Assembly: GCA_002633005.1 (NCBI GenBank)
Contig: NMRA01000363.1
Span: 370,935 to 434,934 of the forward strand
Direction: 5' to 3'
DNA: 64,000 nt
From: Phoronis australis
Taxonomy: Eukaryota > Animalia > Phoronida
The stretch's first letter is position 1. Each line of letters starts with the position of its first letter. Under the pieces are notes generated by a model, which saw nothing but the letters and a program-made list of their open reading frames with translations, was not told the DNA's origin and did no database searches. This document shows positions 1 through 64,000 of this stretch, piece after piece. Both the position numbers and the translations under genes were made by a program.

Positions 1-1
1 G

Positions 2-3000
2 AACATTGACCAAGGTCTGGTTCGTAAAACGAAGGAGCAAGTAACAAAACTGCAGAAAGATGTCAACCAGGCACGCAGAGATTACGCAGAACTTTACAAG
101 GCACTGCAAAAGGCCATTTTGTCTCGAGCGAACACGACTATCTTGGAGGCCTTGCACAGATATGAAACGTTCGCACGCCAACATGGTGAGAATATAGATA
201 TCGACAACGAAATTATTCAGCAAGCAAAGAACATTGTTAAAGAGATGAACGAGCAAGTGCGCTCGAAAATAGAAAAACACAACACTTTGAAGCACGATCT
301 TGTGGAAGCCACGAAGGAGCGCAACATGAGCCAAATGATAACCTGCCTAGCAAATTATGAAAAGTTTTCAAAGTCAAATACGAAGATCTGTGATCTAGCA
401 CTTATTAGGCAAACTAAAGACGTCATTAAAAACCGGGAAAATGAAATAGTGCAGCTGAAAAGGAAACATAGTAATCTACGACAAGACCTAAAGACGGCGA
501 CTGGTGGTCGCAACCGAACTCAGATTGCTCAAAAGCTAGAGATCTACGAAACCTTTGCAGAAGAAAATAGCAACGTCGTTAAAGCAGATGTGCAACTGAC
601 GGCTGACTCTAAAAGTTTGCTCGAAGAACTGGACATTTTAGCGGCCAAGACCATGGAAGACGCAAACAAATTAAAGGAAGAGTTACTGAAAACAATGACT
701 TCTGTAAATTTGGATGAAATGAAAAGCGCCTTGTCGAAATACACGGACTTTGTAAAAGCTAATTCGACGTTAATTAGCAAAGATGAAGGGTTGACCAAGC
801 AAGCCACTGATCTAGTGAAAATGCGAGAACAAGAATGCTTTGAAGTGTATAAACAGCGTGACCGTATTGTGAAGAAACTGGAGACAGCGATTGCTTCACG
901 TGATGACGCAGCTATTGCAAGCACTCTGGCTGAGTATCAACAGTACGTTCGTGAATATTTCCAAGACATAACTTTGAACAACGACTTAGTGGAACGGTCT
1001 CAGTCAAAGATTAAAGAGATTGCTGACATGAGATCTAATGCCAAGTGTCGTGACGCAGATCTGAAGGAAAAGGTGCGCAGGGCGATGAAGACAGGAAATT
1101 TAGGAGATATGAAATCTGCTGTCGGGGCCTACAAAGAGTTTGCCAGCACTGTATCGGGTGTCGTTGATATTGACGGAAGCTTCACGGAAGAGGCTGACCG
1201 TGAGATAAAGAAGCGAGAAGCTGACATTCAAAAAGCAAAGAACGGGCAGCTTGAGCTTCGCCGTGAGTTGGAAGCCGCTTGTGCCTCTAGAGACAAAGGC
1301 GCTATAGAAAATATACTAAAAAAATACGAAAATTACGTTAAATCTAACGCCGAGAACATTGAACTTGAAACCGATATAATTAATCAATCAAAATCACTCA
1401 TCACTGAAATCGAACAAAAGTGCAATCACGCAAAAGAAGGACTCCTGTTGGCAAAACGAAAAATCGCAGGTGCCATTAAATCGTTTAGACTAGAAGACAT
1501 GAAAACAGCTCTAGAAGCGTATTTAGAATTTACGCGCGTGAACAAGGAATTTGTTGAGCTCGACCAGTTGGTCGTAAAACAGGCGCAAGAGTCAATAGCT
1601 AAACGAGAAGAAGAACTTAAGGAACTGTCGAAGGAGCAGACGTCCCTTGAAAATCAACTACGGAAATTCATAACAGACCGCAACAGAACTGCCATCGAAG
1701 AGCAGTTGTCTTTGTACGCAGAGTTCACCCGGCAACACTTCAACCAGATTCAGCCTCACAAGGAACTTCTCAACTCGGCAAAAGCAATTGTAGATGAAAT
1801 AGAACAGTCCGAACGTCTGGCGCAGAAGGAGTGCTCCGCGTTGGAGAAAAATTTGGAGGACGCCCTACAGTCTCTTAAATTGGAAGATATGAAGAATGCT
1901 TTGACGAAATACCAGGATTTTATGAAGATAAAATCTTCCGTTGTCGACGTTGATAGCACTTTGGTGAAAAAGGCCGAGCAAGCAATTAAGAAAAGAGAGC
2001 ATGAAATGGAAAACTTAAAAAAGAAGTGCATATATCTCAAGAAAGAACTTGAGAAAGCCCTTTCTTCACGCATTAAGCCGACTATTGACGAAAAACTGAG
2101 CAAATACAATGAATTTATCCAAAGCAGTCGTGGAAACTTCGACATAGACCAGGAACTGGTAAACAGGTCTAAAGTTGTTATTGAAGAACTGAAAACTGAA
2201 GCCAAAAAAATTAATGAGGATTACAATGTTTTAAAGGAAAAGTTAAAGGAAGCGCTGAAATCTCAAAAAGTGGATGAATTGATGTCCTTAATAACTGAGT
2301 ACGAAAAATTTATTAGTCAAGAACAGACCTCTTACGCAATCCAGGTTGACCACAACCTTTTGAAACAATCAAAAGATACGTTGAAAAAGAAGCAGGCAGA
2401 ACTCGGCAAACTTCTGAAAGAATTTGAGTTCCTAACGAGTGATCTACAAAAATCGAACGAAGCTCACGACAAGGAAGCTATCGAGAGTGCCTTACCTCGC
2501 TATGAGACGTTCGTGCGAGAAAACCATCAGCACATTGAAATCGACAACAATCTGATCAAGATGTCACAAAACATCCTACAAGAGATGGCAGTTGCTCAGC
2601 AGCAAGTTATTGAGGAACATAAGCTGTTGAAGGAAGAACTTCGGCGCGCCAGGGACGCGCTTGATGAGGCGCGGATCGCTGCGGCGGTGAAAAAGTACGA
2701 GGAGTTTCTGCAACAACACAAAGGATCGGTGTTTGCCGACAGAAATCTTCTGGTGGATGCAAAGAACGCTGTAATAGCCATGCACAAAAAGGTGTCGCTA
2801 ACAAACGCAGTAGAGGAGAGGGACCTGAAGCATTTGAATAAGGCCATTGGCGAGGTGGAGCGCAGGGGTATTGAACGCTTGGTTAAAGTCGAGCTGGAGG
2901 CCGCGAGAAAGATGAAAGAGTCACTGGAGCACATTGAGCAGCTGAGGCAAGCCATTTTGAATCTAGACCGAACCACGATGATGGAGATACGTGACTACAG

Positions 3001-3442
3001 TCATCCGCCGAAGGTCGTGCACGAGGTGATGATAGCAACCCTGTTGTTGCTAGGCGACTCAGAGAGTGTCACACGCGACTGGGGGACATGTCAGAAACTG
3101 TGTAGTAGTATTCGGACGCACGACTACCCAGGGCTGCTGAAGCGTGTCCGGGACCACAATTTCAAGTTTCTAAGTCCCGAAATCGCGGCGCGTGGAGTAG
3201 ACATTCTAAAAAATCACAACAAAGAGGAAATCAATTCCATCAGCCACGGTGCCTTCAACTTCTACGTCTGGGCTTCAGGCATGTGCGAGCTTTGCCTGTC
3301 ACTTACTGACGAGAAACCAAAGCCAGCGACAGGAGTTCGTCAAAAGCATATATTAACCAAAATGATGAATGAGATGACGGCTGCGTTAGACGTAAAATCG
3401 CTTTCACCTACTAAATCGTCATATTCTAGTTCTCAATTTTGA
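2..3442 (+). CDS. 3' part (one long terminal exon) of a 65-aa helical-repeat/coiled-coil protein with a C-terminal dynein microtubule-binding-domain-like module; 5' end outside the window
   Basis: The frame is open from base 2 (NIDQGLVRKTKEQ...), so the TTG at 119 is not a true start. A Y-x-x-F/Y motif recurs about every 195 nt (161, 356, 545, 740 ... 2696). The C-terminus ILNLDRTTMMEIRDYSHPPKVVHEVMIATLLLLG...W...SHGAFNFYVWA resembles the dynein MTBD pattern. Stop TGA at 3440-3442. Confidence 0.9.
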   Translation, partial: NIDQGLVRKTKEQVTKLQKDVNQARRDYAELYKALQKAILSRANTTILEALHRYETFARQHGENIDIDNEIIQQAKNIVKEMNEQVRSKIEKHNTLKHDLVEATKERNMSQMITCLANYEKFSKSNTKICDLALIRQTKDVIKNRENEIVQLKRKHSNLRQDLKTATGGRNRTQIAQKLEIYETFAEENSNVVKADVQLTADSKSLLEELDILAAKTMEDANKLKEELLKTMTSVNLDEMKSALSKYTDFVKANSTLISKDEGLTKQATDLVKMREQECFEVYKQRDRIVKKLETAIASRDDAAIASTLAEYQQYVREYFQDITLNNDLVERSQSKIKEIADMRSNAKCRDADLKEKVRRAMKTGNLGDMKSAVGAYKEFASTVSGVVDIDGSFTEEADREIKKREADIQKAKNGQLELRRELEAACASRDKGAIENILKKYENYVKSNAENIELETDIINQSKSLITEIEQKCNHAKEGLLLAKRKIAGAIKSFRLEDMKTALEAYLEFTRVNKEFVELDQLVVKQAQESIAKREEELKELSKEQTSLENQLRKFITDRNRTAIEEQLSLYAEFTRQHFNQIQPHKELLNSAKAIVDEIEQSERLAQKECSALEKNLEDALQSLKLEDMKNALTKYQDFMKIKSSVVDVDSTLVKKAEQAIKKREHEMENLKKKCIYLKKELEKALSSRIKPTIDEKLSKYNEFIQSSRGNFDIDQELVNRSKVVIEELKTEAKKINEDYNVLKEKLKEALKSQKVDELMSLITEYEKFISQEQTSYAIQVDHNLLKQSKDTLKKKQAELGKLLKEFEFLTSDLQKSNEAHDKEAIESALPRYETFVRENHQHIEIDNNLIKMSQNILQEMAVAQQQVIEEHKLLKEELRRARDALDEARIAAAVKKYEEFLQQHKGSVFADRNLLVDAKNAVIAMHKKVSLTNAVEERDLKHLNKAIGEVERRGIERLVKVELEAARKMKESLEHIEQLRQAILNLDRTTMMEIRDYSHPPKVVHEVMIATLLLLGDSESVTRDWGTCQKLCSSIRTHDYPGLLKRVRDHNFKFLSPEIAARGVDILKNHNKEEINSISHGAFNFYVWASGMCELCLSLTDEKPKPATGVRQKHILTKMMNEMTAALDVKSLSPTKSSYSSSQF

Positions 3443-3701
3443 CCCCATATCGTATGACATTTTATTCAAAGGGTTTTATTGTGCTGAATTGATATTTGAC
3501 GTGAATTTCCAAATTCTGTCCTCTGAATCTCTGCATGAACCTGATAAAGGAATGATTTACAAACGTAGCACTAATGCTGTCGCGGCGCATGAGTTTCGTG
3601 AGACATTCGAACTGCATCTATTTAAAAGAATCTGAAAAGTTCAGCACGCTTTTTCATTCAATTAACGAGATTTCATTAGAAGTTGAATACGAAACACATC
3701 C

Positions 3702-5051
3702 TCAGTTGCGGATAACAAAATCAGTTGGTTTGTTAGCTTTACGCTTTTCAATTATGATTTTGATAACAAAAAAGAATGCATCAGTTAAAGTCATAATGGA
3801 TATACCGCACCAGAATCCTAAATATCCTCCAATTTCTGACAAGAGAGACCACAGTCCATCAACGTAGTATGCGTGCTCAGTAATCACTTCAGTTTCGTCG
3901 GTGTTGAAGGAAACAGTAACTTGGGCAAAGTTAGTGTTAATCAACTTGTTCTTTAGTATATACTCCATGCTGTGTTTCGATAGTTCTTTGTAAGCTGACG
4001 ACGCCGTATTGTTTTGCACATACTTTCTGTAGAATGCCGCTGGCATGTAATTGTTCGGCCAGTAGAGGGCAGACTGGCTTAACTTGTAATTAAACTCAGC
4101 ACACGCCTCCTGACAGTCACAGTGCACGTGGTTCTTCTCGTAGAAATCTTTTTTCGCGTTAAACATACAGTCCACTTGGTTGGCCAATTTGACAAACGTA
4201 CAGTCGTCTATCGCCGTAGTATTTCCGCAGAATGGCACCTGCGGGTGCTGCTGCAACGGAAGATCGGAATCTTTACAATGACATTTGTCAACCACGTACG
4301 ACTGTTCGCAAAAGCGCAGACACGTAGCCTTCGAATATCGATAGAATTCAATTGCGACTTGGTTGGTACAGTTCGACTCAAAGGGGGCACTTAGTCGCTT
4401 CGTTTTCACGGGATAGACAAATATTGAGGTAGAAAAGCCAGGTGCTATTTTAAGAGAGTTCTCGTACGGATTAACAAAATCTCTTGGGTTATGAACCATT
4501 AACTGAAGACCGTGAGAATTCAGCTCTGTCATGCCAGCATACCCATACGGAAAGTTGATCTGCTCTTCCACGGTTAGAATCGGTGAATAGGCGAACAAGA
4601 TCAACGATAGCCCATTGTCACCGCCAGCACTTTTTGCGGAGTCATCACCCATGTCAATCGTAAAACATCGCCCGTAATAAGGATTCAAAAATCCGGTGAT
4701 CTTGCTTTTGTTGCAGGGCTTACCGCCATATTCACAATTGATGATGATATCGTCCACCTTCCACGTGTATGCGCCAATCCCCTCAACATTTTCGAAAAAC
4801 AACGGATACGCGTCGTATTTTTTATGCGGTAGCGTATTCGTAAATGTTCCACAGCTGAATGCTTCACTCGCTTTAGCGAAGAGTATCTCTGGTGTGACTG
4901 GCACTACGTTACATACCGAGACACTGGGGAACGGCTTGTTCGATGTGAACGTTTTGGTTACCGACTGGTAGTGAGGGTAGCGGAAGTAGTTAGCAATGGC
5001 CACTACCACATTCACCGCAACTACGGAGAGACTGGTCGTTAAGACTACCAC
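3702..5051 (-). CDS. DEG/ENaC (amiloride-sensitive sodium channel family) subunit, exon 2
   Basis: Acceptor ttatttcag|GTG at 5051 (phase 0). Motifs: end of TM1 (..NYFRYP), FPSVSVCN, YGRCFT, GLSLIL, Cys-rich thumb, TM2 LLSEIGGYLGFWCGISIMT with the G-x-S filter. The first ~64 aa of the ORF-track protein (5052-5243) are intron read-through. Confidence 0.92.
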   Translation of the reverse strand: MVVLTTSLSVVAVNVVVAIANYFRYPHYQSVTKTFTSNKPFPSVSVCNVVPVTPEILFAKASEAFSCGTFTNTLPHKKYDAYPLFFENVEGIGAYTWKVDDIIINCEYGGKPCNKSKITGFLNPYYGRCFTIDMGDDSAKSAGGDNGLSLILFAYSPILTVEEQINFPYGYAGMTELNSHGLQLMVHNPRDFVNPYENSLKIAPGFSTSIFVYPVKTKRLSAPFESNCTNQVAIEFYRYSKATCLRFCEQSYVVDKCHCKDSDLPLQQHPQVPFCGNTTAIDDCTFVKLANQVDCMFNAKKDFYEKNHVHCDCQEACAEFNYKLSQSALYWPNNYMPAAFYRKYVQNNTASSAYKELSKHSMEYILKNKLINTNFAQVTVSFNTDETEVITEHAYYVDGLWSLLSEIGGYLGFWCGISIMTLTDAFFFVIKIIIEKRKANKPTDFVIRN

Positions 5052-6106
5052 CTGAAATAATATTTTCTTACATTTCTTCACATTTGTTATATAAGTATAG
5101 CTCAATAGCAGCCCTTCGTTTACACAAACTTCGTTGAAAACGCAACTAAACCTTATGTTTGAGAGCTTGATACTGGTTCGCTCGTAGTGTCGGAACAATC
5201 TTTCTTCAAGTGTGCAGCTATGTAGTGAAACACCGAGAAACATAACAAAAAATTAAATATAGCTAGTGTTTTAATTATCAAACCTTTAAGCTAACTTGTT
5301 TTTTAGTTTGTCTTAGGTAGCTAAGTCCGTGTCATTTTTACCATGTTTTAATGGTTCTGTATTGTTGGAATTGAAACTAAACGAGATTTTACGAGTTTTC
5401 ATAGTGTTTTGAAATTTTCCTCAAGTATTTTGAGATAATGGGTCATGTTTCAGACACTTTCGTGTTCACCAATTTATACTTTCGCCATTATTGTTAGAGA
5501 ATGCAAGACCACGTCACTTTGGGGATTTTTTACTTAGAACAAGACCATGATTCGTGTCGTTGCATAACATATCAGAAGTTCGGTTTAGTATGAGTGTAAT
5601 CGTCTTGTTCGCCAAGGTCGTGTGCAGCATCTTTAAAGTGGAAAGAAACCCGTCTTCCATCGCGAAAAATAATAACTTTTGATTTCAACCAGTTACCGTT
5701 ACAATATTTTTCTCAAATATTTTCACAGTAAAGATAGAAGAGATTTCAGCACTGAGAAGGAATTGGCATTTCGTTATTGCTCGAGACATTTCGTTATTGG
5801 GCGAGACAAGGCTCTTCAAATTGACTTGTCACGTCGGGTTATTTTATACGTCAATAATGATCCAAAGACATAAACGAAGATCCACTTCTCTGCAAGACCA
5901 CAAAGCACTTCTCATTTTAGTAAGAAACTAGTTGAGACTGATTTTGTAGGGTTACAGTAAGTGGCTAGCGAACTATTAATATCCATCAACAGTCAATTTG
6001 TCAACAACTGCTCTATTCTAACGGTAATTTGCATCTACTTTACGGACACAAGCAGGGACACTGAGGAAACTTCACTCATTTGGTGGCTTCCTGGCTAACG
6101 ATCAGC

Positions 6107-6455
6107 CGCCGCTAAATCCAGTCTCCAAATCCCAATCCCCGCACTCAACCTCAGTATTGGTAGACACTCTGATTTTGTACTTGAATTCGTTGCGATTCAT
6201 TGTAAATAAGATGACTCAGTATTAAATCTACGAATTGGAGTTTGAATAAAAATGTCGAGTTTGAATTCGAGTTTGGATCTCTGTTATCAAAAATTAACCT
6301 TGAATTAGTACTTATATCCCTTCGGAATCGTAACATAATCAAGAAAATATCATGCGTATTAAATTCATAGTCAGAAAAGAAGTTATCAAAACCTAAACTT
6401 CGAGTTTGAGGTCGCATTCAAAGATTGGATTTAGGACCTTTTAGTTTCGTGTTAC
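6107..6455. repeat. Short palindromic MITE-like repeat in the DEG/ENaC intron
   Basis: Imperfect inverted ends (ctaaatccagtctcc.. / ..agattggatttagg). A similar organisation occurs at about 49690-49960. Confidence 0.35.
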
Positions 6456-6614
6456 ACCCCGTTTTACAAATGTTACTTTTGTAATAAAAACATTATGTAT
6501 AAAGCACTGAGGCCGATTCATGCAAGTCAAGGTGCTCACTCAAATGAAAGTCACAGACGCGTATTGTACCAAGATAAAATATGAAACTTTTGTCATTTTG
6601 GTGTAACGACTTAC

Positions 6615-6722
6615 CATCGCAACGCGAAGGGCTTTGTTATATCTGTCATTAGCCAACTGAGATACGCCGTGACAGGACGTTGAATCACAAAACTCAGAAA
6701 AATACTCGCCCTTTGTCTTCAT
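6615..6722 (-). CDS. DEG/ENaC subunit, exon 1 (N-terminal HG gating motif)
   Basis: MKTKGEYFSEFCDSTSCHGVSQL carries the family F-x-x-x-T-S-x-H-G motif. Donor ATG|gtaagt at 6615/6614 is phase 0 and joins exon 2 in frame (..LRVAM|VVVLTTSL..). Confidence 0.85.
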
Positions 6723-7780
6723 TTTCAGCTCGCTTCTTGGCAAAGTATATAGGGCCAAGGTAACCCAAAGTCCACTCGATTGTGGAAATACAGTTGAGGA
6801 AATGTCTTCACTTCAATAAAGCCGAAACTCTTTAAGTTGCTAAACGCGTTTCTCATGTTTCCGTGGGAACCGGAACATTGGTCTTGTTCAAACAAGTGAC
6901 TATTGGTAAATCCAGGTTCGGGTTGGGGGTGGGGGGGTTGACTTACTACATCGACTCAGTTATAGGCTGGATTGCCAGCAGAAAGTGATCTAATTTACAC
7001 ATCATATGTTTTCCCACAAAATGTATGCACGGCACAATGTTCCTAACCGCCGTTTACCCCCAAGCCCGGTCGTCATGTGTCAGTGTGGCACGATTGCTAG
7101 TGAGAAGGGTACTTTTAACTGGTGGACATAAATGCAAAATCCTCGTATAACGAGAACAAATACGGATACCCCTCCGGATGCCAGGTAAATTAAGGATTGT
7201 TGACGGTATTTTCACATCGGTTCGTGTATGCGGCGTATCACGCACTGAAATCAGCCATGTAAATAAATCAAAGAAATGCGTGACGTAGACTGGTGTGAGA
7301 ACGTGAAACGATACACCTCGCGAGGACTCCAGATAGATCGTTCACCCCATGAAATGAAATATGATATTAATGAGAGTTTTTAGTTGAAAAGTTTTTACAG
7401 AAAACTTAAAGTACATTTAATTCGCCGGCAGGGTTTTTACCATTCAGCATTCACTGCGTCCGAAAAACGCACTTACGAAAAGAATCGCATGACCTCGCTT
7501 AGGCTAAAATTACGACTTCATAACGGACCGTGAAGCACAAAACTTGCGGGGCATGCAGTGTAATCAAGAGAAGTGAAATAAACGTTCACGTCATTTCTCC
7601 TCTCGCGTAAGGTCTATTCACGACCACTGACACAAATCTGTATTCAGACGTAGTCCAGTCATTCTACGGATAACCCGAAAAAAATTGCAACAGAAGGTTT
7701 TATTGCATAAATCGTATCCTTTCACACCCCTTATTGGGAAAAAAAGTCTACCGGAATCGGAGTGGCGGAAGTTGGTTTTT

Positions 7781-8420
7781 CAAGATGGCGGACAAAATGG
7801 CCGCCAGATTTTCTGATACGCACTATAACTGAAGAGTGGAATGTGATAGAGTAAAAATTTAAAAAGGTTTACCTATGTTTTGTTGGTCAAAAAATCCATT
7901 GGAAATGGTTTACATGGCTGTGGTGACACCGTCCGCCATTTTCCAAGATGGCCGCCAAATCTACTTGAGTCGCACAACTTCAAACGAACAGATTAGTGTA
8001 TCTTCTTGCTTCAAACATCGCATCATAGGTTTTATGGGTCGACTAATCCATTGAGACTCATTGCATTTGGTACTAATGATTACTTCCACCATTTCCAAGA
8101 TGGCGGACAAAATGGCCGCCAGATTTGCAGATGATCATTATAACTCGAGAGTGGAATGTGATAGAGTAAAAATTCAAAAATGTTTACCTATCTTTTTTGG
8201 GTCAACAAATCCATTGGAAAAGTTTTGCATGGCCGTGGTGACACCATCAGCCATTTTCCAAGATGGCCTTCAAAACTATTTCGAATCGCACAACTTCGCA
8301 CAAACAGATTAGTGTATCGTCTTGCTTCAAGTATCATATGTTTTCTGGGTCGACTAATCCATTTAGACTCATTGCGTTTGGCTCTAATGATTACTTCCAC
8401 CATTTTCTAAGATGGCCACC
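7781..8420. repeat. Two tandem ~315-bp subterminal repeats rich in CAAGATGGCGG / GCCATTTT motifs
   Basis: Units begin caagatggcggacaaaatggccgccagattt at about 7781 and 8096. The motif matches the YY1 consensus. Confidence 0.8.
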
Positions 8421-8759
8421 AAATAGTTGCTTCGTGTGAGAACTTCCGATTCCAAAGACACGCCATATCCTGAGCTTTTTAAGTCAGCACATCCATTACA
8501 ATATTTTTTGTCTGGCTCTTGATGATTACGACTACCATTTTCAAAATGGTTTAACGAATAACTTATTTGGGTCAAAAACATCAGGTTTGCCTGAACTGAA
8601 GGATCATTCTCCTCCTGAAAAAATGTGCTGTATTGAAAATAACTCTCTGCAATTAATTCAGTGATCTACTATCCACACTGTCTGTGTCACTTCCAGTTAG
8701 TTGTAAATGCTAGTGAATCTATACACAATCAACCAGAACTTACACAACTAATCTCTGTC

Positions 8760-11170
8760 AACTCAGAATGAATTGCTGCAGCTAAAACCACGGCATTCTC
8801 CACATGCAACCGAGTACACCTATCCTAACTTCTTGCAAGTACATCTCTTGGAACTACAGTTGGTCTTACACGAGCATCTCACTACTTTCAGCAGGTTCTC
8901 TGGTGCTGCTGAATGGTCCGTCGTCGTGGGAATGAATTTTCCACCTGGCAGCATCCATCCCCAATACAGCGAGTCTAGGCCACTGCCACGGAAACTTGAC
9001 CGCACTTGCTCTTGATAATATGTCCCGGCAGCATGGAATTTAGCTACTGAAGAAAGGTGGTGAAAATGACTGTATTTGGGCTGTGGCTAGTCCGACACCT
9101 CATCCACAAATTGCCTGTATCGCAAATCACCCAAATTTCCACAGCCAGTACCGCCATGAAGCACAGATACAACTCTTGCCAGCTTCAAATGTCTTGATTC
9201 AGCTGCATGTATCTAGTGAATACTCTTAGAGTTTTTGCAGAATTCTCGAACAGCTGTAATGTTGTGTTGCAACCACCTATTGCATGCGCAAATGGCAAAA
9301 CTGCGCAAGTTTCGGCACCAAGAGACAACTGTAGTTCCTTGATGTCCCAGACTCTCCTCTTGCTTTGGTGTCTCTTGTCAAATTTCTTGAACATGAAATT
9401 TGTTGTGAAGTAGCATGGTAACGCAAAAGAACCAACAAGCCTGTATCGTCTGCAATAAGGGTAGTTGGACCTTGTGCTGTGTTCTCTACTGCTGTTTCTA
9501 CAATTAAAACACCTGTGTCACCTTGAGCTTGTACCACTGTGCAACCAGCATTTCCTAGCAAACTTGACAAGAAGTGAGTGAATCGTTTGTTTTTGCTTTT
9601 TGCAAAAAATGTTCCTTTTTTAGTTGATCACCATGTCACCATTGAAGTGAACTTCAGTTCCAACCACCCCACCCAGTCTTCGAACATGAAAGACATCTTT
9701 AGTTGATGGTCCATCTCAGTAACCATCAAAAACAACAATAGGCTGGGTGCACTTGCAGATGTAATCCATATAACCTAGCTCTACCAAATGACTGATACGT
9801 TTCACCTCTAGGCCATGGAATACGGTGAAGGAGAGAACCGCCGTCGATTACATGCATCACCGTGTTTTCTGAAAATTGAAATCCTCAGGTAGGCCTCTAC
9901 GGGACCAGAGTGTATCAGCTCATATTGATTTATTAGCGACTCTAGGAAGACCAAATGTATCAAAAAGAACAGGGGAACCATCACACAGCTCAAACTTCAA
10001 AAGGCTTGATGAACTTTCACTGTTGTCTTTTGCAGCTGTCAGGATTTGCTGAAATAACAGTCGTGGATCCACTTGTGTAAAATTACTATAAGCAGCATGA
10101 ATTCAACAATTCTGCGGATGTCTTTGTCGTCACGCGACTGTCTTGCCTGGATACATTCTTTATGCTGCTGACTTGTTTCACAACTTAAGTTTGTCACAGT
10201 CTGCATGGTACCATTTATACTTGAGCATGCCGACAAGGAAAGCAACCACAGTGCACTCTGTGTATCTCCCATTTCGAAACCTCAAGTTAAACCTCCTGTT
10301 TTTTAATGGTTTTCATGAGCATTTGTTCAATTACAAGGTCTTATCTCATTATGACAAGCCTGCCCAGAATCTGTCACTTTGTCTTATGGTTTGTTGGCCG
10401 TAGACGTCTGGACGGGTGTCTTTGAGTTGCTACGTCTGCTTCAGTCAAGTATATGTATGAAGATTTTGCATAAGAGTTGTGACCAGCAGCGGCAAAGTAA
10501 GGCAGCATTTCAAAAACTACTTTTAGGTGAAGCTCCCAATCTGACATTATTTCTGCTTTTAAAAAAGTCGAAGGATGTCAATCATCTTCATGTACTGTAG
10601 TCAAAGACTAATGATTGGACTTTGCAAGGACAAGTCTGATCTTTTATGGATTCCCACAAGACACTCCGACGAGAATACATCGTCGCACACAGACGTCATG
10701 CAAACAATAAGATCATCATACCTCTTCAGACCAGCTCTCACATCATCATGAAGAATATCATTGGCCATTGATTCTTCTGACGAACTATTCTCTGTCACTG
10801 TGGATTCTGAAGACCTACATGTATACTCTGATTCAGTCGTTTTTGAATATACCAACGGCAGTAGGTCGGAAACCAGAAGTGAACTCTTGTGAGGGCATTC
10901 CACTGTAATCCAAGGTTCAGAATCAGAAGACACTGGCTGGGCATGGCATGATAGCATTCAGTGCTGAGTCTACCAACATATGCCCCCTCACTGCTCTATC
11001 CACACTTTTTCCATTTAACATAAGGATCACACTGTTTGATGCATGCACCGTCTCAAGAACTCCTTGAAGCCCTGTGCTTGACATTACGTATCCAATACAT
11101 TCCAGAAAGCTCATCTCAGTATGAAATCTTCCAAGCCTGGCTAAGAACAAGTGACTGCAGATCACTATCG
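8760..11170 (-). pseudogene. Disrupted transposon ORF: transposase-like, PIN/XPG-like and CXC segments
   Basis: Fragments in order: RLGRFHTEMSFLECIG..RAVRGH; HVIDGGSLLHRIPWP; PIVVFDGY*DGPSTK; QAQGDTGVLIV..ADDTGLLVLL; FAHAIGGCNTT; APENLLKVVRCSCKTNCSSKRCTCKK. Multiple stops and frameshifts; the N-terminus is deleted. Confidence 0.8.
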
Positions 11171-14100
11171 TTTTGTTTGCAGGCACTAATTTCCCCTAGA
11201 ATCAGTTGAATATGTTCATAAAAAGCATGCACATTAACCAAATTGTGGGTCCTAACTATTAAAATTTAATTAATAACTTTTTGTAACACAATCCTATTTG
11301 CTTTTCATCAAATTCAGGTGAAATCAGCAGCCAATTCTCAATATATGCCAGCAGCAGACGAAATCAATGCTTGGGAACAACTAATAATATCTCCAATATC
11401 AGAGAAAGAAGCCACTTCCTGCCCAATTTTATTAAGGGTTTGTATAATGAATAAGCCAATAACTCCACCAGAATAACATGTTTTTCTAACAAATATTATT
11501 TTTGATACCTCAAATGAATATATTTTACAGAAAAATAATTGAGTTTGTGAAATTAATAATGAAAATTTAACTAAACCTTTTTTCTGAAAAACACACCAAT
11601 TTTTATGTTATATAATCTAAAATGTGATTAAAATTCCACATTTAGTATAAAAATCTTAAAAACAAATTATAGAAACAATCAACTCATTAGCCCTGACTGT
11701 AGATTGTAAGATGCTTTTGTGTAAATGCGTATCAGGTTACAAACAAAGTTTGCAGAACCTAAATGCGGTAAATTGGGGTTTGTGAATTAACAGCCATTTT
11801 GGCGGCCATTTTGTCAGCCATCTTGATTTTTTTCTCGCAAACCAGTGACCAATTGTAAGGTCCACATATTTTAACTTACAAAAGAATAAAACTTTTGCCA
11901 TTTTCAGGCCAAAATATAAAAAGAAATCTTGCAACATGTACCAAATTGCCCTTTCGGCCGCCATTTTGTCGGCATATTGGTTTTATTTTACGGAAAATTG
12001 GCATCTTTTGATTGGTATGCCTGTTATAAAAAGTATATAATCAATGACAAACTTTATTGTTTTATTTTTAGCTGTTTCATAAGAGTAATATCCCAGAAAA
12101 CAGTAATCATCGTTTTTTTTCGGCCATTTTTTCCGCCATCTTGAAAAACCGACTTCCGCCACTCCGATTTCGGTAGATTTTTTTCTGACACCAAGGAATG
12201 TTTGAAGATGCCATTTATGCAAAAAACCTGTTGCAATTTTTTCTAGGTTGGGCCCTCTGGAGCCCTAGAATGACTGGACTATATGTTAAAGAGGAAATGA
12301 CCTGCTTTCTGCCAAAAACAACTGTTGATTTAGGCCACTTAGTGTTACATAATCGGTCTTGTCTTGTTCCCTAAATATATTAGCAGGCTTATGAACAAGT
12401 AGGTTCTTCTGGCTGGATACTAGAGGCTATTCAAGGTGCTTGTCACTGCGGTCTAGTTTCAGTCACCAAGGTAGTATTGTTGCCAAAAAATTTCCAGGAG
12501 GTTTAATGTACATAACTTCAACTGAAACGAGAGACAGGGGCGAGACGACATTGCATCGCATACGCGCGTGAAGAAAGTTAACCTTTTCACAGCAGAATAG
12601 GGTTTGAAATGGACTTAAGGCACTAAACTACGCGATTTCGTACAAGAATTACGACTACAACTTTTAATCGGGCATAAAGAAGTGTAAATACAATGTATAG
12701 CGTAAATACACAAAACGTACTGATGGTGGCGTATAGTAGGTGACGAAATAACGGACTCGACATTATTTGGCGTATGTATCTCTTGTAAAAGTAATGTGTG
12801 CCAACTCTGGCGTGTTTATGCATACATTGTATAAATGTCTGTTTGCCACACACATCGTGGAGGATTAGTGAACTTTTTGAGCGACGTGTAGTTTTACTCG
12901 TTCTGAACACCACGCTGTTGCTGGTTTTATGTCAGTTATTAGCTGTAGCCCTCTGCAATTTGTTTTAATCTCTCTTCGTCATTCATTTGCATAAGTTCAC
13001 TTCTCATGCATTGTTTAATTTTCAACCTAAGCCTATCTGTACACGCAAATCCGGTACTGTCTGTGTATGTGTGCTTTGATTTTTATTTGACATGGCTTTT
13101 GGACAACAGGGTAGTTCGATTCAAGTACATCGTCAGGAAATGGCCACGACAGGAAATGGAATTTCAAGTGTTTCAAGCTGTTAGACAATAACGCTAATAA
13201 ATGAAAAGCATTGTCTAATGAAATCGCAAACATGTCGCTCTAGTAAAACGAATCATTAGAAATTAAACACAACGCATCATATTCCACGCAAAATGATGGA
13301 CCCTAAGGTAGAACAAGACAATTGGGTCTAGTTTTTCAAGGTAGCTCATAGCTAGGACCAACTGAATCCTAGCTCGTAACATGACCTCAAAAACTATGCA
13401 TTGAACAATCTAAGAACCCCCTGGAGAGTATTGCATTCGCGACATATTGTTGATTACAATCTCTCGTTTGCTTCCGTTCCTAGCCCATTCGAATTTCATC
13501 AATACGTGTCGAGCTCCGACATTCTGAGAATTTGTTGTGACCGCCTTCATAATTAATTACAAGTTACCTAAAATATGAGTTCCCGATTGTGATAGCCCGC
13601 AGACTGGCTGGGAACTTTAAGTCCTTATCTCAAAGGTCAATCTTGTTCAAAAATATATACCAAATTAAGTAATATGTAACATGGCATAATGTTCACATCC
13701 TTTCTGTTATCAAACTGAAAGCCTTTTTGCGGGGTCGGAAAATCGTCAATTATTTCTGTCTATTTCCGTGACCAGAGTTCCTATGCAACGATTCTTGAAT
13801 GACGGTCATGTTGTCCTTGAAAACTTATTGACATCACGATGAGCGTAACTGCGTTGTTACTTTGTTTGGTTGTTTTTGATTCTGATTCTAGTTCTTTTTA
13901 TACAATTTTCGAAGCCTTAGTGAATCACTCAGAAATTTTCTTTTTGTCAAACATTAAAATAAAGGCGATTTCCAAAGCAATCGCCCGGTTAATGACAACG
14001 CGAAAATTAAATTTGGTCTTTTGGCAACTTAAGACTATTTTAAACACAACAAGTTCTGCTACAAACTGGTTGCACAAAATATAATGCGTGTAATAAGCGT

Positions 14101-16830
14101 TGCAGAAAGAAGCAGGTTCGCGCGCAAACTCTGTAGGCCTATGTCTCTTAGCATGATACTGCCAATGGAAGCGTGGTGGCGCAGTTGTAGAGCACGCGCG
14201 CTTTGGTACACAACTCGTGAGTTCGAGTCCGTGGCGCTTACAAATTGTCCAGTTTCAAACATGTTCTGTTTTTTTTTCTCACTTCAGAAATCAAGGAAAA
14301 TACTTGTTTTTAGAGGCAAAAACAAAATTTTCTCCTGGGCGGGATGGGAGAAACACCACTCCAGACCTCCCCCTAGGCCAGATCGGGCTCCGTCGGTAGT
14401 AGCTGATACGTGTACACTGTACGAATGGTTCAGGTCGAACGTAATTCTTCCTTTTACTTTGAACTCGTTAATAGTTATATTGTACCTTTTTGGCACTACA
14501 CCAAGTTTTCTCTCTGAAGTTATTTCGCCATCATTTGCTATTCCGTCGTTCATTGTTGGCCGTCAGCCGACTGACGAAGTCGCCAGAGACCCTGTGCCGA
14601 TATCTCAAGACCTTTCAAACTAACGTCGACGCGCGTCGAATGTTTTCGGGAGATAAAGAGGTCAGTACGAACGCTTAATTTCGGTCCTAGATCGAATTTA
14701 GCAGCGCCAGCCAACTTCACATAAAACAGGCAAATCTATAAGGGCGGAGGATTTTTATGAAATTTTCGCCTACGGATTTGGTAAAAATTAAATTTTAGGT
14801 ACAGATGGCTTCGGTACAACACGTTCTAACCATATATTAAGGGCTAAATCGTGTGCTACTTGGTCTTTACTCCGTAGCAGGCTAACTTTATGTATATACA
14901 TGTAGCTTAGACCGATTCCAGTTTTAATTTCATGAAACGGGGCTGAGACATTTTAGTCTTTAGTTAAGACAGAAAAAGTGCCATGAAACGGTGCCTGCTG
15001 CCTGTCAAAACAAACCTTGTTTTGTGGCATCGCGATTGCACTCGTGTGTTCGTGTGGTGGAAACGTAATCAAAGCCGATTTTTATATTGCGCTTTAAATA
15101 CTGACTCCTCTTAAAACAAGTAAATGGCCAAAACACCGCCTAATAATAAACCCATTCTACCAGTTCGTAAATATTGCGGCGTTCCCCAGATCTTGGCTTC
15201 GATAATTAACCCATGCCGGGGTCATTGTATTGAGGACACATTCGAGGAACTTTGAGTAGACTGTGTACCATTTGACTGGCCTTTCAATTTGAAACTTACC
15301 GGGTTAATGCTGAAATTATTAGCATTTTAAAATGCATTCCAAAATGAAGGTACAAGTATTTCACAGAAAAAAGCAGGTGTTTGTGATAATATTCCATATT
15401 TTGGGAATTGCATAAGAGCAACTCTTTGGCAATGTAGTCGATGTTCTTGAAAAAATTTAAATGGCTCTCCCATTCACGTACACGGGAGACCCAAGTTTAT
15501 TTACCCTATCTCATTACATATCCAAGATGGTGGATGAAACCGTCGTCTCGTTTTATTGGAAAACCGGTAGAAGACGCGCTTCGACAAAATGCTTTTGCAT
15601 TCGGGACACCTCTGGTATTTTCGTATCCGAAAACTTAGGGTATTTCGTAGCCTCAACTTTCTCTCGGGCAGTGAACGTTATCTTCAAATCATTCTGCTAT
15701 TTTAAGGACGCATAACTTGACGCATGAGCCACGTGAGATAAAGTTACCGAAATAGGCATGTCACGATGTTCTATAGAAGATCCTTGCGTGTCTGCTCTGA
15801 TCCAGAATTGCTTGTGGTTTGACACACTGTGCTGCATAGCGATAACTGGCGTCAAACACAACGGACGTTGAATATTTTCATTTTCGTCTCGTCAGTTTAT
15901 TATATGCCAAACAGGCTCTTTCATGTTATCGGACATTAGAACGACCCTTTTAGCTATTGTCCCTCGCACAACAATTCCTTCAAATCCAATTCGGGAATAT
16001 CTTCCTCGCTACGCCCTGCTGGGAATACAGACGTTAGTTATACCACCCATATAAAAGACGTGTAGTTAAAAATATTATTTATTTATTGAAACGGTCAAAC
16101 TCTGCAACTGATTCTAACCTCTTTAAAACATTGGATATAAATGTCCACCTCTAATTATTTTTCAAGTATTTGAAAACATCGTGTTGCTTACTATCTGAAA
16201 ATCAATTTACTTATCCATTCAAGCGTCACTATTTTCGGATTTCGATTAGATATAAGCGGTGAAACAAGGCAACGTAAACGTTGTAAATGTTGCTCTTTGT
16301 TTATGATTTTTCAGCTAGCATGTCTTTTGCAACATGTCATTATATTGCAGAACGTTCAATATCAGCAAAGATGTCTATTCTTCTATCAAGCAATGTAATT
16401 TGCCTCCCGAATCATTTTTTTTAATATTGAAAGAGCAATAAATCTATGACTTCTGTCAAAACTAAATCTTTATGCTTTTTACTGATATGGTCTCACTTCG
16501 TTCTATATTCATATTAGAAACTATCTTCAGGCTTGAGCAGTCGTAATGTGCTTCAAACTAGACCAAGTGTTTGTCAAGGCGCGTTAAATTTAGTACCCAC
16601 GGAAGTTTGGCCTTCAGGCTATTTATTGTAACCCGGAAAAAATAAAAACGCTTAGACGTTACGTTGTAAGTACCATTACGCCCATTAAGAAAGTTTACAT
16701 TACTAACCCCTGGGCACGGGCTTTAATCTTCATTCTGGAAATGGATATGGAAATCATTTTCATTACAATCTGTGGGAACTCCAACTAACTGTTTTTTAGT
16801 GTGCGCTCGAGTGCTTAAGTTTATTGGGTA

Positions 16831-16888
16831 ATAGTTTCTTACAGGGGTCTCGTTAGTTGATAGTTTCTTACAGGGGTCTCGTTAGTTG
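16831..16888. repeat. Perfect 2x29-bp tandem duplication
   Basis: atagtttcttacaggggtctcgttagttg occurs twice, within the likely 3' UTR of tail exon C. Confidence 0.9.
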
Positions 16889-17152
16889 AGAGTCTAATTT
16901 TCTCAACTGAAAACGGCCATTAAACTGTTTTTCAGAATCCATGACCCCTGGAAATGGCTGTGTTTACGTATAGCAATCTACTTCTAGCTTGTACTTGATG
17001 ACCCTAACATTATAGGTACAGGACAGGTTCGGTTTAACAGTAGAGCAAAATTGTCTACATTTTCTTAGAAATAGAAAAATATCAAATAGAAAAAAAGAAA
17101 CCTTGACATATGAATCTAGTTAAACTATCGGTCAAGAATTTGCTGCTATCGT

Positions 17153-17687
17153 TCAATCAATTCCTTGCGCCTGTTTTGTCTTGTCACCTACGCTAAAGGG
17201 GTTCTTTTGCGCTTCTGTTAAGAAACCAATGGCACCATTGATCGCGCTCATAGCGAAGAGCATTCGCTGTTTGGCATCTTCGCTTTGGAGGTCACTGATA
17301 GGTTCCACGTCAAGTAGGGGCATTTCGTCCATGTCAGAGTCGCTGTTGTCCAATTCGCCGTCTGTATCCAGCTCATTTCTCTTTTCGAAGTGACCTAGTG
17401 TGGTCCTTAGCACGCTTATTACGTATAGCAACTCCGCTTCTTCTGTGCTTGCTAGAGGAGGTTTCAACAACACTCCGCCCCTTGATTTGGGCAACAACGG
17501 CAGGAGACCCACCGGGTCTTCCATATCAGAGCAACTGTCTTGCTGCTCCAACTGAGGCTCGAAGTAAGCGTCTGCGTCTTCAAAATTGTCGAACGGCATC
17601 CCATCTTCCTTGCCATCATATTCGTCCTCTAGTATTGCGCATTCTTCTCCGGTTTCTGGCAGAATCAACGACTTTCTCTTTCTGTGC
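17153..17687 (-). CDS. EGF/sushi receptor: alternative terminal exon C (cytoplasmic tail, 177 aa)
   Basis: Acceptor tgttcttttag|G at 17687 (phase 2). Begins with a basic stop-transfer (R)HRKRKS, is acidic, and is paralogous to exon B. A minus-strand AATAAA lies at 16820-16825. Confidence 0.75.
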
Positions 17688-17955
17688 CTAAAAGAACAAG
17701 AGTGAACAACTCCTTTAACTTTAATTTCCCTCATCAAAACAATTCAAACCAACAAAGCCTGCAACCCTTCTGTTTTCACCTCACGTCATATACACCATAC
17801 TTATTAATATAACCACGAGAACGATGCCTGTACGTCTGCGTCGACAATTTGGCGAACAGAAATTCTACCTTAGGCTTTCCTCGTCATAAGCTTACCAAAC
17901 AATGCAAGTTACTGTTACGGGGTAAACAACAAAGGCACTGGTTGAAAACACGAAC

Positions 17956-18076
17956 CTCAAAAACATAAAGAGCAACAGCAAGAGCAACAGAAGGAGAAGC
18001 AGCAACAGCAGCAGCCAGTACAGAGAAGTCTTCTTGTCAGCCTCACCATCGGACTGTTTCAGCAATGTCGCCTCGT
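17956..18076 (-). CDS. EGF/sushi receptor: second (alternative) transmembrane exon TM2
   Basis: gtatttgcag|AC...TTG AG|gttcg; 121 nt, phase 1 to phase 2. Encodes (D)EATLLKQSDGEADKKTSLYW-L15-FMFL(R). Not in the ORF track. Confidence 0.75.
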
Positions 18077-19770
18077 CTGCAAATACAACGTGACCTCAGA
18101 TGCTGACTTGATGGAAACTACGTTCAGGCAGGTGAGTCGGAGCCAGTGTTTCAACTCCGATGGGACCTCAAACTAAATTAGATAAGATAAGGAATAATAT
18201 CCGGATTTTCAGGAATCTGAATGACATAGGTTATTGGGTTTATCATTTACGCAACAGGACAACGGTCGGTGCACAAACTGAAACGCCGTTTGTCTTAGAA
18301 ACAAGGAAACGTAATATACTACAGTAGCTCTAATTCGGAGGATTTTCTCATTATGAGGAATGACCTTCGCGAATCCCTGACTACCCTTCCTTCGTCGAAG
18401 ATTGCATCAAATCAAATCAATTTTCATTACATGGCCCTTGCGAAATTGGCACTAAAATTTTCATTAGTCAAATTAATTGAGACGATATGGGGGTTTGAAA
18501 GAACTTACATTTTGTTATTACTTGAATGCAGGCACTACAAGTTGGTTTGTCATGGCGCGACATTTTATGCGTCGAACTTGGTCTTAAGAATAACGAACAA
18601 TCAATTCTTTGCAATACCAGACATTATTTCTCATCTAAGTTAGGGACAAGTGGAGACCGATTTTAAAGCACCAAGCGAGTAGTGTAAATCAAAACTTTGT
18701 TTCAAGAACGGAACACGCTTGTTTATAGGCGCTGTAACAAAGGATGGCCTTTTCAACGAAGACACTCAACAGCATCGTTGTGTGGTGCTTTAAATACCAC
18801 GTTGTTGCCGCTCTATGCGTACACTGCACTGGTATTGGTGTGCATAAATGTGCAGCACTGACGCAAACCTTACTGTGACTATCTCACAGGCTTTACATAT
18901 GTCTCAGTAGCTCATGGGATAATTGAATCACACAAGATGTTGTTAGACTCCGATTGAACGACTAAATATAGAATATCAACAAAACAATAAACTTTCGTTC
19001 ACTTATTCTCTGTAGCATGTTAAACGCGAAACTGAACAAAAACTGGTTAGTCAACTCGGCAAGTTTCGAAATAAGTGTCCAAAGAAAACAGGCAACATTT
19101 TTATAGGAAACCGACTACACACTTTGGAGGCCCAGAAATGCAATCTCAGGCTTATACAAGGCAGGAAGTTGGACAATGATGTCATGAAGAAGGAAACCTA
19201 TCGATACTACTTATCTACTTAACGTTATACTGAAGGTTGCAAGTATGCTACATGCGTTGAGGTTACACGTAAAACTGGGGATCATAACTTCAAGCGCATT
19301 TTGTAGTTGCTGAACAAACTATAAATAACGTAATGCCTTTGTTGTCAAAACAACCCAGAATGCAGAGTATTCAGGCAATGCTTCTTGCCTAATTACAAGC
19401 GATATTCATCCGCTTTGTTTGTCGTACTGATTTTTTGGCATATATTTACAGCAACGTGGTAGTCAGGTGTTTGATAGCTGGCGCAAGAAATGATCGTTAG
19501 GACATTTTCAGTTGCCAAAAGTTGTAAAAATTTGCAAAAAGTTGAAATACTTAGAAAAGCCATGCTGACACAAAGTCGACATGCTTAGCGAGAGTACTGA
19601 GAACACAATCTTCACAGCGATCATCACCAATAACAGATGCTTAAGATGTTAAGTGAGGAAGAATTTTGAGGTTATTTAAGTTGTGATCACCCGCGGGGGG
19701 TCATCTGATGAAACTTTTTCAGCCCTTACTTAGACCGATATAAAGCTAACTGAATACCAAAATTTCTTAA

Positions 19771-20841
19771 CCCCACTTCATGAAAATTCTGAAAACCAAA
19801 ATTAAGACCGAAATCGGCCTAAGCTAAGATCGAAAGTTGGTCTGCAACTGAAAAGCCCTAAGATTGGACTTTTGGTCTAAATGATCAAAAGTTAGGACTG
19901 CTATCACCATAAACTGCTGAGGAACAAATTTTGTTATTATTTTCACAATCAAGTGACCCAAAAAAATTTCAAATTGAATATCATTTGCTTTCCATTCGAG
20001 AATTGGTAATGACCGTAGCGACATTGCAGCGCCACGTACGGGCACATGTGAAATGATATTTTCCGGTCATACAAGGTTGTTTATAAGCAAACAAGATCCC
20101 TATTTTAGCCAAAATGAAAATGAAAATAAATCACCATCTAGAGTTTCAAGACCATGAGGATTCTGGAAACCGTATTCCAGACACCGCCATGCTTAGTTTT
20201 GTGAATTCGCAACAGGTAGCGAAAGCGTAGTCCTTATGCTGACGTATGTCAAAACACGAGCTAATATTTCTGTCTAAGTTAAAGCCGTACACCAAAATCC
20301 GACTTTGAGTTCATGAAACATTTTTTTCCGAATTTCTGTCTTCGATCCTAACTTAAGCCCAAATTACGTTCTTAACTTAGACAATTTTTTGGTCTTATAG
20401 TCTATCTTGAACGGTAACACCAGTAAAATTGGCCAATACAGTACGTTAAGGGCATTGCTCTGAGCACAGTAGTGCCATAAATTGTCAAATGCAATGAACT
20501 GTTAGGCGTATTGGCTTGCTGTTGTCTACGTTACCGCGAGAATCAACTTATAATTCAAACACCTGCAAGTATCACCAGCACGCAATGGAGTTCTAGTCAG
20601 GCCACTATTCAGTACAAATGTTTTCGGCCTTTTGTTGTTTGTGCTGAGATTTCGCGGTGACGCAACACGGCAAAAAGCAACTTCACCTATCATTTGACGG
20701 GCCTACATTTGACTAATTAACCTTGCGTTTTCTTATTTAGCCAAGACTTTGTTAGAACTACCTGGTTAGCCAATAGATCTAAAATAACAATATTCGGATG
20801 AAGTTAGGCTTTAAGTCTTAAGTCAGTTTTCATGAAAGGGG
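19771..20841. mobile_element. Non-autonomous DNA transposon (PIF/Harbinger-type MITE-like)
   Basis: Inverted ends ccccacttcatgaaaa / ttttcatgaaagggg. Related sequence at about 14900-14945 and from 62981 onward. Confidence 0.45.
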
Positions 20842-21422
20842 TACCACAAAGGCAGGTGAATTGCCCAACACTTATAATGCTAGATTCTAAGCAGTGGTAT
20901 TGTTGGATTATTTTCTAAAAAAGGGACGCACGAGGTTATCGGTTTTTTTTTTCGTTTTTTTGTCTTATTATCACTGTAAAGAGAACAAATAATGTTCACT
21001 TTGTCTGACCGAGGTAATACATACAAATACAATTGAAAGATCATGTTCTACTAAATAAGACCACATAGGAACAATGTCACACTCAAAGGGCTTTTAGTTA
21101 GCGCATACTCATGCACATGTACTGTATGACAAAGAAGCTCTTAGCCACATCATACTCGGATACTTTATTATAAAGACTGGCGCCTACAATCCTGAAAGTT
21201 GACATGAAATATCGCAACCTTAAAACACTTGTCATGAAGCCAACTACGTGTGCATTGCTACGGCACTTTAACCTGCCGTGGACTAAAGTAGAAACACTGG
21301 ACAATTTCACTCTATCATGTACAAAAGTATAACTTTGAAAAAAACAGCCAGTACGTTACCCAGAAGTGACCTTCGTTACACTCTCTCGAAATAATGAAGA
21401 TTCATTAGTTTTTAAAAAGCCT

Positions 21423-21927
21423 CTATTCACAAGCAAAACTGATATCACCGCTGAAAGGATTGTCTTTTGCTTCTCTCAGACATTCAACAGCTCCGTTGAT
21501 GGCGTTCATTGCAAACACTATTCGCTGTCTTGCCTGATCACTCCGAGCATCTGAAACGGGACCAACCTCAACCAGCGCCGGTTCTTCAAAATCTGAGCCG
21601 TCCTCACTGTCCGTATCCAATTGCTGTCTCATCTCAAAGTGACGGAGAGTACTCTTGAGCACGTCTATCACGTACGACACATTCGTCTGATTCACGTCTG
21701 CCATCGTCGGCCTCAAAACGAGGCCTCGAGTAGAGCTATGCAACTGTGTTAAAAGGTGCGGCGGTTGTTCAGTCTCGATCGCGTCATATTGTTGTTCGCC
21801 CCATGCTTCAATGTATGGCACTTTCACTTGCGCATTCGGTTCCAGCGTTAGTATTTCCTCATCTAATCCATCGACTTTGCTCATTTCAGACTCCTTCACG
21901 ACGACTAAACGATTGCGTTTTTTGCAC
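21423..21927 (-). CDS. EGF/sushi receptor: alternative terminal exon B (cytoplasmic tail, 167 aa)
   Basis: Acceptor ttttgtttcatgtag|G at 21927 (phase 2). Begins (R)CKKRNR and is paralogous to exon C. A minus-strand AATAAA lies at 21164-21169. Confidence 0.75.
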
Positions 21928-22140
21928 CTACATGAAACAAAACAGTTACCAGAAGTGTTAACACTTGAAGTGTGCGTCAAATTTTGCAGTGAGAAAATAC
22001 ATGCTCGTGTGACAAAAGATTGTTTCGAAATGTTAACAAGACATTACTAGTTCATAAATAGATCTCATTATTTTTGCCACTATTTCACAACCGGCTCAGG
22101 ATAAAAAATTTCACATGACATTATCTGTTCTATTCATTAA

Positions 22141-23667
22141 AGGCGAAGGCAACCTTTTTCCATGTCATTTTGAGCTAAAATAAGGTTGGTAGGTTATCCT
22201 AGACATATTTTCCACTTAATTACAGCTTTTCGTAATTTTATAAATTACTCGTCCGCTACTCCAGAAGTGACGTTTTAGGAGGCAAGCGTTTCCCGCCACT
22301 TGGTTTTGCGTTGACTTTACCGTGCGAATCTGTTCTATTCTACTTTTGTTTTGTGCTGTTTTTCAACAATTGTCGCCGCCACTTTCCATCGGCGAGTATT
22401 CTGCGGCAAGATAGGTTAGTAGAGAACTCAACTACGTTNNNNNNNNNNNNNNNNNNNNNNNNNNNNNNNNNNNNNNNNNNNNNNNNNNNNNNNNNNNNNN
22501 NNNNNNNNNNNNNNNNNNNNNNNNNNNNNNNNNNNNNNNNNNNNNNNNNNNNNNNNNNNNNNNNNNNNNNNNNNNNNNNNNNNNNNNNNNNNNNNNNNNN
22601 NNNNNNNNNNNNNNNNNNNNNNNNNNNNNNNNNNNNNNNNNNNNNNNNNNNNNNNNNNNNNNNNNNNNNNNNNNNNNNNNNNNNNNNNNNNNNNNNNNNN
22701 NNNNNNNNNNNNNNNNNNNNNNNNNNNNNNNNNNNNNNNNNNNNNNNNNNNNNNNNNNNNNNNNNNNNNNNNNNNNNNNNNNNNNNNNNNNNNNNNNNNN
22801 NNNNNNNNNNNNNNNNNNNNNNNNNNNNNNNNNNNNNNNNNNNNNNNNNNNNNNNNNNNNNNNNNNNNNNNNNNNNNNNNNNNNNNNNNNNNNNNNNNNN
22901 NNNNNNNNNNNNNNNNNNNNNNNNNNNNNNNNNNNNNNNNNNNNNNNNNNNNNNNNNNNNNNNNNNNNNNNNNNNNNNNNNNNNNNNNNNNNNNNNNNNN
23001 NNNNNNNNNNNNNNNNNNNNNNNNNNNNNNNNNNNNNNNNNNNNNNNNNNNNNNNNNNNNNNNNNNNNNNNNNNNNNNNNNNNNNNNNNNNNNNNNNNNN
23101 NNNNNNNNNNNNNNNNNNNNNNNNNNNNNNNNNNNNNNNNNNNNNNNNNNNNNNNNNNNNNNNNNNNNNNNNNNNNNNNNNNNNNNNNNNNNNNNNNNNN
23201 NNNNNNNNNNNNNNNNNNNNNNNNNNNNNNNNNNNNNNNNNNNNNNNNNNNNNNNNNNNNNNNNNNNNAACGCTGCGTTCTTCACACGAACGAGCCAAGT
23301 ACGGCGAAGTGTGTCATCCATCGGAAAGCGATGCAAAGGTACTCCCAAAGCGCGCGTGAGCCGATAATTAGTACATCCTGGTACGCAGCAACAGTGTGGC
23401 ATGTTGACTGACTAGTAAATGAAAGCAAACGACGACGGAACTTAACACAACCGAGGTAGAACAATGACTGACTCGGCAGCTCTCACAGTCAGACAATATG
23501 AAAAGAAATTGGCGCGAAATGCTTGCCTTCTAAAACGTCACTCCCAGAGTAGCGGACGCGTAATTAATAAAATTACGAAAAGCTGTAATTAAGTGGAAAA
23601 TATGTCTAGGATAACCAACCAACCTTATTTTAGCTCTAAATGACATGGAAAAAGGTTGCCTTCGCCT
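22141..23667 (-). mobile_element. Kolobok-type DNA transposon with a THAP-domain ORF start; interior lies in the assembly gap
   Basis: TTAA on both sides (22137-22140, 23668-23671). TIRs of about 160 bp start AGGCGAAGGCAACCTTTTTCCATGTCA. THAP N-terminus MPHCCCVPGCTN..LHRFP..RRTWL starts at 23402(-). Confidence 0.85.
22439..23268. other. Assembly gap (N run)
   Basis: Run of n characters. Confidence 0.99.
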
Positions 23668-24172
23668 TTAAGACATTCAGTTTCTGGTCAGACTGTAAAA
23701 TTGACGCACTGAAATATCTGCTTTCGCGGAGATGATTTTTATGTTCGTGTTATTGACGTTTTACAGGCAGAAGAGTATGTTTTCCCTTTGACTGAAACGG
23801 TCTGCGCGTTTCAAATCTGTTTCTGGCACAAATAAACATGGATGCGTTCCGTAGACGCCAGAATCTCGCGAACAAAGAAGATCACGCACGACAACGCAAA
23901 ATCACGACAGTGAAAAGCGAGTATTTCACAAGTAGGCTTCCTACCTTACCAGCTCCCCATAACAAAATGGCGGCAACTGAAGTGATTGGTTCGTGAAGCC
24001 GAGATGTTGAACTGTGATATCGAATTCACAGCAAGATTTCTCGCCGCAGTTGCCATACCAGTGTCTTGCGTTTGCGGAACGCATTCCACATTTGTCAGTT
24101 CTAATGATTTCAATACACGTCTAGCAATTGCTCATCACAAGTGTTTTTCGAAGCATCAAAAATACAAGCCAT

Positions 24173-24479
24173 CTATTGTGTCTGCAGTGTCGAATCTTTC
24201 GTGTTGCCTTCGTCATTAATGGTCTCCACCTCTGTTCCGTCTTCCGACTCGCTGCTGCTCTCTTCTGATCCCTCGTCTTGTTCTTTGTCTTTTCTTTCAA
24301 TTTCTTTTTTCTCACCTGTTTCCTCCACTTTTTCCACAGCTTCTATTTTTGCTATCTGTTCTACATTTTCTAATTGTTTGGGTTTTATTTCTGGTACTCG
24401 GTGTGTCAAGTATGTCTTTTCAGTGACTGCAAGTCGTTTCCTAAGTCGGCGTTGTAGCAGGATGTCACACCCATACAAC
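24173..24479 (-). CDS. EGF/sushi receptor: alternative terminal exon A (cytoplasmic tail, 101 aa, Glu/Lys-rich)
   Basis: Acceptor atccttgcag|G at 24479 (phase 2). Encodes (R)LYGCDILLQRRLRKR then an E/K-rich and acidic Ser segment, ending in a stop. Confidence 0.7.
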
Positions 24480-25548
24480 CTGCAAGGATGTATCGCTTGA
24501 GCAATAAGCCAGCTTGGAGGAGCCTAAGCACCCGGTGTCGTGCAATTCCAAAATATATTTCTAACCAATCATCACCTGATTGTCATACATGCAAAGTTTA
24601 ACCTGTCCTCATGCAATTTCATTTTGAAAATCTTGTGAATACATGCTCTAACTCAAAGTCTCTCGATTCATTGTGTGATAACAGGTTATGCATTAAAATG
24701 AATTTTATCATGCAGAATTTGAAGTTATCATTTGATGACTGAAATGATTTCTAAATGTGTGGGAAAACGCTAACCAGTTGTTTTTGCTTGGTTACAAACT
24801 TGACTGAAAACAAGATTAGCGAGTCAAGCTCACAAGTCGAAAATAAATGGTTCAGTAAATTGGAGTGCCACGTTTTCATTTCACCAGTGGGGAGGAGAAA
24901 ACCTTAGTTTTCAGACAAAATGCAGACGTTGATACTGCGTTTTATTATTTTCGCCATCAAAACATTCTCGTGCACAATTGAAATTAAGAAATATCCGGTC
25001 AGGTTAGTTGGGACTTTGAAAGCTGTTCTTGAATGTGGTGCCTAACCACAGTTCAAAGTAACATAGCATAAAGTAAACGTTTGACACATTGTTCTCGAAG
25101 TTACAAGCATTCTCTGGATATCAAAGCTTCAGATTTTTGTGCTGTTTTTGTAATTCATGGGTGTCTATTTCAATATCCTTGTTGATGGATTTCAATGAGC
25201 TGCTTCAACACTGTAACGCGCCACCAGGACAGCGCTACGTAATGTAATACGTTGGCCTTGCACTTGAAGCAAGAAATCTTGGCCTATAGACAAGAAATGG
25301 AACAGTGAATTATGTCCCATGACGTAAGAATCATATCCGGGCCATAATTCAGCATTACAACCTTAACGACTGATCACTTCAGTGGCTGCCATTTTTCTAG
25401 GTTACGACAGTAAGGTGCCGAGCCTACCTGCAAAACACTTTTCTTTCATCTGCATGATCTCGCTTTTCTCGCAAGAAACCTATTGTATGGAACACTACCC
25501 GTTTTGCACGTTGCTACATATGTGACTGGCGCTACCACCTTCACTTAC

Positions 25549-25687
25549 CTAATCGCTAGAATTGCGCCAATGATCAAGAGAGACAGCAACACGGGAATCA
25601 GATAGAGGAATTTCAAGTTGGTATGATCTTCACTCCCACTGCCAACAGTTTCCTTATACACTGACTTTTGCATCAGGTTGCCGATAC
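25549..25687 (-). CDS. EGF/sushi receptor: transmembrane exon TM1
   Basis: Acceptor ttttcccaattgacttccgcag|GT and donor ATT AG|gtaagt; 139 nt, phase 1 to phase 2. Encodes ..KFLYLIPVLLSLLIIGAILAI(R). Confidence 0.85.
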
Positions 25688-26881
25688 CTGCGGAAGTCAA
25701 TTGGGAAAATGGAAAGTCGTAAGCTGTTTTCATGTTTAATGGTCTCGTTAAACTCTCAATACTTCCAGAAATTTGATATTGACATGTAACTCTAAAGTTA
25801 TATTGTGCCTGGAAAACGCTATAAGGAGCCTTGAACGTCACTGCATCGATGGTCTTTTCCGGTCGAAGATGCAGATCGCGCAGGACAAATTAGCAGGAAA
25901 CGAATGTAATCTCTCGACGTATTTGACTAACCATTTATGCCTCTGTTGCTTAGAGGAACGTAGGTATTTGTTTACAATTTAAATGTTTTTGTTGAAAAGT
26001 AGCCAAGAAAACATGAACATTCATCCACCATTCTGCCTGATAGTTTCAGCTGCCAGAATAAGGATTTGCACAGGAAGTGCTATGCTACTTTGACATGGCG
26101 GCGACGCTCTGTCACCAAATTGCTCACCAACTAAAATTGAATCGCTGAGATGTAAGCTTTAGTAACCTCCTGACTGGAGAATAAAACCATTAACTTAGTT
26201 TGTAAAATATCTGTGAATTGCTCGAAGAATACGAGAAACTCCTTTTTACTTTGTTCTCCTCAATACTATGCTAATGCAATGTTGTGTTGACCAATATATT
26301 GAACCTGGGTTCAACGTAGATTTCCCCAGCATCCCGAGCTTGGCGAGTGTCAATTATGCAGATTTTTTTTGCAACGCGCCACAAAGCAAATCTTGAAAAG
26401 AGACAAGTGAACTCTTTCGTATTTTCTTTTGTTATACTGTGATTGGAATTGAGCTTCCAGGTCTTACGTTTGGCTTAAAACTCGCTTCATTTTTAAGGTT
26501 GTCTCACGGCCACATTTCTCCCGCGTAAGCATCGAGCAACATATCTTAAATCATTTGTTGATTTGATGTTATGTATTTAAAAGAGGGACTACCAACATGA
26601 AAAGAACACAGCACAGTAAAAAAACAAAATAAACGCTAATTTATTCTGCCTGTTTTGTGCACGTACTGCTGTACACAGCGCCACCATCCGCGTCCCCATG
26701 CCTCACGATGGCGCTAATCAATTTAGCCATTTGGGATTGGTGAGAAGATATGTGACTATGAAACTGTTAAATTTGCCGTCTCGTCGAGGTTTCGAGCTAA
26801 TAAAATTGCAATTTTGCGTTCACACTTATTTGTCTACGGCCACATTAGAAACGGCAGGTGTAGGACATTTGAATCACAAAC

Positions 26882-27055
26882 CATCACAAGTGGGCAATAC
26901 TCCTGTCCAGCTGGCGTTTTCATCACAGGACAGTCGCCGTTGGCCATTTAACATGTAGCCAAAAGTACAGTAGAAGTCCACGTGCGAGCCGTAGGTGAAG
27001 GTGTCACCGTAACGTACTCCCGAGCTCGGTATCCCTGGATCCGGACAAGAAACGA
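26882..27055 (-). CDS. EGF/sushi receptor: sushi/CCP exon 4
   Basis: VSCPDPGIPSSGVRYGDTFTYGSHVDFYCTFGYMLNGQRRLSCDENASWTGVLPTCD; cag/gt boundaries, phase 1-1, 174 nt. Missed by the ORF track. Confidence 0.92.
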
Positions 27056-27660
27056 CTGAAAAACAAATTGAAGAGTGACACCTTTCTTATACAATCGTGT
27101 TGCAGTGTATGTCCTTCTACTTTGCCCCGTGTAAGGGGGTACTTGACACGGAAATACGGACCAGTTTAGCCTTCGATTCTACTATCCAACAAAATCGGGA
27201 GTTTCCGTACCCAGTTGCATGAAACACTCGCACACAGGCACTCTGAAATGTTATAGCACATTTGACTTTGTGAAAACATTTATTGTCCTTTCCTTAGCCG
27301 TTTTGTTTTCATTACTAAAACAATCTGTGGCTTTGATACACACTGAGAGTGAACTCTTGTTGAATTCTCAATGTTATTTCTGGAAAATCAATTGGGGGGT
27401 TTTGATACAACGCAATTAATTAAGTGACTAGGCCTAAGGCCGCATTTATTTTCATTGAAATTAAGGACCATTATTAGACATGGCATTGAATCGAAGAGGA
27501 GCTAGTAATATAGACAAAATGAAAAAAGTTGATACTAAACAAAAAGATGCTTACTCACAGAAGATTTAGGGATCTCAGTTAAGTCACCATTTGGAACTGT
27601 TGCATGAAACTGGGCTACAAAAGGTACAACCGTGACGCGTTATGGTGGTTCACTACTCAC

Positions 27661-27852
27661 GTTGACAAACGGGCAGTTGCTCTATGATCCAGGTGCCGTT
27701 TTTGCCGCACGTGATTGTGAACGGACTTCCACTTAGGTTGTATCCCTTCATACATGACACTTGTCGAACTGCACCAATGTACGAGTGACCAGGTAAAACC
27801 TTAAGTTTGGTAATGGAAGGTAATATCACATCTGTCGGCATGCATCCGTACA
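27661..27852 (-). CDS. EGF/sushi receptor: sushi/CCP exon 3
   Basis: YGCMP...VSCMKGYNLSG...ITCGKNGTW...LPVCQ; phase 1-1, 192 nt, donor gtgagt. Confidence 0.88.
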
Positions 27853-29602
27853 CTGGAAGTACAGCGTAACTAAAATTGTTATATCAGTTTATAATTTAAT
27901 GTTAGAAATAAGTTTTCAAACGTTGAATCCATACGCGGTGGACGTTGTCCACCCTCCGGCCCTGTGAAAGCATGGAGACCGCCACACAGAAATCCGTATG
28001 TGTTCATCAGTGCGCCTTCTGTGACATGTGCCGTCGCTCAGGTCACATATTTTCGTCCCTTAAGAGAGGCGACATATAGGCTATCGAGTGTGGCAACATA
28101 TGCCTTGAATCCGGACGCCAATATGTGTCGAGGTTGAAATTCGTGAATGTGTCGACGTTCGTTGCATATGCAATTCAGTCTTGCACCGCGGGACATAGTG
28201 TCTCCTTCAGGGGGCGACAAATTCCGTGGAGTGCGACAACATATGCAGTCCCATTGTGATAATAAATATTTTCGGTCCCTAAAATCATCTAACTTTAGAG
28301 AAATTGACTGTGTACATGTACATATAGGCCTACGCAATGCTACGTGTATTCCTGGCTGCAGGCATCAGTGGACAAATCTTAACTTCAACTAGAGATCTCC
28401 CGATAAATGATGGGTATTTTAGCACGGTCGGAAAGAAAATCCATAGGCTCCTATTTCAAGTGGGTGGATTGCCAAAAGTTGGAGGAAGTAAACCACGTAA
28501 TAAATATTCCACGTTAATGTCAACATTCCCCCAGGCGTGTTCAGTGATTAGGACTAATAATCCACCGCTTCACCATTCATCCACTCAACTCCCTACAACC
28601 TCGTTTTGATTTCTCTTGCACTTTTCTGGAGCTTCCTCTGAGACTGGCTCCGCCGCTGTGTCAAAAACCCTACCGTCGTGGTGACACATTAAGTAACTAA
28701 TTTGACTGCATTCATTATCGCAGACGATTCATGCTGTCAAATGCAACAACATGTCACAACAGCGCCTGTCTCATTTTGGATGCATGCCTTAACTATACCA
28801 GGCCCCCCGAATGAGCTGGAAAAGTATAGTGGGCAGTTTTGCTATTTTGTTTGACGCCTTGTCATCTTGAATATATTACAAAACAGACGTTTATGTGTAA
28901 TATATCAAACAAGACTGTTTTAGTCACCGCACCAGTCGCAAGCAATAAATTAAAAATACATACGTGTAAAAAACTTGCGTTTGATTTCAGCTCCAAACAG
29001 CGTTTTCTAAATCGAGGCTAAATCCAGATATCAGTCTATTCCATTGTTACACACGTGTGTGCTCTATCGCGGTTAAAAGAGTTACTAAAACCACTCACTT
29101 TCCGGTGCCAGAGACTCAAAGACCCAACGTCTCCGTTTGGTTACTTTTTGTGTTTCTTCTGGTAAAAATGGTCCCAACTAAACGTTTCACAGTTCAAAAC
29201 ATTAAAAGTTTTAGTACAAGATATATCTACAATTTACTGCCGTGGAGCCATCAATAAGGTGATAATTGATTCATTTTATACAACACAACATTTTATCAAA
29301 TTTTCCGATAAACAGGCCTTTTGAGGACAACGGGACTTGTACAAACTTATTGGCAAAGTAGAAACTGGGTTTCAATTGTTTTTCAACAGATTGGGGAATA
29401 CAGTGTAGGTTTGATGTACTTCTCGATGAAAATGACAGGATGTTATGTTTTCAGACAATGACAAACTTCGAATGTTACTTTCTTTTGTTCATCATTTAGA
29501 AACCATTTCCACAATCATTTCACAGTACCACCCCCATACGCTGGGGAAGAGTGTAAACGGGTCTGAGGTACACATGTAGACTTGAACGATAATTGTACAC
29601 AC

Positions 29603-29800
29603 CCTTGCAAAATGGTATCAATGACGTGTCAAACTTTTCCCAGCTACCATCCAGGTCACAAGTTACCGCAGGGTGATTTTCACATGATAGGACATATCCA
29701 CTCTTGCACGAAAACCGTAACCCGTCCACGTAGGCCACATTAACATCGTCGACTATGACCCCCTCCGGCAAAGGGAGATTAAATGTTTTGCACTGAATTT
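29603..29800 (-). CDS. EGF/sushi receptor: sushi/CCP exon 2
   Basis: IQCK...FSCKSGYVL...VTCDLDGSW...PFCK; phase 1-1, 198 nt. Confidence 0.88.
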
Positions 29801-30447
29801 CTGCAACAAGAATGCAAAGCATCAGTTTAAAACTTAATAAATGTCGAAGAGCAAAAAGCACGAAAAATATAAAAATGTGTCCCGTGCACTAATTGCACTT
29901 AAACTACATTGTTGTTAACACTCTTACACCACGAGCTTAAAACCGATCAAAACAGCATGGCGTGTAAAAAAATATTCTAAAAACATCCCTTACTTTCCAG
30001 CCTGGTTTTTGAACTTCACAAAAATCTACAACTGTCAAACATGGTTTAGGGATGTTTATAATCAATTATAAAATCAATTACATTTATTGTTTTTAATGAC
30101 AGACTTGACGTCCAATGCTTAATTCAGGTTTCCTGTTTTGTGTGATTTTCTAAACCTCAAGAATGTATACTAGGAACTATTATTTATTATGCAACTTTCA
30201 CTCTGTGTGTGTTCAGTCTTTCTTTGTAACCCATCCTCTCTTCCTCTCTTAACCACAATGTATATGTATTTGGGCATGAATCATTTCTTCGAACTTAACA
30301 GATGTATGTATCGTGTAGAACTCAGTTTGATTAAATATATCGAAGCATTAAGACGCTCTCTATCAGCTCTCTGCTCAGCACATCCAGCCACCTCATCTAG
30401 TTAACCCGCTAATACCCCACATTTTGGATCCCACAACAACTGTAAAC

Positions 30448-30767
30448 CAGTGGCGGATCTAGGATATCATAAGGGAAGCCCACTTTGTCTCTGACAACTG
30501 CACAAAGCACGAAGGAATGCTCAACCAGCCTGAAAGATAGGGTGCTCGAATTTACTAAAAACCAATCGGGGACTAAGAAAGAAAAAAAGGAAAACGATTG
30601 CCCACGTCGGCTGAGTCGGGCACCTATAAGAATGTCTGAGCCCCCTCACCCTCGGCCGCATGTTAATTACCGGGGTTAATTAGTAAACTCAATATTTCCT
30701 CACGCTCTTGCTCTTTATTTTTTATTGCAGCCAAGGGGGACGGTGGGCCCCCCTAAATCCGCCTATG
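30448..30767. mobile_element. MITE with GTAAAC flanking duplication
   Basis: Ends cagtggcggatctagg / cctaaatccgcctatg; gtaaac at 30442-30447 and 30768-30773. Confidence 0.6.
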
Positions 30768-30826
30768 GTAAACTACGAATAGGAAACATGTATACTAGCC
30801 GACAATCAACAAAATGAGTCAATTAC

Positions 30827-31027
30827 TTGTGCACTCAGGGAACAAACTGTAATTCACAGATCTCCATGTACCGCCCGTGTCACATGTTATGTGCGGCATT
30901 CTCCACCCAGGTTGGGTCCTGTAACCCTCCTTGCACGTTACACTCAAACCTCTTAAGTACGTTACCTCTCGGCTGATCAATAAAACATTTTGGGCTAAAG
31001 GTCCGTCGAATGGCTGACAACTGATCT
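30827..31027 (-). CDS. EGF/sushi receptor: sushi/CCP exon 1
   Basis: ISCQP...VTCKEGY...ITCDTGGTW...FPECT; phase 1-1, 201 nt. Confidence 0.88.
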
Positions 31028-32023
31028 CTGGAAACGAAAACAAAAGCAAAGTAAAACGTTGCATTACAACCACGACTGTAACGCTAGCTGCGTGCTTTTA
31101 AGGGTGCATTAAAGTAAGACTAATGTGGCGTGTATGATACCAAAATCCAAACATGAGCTGGTGTTGGGGGTATCTCAGTTCCCAGGCGTACACCTCTCTC
31201 TCTCATGATTCACAAAAGCATGTTATTCAATTTTGACAATAATCAACAGACAAGTAAAAGAAAAATGTGTAACAGGAGGTGCTAAATTATTTGAATTCGT
31301 CCGATAGCCGCAAATACCCATCAAACATGTTGGTCTTTGTGTCAATTTTGGTCAGTTATTAACAATAATTCACGGACAAAGAAAATCCTGCCGAAGTCTC
31401 TTCTGCAGTCAAATTTGTTCCCAAACTGTCTGATGAAGGCGCAAACCCGTTGTACATCTCTGTGTGTCCAAATTGACAAGCGGAATAAACGGACAGGCAA
31501 TGTTTTTTGAAAACATAAACAACAGGGGCACCACGGTAATCCAATCCGTCCGAAAATCAATTGGTACTCCAAAACTAAAGCGGAATGTGCTGACATAGTG
31601 AAATTGATTGGTGCTGGCGCATACCCACCACATACATGTACATCTCCGTCCAGCTTGGCACATTTTGTCAAGTCGGACATTCCTGTCCCTGTACTGAATT
31701 TCACGGATACCTTGGAGACGGACGCCGGAAGTACGTAACAACAGACGACCCACGGGATGCAGACTACATGCTAGCACCTTTGTGTGGGTGCATGAAATCA
31801 CCGCAAAGAAACCCTGTGTCATAAACGCTTAGAGCGACCTGGAAAACCTCTGGTTCAAAATGAAAAATATACCAGGAATGAAAATATCAAGTTATGAATA
31901 TGCGGTTAGGCTGCTTAAATATAGTTAGCGTTTCCTTAGACTGTTTAGTCTCTAGTGCCTATGTTTCATGATAAAATAAAACGACCAAGTCAAATTCCGC
32001 GGCTATGCAAAAATTTACAATAC

Positions 32024-32143
32024 CAGAACAAGTGACTCCATCCCCGGTGTATCCGAAGAAGCACGTGCAACGAAACGAACCCCGAGTATTGAAGCAATGA
32101 GCTTTATGGTAACAGGAATGAGCGTTTGTGCACTCATCGATAT
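32024..32143 (-). CDS. EGF/sushi receptor: calcium-binding EGF exon
   Basis: DIDECTNAHSCYHKAHCFNTRGSFRCTCFFGYTGDGVTCS; phase 1-1, 120 nt. Confidence 0.93.
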
Positions 32144-32577
32144 CTACAAAAACAAGAAGAACGAATACAACTTTATTGAAACGTGTCAACACTTCTTGAA
32201 CTTTCTTCTGTGCTGTTTAACGGAGCCCCTAGTGCGCGACCGGTTTTCCCATAGGCAAGTACTTTGGTAACTACATAATCCCGTATTCTTCGTCCAATTC
32301 GATGAAACAGATGCCATGTGAAAGTTTAAAAACGAAGAGGAGGGGGGGGNGGAGGGGGAGGGAGGCAAGACGATTAAATGCTAAAGAATGATAACATGGG
32401 CCACTGGTTGGTCACCCACTTTCGTGGAACTCTTATAGTTTTCTTGCCAATCTTAAGACAAGTCCATGAATGTCTTAGTTGACTTCTAGGAAAACGGCGA
32501 TGGGATTCACTACTATTAGAGAATTTCAGAATTCAGAGTTTAGAGTAAACAATAATGCAACATAGCTTGGACATAAC

Positions 32578-32700
32578 CTGTACACTGTTTCCCGTCACCG
32601 GTGAACCCTCTCAGGCAAGCGCAAGAGAACGAGCCTTCATTATTGGAGCACTGACCGTTCGGATGACACAATGAAATTCCAGCTAAGCACTCGTCGATAT
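32578..32700 (-). CDS. EGF/sushi receptor: calcium-binding EGF exon
   Basis: DIDECLAGISLCHPNGQCSNNEGSFSCACLRGFTGDGKQCT; phase 1-1, 123 nt. Confidence 0.93.
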
Positions 32701-34015
32701 CTGAATTAAATATAAACGTGCGACTCACATAAACATAAAGGAGAGATAGTTTCTTTTGCAACGGTGTCGGGGAAAACAATTCTTATCGAATGCTGCATTT
32801 TCCAGTCAAGTTTAGTGACAACGCTTTTGACCCTCCCACCATCACATTACTCCTTTTTTACAGTGCAATTGAAGACTGAATCTTGAAAACTATTGCTATT
32901 AAAGTGGTTACAGACAAGTTTTCTTCAAGAAATTGTAGCCACAAACGTGTTTCCAGTCAAAAGTAGTAACCAACAGTCAGAACTTTGAAAGTGCTGTAAA
33001 AAGAACCAGACAATGATAGAGCTCACCTTCAGTGGGATTGTGATTTGTATTCGAGATTTAAGTGAATTTCTAGTCAAAATTTTAATCTAACAGTCTATTT
33101 TGCAAAAATGAGCCAGAATAATAATCATCTTCACTAGGGTTATGTTGTGACGAAAACGTCCTGGTCTGCTACGAGACACTGACATTTTTGGTAAATTATG
33201 TGAGTGAGACACATATAATTTACTCATTTGTTTATTAAGATATCACATGTACTGCCAAAGACTCAGATATATTACTACTTCAATTGAACTTCTTTGAAAG
33301 GAAGTGTTACAAAAGTTTCAAAGTGGAAAATGTATTTCCAGAAACTGTGAATACAACAAACTGATCGACTAGAGGATGGTCCATTTTGTCTCTGTTTTTT
33401 GAATAGTAGTTAGTCTTAAATTGGTACCTGGTCTCGATAGGCGCTTTCGTGAGTGCGTGTGCGTGTATGTAAGGAAATGTCAAATAGTCACGCATTGCTT
33501 CATGATTAGTCGTTTGAACACATTAGAATGGAACCAAAAAGCTGAAAATAAATTTGAAGCTACATCTTGTAAACCTTAGGCATACTTCGAGTTCCATTAC
33601 ATGTTCAAGATAAGGGATGCATTGAAATGTTAAAAGAGCATATAACAATTAAATCTTTTTGTGCGAATTGCCAAGGGCCCAAATACAAAGTTACAAAGAG
33701 TCAATTGGTGTTGCGCCTCGTCAACGCCAAATGTGTACAGTTCACTGTAGATTCATCAATGAGTGTAGAATAGGGTGATCCCAAACACAGCAACCAAGGA
33801 AAAAGACCTAATATCTGGATAAGCTACGCATTAAAAACTCAGATAATTCATATTCTCTTACTCTTAAATCATATAAAAGTCCTTTACTGTACTGTATGCG
33901 CAGGTACCGTCCGTACCCTACAAGGAGGTTGCAATTTCGTTACCGGAAGACTAGTCGCCTTACTAAATGCAACGACGAGGTAAACTGTTACATATAAAAT
34001 AATTCCGTTTGCACT

Positions 34016-34848
34016 AGGACGGAAGTGATTACGTCGCACCTCCAGCAACTACTCCAATGTAGCGGTGGCCTATTCTCTTGAAGTAACGAATTTGTTCAAA
34101 CCGAAAAAATTGAACAAAACTAATTTTTTTAAATCTGAAGCTCATACCACAGCTCCTTTGAACCATATAAATCAGAAAATTAAAAATGTGTGTCCTAAAA
34201 CGGCGTTTTACTGGTGATACGGTCAGGTGACTGTTGCTGGCTGTATAAGTGTTGCTGATTAACGCTGGGAGCGCTGTTTTTAGCGCGTCTTTTTAGATCG
34301 TCTGACTGCATTTCAGCATTTTGCCCGCATCTTTCAGTGACACGGACTAACGAGCCGTGCTATTACCGAGATGTGCTATGCAAGTTGTACGTACGTTGTT
34401 GTTAACTTTGTAGTTTTGACAGTTGTTGTGCTTTATTTGCCAGTCTTTGGTGAGAGTGCAATACACTCCTTTGGCAATTTTCGTGACGTTGAGAGTTGTA
34501 TTTTGTTATGTCAAGTAATTTAGTTGATACTGTGTTTCATATGCGTTACTGTGGGCTTACACTGTGTTGTTTCCTTTTGTAGGTGCTGAGTTCACAGTTT
34601 TGTATTACATTCGTTCGACTATTTGCAGATGTGTTCACGGACCGCAACTGGGCCGTGGGACAATTAACTCATCGCTCATCACAATCGCTCGAGTTATTAT
34701 TTTGTGTTATCTCCGTAACAACGGGATTTTCTAGTTACAACATTTGATTTAATTTTATTTCCGGTTCACACGCGAACAGGCTAGAACCAAGATGGCGAAA
34801 TCTCATTGACTACTGCCCCAGTTAGGTGACGTCACACTTTCCGTCCCT
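34016..34848. mobile_element. Possible non-autonomous TIR element
   Basis: Imperfect inverted ends aggacggaagtgattacgtcgcacct / aggtgacgtcacactttccgtccct. Confidence 0.35.
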
Positions 34849-37800
34849 GTTATTTGTAAAATCTCAGCGACAACCTCGACTCTGTTCACAAGTAACACCT
34901 TGGATGTTCAAGTAAACGTTACCGATCCAACTCGCGACCACAGCACACTGCGACCAGTAGCGACCAGGTGGCATATTTAACATCTTCAGTCAAAATATTT
35001 GTAATAGAGCGGGCACAGTCACTAAAACGATGCTTTTGAACAAGCACTAGCAAGACCCAGTGCTGCCTTGTACAATGAGGCTATTCGGAGAATTCTCCTC
35101 GCGGTGTCGCTGCTGTACTAGTGGTGATTGAAATGCGCATGCGTCGCTGTCTGCATGTAAACAGCTGGTAAAAAGACGGATTGTTATCAAAATACGTCGT
35201 CGCGCAAAGCCTTATTATTGCTATTTTCTCTGGTGCAAGTCTTCGACAGGTGGTCACAAATTACCAAAGGACCTAAGGTTACTACATTCGTGGAGCCTTG
35301 CGGTCAAAAGGGTCAACCAACTGACAAAAGTGTGTGGATGCCGAAGCCCCATTGGGAGACTACATAACGTAACTTGGTAAGTTTTTAGCAACCAAGTTTC
35401 TATCGACATCGTTCGGTGATGCTATGCCCACCAGTTAACCCTCTGAATAACCGGTTTATTGAATGGAACTAAGTGTTACTTTTCAGAAACTCACCCAGGA
35501 CTCGGATGCCGGGTAGGCTAGCAGCACATATTCACATATTGTCCTTCAGGGGTGGGAATGCGCCCAATAAAAGAGGTGTATGGTACGTGACGCTCAGAAG
35601 TCAAGGATGACTTTCACAGCAGGTTCTCTTCAAAGATATGCTATGTCCAATAAAATTCTCTAGACGAGTGAGTTTCCTTATTTTATGGCGGACTCCACCC
35701 CCAGGACTACCAGATTAGTTACTGAATTAACCGATGAATAAGCTATTCAGTAAACGTCATAACATTGCATTAGAATAAAAACTAACACCTAGAATTAATT
35801 TTACTTGTTGAGGTCAGATGCACATTTTAGGTGTCGTGAAAAATACACATTATTAAGTCACTTTTAGCCTGTTTCACACAGTTTAATTCAGATCTTAAAT
35901 AAGACTTGGGTACAAAGATTATTAGTTTCTACATATAAACGTGAAGATGAAACGTCAAGTATGTTCTACCTTCCTAAAGTAGTTTTGTCTTGTGTTTTCT
36001 TTTATAATTTATTAGTATTTCTCCCGCTATTCTGTTACAGGTGAGAGAAAACGACTGAAACCAGCCGCCTGACCGTCTATTTTACCTTTGGACAAAGTGA
36101 AACGCAACAGCATTGACCTGAGAGAATCAGCCCTTGATATGCCTGATTTTGGATTCCATTTCCAGGGAAATTACAATTGTTTTAACAATTTTGTTTCTTT
36201 ATATACTTTTCTTGCATGTGGAACTTTTGTTGTGGACAAGTTAACAAAAAACTTAAAATTGTTCAAAGGCCTTCTTAAATAATTACACACACAAATAAAT
36301 CAAATGCAAACAAAGGTAATACTTCATTTTGATCACTGCACATTTCTAGAGGTCAACACTGAGGAAAACGACAATTCGGAAGCGTAATCGCTAATCATTT
36401 CAGCTTTATAAAGAATAAGCGCAAATGCACTGTGTGGGGCTTTAAAACTGAGGAAATATTGTGGTTTCAATAATTAGTGATAATCTTGCCTGTTAATGAA
36501 AATTTTATTCATCATCAAAGTGTAATATTAACGGGCTTTCTACTGACAATAAGACAATCGATGCAGTCACTGAACGTCATTTACCCATATTGTGTACCAA
36601 ATTGAAAAGTTTTTAACATTAGCATAGAGCCTTTCTTCTGAAAGGAAAAGTTAATGTCACTCAGTGAGAAAGGACAGGTATTTATACCAGATGCTTTTGG
36701 TTTTCATTTCACAGAGATCTAGTTTCCATAGCCTATAGAAGCGCTTGTAAAAAGGTCCAGTTTCGGCATATGGCTTTCCTCCAAGTAACCTCATTCAGCC
36801 CCAATTAGATCCTTGAAGGTAAACACAACAGCATATTACTTGACTCGTTTTGTGCCCAAAATCTGACCTTGATCTAGACCAGAGTGTCACTACGTCTTCT
36901 TTAGCTTCAATCCAGCATGTTTCTTCCAGGAAAGGAAATGAGCTATCGTCCACACATGACTTATTGCCTCTGAAAGGCCATCCTCACCAACGAGGCTGAC
37001 TTGTGTAACAGTCAGATATAGTTCCTGTTCATACACAAACGACACTGGCTTATGGTAATTTCGTACTACGATTCATATTTCACTAGCGCCACTGACATGT
37101 ACATTGTGCCATGCAGCACTAATGGTGTGTGAAAATGCTGTGGGCCGGAGTAACAAAGCTTGTTCGTTGTCTCCGATGAAGAAAGTAGGCTTTAACAACA
37201 GATCTACAATGTATGGGAAGAACTTGCTAGTTAGCTGCAGTCAAATGCATATCTCCTCTACACGGTACAAGCCCTCAAACCTAAAAACCAAATGTCAAGT
37301 GAAAACAGACATGATAGATTTTCATTTCAACGTGTAATAAATTTCCAGAAGACATAGGATAGGGAGTAAACAAATAGTCTAATGTATATTTACGTACTCT
37401 TTGCCATGGCATTGGGCTTGGATTGTAATCTCACTAACCAATATCGAGTTAAACATTCAGCATTCATTGATGTAACTGTCACTGATAAACCTGTTATAAA
37501 TCATTCCAAAAAATAATACTGCTTTGATGTACGAAAACATCCCGAGTGCTACGTCAAGTACCGTAAGACGCATCACAACAAACAAAGATTAACCCGACTG
37601 GCGACTGCCGTGAAGTCGACATCGGCGAGTATCTCAGTTAACAGGCATCAGTAGAATAAACATGGAAAAATTGTTAAAATAATCACAAGCCTTACCTTTG
37701 TATGAGGTCGTGCTTACTTTCTCTCATAGAAGCAACCTTGTCTTGCAATCTCAGATTCAGGTGGCACGCCTACAAGCCATTTCACCATGTATTTAAAGGG

Positions 37801-38070
37801 CTCTCGAAATCGAGGCTGTTAATCTAACACCACTAGTACACGCGTGCCTTCTAGTTAATGTAAATTTTCCGAATAGCCTCATTATTTTAGTACCGAACAT
37901 ACCGGAAGTTGAAGTGGCTACCGCGTGTGTTACAGAAATTTGTATTGCGGGCGTGTGCTAATCAGACTGCGGTTTATAGGTCCCTGGTAGATTTTCCTAG
38001 TGGAATGAGTGGCGAATATGCCAAGATAACGCTTAGTTTTGTTTGAAGCCTTGGTACGTTAAGTTTGCCA

Positions 38071-39710
38071 AATGTAGAAAAAACTCATTGTATTTGGATA
38101 GGTCGGATGAGGGGAAGTGAATTGCACTTGTGTCCAGAATTCAATTTATCTTGGCAAAAACAAAAATTCTCAATTCTGGGAGTCACATTTAGCACTAATT
38201 TATCAGAAATTCCAGACTTAAATTATTACAATGTCAAAATACAAGAGATTTACAGAGATTTGACTTGTTGGTCCAGGAGATCGCTCACTACGCTAGGAAA
38301 AATAACCGTAGTTAAATCGTTTGTTTTGCCTAAATTAACGCACCTCTTGTTGTCATTACCTTCTCCATCAGACAAAGTTGTTGACTCTTTAGAAAAACAT
38401 TTTTAAAAATTTATTTGTCAAAACAAAAATGACAGGATAGCTAGAAATATCATGATCCAAGATTTTTCCAACGGAGGCTGTAAAATGGTCCATTTAAAAA
38501 GTTATACTAAGTCGTTAAAATTTACATGGTTCGTGAGACTTGTGATGGCCAATCAATCTTCCTGGAAATTGATTGTTATGAAAAACCGCTTTTTAGCTGG
38601 AAAAAACCTTATTCATGTTGGGGCCAAATTTTATAATCAATGCCCGGTAATTCTTAAGAATGTCTTTTGGAAAGAAGTATTTTTAGTTGTTGGGGAAGTA
38701 CTCTCTAGTATCTCAGATTATCACATTAAAGAGGAATTTAATTACGAACAACTCTGGTATAATGAACATATTTTAATTGATAAAAAGTCTGTTTTCTACA
38801 ATGACTGGTATAAAAGAGGGATAATTTTTATCCACGATTTGTTGAACCATAATGGTTATTTTATGTCTTACCAGTGTTTTTGTGAAAGATACAGGTTTTC
38901 TCCATCATTTACATCTTTTTGGGGTATTCGAAGTGCAATTCGTCAAACTATTCGTCATTCTCAAATTAGGCCATGTAGTGAAATCGAGATAACCTTGCCT
39001 TTTTGCGCAACATTTAATTCCATTCTTATATCGAGACAAAAAGTCAATAAACAAATTTATACCCACTTAATACAAAAACTATATAAAAAACCCAAATTTG
39101 AGGAAAATTGGGAAAAACATTTGAATACCGTAACTTTTCTTGTGATGTCCAGCTTAAATGGTTTCAAATACGTTTAACTCACAGACTACTCGGAACCAAT
39201 AAATTTTTGAGTAAGATTGGTGTTAGAAATTCAGGTAGTTGTACTTTTTGTAATTCTCATTCTGAAGACCTTTTTCACTTGTATTGGTCTTGTTTACGTG
39301 TCCAAAGTTTTTGGAAAACTGTTGAAAACTGGATAAAAAACCTCTGCGGAATTGATATGAAACTTGATCATTTTGACGTAATTTTTGGCTCCTTTAATGG
39401 ACCAAAAATCATAAATCTACTTTTATGTTTAGGCAAGTACCACATACACAAGCAAAGACTTCAGAATGTAGAACCATGTTTTGCACTTTTTAAACATTTT
39501 GTTTTTGATTACTACAAAGTAGAAAAGGTTATGTACTACAACCAGTGCAGGTATCTCGACTTCGAGGAACGATGGGCCCCTATAGCACCTTTATTTTAAT
39601 TTATACTACATACAACCAATGGCCCCCTGTGTATGAATGTGAGTGTGACTGTGCGCGTGAATGTTTATACTGTTTGACTTTATTGTATTTGCTTTACGAT
39701 AACAATAAAA
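38071..39710 (+). mobile_element. 5'-truncated non-LTR retrotransposon (L1/Tx1-type ORF2 C-terminal part with zf-RVT), disrupted
   Basis: NVEKT..WIG, ILGVTF, W-S-R-R-S-L-T-T-L-GKITVVKS, GG-x-x-M, FQIRLTHRLLGTN..CTFC..E..HLYWSC. AATAAA at about 39704. Probable TSD aagt(t/g)tgccaaa at 38061-38072 and 39709-39720. Confidence 0.88.
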
Positions 39711-42079
39711 GTGTGCCAAAGCATACAGCCGTGAGGAGTGCATCGATTTCGTTTGTTTTAGCGGCAATAGCAACTGTGGAGGCCAAGAGCCACAGACATT
39801 TTTAGTGTCGAAACCAAACTCTATTACAGTCTGGTGTTTGTCTCTTACAAATTGGCCACTGGTCATGTAAGACTTAAGTCAATCTGTGTATTTAGATCAT
39901 CTGAACATACCATGCAGCTGCAACCTTAATTCGCGTAATTTGAGCAATAATCCAAGTCGATAAATTCGTTATGTGATCACCATTGCCATTGCCCACAATG
40001 TTACTCGAGCAGAGTTTTAAAAACACTTGCTTTTTGATTTACAGTGATTCTTTCTTTGCATCTCATAAATTTAATCTAAAAAGGAGAGTAGCGTGCAATT
40101 GGAGTAAACTGGACGCAACTGAATATATGATTGCACCAGTAAAAACAGAAATCTAATAAAGACGAGACTAATTGAAATGTTGAACAAGAAGCAAACCACT
40201 CTTGTGTTCCGTATTCTGAAGACCCTAACGGAAATACAAGATTGCGAGATATCGCCATGTATTGCAAGCGAAGAACATGATTCTTGTGAAGCATACATAG
40301 CGTACGCGACACTTGCAATTGCCCGGGATCACGCCCTTGTTAGTCACAGTCCAGGTAAAATATAGGTTTCTACATAACAAGGTGATGTTTCACAAAGCAA
40401 CACAGTGAGCTTTTAATGGCAAGTTAGGTAAGTTATTTTCAGAAACGTCGTTCAATGAAAAGTATTTAAACTGCCAACTTTCTACTTGTCTCTCTTGAAA
40501 AGCGTTTTTGCGTCTCAAATGGTGTTGATAAAAGGAAGTACAAACGGAAAATTTCAACACATGAAGTTGTTGTAAAGTTTCATACCAAAAAACTTAATTG
40601 TAAACGTAACGGTGAATTCCGTTGTTCTTCAACTTCGGATGGAAATTAGGCAAAAACAGCACTGGAGTGCTGGACACAGCTGCTTTATTTCGCTACTGAA
40701 CAGTACTGTAGTGGGTCGTAGGCGCACGTAGGCGCAGCCAACCACCTTTTGGCATTTGAACGTGGCGCCTACGCACCGCACTGCTCAATGTGATACGGTG
40801 GGCTGTAGGCGCCTACTTACCCCTAATTTTGCCACTAGAAATCGAAGTTCAACACTTCGTTATTGGAATCATATGGGAGACAAGAGTTCTATAGCGACTC
40901 CATTTTTTCCTGGACATGGCTTTCGAATAACCTCGGAATAAATGGAAAATCTATTTCCAAAATTGTATGTCAATCTTGTCGCCCAATTGGAGTGGGAGAT
41001 AGAAATTATCTTGGTCGATGATACTCAGTTTGTGAAAAAATCAGGATTATTCTAAAAACCCCTCGACCAACCACCCCCTCAACCCACGACTCGATCTTAA
41101 CATATATGTAGAACAAGAGCTGATTTGCAGGATCAACGAGTTGGGCCGTGAGCTTGGGTGACTCTTTCTGCGTACCTTAACACCAGGTAATCCATATTGG
41201 CTCATTTGTATCACGCAATTTACACAAGGTATTGTTTTGACATAAAATTTTAAACAATCTGTGTTACAAGGGGTCGTGCCTTCTCCGGCGTGTCAGAAAA
41301 CAGTTATTTACAGACATCTTACCTGTCTAGGTGTACCGCAAACGGTATTGGGCCACCTGCCAGTTTTCACTTATTTAGTCCAGTCGGTGCAGCAAATAAA
41401 AGTAGGCACCCGTCATCCGAACGTACGGGTCATAATGTTTTTATTTAGTGTTCTGTGTAACGCGTGACATTCACCAATAAACAAATGAGGGTTTGTGTGC
41501 GTACATATATTCACTGGCGAGTATCAAAATGGCGTTCGAAGGTCATGCACTTAGGTTAATAATCGTACCGGTATGGTCCAGTATCAGGCCAGCGTTTACC
41601 GTTGAACAATCCGCGATCATGACCTAGGTATGCTCTGTTTCTGACTGAACGTTCACCAATATCTAAATAAATATTCAAAATCATTAATCAACAGTGGCAG
41701 TAGTGCTTGGAACAGAATTGTAATAACTAGTCATGGTTACAATATGATTACTGTTGGAGTTACATGCATTCCAAAGTTAAGTGTCACGTATTATTCCTGA
41801 CAACATTCACGACTATGATGACAGCCGTAGCAAGCACAGCAAATTAGTAAAACGTTTGTTTTTTAATCTTACATCCTCACAAGTAAGTTACGCGAAGACA
41901 AACTACTCTCTAAAGCATCACCTAAGACACTGTTTAAAATTCATCTCTATTATAGGAGGTAAGGCTGAACACCTTCGTTACAAAGAATCTCACTTTTAAC
42001 GTTTTAAGTGTGAACTTCAGAAACATGAAACTACAGATTTGTAAAATCCTTGATTGTCTACATGTTTATACAGAAGCAT

Positions 42080-42870
42080 GTAATGCAAAATAAGCCAAGA
42101 TGCATTATAACCTTATTTGTGCGAGTAAAAGTCTTGCGGAAAAACTTGAGAGCGTTCACGCGACTCTTAAAAATATCCCCAAAATGTCGACTTCTTCCAT
42201 CCGAATTGAATAGCATTGCAAATTGTGATCATCCGGGTATTGTTAGAGTGTTTGAAAAAGCTGTACCCCATGATATTCTTTTCATTTACAATATTAAGAA
42301 AAGATGGCCATATGTCTGGGATCTTTGCAGGAACACAGTGGTGAAGTGTATTCGAAATTGTCTGAATACTACCTGTATTTTAGTCGGTGAGGACTTCCAA
42401 TCAGTGCGTGTTATCATGACGCATCTCCCTATGGCCTGATTCAGGGAAGGAGAGATACAATAGACTTTCCTTTGCCGTAGTACAGATCTAGTGTTTGATA
42501 GCTTGTAAGAGTTAAAAAGATTTAATTTGATTACTATTCGGTTTTGGCAATTCTAGCCGCAGAAAAACGACGCTAGACTGCAACATGAAAACGACTGTTA
42601 GCAGTTGTTGTCAGCTAACACAGTTGCAGTTTTTGGGCCGAGCAATAGACTAAAATGTTTGCCAAGCCTAAGTCTAAATTAAACACCGTGCAAATTAGTG
42701 ATGTGCTTTGTCAACTGGACTGTGGCGACAGCTATGAGTTTTACGTTGGCATGACACCGCCATGACCGTCATGGCTGAAGACAAATAAGATGCCAACAGT
42801 GCCGTGTGTAGCCATTCCATTAACACTTGCTACGCTGTATGATTTCCTGAAGTCAATGTTCTTGATAACA
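42080..42870 (+). mobile_element. Degenerate Penelope-like retroelement relic (post-RT region + GIY-YIG endonuclease)
   Basis: IITLFVRVK..LLPSELNSI, then VLCQLDCGDSYEFYVGMT..NSAVCSHSINTCYAV*FPEVNVLD, which resembles the GIY-YIG pattern of Penelope-like elements. Heavily decayed. Confidence 0.5.
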
Positions 42871-45800
42871 ATAACTGTCAGTGTCAAATAAACAGCAGGT
42901 TGCGTAATCCAGGAAGTATCCGAACAAAGAATAGTAGAAATTTACCGGAAGTTCGCATTACAGGAGAACAGTAAGAGCTAAAGATATTTTCGGGTTCGAT
43001 TTTGTTAAAAAATTTAGATCCCAGTGCCTGCTTCTTTCTCTTGATACAGTATTATTTATTGAACATGCGCGTCAGCGTCCGTTGAATGCATGGTAGGGTA
43101 TTGTGATTGCCTTGCATGTCATCAAGTTTTGTTTTATACCCAGAATTGCTTTGGATTTTGCAAACATTTTTATGATGGATATAAATTTCATTTTATAGTC
43201 TTGTTTTTATTAGATTTCGTACTGTACCGCACTGTTCTTTTGACCGTTTGGATGTGGAAAGGTTGTTACTTGGTGAAGTTAATTTCGCTTTTTGTTTTTG
43301 TAAACGCTGCAATGTTGCATTTTTCGTATAACTAACACATAGTTCACGAACAACGTTCATCTCGTTAAAGTCACGAAAAATAGTAGTTTTGGCGAAATCG
43401 GTCCAAAAGGAGCTGTGTCGAGTTCTCGCTTCACGGAACTCTAGCTCTGAGGTCTTTTCATGGATTCTTCTGAAAGTTTGTACAGTGATAAATTTCGTAT
43501 ATGGCTACGTCTTGCTCATCTCGAGTTATTTTTCTTGGCTTCTACAAGTGCTATGAAATGATAATTGTATGTTTCTGGCGTCAACTCAGGCTATTCGACA
43601 TTTAATGACATTTAAGGTCCGACACTGGTCTCAGGCTTCATCGCAGACATACGTCTCAAGGGTTAATAACAATATATGTATGCTTTCTATACCCTTCTTT
43701 CTAATCGCACGACCAATCGACATGTAATTTAGATGCACCATGTAACTCGTTAATAGCTTGAGACCTGTTGCTTTTGGTTCAAACCGGATGCGTGATGGCG
43801 TTGTAGCGTCTCTTTGTAGGTATTCCGTCCATTGGCGGATCGTTTTGGTACCACGAAAGATCCCTTCAAGTGCTACCTGCATGGTGCCATCCGCGTTTCG
43901 CTACGACTTGCCGCTCTCAAGTTATTCAGGGTTTTCCGACTTCTCGTGCCGCATCTCCAGCGTCCCTTGGAGGATACTGCTGAAATTTGGTGGATAGATC
44001 TTGCGCTGTCCTCTTGTTTTTTGCTCCAGTCTTCAACTGTACCTCTAACGAGATATTTGTGAAGCTCTATGATCAGGAGACTGTTCTGTTATTGAATGTG
44101 GAAACGCTGCACTTGTGTTAAGCTATCATACTATGTTACACATAGCTTTTTTCGTCCGATCCAATAACTTGTACATGTATCTTGCTAAGAGCTCGAGGCC
44201 TATGTGCTGGGAGAAATCGAATCAAACATGGCCCAGTGACAATGTGCCCGTCTCAGCATATTGGAGAGTTGTCTACCACACGTTTGTTCTTTTAATGAAA
44301 GGCGCTTCACTGTTTTGTTGTTCTATCGTGGAATTTTTCGTCAGATCAAAAGGTCACACGTCCATCTTTAATCTTTATCTTCACTATCACCATCACTAGA
44401 TTCGTAGTCAATGCGAGTCGCGTTCTTGACAGCGTCAGCGTACGGTGGGAGAAGCATACGAGAATGCCCGTCTGCCACCTATGTATAAACACTTCATTTC
44501 CTTGTTTGCTCTCGGGTCGTTGTCGACATCACTTCTCATTCAATTTCAGCAATCGTTGCTCCTCAGAGCTCTTTCATTGGATTCTCTGAAGGACATGTAC
44601 AGTTTACATTCTTTATTTTTGACCTGCGTGCTACCATAGACTATAGTACATTGACCGCCAACTCCGTATACTTTTAATGGAGAAAATATGTGCTGTTTCG
44701 TACAAGCCGTTACATCATTATTCACTAGCGACACCTGACCAAATTATGTGGTGTAATTTCCGGCAAGTACGTCGTCTGCTAATCATGGTCGGTTGCTGTG
44801 TGTCCGAGTGTTCGGCCACACTGGCGAAGCGCAATTGCGTTAACGTCCGCAGCGTACGGAGACCGCATAATCGGATGTGTCTTGTATAAACGTTAATGAA
44901 AAGACTTTATACATATATTCAAGACATTTTGATGATGCATGTTATTTAAGAACTTCTGGTAGGCTTACTACTTAATTCTGTCTCACATATCTTTTCTTCT
45001 TTTTGATGAACATTAGCTGGCAATTTTTTATGCTAAATTCTTTCGAAAGATAGTGATTCACGAGGAACTCCAGCCATAATCTAGTGAGCGAATTAACAGG
45101 ACCAAAAAACGTAACTCTTTGGCTGCAGGCATAACATTGTGAGCCCCCGCATTTCCTCACTGATGCCGTAAGGCTCCCAGCTGTTTTCCGCCATTTTTGT
45201 CTAGTGTAGCACTCTCCAATATGGCGTCATTGACAACGCGAGCTGCCTGTATCTGAGAAAGGTGCCCGGTCTATGTGATGCCTACGGTTGCTACAGTGCA
45301 AACATGCACAATACTTGGTCTACCATTTTCCCGCAGTAAGTGCATGAACCAATCAGATCACCAATGACGCAAAGTTTTCGAAAACAAGTCTGATTCTTAG
45401 GGAGTCATGTCACTGCTCTATTTATTTTCAAAACTTTATTGTGTTATAAATATAATTTCTTTATGTTCAAATCAATGAGGCCACTAAATATGAATGCATT
45501 TAACACAATTAATGAATTGTAAAAACCAAAACTTATGCTCTATCAACATGAGACAAAAGCAGTACACATCTTTATTAAAATGGGTCAGAAGATAGAAACA
45601 AAGGACAAGAGAGAAGAGTTTCCATCACTTACAACGTCGACTTTCGACATAGATGTTGGGGAGGAACATCAGTCTGGAGACAACAACACGGAATCGTACG
45701 AAGGCGATGATTTTCGAACTTTGATTCATTGTGTTGTATGTCATTTTTCCTTACTGGTCAGGATTACTTGTGGATCCAGGAACAAGAACTGAACGAGCCA

Positions 45801-46487
45801 GGGTTCCTGATAACGTTGGTGAACGGTAACATCTATTTAAGGTATTACAACTGTCATCGATATTGTCATCTTCTCTGTTTTCATCCAACCTTCCCAGATG
45901 AAAACATGAATGAAGAGGACCTTCAGTACTTGAGTGACCACAGAATACTGTGTGACTTATGTTTAATTATTCAACGGTTCTTTTAAGAACCATTTCACGC
46001 TATACCTATGGCTCATGCACAGTACAACCAACAGCCCTTCTAAGGGTCACTTAACACTTACCAGGCAAAATGATCACTTGAGAATGTTGAATTATAAACA
46101 CACGGAGGTTAGACCAGTGAAATCGTTGCAGAGGCGCATTTTTAATCCGAAAAAAAATTTCTAAACAAAAACGTTATATAGGTTTCTTTTACATGCACAG
46201 GTACTCCTTAAAATTTGTGCACAAATACACTTTCGTATTTTTTCCAGTATGTGAACCACGAATCAACATCTGTCCGGTAAATATGCTGCTATTGTGCAAG
46301 CAGATGACAAAATCAGTCGGCACCGAAATTTGAATTTTGCAATTACATGACCAGTGGCATTGCCAAAAGTACCCTCGATACCAACAGTTCTACTATCGGA
46401 AGACTTTGAACTACGCTTCAATACCGAAGTCATTTTTTTTCGATGTACTGGACAGTAAACTAGATTCGAGAATTTCCCGTCACTATA

Positions 46488-47133
46488 GTGGCACTGCGGC
46501 CGCGGCCAATTTGCACACCCAAACTATTAAAATTTTGGGGTAGGCCAAGTTTGGGGTCATTTTCTAGGTAGGCATTGCATGTAGGCTCAGTGAATGTGGT
46601 TTGTTTGTATTTGTGAACATGCTGAGAATGAAAAAAGGGCACTTTCTCGGCTGTAAACGAACTCTTCTTCAAGATGGTGGGCCCCTGTTGTAATTTTGCA
46701 TTGCTGTGTAGCAAATGAGAAATTGGCCACGATTTCAGGTAGCCCTCAAACAAGCCAGATTTGCAAACAAACAAGTTGGTTGACAGTACTTTTAGACCAC
46801 ATTTTTGGAATTGGTAGGAAATTTGCTTTCGCAATCTTATGTTGGCTTTAATCGAGCATCGGCAGGAAAGTGGTGATTTTGGGGTGAAAAGTGCCGATTT
46901 TGCGTTTTTTGCCCTTATTTTTCTTAGTTCAGCTTGGTTTCCACTGGGAGTGAAAGGGTCAAAAATACAAGAGAGTACAAAGTTTCTGTGCTCATCTGTA
47001 GGGCTTGTGATGTGAAATGACTCAAAACTTTTCTTTATTTGCATGCAGTTTTTGACAGAGTGAAGAAAGGGTGAAGAATCCATTGAGGGGTGTTCTGATA
47101 GGCAAATCCCTGTGAGAACTGTTCAGTGCCTCC
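46488..47133. mobile_element. Kolobok-type ~650-bp TIR unit, copy 1
   Basis: Ends ..aactgttcagtgcctcc followed by TTAA. The left end has a short deletion. Highly similar to 48240-48896. Confidence 0.75.
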
Positions 47134-47259
47134 TTAAAAGAAGTGGTCAAATTTCAACTTTCAAATTTTTCCAAGTTTTGGCACTAATTCTTCTCTATGT
47201 CACTAATCAAAGTCTTGACAGTAGTTTATGTTGATTTATTTTTACATTATTTACATTAC

Positions 47260-47463
47260 AGCCCTAATCTTTACCCTAGCTAGCCCTAACCGGCCTAGAC
47301 CTAATCCAAACCATAACCGTGGGACCCTAAGGCTAACACCAGAACCCTTGCCCTAACCCTGGATGTCCAAACCTAACCCCTACCCTAACCATAACCCTGG
47401 CACTCTTACCCTAAGCCTGTAACCCTTCCCCTGTAACCCTAACTCTAACCTAACCCTAACCCC
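47260..47463. repeat. Degenerate (CCCTAA)n telomere-like tract
   Basis: Many ccctaa/aaccct/taacc variants. Confidence 0.75.
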
Positions 47464-48239
47464 GGGTGCATGATTACGGTGACATTTCTTCCCGTCCAGT
47501 TGTTTGGTCTCACGGTAACTGCTTTCTCTTTTAGTGCTTAACGTGAACTTCTAAAAAAGAAAGTGTTGACCCTGTGCCATCGCCATCAGCGAGGTAGGTG
47601 ACCCCCTTAGCTTCAACATGTGGGAGATGCACAGCACCGCAACCGTCTATTGCGCCATCTGGCTGTCTTGGAGTATTGAAGGGGTAGGGGTGTTTGTTGA
47701 ATGAACTGTGTCCCTTATGAATTGTTCTTTTTCTCCCTCTGCTCCTAATGAAACCGTGTAGCTTTCCAGGCTACTTTATATGTGATCACCACTCAACAAT
47801 AAGGTTGTGAGAGAAAGTAATTGCTGTACAAATTTATTGTTTCCATGCCTTTTGTGGTTATCCAAGTCAACTTCTGTCAATAAATATGTCCCCTGTACAA
47901 AACGAGTGAGCCAAGGTGAGGATTATGGTCAAGCTGTGGGGTCAGGAAACTAACTTGAATTAAACTTTTATTGTTTATTTCACATTTAAGTTTATCACTT
48001 TTCTCGAATTTGTCCCATCAAAAGTCAGTATAGTGCCAAACAGAGCACAAAACTACATCGGGTGTCTTAATCTGTGTAAAATTGGTCTCGCTTGAAAACC
48101 CCATCCTTCGAGCTGGTTACATCCGATCACCTTATAAAAACAAAATTGGCCACCGGTTCAACTTTTTATTTGAAACAGCAGGTAAGCAGATGGAGAGGAA
48201 CTATTCTGAACCAAATTTGGAAAATGTGGTCTTATTTAA

Positions 48240-48896
48240 GGTGGCACTGAATAGTTGGGCTGCGGCCGCAGCCAATTTGCACTCCCAAAATATTAAAATT
48301 TTGGGTAGGACAAGTTTGGGGGAATTTTGTAGGTAGGCATTGCATGTAGGCTCAGTGAAAGTGGTTTGTTTGTATTTGTGAACATGCTGAGAATGAAAAA
48401 AGGCCACTTTCTCGCTGTAGCTGCACTCTTCTTCAAGATGGTGGCCCCCTGTTGTTATTGTGTATTGCTGTGTAGCAACTGAGAAATTGGCCACGATTTC
48501 GGGTAGCCCTTAAACAAGCCAGATTTGCAAACAAACTAGTTGGTTTACAATATTTTTGGACCACATTTTTGGAATTGGTAGGAAATTTGCTTTCGTAATC
48601 TAATGTTGGCTTTAGTCGAGCATCGGCAGGGAAGTGGTGATTTTGGGGTGAAAGGTGCCGATGTTGCGTTTTTTTGCTTTTATTTTTCTTAGTTCAGCTT
48701 GGTTTCCACTGGGAGTAAAAGGGTCAAAAATACAAGAGAGTGCAGTTTCTGTGCTCATCTGTAGGCCTTGTGATGTGAAATGACTCAAAACTTTTCTTTA
48801 TTTGCATGCAGTTTTTGACAGAGTGAAGAAAGGGTGAAGAGTCCATTGACGTGTGCTCTGATAGGCAAATCCCTGTGAGAACTGTTCAGTGCCTCC
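48240..48896. mobile_element. Kolobok-type ~650-bp TIR unit, copy 2
   Basis: TTAA|GGTGGCACTGAATAGTT ... AACTGTTCAGTGCCTCC; a direct repeat of copy 1. Confidence 0.8.
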
Positions 48897-50437
48897 TTTT
48901 CACTAAACCGGAAACTGCAACAGATAATTTAGGAGAGTGGCGCCTCCTCTGGGGTAGCATGGAAATTAATGTAGGAGTTGTGAATCTGTTGTCTATAATC
49001 TATGGTGCTACTAAATGACGATTATGGTAGGTCTTATCGTAGGCGGATATTGTTGTCAAGTGTGCTAAAGAGTGGCAGGATGAATGTTTAGATTGTTTCA
49101 TTTATGGTACTATTATCTAGCCGAGTTTTATGGCTTGAAAAGTCTGAAATACGAATACGCGTAAACAATACCTTCTAAACATTTCGTGGCGAATCTAGGG
49201 AGAGGGCGAGGAGAGAGGGAGGGGATGGGGGAGGGGGGTTCTTGAAATTTGAAAATGAATTGATATCCAACACAATTTCAAATTCTTTAAGAAAAACCCA
49301 TAAAATACCTGGTGGACAATATGAATTCTGTTTCAGTGGCAGAGAATCACTGTGCATAATGCAGTTTAGTCTGCTTTTCTCGTTCTGTTCCACTTTTAAG
49401 TCCACCCGCGTTACATAATAACTAAACGTACATTGCAAGTCTCGTGCACATAAGTATTCGGCGGAAAAAACAGAATCACACGATATAAAATGGGGTATTA
49501 CTCAGTTTCGTGCACATAATAGGATTATCTGATCAAACATTTTAAAATATGCAGTTTCATGGTCTATCATTATTATTCACGAACGTGATTAAGAAATGCG
49601 GTAATTTCTAACGAATGTGCTCATGCAGTAGTTAATAAAATGCGTTGACAACAATGCCATTGAATCGCTTCAAAATTCTAGGTACGATAAGCTAAACTGT
49701 AACCCAGGACCAGCTGATACCAACCCGCGATACAAATTCAAAGAACGGTAGCCCTAAATTTCACAAACACACCAAAAAGCTTCAACTCCGGGAATCAGAT
49801 TCTATGGCCACGCTCTAAACTCCAGCTTATGATTGGAGAGTCGGTAATAGAATCTGGCCCCTGCACTGGAGTTTGGTCACCAGGTATGGGACCTCTTGTT
49901 TGAGTTTGCTGGTCCGGAACTGGAGTTTTGTGGGACTAGAGTTTAGAGGTGCTGTCACGGAGCGAGTGTCCACTCCTTGTACATATGTGTTATAGAACTA
50001 GTACCGGATACCTGTATAGTAGCATCGTAAATAAGTTAAAGTATAACTTACCGGAGATGACCTAAAATATGTAAATTCTCAAAGGGTGCGCAATTTCTTC
50101 GGAAGATCTTCCTTTACTTCAGTGGAAACAACGTCACACGTTTTATCGCAAACGTTGCCACGCCGTCCTGATAATCACGATCCACTGATATATCAATATT
50201 CAGGACACTTTAAACACCGACCACCTCAAAGCAACATCCACCATTTTTATTGAAAAAAAAATAACAAACGGGACATAGGAGGTTTTAAGACTCCTCTCCT
50301 CGAGAGTAACTGTCGCAGCGTTCACAAAAGCATTCGCTATCAAAGGAAACGGAGATCTAAGTGCAAATACCAATAACAGAACAAATATACTAATGGAACA
50401 AAACTTGGCAATCTTAGGTGCACTTCGGATAGTCAAC

Positions 50438-50560
50438 CTGCACAGCTCTTCCCGTTGCCAGTGAATCCAGGTCTGCACCTGCATTCATAGGACCCGATGG
50501 TGTTCTCGCACGTGGCATTCTCATGGCACTCGTAATTTCCGGTCTCACACTCGTTTACAT
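50438..50560 (-). CDS. EGF/sushi receptor: calcium-binding EGF exon
   Basis: DVNECETGNYECHENATCENTIGSYECRCRPGFTGNGKSCA; phase 1-1, 123 nt. The ORF track shows a different frame here. Confidence 0.92.
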
Positions 50561-50929
50561 CTGGAATATATTACGTGGCACAATGAACTAATTGGCCGTT
50601 GTCAAAATTTAAAAATGTATTTGCTCTTATGAAGTAGCTACACGTAGCTTAGAAGCTAACAATCCAGTCACACAGCCAGTCTTTCCTGTCATGATATTCA
50701 ATGTGTGTACGGATGTTGTGAAAAATGAATGTCGCTATTCGTCTAACGTGCGGCGGAGACTTTCCGATGAAAGGAACTAATTCAAGGTCGTTTGACATAT
50801 GAATTCTTTACGCCTTGTTGGCGGAAAACATATTCATTTACAGAACACCGTGTTTTCCATTGAATGCATGTACGTGTACATGTAAGTAACAGAACGAACA
50901 ATTGCCAGTTGTTGAAATCTGTTAATAGA

Positions 50930-52096
50930 AAACAAGACTAACGCGGAGCGTTGAAATGCGTCCACGAATGCATCGCAAATGGTGTGCATTTAGGGTTGTT
51001 TATTTGTATCATCAAAATGGCAAAATACGTCGAATTCGTCTGAAAACCAGAAAATGTCATCGTTTCTTTAAAAGAAAGCCATTTACCTAATGAAATTCAT
51101 CGAGAAACTTCAGAGAAACAGGAAAATGAAAAACATGAAATTGCTACTAGGTGGCACAGTGTTCGTCGGATCCATCTAGGAGGCACCACAGTAGTCAAAG
51201 TCGTCGGAAAATCAGCAAAAGAACATACACGCCAACATTCACAATCATCTTGAGAGTGGTTTGGATGACAGCGGGACGGACGCCAAAAAAGACTCAAAAA
51301 CAACAAAAATGGCCACTAGGTGGCGCAAAATACCTTGAATCATCCGAAGATGAACGGATAGCGTCACCTCACTAATGGATGTCTATATGCCATATTTTAT
51401 GGATATCGGTTGAGGACCTTTGAAGATACAGAGATAAACGTAAAAAACTAAAATTGCCACTAGGGGGCACACCGATAGACCGACTTGTCCGAAAATCGTC
51501 GTCGTCCGTTGTCATCTTCATATAAATACATTTGCTAAATTGGATAAAGATCCCGTAGAGCGTTTAGAAGATACAGAAATGGGCGAAAAACAAACAAAAC
51601 TGCCATTGGTAGTCGAAGTCGTCGGAAAATCATCGTCAACTGTCTTCTTCATAGTAAGAACATACATCCCAATTTGGGCCGCAATCATCCTTAGAGTGGT
51701 TTGATTGTTAGAGAGGCGGACGCCAAAAAAACGACTAGAAAATAGTAAAAATGGCGACTAGATGGCCCAAAATCCGTTGAAGCCCTCTGAAAACGGGAGA
51801 ATAGCGTCAACTCATTTACAGATGCCTATGTGCCAACTTTCATGAAAATCGGTTGAGGACATTTGAAGATACAGAGGCGGACGTAAAAAACTAAAATTTC
51901 CACTAGGGGGAACAGCTGTATTCGGGTCAGTACGAAACTCGTCGCCCTCGGGTGTAAACCCATATGAATATACCTTCCAAATTTTAATAAGATCCTGCAA
52001 GGGATTTAGGAGATCCAGCCGCGGACGGCGAATGCCCAGACGCCCAGACAGAGATGACGGCAATATGTGACCACATATAAATATGTGGGCGCATAG
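50930..52096. mobile_element. Non-autonomous interspersed repeat (Helentron/HINE-like) with internal ~420-bp tandem units
   Basis: Starts aacaag and ends in a subterminal hairpin ccacatat-aa-atatgtgg. Internal duplicated blocks at about 51200-51480 and 51610-51915. Related relics at about 31150-31760 and 41110-41460. Confidence 0.5.
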
Positions 52097-52316
52097 TGAC
52101 AGTTCAGGCTTGCTATGGATATTATCTAAATTGTTTCAATATAGATTGACTAAACCAAAACTTTCCCTGCCTTTTTCAACCCACGAAGAGATAAATTATT
52201 GCGACCACGAAAACATGTAAGGATGCGTACCTCAAGTCAATAGATTTTATCGCAGAATACATCCAAAGACAACCAGAGCATCGGCAAAAGCTTGCTGTAC
52301 ATAAATAAATTAATAC

Positions 52317-52439
52317 CTGTACAGGACTTTCCGTCTCCCAGGAATCCAAAAAGACACGAACACAGGTACGACCCAACGTTGTTGATGCACTTGGCATTGC
52401 TATCGCATTCGAATTGCTTAGCTGCACATTCGTCGAAAT
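52317..52439 (-). CDS. EGF/sushi receptor: calcium-binding EGF exon
   Basis: DFDECAAKQFECDSNAKCINNVGSYLCSCLFGFLGDGKSCT; phase 1-1, 123 nt. The ORF track shows a different frame here. Confidence 0.92.
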
Positions 52440-53672
52440 CTTAAAACGAAATAACAAAAAGATGATCGCTACTTAAACGACCGGTATGTTTTTCAAAAGT
52501 TACTTCATATGCTAACCCTGGCGTGTATTATTTTACGTGTATGAAAACTGGCAGCAGTTTTCTTTCCTATCTTTGGTAACTAGGGCATAGCACTGCAGCC
52601 CTCCAGCCACCCTACTGTAATCGTCTGCGATAGGCAATGAGTACATTATCTTACCTTCATATTTACCAACGTTGCCATTGTTTCTATTCGTCGCTTCTCC
52701 CTAACGTTCAATGCAGTGTGTTGGTAATGCCTATTTTTCGTAACAAAAATATTACTGAGAACAAAACATAGGGCTTTTGATTCTAAAAGCACTCAGTCAG
52801 CACTAACCAAGTGATGGCGTTTCCTAACGGTTCCCCATTCAAGACCAGCAGCGCGTTCCGTAGATGCGATAATGTCGCAAAAACGCAAGATCACGCAAGA
52901 CTTCGCGAGATACCGCCAAGCATGACATCGTACTAGTTTAATAAGCAAGATCCTTTCGTCCCTCGAAATCTGCCACGTTCATTGGTTGGAAAAGCGAAAC
53001 AAAAACGCATTTTGACGAATAATAATCTAAAACCATGGTAACTACGCACAAAAGACTATCTTTTAAAATTCTTAACGGCCTTCTTTTTATCAATGAGCAC
53101 ATCAATTGACTAAACATGTCGTTTATGTTACAGATTATTCAAATTCGTTTGTACCGCAAAAACGATGATAACAGTTGAACAGATAAAGAAATTTAGCACA
53201 TACAGACATTACTTTGGGTATTGTTTTGAAGCTACATTTGTAAGCCTGTATCACATTTTATAATTTTATGGATTTAAACTCTGAAATTAGAGCATCTGCA
53301 TGTAGGACTGCTGCTATGTCTACAGACTCGCAAAATGTCGCAAATTTAACGACACGTTTGGTTTGTCCCAATAGGGTCTGAAGTAGTTGTCTAAGAGTGG
53401 TTGAGAGCACGCAGGGACGAATAGACTCGTGAACCCGACACCTGAGTTGTCAAGCACACTTTCTGTTCTAGCCACAGAGGCAAATCTGGGTGTGACAAAA
53501 CAAATTACAATGGAAACCCTTTTCAGTGAGAATGGCGTCATCATTTTCATAAAATAATTCATGTTTGTAAACAATATTCTATAGCTCAGCTGGTAAAAAC
53601 TTTACACGTCTGCTCGTGAGACTCGACGTACGGACCACTCGATTCAATTTTACAGCGAAACCACTGGCAAAC

Positions 53673-53795
53673 CTGAACATTTATCCCCAGTAATAATGTA
53701 ACCAGGTTCGCAGACACATCTGTAGGAACCTTCCGTGTTTGTGCACGTAGCATTCCGGGGACAGACAGTAGTCCCCGATTTACATTCATCCACGT
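53673..53795 (-). CDS. EGF/sushi receptor: calcium-binding EGF exon
   Basis: DVDECKSGTTVCPRNATCTNTEGSYRCVCEPGYIITGDKCS; phase 1-1, 123 nt. Confidence 0.93.
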
Positions 53796-53932
53796 CTGTA
53801 AAATAGAAAGGTATATCTGTCAAAAGCCAGCCTCGAGAACATGTACGCGGTGACACTACAAACTTTGCAACCTTAAAGAGGGTTTCATATAAATTGAAGT
53901 CTCACTCTCTGCGGCTCAATTTCTCCCTCGTT

Positions 53933-54085
53933 CACGCACACACACGCACGCACGCACGCACACACAACACACACACTCTCTCTCTCTCTTCTCTCCACCT
54001 CCTTCTCTCGCTCTCACTCTCTTTCTCTCCATTGTCTCTCACACTTCCACCCCCCCCTTCCCAAAACCCTTCCCACCACCTCCCT
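53933..54085. repeat. Compound microsatellite (CA/CGCA)n-(CT)n and pyrimidine tract
   Basis: Seen directly in the sequence. Confidence 0.85.
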
Positions 54086-54607
54086 ATTGCAAAACCCACG
54101 GACTTACATTAGCAGATCCGATTTCTGTGCTGTACAGGTTCGACTCGATTGCGTAGTTCTTGTTTGCTGTGCATGCTGGCGGCTATCATTGCATGAACTT
54201 AACATAAAATAAGAACCATGTTGCAGTGAAGATGTATTTGATGTTTTTTTTCGTGTCAATTTACCCTCGGTCCTTAGTGTTTACCGTTCCCGTTCAGCTG
54301 TGTCGTTGAATGGGCTGAGCATAAATGGTAATGTATTAATGGGGAATGCTGTTGATTTGTAGACTTTCGACTTTTGTAAGATCACCAGTATTTATAGTTT
54401 TTGACGCAGTGTCATGCCTGAACATTTAGATTGTAGATGGTTAACTGGATCGTTTGAATACGTAAGTCTCTACATGGCGAGTCCATTACTTTACAATTGT
54501 GTTCTGTTGGAAGGATGAGTGACAACTAAATTTGATGAATCTAGAGTTGAAACATCTGACACTTGACATGAAATCTGACAAGTTTATGAAGAACAAAGCA
54601 CACAAAC

Positions 54608-54730
54608 CTGTACAACTCTTGCCTTCTCTTTTGTAGCCAGGTTTGCAATGACAAGTGTAGGAACCTAGTGAGTTGGTGCATATAGCATTTTTGTGACAGA
54701 CAGGAGAACCGGACGTACACTCATCCACGT
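54608..54730 (-). CDS. EGF/sushi receptor: calcium-binding EGF exon (most 5' exon identified)
   Basis: [41 protein letters not shown]; phase 1-1, 123 nt. No signal-peptide exon was found in 54731-64000. Confidence 0.93.
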
Positions 54731-55689
54731 CTAAAAAAGAGAAATATTAGCCTGTCACCAACCTGAGGAAGTTACACTACGACAGTGACAAGTGGTATGG
54801 TGTTTACAATTTGATTTTTAGGAACTTAAGCGGAAGGAAGTGGAAACTAGACTATAGTCAAATCGGAAGTCATGTGATTGCTGACGTCACCATGGTTGTA
54901 GGGCGTAACACCGTCCACCAGCCCAAAGTTCAAGATGGGAAACTAAAGAGACTTTGAATACCTTCAAATCGGGTTGTAGCGACCAATCGAGAGTGGGAAC
55001 AAAAGGTTTCCTTATTTCACCTACACCAGTGCCACGTGTCGTCGTTGTATAAGTTATACCCTTTGCTCTCTCTCATTCCTCAACAACAGATGTTGTGTAT
55101 ACCCAACCCGTGAAAGGTACTAAACAAATCTGGAGACATTGTAACCATCTTAGAGAGAAAATACACCTTTTTATCTCGAACGCCGGAAATATTAGAAAAA
55201 ATGATTAGTTATTTGACCAAGTCCACAATACATTGAACTATGTTCAAGTTGTTGGAGAGTTATCATTTTCTTAACCTTTCACTTTACAGATTTTTATCTT
55301 TCGTTTCGCGTATGTGGTTTCTATTCCTTCGTTGTTTTCGTTCAGCCGTCTATATTCAACTTTCAAGAGCCTTTTTAAATACCAATTTTATTTTTAGTTT
55401 ATTTCTTAGATGAACCATCATCTAAAGTTGACTATTGGTTTTGTACAAACAGTACATCTATGGTGAGTTTATTTATTATAAGCAATTCTAATTACTCTAA
55501 CATTTTTATTAATTTTCTTTATCCGTAAGCAAGTATTGACAATAGTCAGCTACCAATATTTCAATTTCAATATATTTTTATAATCTGTGTAGCGTAATAC
55601 CATACTTTACAATGAGCGTTTAGACGTTAAATATATGTATACGAGTAACACCCGTCAACAAATTTTAAAACTGAGCGGTTGCTGGTTTT

Positions 55690-56077
55690 AGTGTCTTTAA
55701 CAAACAAATTTGCAATAAAGTCCATGTTCCTTCCTCGGCACCGATATAACAAATATAATATACAATATTGTCCAAAAACTGTCGACGAAAGTCCCTGAAG
55801 TTGTCTGGTCTGAGTTGTTCATCGATTCGTATTTCTATCGAGATGGGCTAGCAAGTAGTCTGGTAGCGGTTGCACGGCGTTGGAGTCAAAATATTCTCCT
55901 TTTCCATTCTCGGTCAGGTAAATAGCCACCCAGTGTGTTCCAGGTTTGTGGCTAGGATCGTAATTTGCAAACGTAAGCATTCGGACGTGAAAAGACATCA
56001 CTTGCAAGACAACCGCTAAAGACCTGTCCGACAAAGACACCACTTTCTAGAATTGAAGTAATCTGATCAGTCCTCAT
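55690..56077 (-). pseudogene. Polinton adenain-like cysteine protease relic
   Basis: MRTDQITSIL..; NYDPSHKPGTHWVAIY..EYFDS; QLQGLSSTVFGQYC, with Phe at the expected catalytic Cys position. Confidence 0.8.
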
Positions 56078-57000
56078 GGTGTGAAAACAAGCAAGGCGTT
56101 TCTAGGTCTGTCAATTTCCATAATGTTCTCAAACTCGGCATAACAAACGGCTTAGATTGTAAAAGGCAATGTCGATGCGAAATAGGCTTCCAGGCGGAAG
56201 TTTCCTTGTTTTTGAGAGTAAGCGACCCCATCCGATAGGTCAGGGGTCAGATCAAAAGCAAACGTCGTGTTACCCCCGGAATAATCCAGACGTCCTGTCA
56301 GTACCTTCGACCTCGTCATTGAGTCCGATTCCCGAAAACAAGGTCGTGAAAACCTGGTTGTGGTGGCATTGACGGAACCTGCACCCCATCGACGTAAAGA
56401 GAGGGATAATTGATGTTGTAATGCTTGAAATTGAAAGGGTTCTTGGCATACGATCTGTTGTTGGCGTCTGTATCACAAAAGTCCTCAGCAACGCTATTTG
56501 GAATTTGATCTAAAAACAAATTAATCCTCTTGTGTCATGTCCGGCTGGGATGGAAAACACTTTGCACCTTTATGTGTGCGAGGCTTACAGAGGGGCTGAG
56601 TTTCACTTCCCTGACGAATAAGGCGGCGTCTTGGATCTTGATTTTTAAACTCGCACCCTATGTCGGGGACATGACGGCGAACGAGTTCTTGCGCCGCACC
56701 AAGCGTTTGGTCAACGATGCTGAATAGGTTTCTGTCGTGCATAAATATGTCACTGTGAAGTTTACCGTTCATGTTTATGGTAGCGATCCCTGCCGCAATA
56801 GTTTTACGCGTCTTGCATCTTACATTAACGTCGCTTTGGGTGTGAAATTTGCCGCTAGTGTCCTTGTACCATAGTGCTGCAGTCAAATGACTATTCCTGG
56901 GCTCGCTTCCGTAAGACAACAATGTTTCCAAATATGCTGTGTAGCTACAAGTGGTGGTTGAAGGAGAAAGATTTTTGTTCAAGGACAGGCCAACTTGTCT
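56074..57000 (-). pseudogene. Polinton major capsid protein relic
   Basis: YTAYLETLLSYG..LTAALWYKDT..GKLHSDIF; KNPFNFKHYNI..LYVDG; C-terminus VCYAEFENIMEIDRPRN..*. Frameshifted. Confidence 0.8.
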
Positions 57001-58819
57001 AAACTAAAGCACCTTATTAAAATGCAACAGTCGCAGAGAGAGGTTGAAATAATACTTAACTGAAACCGTAAAAAGAAAGTTTTTTTCTCTCTGCTAGGTG
57101 GTAACAATATCTCCTTTCACGTGTTAGGTATACACGATAGTTGTTGTTGAGTTAGGTGGTTCCAATATCTCCTTATTAGTTTAATAGTTTTCACGCGTTA
57201 GGTCGAGAGAGANAGAGAGCCTTTCCCACTCTCGATTGGTAGCTACAACCCGATTTGAAGGTTTCAATTAGTGTCTCGTCTTGAACAATGCCTCGCCTCA
57301 CAACCAGGATGACGTCACTCCTTTCTCGTTTATTTATCACTTGCGTTTGACCTTCCTTCCGGTTTGCGGATGACGGCCCTTCCGGATCCACACTTGACCT
57401 TTGACCTCTCACCTCAGACCTATGACATTTGACCTAGGCGCCGCTCAAACAGGTTGCCGAAAAAAACTTACTGTACTACTCACGGAGAATGATTTTAATA
57501 AACGTGATCACATGATAATCACAACATATGGCCTTGCTTGTGGCACATCTACCTCAAGAGCACGCGTTCGAAACTTTCCGTTAACGTTCTCCGAAAGCAC
57601 CAATATTTAGATTAGCCAATTTATGCACACCATTTGCAGTTCAAAGTGATGCGACAAATACAGATACACGAATATAATGCAAGATGCCGAATTCGGAAAA
57701 CTGTTGAAAATGTTCTCTACTCTCGGAATTTGACCATGTGGCTAAAGAGTGAGAGGTCTCTCAAACCTAGTTGCCCCTTTTGGGAGCACGGTAAAAAGTA
57801 TCTGTATATTGACTTATTTCGGGCCTGGTTTGATAGCGCCCTGTCTCTGGCCAGATGACACAGGGAACCCTTGAGGTTTAATACTCAGACTTTTGAGTCT
57901 CGAGCCGGTTGTGGCTGGTGCAATGCAACGGAAACTTTGTGTATCAAGAAATCTTGGGCAAGCCACGGTGGAGAGAGTAGCGCCTGTTGCAGTAGGTAAC
58001 GTGATAGATATATCGAACCTGGGAGATCATCTGTGGCAGCAGCCCTTTCGCAGGGCTTACTTCAGGAACCAGGATAGAGAGCTGTTCAGTGTCACACCCT
58101 ATGGGCCTACAGATGCGGGAAAGCATTTGACCGGACTTTGTTGCCATGCTATGGACAGGGTAAATGGAGGTTAGGACCTAAACCTCAACCTGTACTTGTT
58201 ACATGGATCCAGACTAAAAACGGATGACCCAACCTGGTTGGGGTTCAAGTTACCAGTGCATAGGGCAGTCAAATGTGTCTTTGTGGCCACGGACGCCCGC
58301 CACAAAGACTCCTCCCTAGGACTGATATTGCAAGTGGTAGCACCTCATACCGTGTACACTTGCCCTGGGAAATCACTGGACTCTTCTATGGGTGTAGAAG
58401 GTGGATGCTGACGCAAAAGATATCCAGGTGGAGCGAGATGTGGCTTAAAGAATAAGGTCCCTTATGGTAGCGTGGCCAAGAAAAAAATCATGTGGTCTTT
58501 GCCGCTGTAAAAGCCTGTTAAGGCAACACTTAAATACAGTCTCCAGCGGCTAAAACACCTTTATGACACCACAAATGCAAGTATTGTTCATAAAAATGTT
58601 GTTTTTGATTCTCACATACCACAGAAAGTAATTAATTGCGACGGAAATTACACCGCTCAAAATTTGGAGCCCCTACGAGCACCCCACAAAAAATCTCAAC
58701 CAATCAGCGTAAAGTGTTTCAAATGACTTCACCATGGCAACGAAATTACTCGAAAGCCACACTGCCTAACATCTGAGTGCCATTTTTTGGATGTTCAGTA
58801 CTTGTCGATCTCTCGGCTA

Positions 58820-58960
58820 AAGTGCCGGGTTGCGTGGTGCTCGGGTGTAGCAATGTCAGCGGCAATGACATACTTTTGCAAAACATCCTCATCGATCCTG
58901 TCTTGTGCCGTGCGCCGGTGGAACACATTCGTATCCAGAACCAAGGACGGGCGACCGCTC
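58820..58960 (+). pseudogene. THAP-domain relic of a DNA transposon
   Basis: PGCVVLGCSN...DP..(frameshift) RRWNTFVSRT. Confidence 0.4.
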
Positions 58961-60885
58961 TTGTGAGTTGGCTTTCGGCGATTACGTCGCCTGACAGTTT
59001 CTTTTCTCTACATTTATTCATTTGTCAATTGTTCTTAGCTGTCACAAGGTTGCATATATGTCACAACAAATTGTCGGAACTGCTTTCATTTCGTTACAAC
59101 TTTTTAGTATTTTTAAGATAAGCAAACCGAATTTTAGCATAAACTTTGCTGCTGCGAAGCTGTCATCATGTCCCAAGAGACGTCACAAAATTTTAAGGAC
59201 GGCGCGTACGCATGTCACGAGCAAACTGTTTTCAAAACTACGACAGACTTTATTTGTTACAAAAGCGGAGAATTATGCTAGAAAATGACGTTTATTAGAT
59301 TGTTTTTCATTTAAATGACTGGCAACGGGCAAGGTGAGTGTCGGAATTGTCTCCCAGATTTTGCATGCACTCTGTCGGTCGTTGGCTCCGCGATATAAGC
59401 TTCACGAGGAGGTGACTAACACAACTCATACCCGGCCTGTATGAAATTTTGTGATTTAACGGAGCTCAATTCGCAGGGAAACCTAGCTGTATTTTTGCGA
59501 TATTTTTCAAACAGCTAACTGGCTGTCTACAATTCTACAGTGCGCACTTTGACTTTCTTTGATGATGAACACTCCTAGGAATACCAAATCTCACACTGCT
59601 CCACATCAAGTCCGGGGCTGCGGTTATGCTATCCAATGATGTAACTTCAAAAATCCTGCTTGGATTTAGCGATAGGGACACCATTGCAGTGTCTTGTGGT
59701 AAACTAAGACCAAATTGTATAATACGCACAATATGGTGGGTTAGAGCCTACATGTACATGTATACTGAGGTCAGAGGACTCCGCTGAAAACCCATTCCCA
59801 CCTAAATTGCAACAAATCACCAATCACTGCAAAGTCAATGGTTCTAGAGGTTATTGTTAGATGGTAACGTTTAATATGTAACAAGAGTCACGAGTTTAAA
59901 TTTTTTGTCAAAAACCGGCAAAATACTATAGACCTTACTCTGACTAATTTGTCTGCAGCAAACGTGGTAGCAAACACAAGAGTGGATAATGTACTCTCTT
60001 CATCTGGCCACACATAAATCAGGTTTTAAGCGACAATTTCTTTGTTCCGCTCTTTTCTAGGTTTTGGAACACCAATGATGTTAGCTGGGAACCCTATCTT
60101 TCAAAGGTTTCCAAACTCCTTTGTACGCTGGAAACAAAAAATTTCCGAATTCTTTCTGATGTTAACAAATTGGCAGATGACATTAACAATGCCCTAACAA
60201 AGTCAATACTTATTTATTTCCTGTCCCAAACGCCAAATTAAGATCTCTGGCAAACCAAAACAAAATATTTGGTGGACCAAAGAACTGGCAGCACTTCGGG
60301 GCAAGGCACGAATAGCTCACAAAGCTGCAATTCAGACAGAGAGACGGCTGCTGGGATGCATATCATCTGTATGGTCGCATATTTAAACCTGCCACACACA
60401 TGCTTCAATGTAATTCCAAGAGGAACTTTGTCAACAAACCAACACCCTCTCTGCATCTGAAAGGATGTTGCAATTGCTTAAGAAAGGCAATCCTTCAGGC
60501 TCAAAGTCATTCAGAAAGAGGATGGCTCATACACGCAATCCCTCGAGGAAACGCTCGAGGTCATTAGGGTTAGCACTATCCCAATATTGTAAGCTTTTCA
60601 AGTCAATTTTCAGAAGTGACGGATTCCAAGGAGTGTGAACCGTTAGCCTACGCTGATGTAGAAAACGTATCCCCACCACATGTTGTGCAGTTGGTTTTTT
60701 TAAAGCATGAATGTTCCCAAGACTAGCCACGATCTACCTTAAAATGCTGCAAGAGCCCCGGACACCATTATTTCATGTACTCACAGCAATTTACAAACCC
60801 AAACTAGGTTGTATTCCCGCGACTTGGAAAATGCCAGGGAAGAATTCATGCCTTTTGGCTGAAAACTTTGGACCTATAACTTTAA

Positions 60886-61621
60886 AGGAGAATGCCACCC
60901 GACTTAATTAGTCTTTTTTACCGTCTTAATCGGTCTATATCCACATCGCCTCTTATGGGATCGACCTCACCTTGCCAGGAGATTTCGCGTTCACCTGTGA
61001 GAAAGGTGAGAAACGACGCAGCGACGTCAGTGGTTCATCTGCAGAATGAATGCCGCTATATTGCGGTGTATCGTTCCCGCTTGTCCGAACTATGAAGCTG
61101 TGAAGAAAGCGGCTATATCGTTTTTTTGACTTCCTCGAAAGCCCGAAATACTTAGGAAGTGGCTCGCGGTAGTGAAGAAGGAAAGTTACGCTGTTAAAAG
61201 CAAGTGTGAGGCCGTTGTCTCCTTGTCTGTTGCCGGCATTTCATCGGCAGTGATTTCTCTGACGACTTCCAGCTTACCAAAGAACTATCCATACGTTCCG
61301 TTGCCTGTGCATGTTCACGGCGCCTCTCTAGTATTGATCATGTATTCCGGTTCGAACTGATACCCTGTGAAACCTAACGATACGACCCGTGAAGTCTTCG
61401 TCGGATGAGCTCTCGACTAAGTCGGGATTGGCGGCGGGCGAGTTCCTATTTAGACGTTTATTATTCTGCGTTCTGTTTCAAAATGAATGATTCTCATCCT
61501 AACCAATGCTTATATAAAACTGAAACAAAGTCTGTCTCATTAGATATGTGCCGTTATCGAGTAGAACTGCTGGATCAAAATTGATACAAAATAGGTTTTG
61601 TTTTTTGGGTGACATTCTACT
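60886..61621 (+). mobile_element. Kolobok-type non-autonomous element with a THAP relic, inserted in the LINE
   Basis: TTAA on both sides (60882-60885, 61622-61625). TIR AGGAGAATGCCACCC / GGGTGACATTCTACT. Internal VPACPN..SFF*LPRKPEILRKWL..VCCRHF. Confidence 0.75.
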
Positions 61622-62077
61622 TTAACATTCGCCCTTCTCAAAGGACCACAGGGTGACGTTGCCTCACCTACCGTTTTCATGGTTATGGATGGCCTGCTTC
61701 GACCAATATCGTCTGACATGGGTCCAAGTTTAATAATTCAAGCCTATACAGACAACATTGTTTTCAGTGTGTCCAGCATCGATCCAGGCACGTGTGACTA
61801 CTCGTAACTTGCTCAGAGAGCACTGAACACAGCAGTGGCATGAGCTAAAAACTGGTGGCAGCAGAACAAAGGTATTGTGTTCACTTGGGCTCAGTTGCAT
61901 AAAAGCTATAAGCTGTATAGCAACAATGATGTCGCATTATCACGCGCACGTTGTTGTTGTTGAACAATGCTCCTGATGTCAAAAATCAAACTTATCCAGC
62001 GGATAACTTTGAAGGTTTATGCAACCCAGCCCTTGAGACTGAATGGTCAACGCGGCATTTAAAGCTGAATGGTAAAC

Positions 62078-62222
62078 CATGGGCGGCGCAGCACTGAAAA
62101 AAGTGGGCAGCCATAGCCCTTCAGCTCCCTCCTGTAATGTACCGCCAATAGACCATGGGTGGCGTTGCTCTGAAAAAAGTGCGGGCTATAGACCCCCAGC
62201 CCCCTATGGTCCGCCACCCATG
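62078..62222. mobile_element. Short MITE inserted in the LINE
   Basis: Ends catgggcggcg / ccgccacccatg with an internal duplication; gtaaac on both flanks. Confidence 0.5.
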
Positions 62223-62980
62223 TAAACACCTTGTCTTTGCAGACAAGGTGATTTGCCTAGCTGTCATTTTACACACCCTCTTTGCTGTACCCAACAGAGC
62301 AGAAATTTCTCAAACGAAGACTGCGCTGGCGAGATGCAGTCTTGTAGTGGGTAAAACTTGGGGAATGTCTCCAAGAATATGCTCTGGACATACATGTACA
62401 CTGCCGTTATCGGACTTATAATGTCACAAGCTGTGTCGCAATGGGTGGCGGCGTTGAAACACAGCGCAGTTATCAACAAATTTAATCAGCTGCAACGTCT
62501 TCTTTGTTTGTACACCACCTGTACTTTTCCAGAAATGCCTTCTGCTGCCCAGAAATCCAACTCGGCTTACCACCCCTGTATATAGGTATACCTTCAGGAT
62601 AACGGTCAGTGGGTGAAAACTCACATTCCTTGTTCTGTTGGACAAAGAAGTCACAGGAACGTGTGCAATAAGCTAAAGTGCAAAACTGGGCAACTATTGG
62701 CTGTAGTGACGTTCAGATCACAGTTTAAAATGATACAATCAAGTTCATTACAGAGGTTGGTCACAGACGTCATATATCAGAGCACAGGGAAAGTAAGTAG
62801 GTTGTCACCATAGTTATAGGGTCACTGAGCTCTGCATGTTATTGAGAGAATGAGTAGCATGCTAATCCTGAATGGCCAATGACTCCTTGATGTACAGTAA
62901 TTCTTTAGCAGCTAGGCGCGAACAACACCTTCAGAATTTTTTATCTTCAACGGACAGGTACACTAGACAAGGACACTTGA

Positions 62981-64000
62981 ACCCGATTTCATAAAGGTGG
63001 TTTAAAGTTAAATCTGGTTTAAACTGGACCATGTTTAACGACAATCTGCATTTCTTAAAGGTGGTTTAACGTTTCGACCTGTGGTCTAGTAAAACCTAGT
63101 TTAACTCCAGTTTAGACCTGGTCTAAGTCAACTGTTAAATATGTCATACCTGCATGATATAGGTGCAACTGAATGATGCTGCGGTGTGCATTTACGACGC
63201 AGTTTTAGAGCAAAATGGAATATTTTCAATATTCAGTTTTACGACGACACAAGATCAAATATAGCAAGGGCGGACCCAGGATTATTTAAAGGGGGATCTG
63301 TAAAGGACTTTTTTAAAAGGGGGACCAAGTCAACAATTTGAAAATTATAGATAAATTTGTTATCACTAAAATTTAAGGGAAAAAGGGAGGTCTTACACCT
63401 GGACCCCTTAGCTCCACCTATGTGTAGACCAGTACATGTTGTAGGGTGTCCTGCAGATTCCTCAGGATACGAATGGTCGAGAAGAGCGCCATCGTCATAA
63501 GCGCTACGGGTTTGACTGTAGACATCATCTGAGTTCCATCTCTACTGGTCTCGGATTTAATGTTACCGGGAAGGTGTTTTGCCCCCCCTCCATTTGGCCG
63601 CTAAAATGACACGGAAATGAATTTGGACATTTTTCGTGTTGCATCTAATCATGAGACATGTAGTTTAATGTGTGTACGTGTGTTGGGAATAGACATTACA
63701 TTTTTCCTGATGAGAAAAAGTTTTAGACCTTTTTCGTAGATATCTGCACTGATTCTACTAGTGTGTGCCATCGTATAGCCACGTGATCTAGTTTTCATTG
63801 AAGTACTTCAGTAGTTTCTTGGTTGGGTTAATCCAGATTGACACAGTAAAGTGGCTTAGATACTTTAAACCTGGTTTTACTAAACCCTCTCCCTGGTCTA
63901 ACAAAACCAGGCTTTCAGACTTTTCATAAACCACATTGATGAAATGCAAGTTAGGTCTAAAATTAGACTAGTTTTAGGACGACCAGTCTTCAACCTGGCT
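62981..64000. mobile_element. Harbinger-type MITE-like repeat with a nested small element (~63266-63423)
   Basis: Starts acccgatttcataaag, followed by recurring tttaaac/ctggtctaa motifs that are mirrored at 63860-63990. Confidence 0.4.

What the first reader, a model, noticed from the sequence alone, without database searches (positions are those of the whole stretch)
17153..27055. Receptor with a switchable membrane/cytoplasmic cassette: 2 alternative TM exons and 3 alternative tail exons
Seen: after the last sushi exon (which ends in phase 1) there are two TM exons, 25549-25687 and 17956-18076. Both are phase 1 to phase 2 and both end in AG. Three stop-containing exons (starting 24479, 21927, 17687) all begin with a phase-2 G, so every junction forms AGG = Arg, followed by a basic stop-transfer motif (LYGCDILLQRRLRKR, CKKRNR, HRKRKS). 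I found no ectodomain exons between these modules. Inference: one cbEGF/sushi ectodomain is delivered as TM1-A, TM1-B, TM2-C and possibly TM1-C isoforms. Read-through of the TM1 donor (AGG TAA) would give a tail-less form. This is analogous to CD46 tail switching but more elaborate, and suggests a recognition or adhesion receptor whose output is chosen by splicing and polyadenylation. An ORF-level view shows these only as unrelated short ORFs.
Basis: partly seen in the sequence, partly recalled or inferred. Interest (0 to 1): 0.85.

Follow-up and report, generated by a model that had tools for sequence, protein, structure and literature searches.

The report
One receptor gene, two membrane endings
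RNA reads show that this animal cell-surface receptor locus makes a short form (EGF repeats joined straight to the second membrane anchor and tail, skipping 32 kb) and longer sushi-domain forms whose tail is switched by an optional stop-carrying exon; these likely come from one gene whose end was duplicated long ago, an elaborate version of known tail-switching rather than a new principle.

Summary
TM1 follows the last sushi exon and splices to tail A or tail B. A is a cassette: its stop lies 3 nt before a GC donor that splices on to B. TM2 is not fed by the sushi exon. All 15 reads in the two listed loose ends at its acceptor come from cbEGF exon 50560-50438, a 32.4-kb skip of nine exons. Sushi4>TM2 and TM1>C were not listed. 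Tails B and C are old paralogues (46% identity, third codon positions 33% alike) with two predicted helices and a shared NPF motif; no relative was found among 1.84 billion proteins, though this lineage seems poorly covered. Best reading: one gene with two duplicated 3' modules, so ectodomain length is coupled to TM and tail (0.6). The EGF4>EGF5 junction was not tested, so a same-strand nested paralogue stays open (0.25). It works like CD46 tail switching plus LAMP2/fibulin-1 alternative ends, and belongs to none of these families.

The parts
54608..54730 (-). cbEGF exon 1 (phase 1-1); junction to the next exon inferred, not read
   Evidence: Pfam EGF_CA E 3.6e-12; splice sites
53673..53795 (-). 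cbEGF exon 2 (phase 1-1); junctions inferred
   Evidence: Pfam EGF_CA
52317..52439 (-). cbEGF exon 3 (phase 1-1); junctions inferred
   Evidence: Pfam EGF_CA
50438..50560 (-). cbEGF exon 4, the branch point: its donor splices to TM2 (shown) and probably to cbEGF exon 5 (untested)
   Evidence: loose end at the TM2 acceptor, 6+9 reads, 30/30 match to 50443-50472, next best 10 mismatches; Pfam EGF_CA
32578..32700 (-). cbEGF exon 5, first exon of the inner module; what feeds it was not tested
   Evidence: Pfam EGF_CA; outside both RNA lays
32024..32143 (-). cbEGF exon 6
   Evidence: Pfam EGF_CA; junction to sushi 1 in 9/8 reads
30827..31027 (-). sushi exon 1
   Evidence: Pfam Sushi; junction to sushi 2 in 11/13 reads
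29603..29800 (-). sushi exon 2
   Evidence: Pfam Sushi; junction to sushi 3 in 7/19 reads
27661..27852 (-). sushi exon 3
   Evidence: Pfam Sushi; junction to sushi 4 in 17/12 reads
26882..27055 (-). sushi exon 4; splices to TM1 only, as far as listed
   Evidence: Pfam Sushi; junction to TM1 in 7/14 reads
25549..25687 (-). TM1 exon (stalk plus transmembrane helix, phase 1-2)
24170..24479 (-). tail A cassette exon: 101-aa acidic tail, stop at 24175-24173, GC donor after 24170; longer form to a GT donor after 23945; a variant read form with a +2 indel at its start gives a stop two residues after the TM
   Evidence: A>B 9/4 reads, long A>B 3/1, TM1>A 11/1, variant 6/5; translation
22137..23671 (.). 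repeat element with 171-nt inverted arms (92% complementary) enclosing the 830-N assembly gap; intronic
   Evidence: reads on both strands in all four runs and spliced reads across it
21150..21927 (-). tail B last exon of the inner module: 167-aa tail (stop ends 21423) and 3' UTR, AATAAA at 21169 (3' end approximate)
17956..18076 (-). TM2 exon (short stalk plus poly-Leu helix encoded by a simple repeat, phase 1-2)
16080..17687 (-). tail C last exon: 177-aa tail (stop ends 17153), paralogue of B; 3' UTR with a pile of molecule ends at 16404 (ATTAAA at 16425) and coverage fading near 16080 (AATAAA at 16087)
   Evidence: TM2>C 20/13 reads

Best explanation
This is likely one type-I receptor gene whose 3' end was duplicated, so that cbEGF exon 4 splices either straight to TM2 and tail C (shown: a 32.4-kb skip of nine exons) or, by inference, into an inner module of two more cbEGF and four sushi exons, TM1 and a tail that is switched between A and B by a stop-carrying cassette exon (shown). 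Products: short (EGF)n-TM2-C; long (EGF)n+2-sushi4-TM1-A; long ...-TM1-B. Ectodomain length is therefore coupled to anchor and tail, not freely combined. Shown: every junction from cbEGF6 to B, cbEGF4>TM2, TM2>C, and B/C paralogy. Inferred: cbEGF4>cbEGF5, cbEGF5>6, the junctions among cbEGF1-4 and a shared 5' end, which was not found in the window. Likely function (about 0.3, untested): B and C carry a predicted helical hairpin, a shared NPF and an aligned acidic dileucine-like motif, and would couple the receptor to endocytic sorting or a helical partner. A lacks these motifs, so including A would uncouple the long receptor from that machinery.
For: Junction reads X1/X2: EGF6>S1 9/8, S1>S2 11/13, S2>S3 7/19, S3>S4 17/12, S4>TM1 7/14, TM1>A 11/1 (+6/5 variant), TM1>B 1/5, A>B 9/4, long A>B 3/1, TM2>C 20/13, all on the gene's strand. 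EGF4>TM2: 6/9 reads, agreement 1.0, unique 30/30 match, in frame. EGF4 donor and EGF5 acceptor are both phase 1 and EGF1-6-S1-4-TM1-B reads as one 713-aa frame. EGF5 has no start of its own; a scan for signal-peptide first exons able to reach a phase-1 donor found 0 paths on the gene's strand in 50437-32701, while 2 of 4 candidate first donors had a path on the opposite strand. B vs C: 58/125 identical, E 4e-35; over 126 aligned codons identity by position is 0.62/0.74/0.33, which implies an old duplication with both tails under purifying selection. AlphaFold2 of the shared core gives two helices at pLDDT 75-89, mean 68.8, pTM 0.53. NPF in B and C (shuffle P 0.009 and 0.012), absent in A. A skipping differs between libraries: 1 of 18 vs 5 of 11 reads at the TM1 donor, Fisher P 0.018.
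Against: EGF4>EGF5 was not tested: the first lay ended at 32300 and both lays are spent, so 'one gene' rests on phase and on a negative scan with no positive control (no signal-peptide exon was found for EGF1 either). A candidate first coding exon exists in the long intron (ATG 37573 or 37540, donor 37491, score 8.7, phase 2). Counts are small, from two unreplicated libraries of one study, about 18-19% of each run read; a third RNA run shows no exon coverage. TM1 and TM2 exons give no BLASTP alignment, so only the tails are shown to be duplicates. The dileucine and YxxPhi motifs are not above chance (shuffle P 0.41, 0.06, 0.64), and one NPF inherited by two paralogues is a single observation. 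No protein evidence.
Confidence: 0.6

Rival explanations
1. Two paralogous receptor genes on the same strand, one nested in the other: the outer gene is (EGF)n-TM2-C and its 32.4-kb intron holds a complete inner gene (own promoter and signal exon, EGF5-6, sushi 1-4, TM1, A/B).
For: The only junction read from EGF4 skips the whole inner module. B has its own polyadenylation signal (21169). The 17.7-kb intron has room and holds a hydrophobic ATG-to-donor candidate at 37573/37540-37491, with a 32-nt phase 2-1 exon candidate at 36117-36086 seen by eye. Duplicated tails fit two genes as well as one.
Against: At thresholds set by the gene's own weakest sites no complete path exists on this strand (0), and such first-exon candidates are at least as frequent on the opposite strand. 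Outer pre-mRNA passes nine same-strand, phase-compatible exons, so some EGF4>EGF5 splicing is expected in any case (inference).
Confidence: 0.25
2. One reading: the full EGF/sushi ectodomain is delivered on TM1 or TM2, and TM1 also joins C, in tissues or stages not sampled.
For: All joins are in frame. Only two expressing libraries were seen, and use of A already differs between them.
Against: No sushi4>TM2 or TM1>C row in the 15 of 20 joints shown, and no such loose end, against 15 reads for EGF4>TM2 and 33 for TM2>C. Listing needs 3 reads, so minor forms are not excluded.
Confidence: 0.1
3. Artefact: the inner module is misplaced by the assembly, or the EGF4>TM2 reads come from a near-identical paralogue elsewhere in the genome.
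For: The scaffold has an 830-N gap inside a repeat and two single Ns; no whole genome was available to check for other copies.
Against: Spliced reads cross the gap (TM1>B, A>B). No long gap lies between EGF4 and A or between B and TM2. 286 of 305 and 363 of 378 reads on 15800-20000 are at least 99% alike, and the EGF4 match is exact.
Confidence: 0.05

Closest known systems
CD46 CYT-1/CYT-2 tail switch
   Same: Sushi ectodomain, one TM exon, and a cassette exon whose inclusion or skipping before the last exon chooses the tail (exon 13 vs 14; PMC5064401, passages); use varies between cell states there and between libraries here.
   Different: cbEGF repeats in the ectodomain, tails of 100-177 aa, a second TM/tail module, an invertebrate-looking locus; no sign of orthology. 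That exon 13 carries the stop codon is recalled, not in the passages read.
LAMP2A/B/C
   Same: Alternative 3' ends that supply different TM and cytosolic tails (PMC10549195, passages).
   Different: LAMP2 isoforms keep an identical lumenal domain and use one last exon each; here TM and tail are separate exons and the ectodomain changes by six domains.
Drosophila Dscam exon 17.1/17.2
   Same: Two alternative TM exons in one receptor gene, there deciding dendrite or axon targeting (PMC2566808, passages).
   Different: In Dscam the two TM exons are alternatives at one position of the gene; here each TM exon has its own upstream exon and its own tail(s).
Fibulin-1 C/D
   Same: An EGF-repeat array followed by alternative C-terminal modules (PMC1747532, passages).
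   Different: Fibulin-1 is an extracellular-matrix protein; here the modules contain TM and cytoplasmic parts and one lies inside the other's intron.
Botryllus fester / uncle fester / FcoR receptors
   Same: Invertebrate sushi-containing TM receptors; duplication of the 3' exons (uncle fester); splicing that swaps cytoplasmic motifs or changes the region between ectodomain and TM (PMC12065747, passages).
   Different: They carry Ig domains and ITIM/hemITAM motifs; none of the ten ectodomain exons here is Ig and no ITIM or ITAM pattern is in A, B or C.

Membership tests
CD46 / regulators of complement activation | ectodomain built of sushi modules without cbEGF repeats (recalled) | tested here: not met
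   at least cbEGF6 is spliced to the four sushi exons
CD46 / regulators of complement activation | tail chosen by inclusion or skipping of a cassette exon before the last exon | tested here: met
   TM1>A, A>B and TM1>B reads; CD46 exon 13/14 passages
CD46 / regulators of complement activation | binds C3b/C4b as a cofactor | not testable with these tools
   sushi 4 matches many complement proteins in the PDB (73 sequences at E<=0.001), as any sushi domain would
LAMP2-type alternative last exons | identical ectodomain on all TM/tail variants | tested here: not met
   TM2 is fed by cbEGF4, TM1 by sushi 4
LAMP2-type alternative last exons | alternative 3' ends give different TM and tail | tested here: met
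   TM1-A/B and TM2-C; one-gene status inferred
Dscam-type mutually exclusive TM exons | both TM exons accept the same upstream exon and lead to shared tail exons (the latter recalled) | tested here: not met
   no sushi4>TM2 and no TM1>C listed (threshold 3 reads)
Botryllus fester/FcoR | Ig plus sushi ectodomain | tested here: inconclusive
   ten exons are EGF_CA or sushi; the 5' exons were not found
Botryllus fester/FcoR | ITIM, ITAM or hemITAM in the tail | tested here: not met
   no ITIM or ITAM pattern in A, B, C; one YxxPhi in B, not kept in C and not above chance; hemITAM was judged by eye only
Botryllus fester/FcoR | high allelic polymorphism tied to allorecognition | not tested
   a few variant sites and one frameshifting indel seen in RNA; no population or DNA data
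same-strand nested gene pair | inner unit has its own promoter and first coding exon, and is not spliced to the outer 5' exons | tested here: inconclusive
   no complete signal-exon path at the set thresholds, one candidate first exon; EGF4>EGF5 not covered by either lay

The most novel reading that the evidence does not exclude
A complete receptor gene sits nested, on the same strand, inside the last ectodomain intron of its own paralogue, or shares that paralogue's 5' exons only part of the time. The spliceosome skips nine strong exons as a block to make the outer receptor. Both carry a so far undescribed two-helix cytoplasmic domain, and the inner one is muted by a stop cassette that escapes decay through a GC donor 3 nt after the stop and exists as a tail-less allele: a paired active/decoy recognition system encoded in one locus.
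Probability: 0.2. Interest if true: 0.72.

Novelty: new variant of a known kind. Interest (0 to 1): 0.47.

Why it matters
It is an RNA-supported case in which duplication of a receptor's 3' end left two membrane modules in one locus and coupled ectodomain length (with or without four sushi domains) to the choice of anchor and tail, with a CD46-like cassette on top. Gene predictors and ORF views would split it or miss the 32-kb skip. The B/C tail has no match in the families, structures and protein sets searched, yet both copies are under selection, so it is a candidate new cytoplasmic interaction domain. The locus also offers a clean test of block skipping of many exons against same-strand nesting. 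The principles themselves (tail switching, alternative last exons) are known, which limits the surprise.

Tried and rejected
Homologues of tail B/C: none in the 90% protein set at near lengths (0 of 77 candidates) or longer lengths (0 of 7956), none in 1,835,955,588 representatives, none in metagenome contigs (0 of 276 pattern matches), Pfam or PDB sequences. This is weak evidence of novelty: the neighbouring DEG/ENaC protein also found nothing at E<=1e-20 among 4710 candidates, so the lineage looks poorly covered. Fold search of the core model: 0 matches at E<=0.001, 122 at E<=10, all generic helical pairs; the full-tail model was too poor to use (pLDDT 45.7). No Atlas answer and no complex prediction were obtained, and no binding claim is made. 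No whole genome is held, so copy number and the 5' exons could not be checked. The run index listed no RNA holder; the three raw RNA runs came by species label. X4 (contigs, RNA only by guess) covered repeats, not exons. Rejected: hidden ectodomain exons in the N gap (it lies inside a repeat and spliced reads cross it); A as a terminal exon; TM1 read-through as a main form; ITIM/ITAM signalling; TM1/TM2 homology could not be shown. A resemblance of the second B/C helix to vinculin-binding helices is recalled from memory, found no support, and is not claimed. The bacterial promoter scan is irrelevant to this animal locus. Literature: (sushi, EGF, alternative splicing, transmembrane, cytoplasmic tails, invertebrate) gave 0 papers; one search gave one biomineralisation listing and three listings on nested genes, none read. 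These three searches are the only basis for saying the locus was not found in print. No supplements were consulted.
Full report
Observation. On the minus strand the window holds six cbEGF exons (54730, 53795, 52439, 50560, 32700, 32143; all Pfam EGF_CA above the curated cut-off) and four sushi exons (31027, 29800, 27852, 27055), all phase 1-1. They are followed by TM1 (25687-25549), A (from 24479), B (from 21927), TM2 (18076-17956) and C (from 17687). No EGF or sushi exon lies between these modules. The 830-N gap at 22439-23268 sits between 171-nt inverted arms of an element that draws reads on both strands in every run, so it is unlikely to hide an exon.

RNA test. One search listed four runs by species label. 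X1 and X2 cover the exons on the gene's strand; X3 has no depth in the repeat-free exon bins and X4 covers repeats (about 18-19% of X1-X3 was read). Of 20 joints, 15 were shown. Gene junctions (X1/X2): EGF6>S1 9/8, S1>S2 11/13, S2>S3 7/19, S3>S4 17/12, S4>TM1 7/14, TM1>A 11/1, TM1>variant A 6/5, TM1>B 1/5, A(24170)>B 9/4, A(23945)>B 3/1, TM2>C 20/13. The other four rows shown lie in repeats. S4>TM2 and TM1>C were not among the rows.

What feeds TM2. A second lay on 15800-20000 listed six loose ends. The two at the TM2 acceptor (6 and 9 reads, agreement 1.0) match window 50443-50472 with no mismatch, next best 10. This is the 3' end of cbEGF exon 4; the five letters before the joint fit both sides, which explains the placement at 18081. 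The junction is 50438>18076, in frame, and skips 32.4 kb with nine exons. No loose end for S4>TM2 or TM1>C was listed (threshold 3 reads). The other four loose ends (18535, 18571, 19910, 19942) come in pairs around short stretches, look like repeat matches and were not traced. Unspliced sense depth of about 0.3-10 runs over 18197-20000 while the TM2-C intron has depth 0. These reads may be unfinished pre-mRNA, read-through of B's polyadenylation site, or an internal start; I could not tell which.

The A/B switch. A's stop (24175-24173) is followed by three bases and a GC donor, and there is no AATAAA/ATTAAA in 23300-24172. A>B reads (12 and 5, both donors) are about as many as TM1>A reads (17 and 6). 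So A is a cassette whose inclusion turns B into 3' UTR. A stop 3 nt before the last junction would escape junction-dependent decay (50-55-nt rule, recalled); the long form, 228 nt, would not. Skipping was 1 of 18 reads in X1 and 5 of 11 in X2 (Fisher P 0.018; 0.004 with two further X2 reads from table 5c). With two unreplicated libraries this suggests regulation and does not prove it. Eleven of the 23 TM1>A reads carry a +2 indel at the start of A that puts a stop two residues after the helix. The letters are not in the intron, so this is most likely an allele; no DNA run was available.

The tails. B and C are 46% identical over 125 residues; A is unrelated. Identity by codon position is 0.62, 0.74, 0.33 over 126 codons: an old duplication with both copies kept. 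TM1 and TM2 do not align. AlphaFold2 on the two-sequence core predicts two long helices around an acidic loop (mean pLDDT 68.8, pTM 0.53), without a significant fold match. Both tails end near a shared NPF (shuffle P about 0.01 each) and have an aligned acidic dileucine-like motif that is not above chance; none of the three has an ITIM or ITAM pattern. That NPF binds EH-domain endocytic proteins is recalled knowledge. No relative was found in any collection, but the neighbouring channel protein also found none, so coverage is doubtful. That neighbour's best PDB matches are FMRFamide-gated channels (E 2e-34 against 1e-17 for ASICs), a weak hint at a lophotrochozoan host (the family's distribution is recalled).

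One gene or two. For one gene: matching phase, one 713-aa frame through TM1-B, and no signal-exon path into EGF5 at the gene's own splice-site thresholds (0 paths; 2 first donors with paths on the opposite strand). Against: a candidate first exon at 37573/37540-37491, B's own polyadenylation signal, and no positive control, since no signal exon was found for EGF1 in 54731-64000 either.

Mechanism. Likely history: the TM/tail end was duplicated; one copy now follows the sushi block, the other is reached from an earlier EGF exon. The cell would make a short EGF-only receptor with tail C and a long EGF/sushi receptor with tail B or the acidic tail A. I infer, at about 0.3, that B and C link to sorting or a helical partner and that A uncouples the long form. 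Ligand and tissue are unknown; adhesion or recognition follows only from the domain content.

Comparison. The A/B switch works like CD46 exon 13/14 (PMC5064401, passages). The two modules work like LAMP2 alternative ends (PMC10549195, passages) or fibulin-1 C/D after an EGF array (PMC1747532, passages). They differ from Dscam's two TM exons (PMC2566808, passages) because each TM exon has its own upstream exon and tail. Botryllus fester/FcoR receptors share the themes of 3' duplication and motif swapping (PMC12065747, passages) but not the tested features. It is a member of none of these families. Three searches did not show this locus in print. One earlier scan finding on shark Crumbs tails is an analogy only and was not checked; searches by place and by sequence gave nothing.

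Verdict. Interest 0.47; 0.72 if same-strand nesting or a paired decoy system is shown.

Noticed in passing
window 3702-5252 (-): Open 516-codon frame for a DEG/ENaC channel, apparently intronless (Pfam ASC E 5e-51); best PDB matches are FMRFamide-gated Na channels.
   Followed up: partly
window 2-3442 (+): Open frame of 1146 codons running off the window's 5' end, convergent with the channel gene; not examined.
   Followed up: no
window 24479-24473: 11 of 23 TM1>A reads carry a +2 indel that ends the protein two residues after TM1; probably an allele.
   Followed up: partly
window 21923-21918: 2 reads in X1 and 2 in X2 have one extra base in the six-A run at the start of B (table 5c), which would shorten tail B to about 13 residues; allele or slippage.
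   Followed up: no
window 18077-20000: Unspliced sense-strand coverage upstream of TM2 while the TM2-C intron is empty; no in-frame ATG upstream of TM2 in the intron by eye.
   Followed up: partly
window 37491-37573 and 36086-36117 (-): Hydrophobic ATG-to-donor candidate and a short phase 2-1 exon candidate in the long intron; possible own 5' end of the inner module, not above chance.
   Followed up: partly
window 22137-23671: Inverted-repeat element around the assembly gap, with hundreds of reads on both strands in X1-X3: a common repeat family.
   Followed up: partly
window 17962-18015: The TM2 helix is a poly-leucine run encoded by a simple 12/24-nt repeat.
   Followed up: no
window 46485-48898; 51242-51955; 7777-8426; 47300-47460: Local duplications at about 1765, 440 and 315 nt spacing and a degenerate telomere-like repeat.
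   Followed up: no
window 55800-57000 (-): Broken frames that by eye recall Polinton-like capsid and protease relics (recalled likeness); three fragments gave no Pfam match at E<=0.01.
   Followed up: partly
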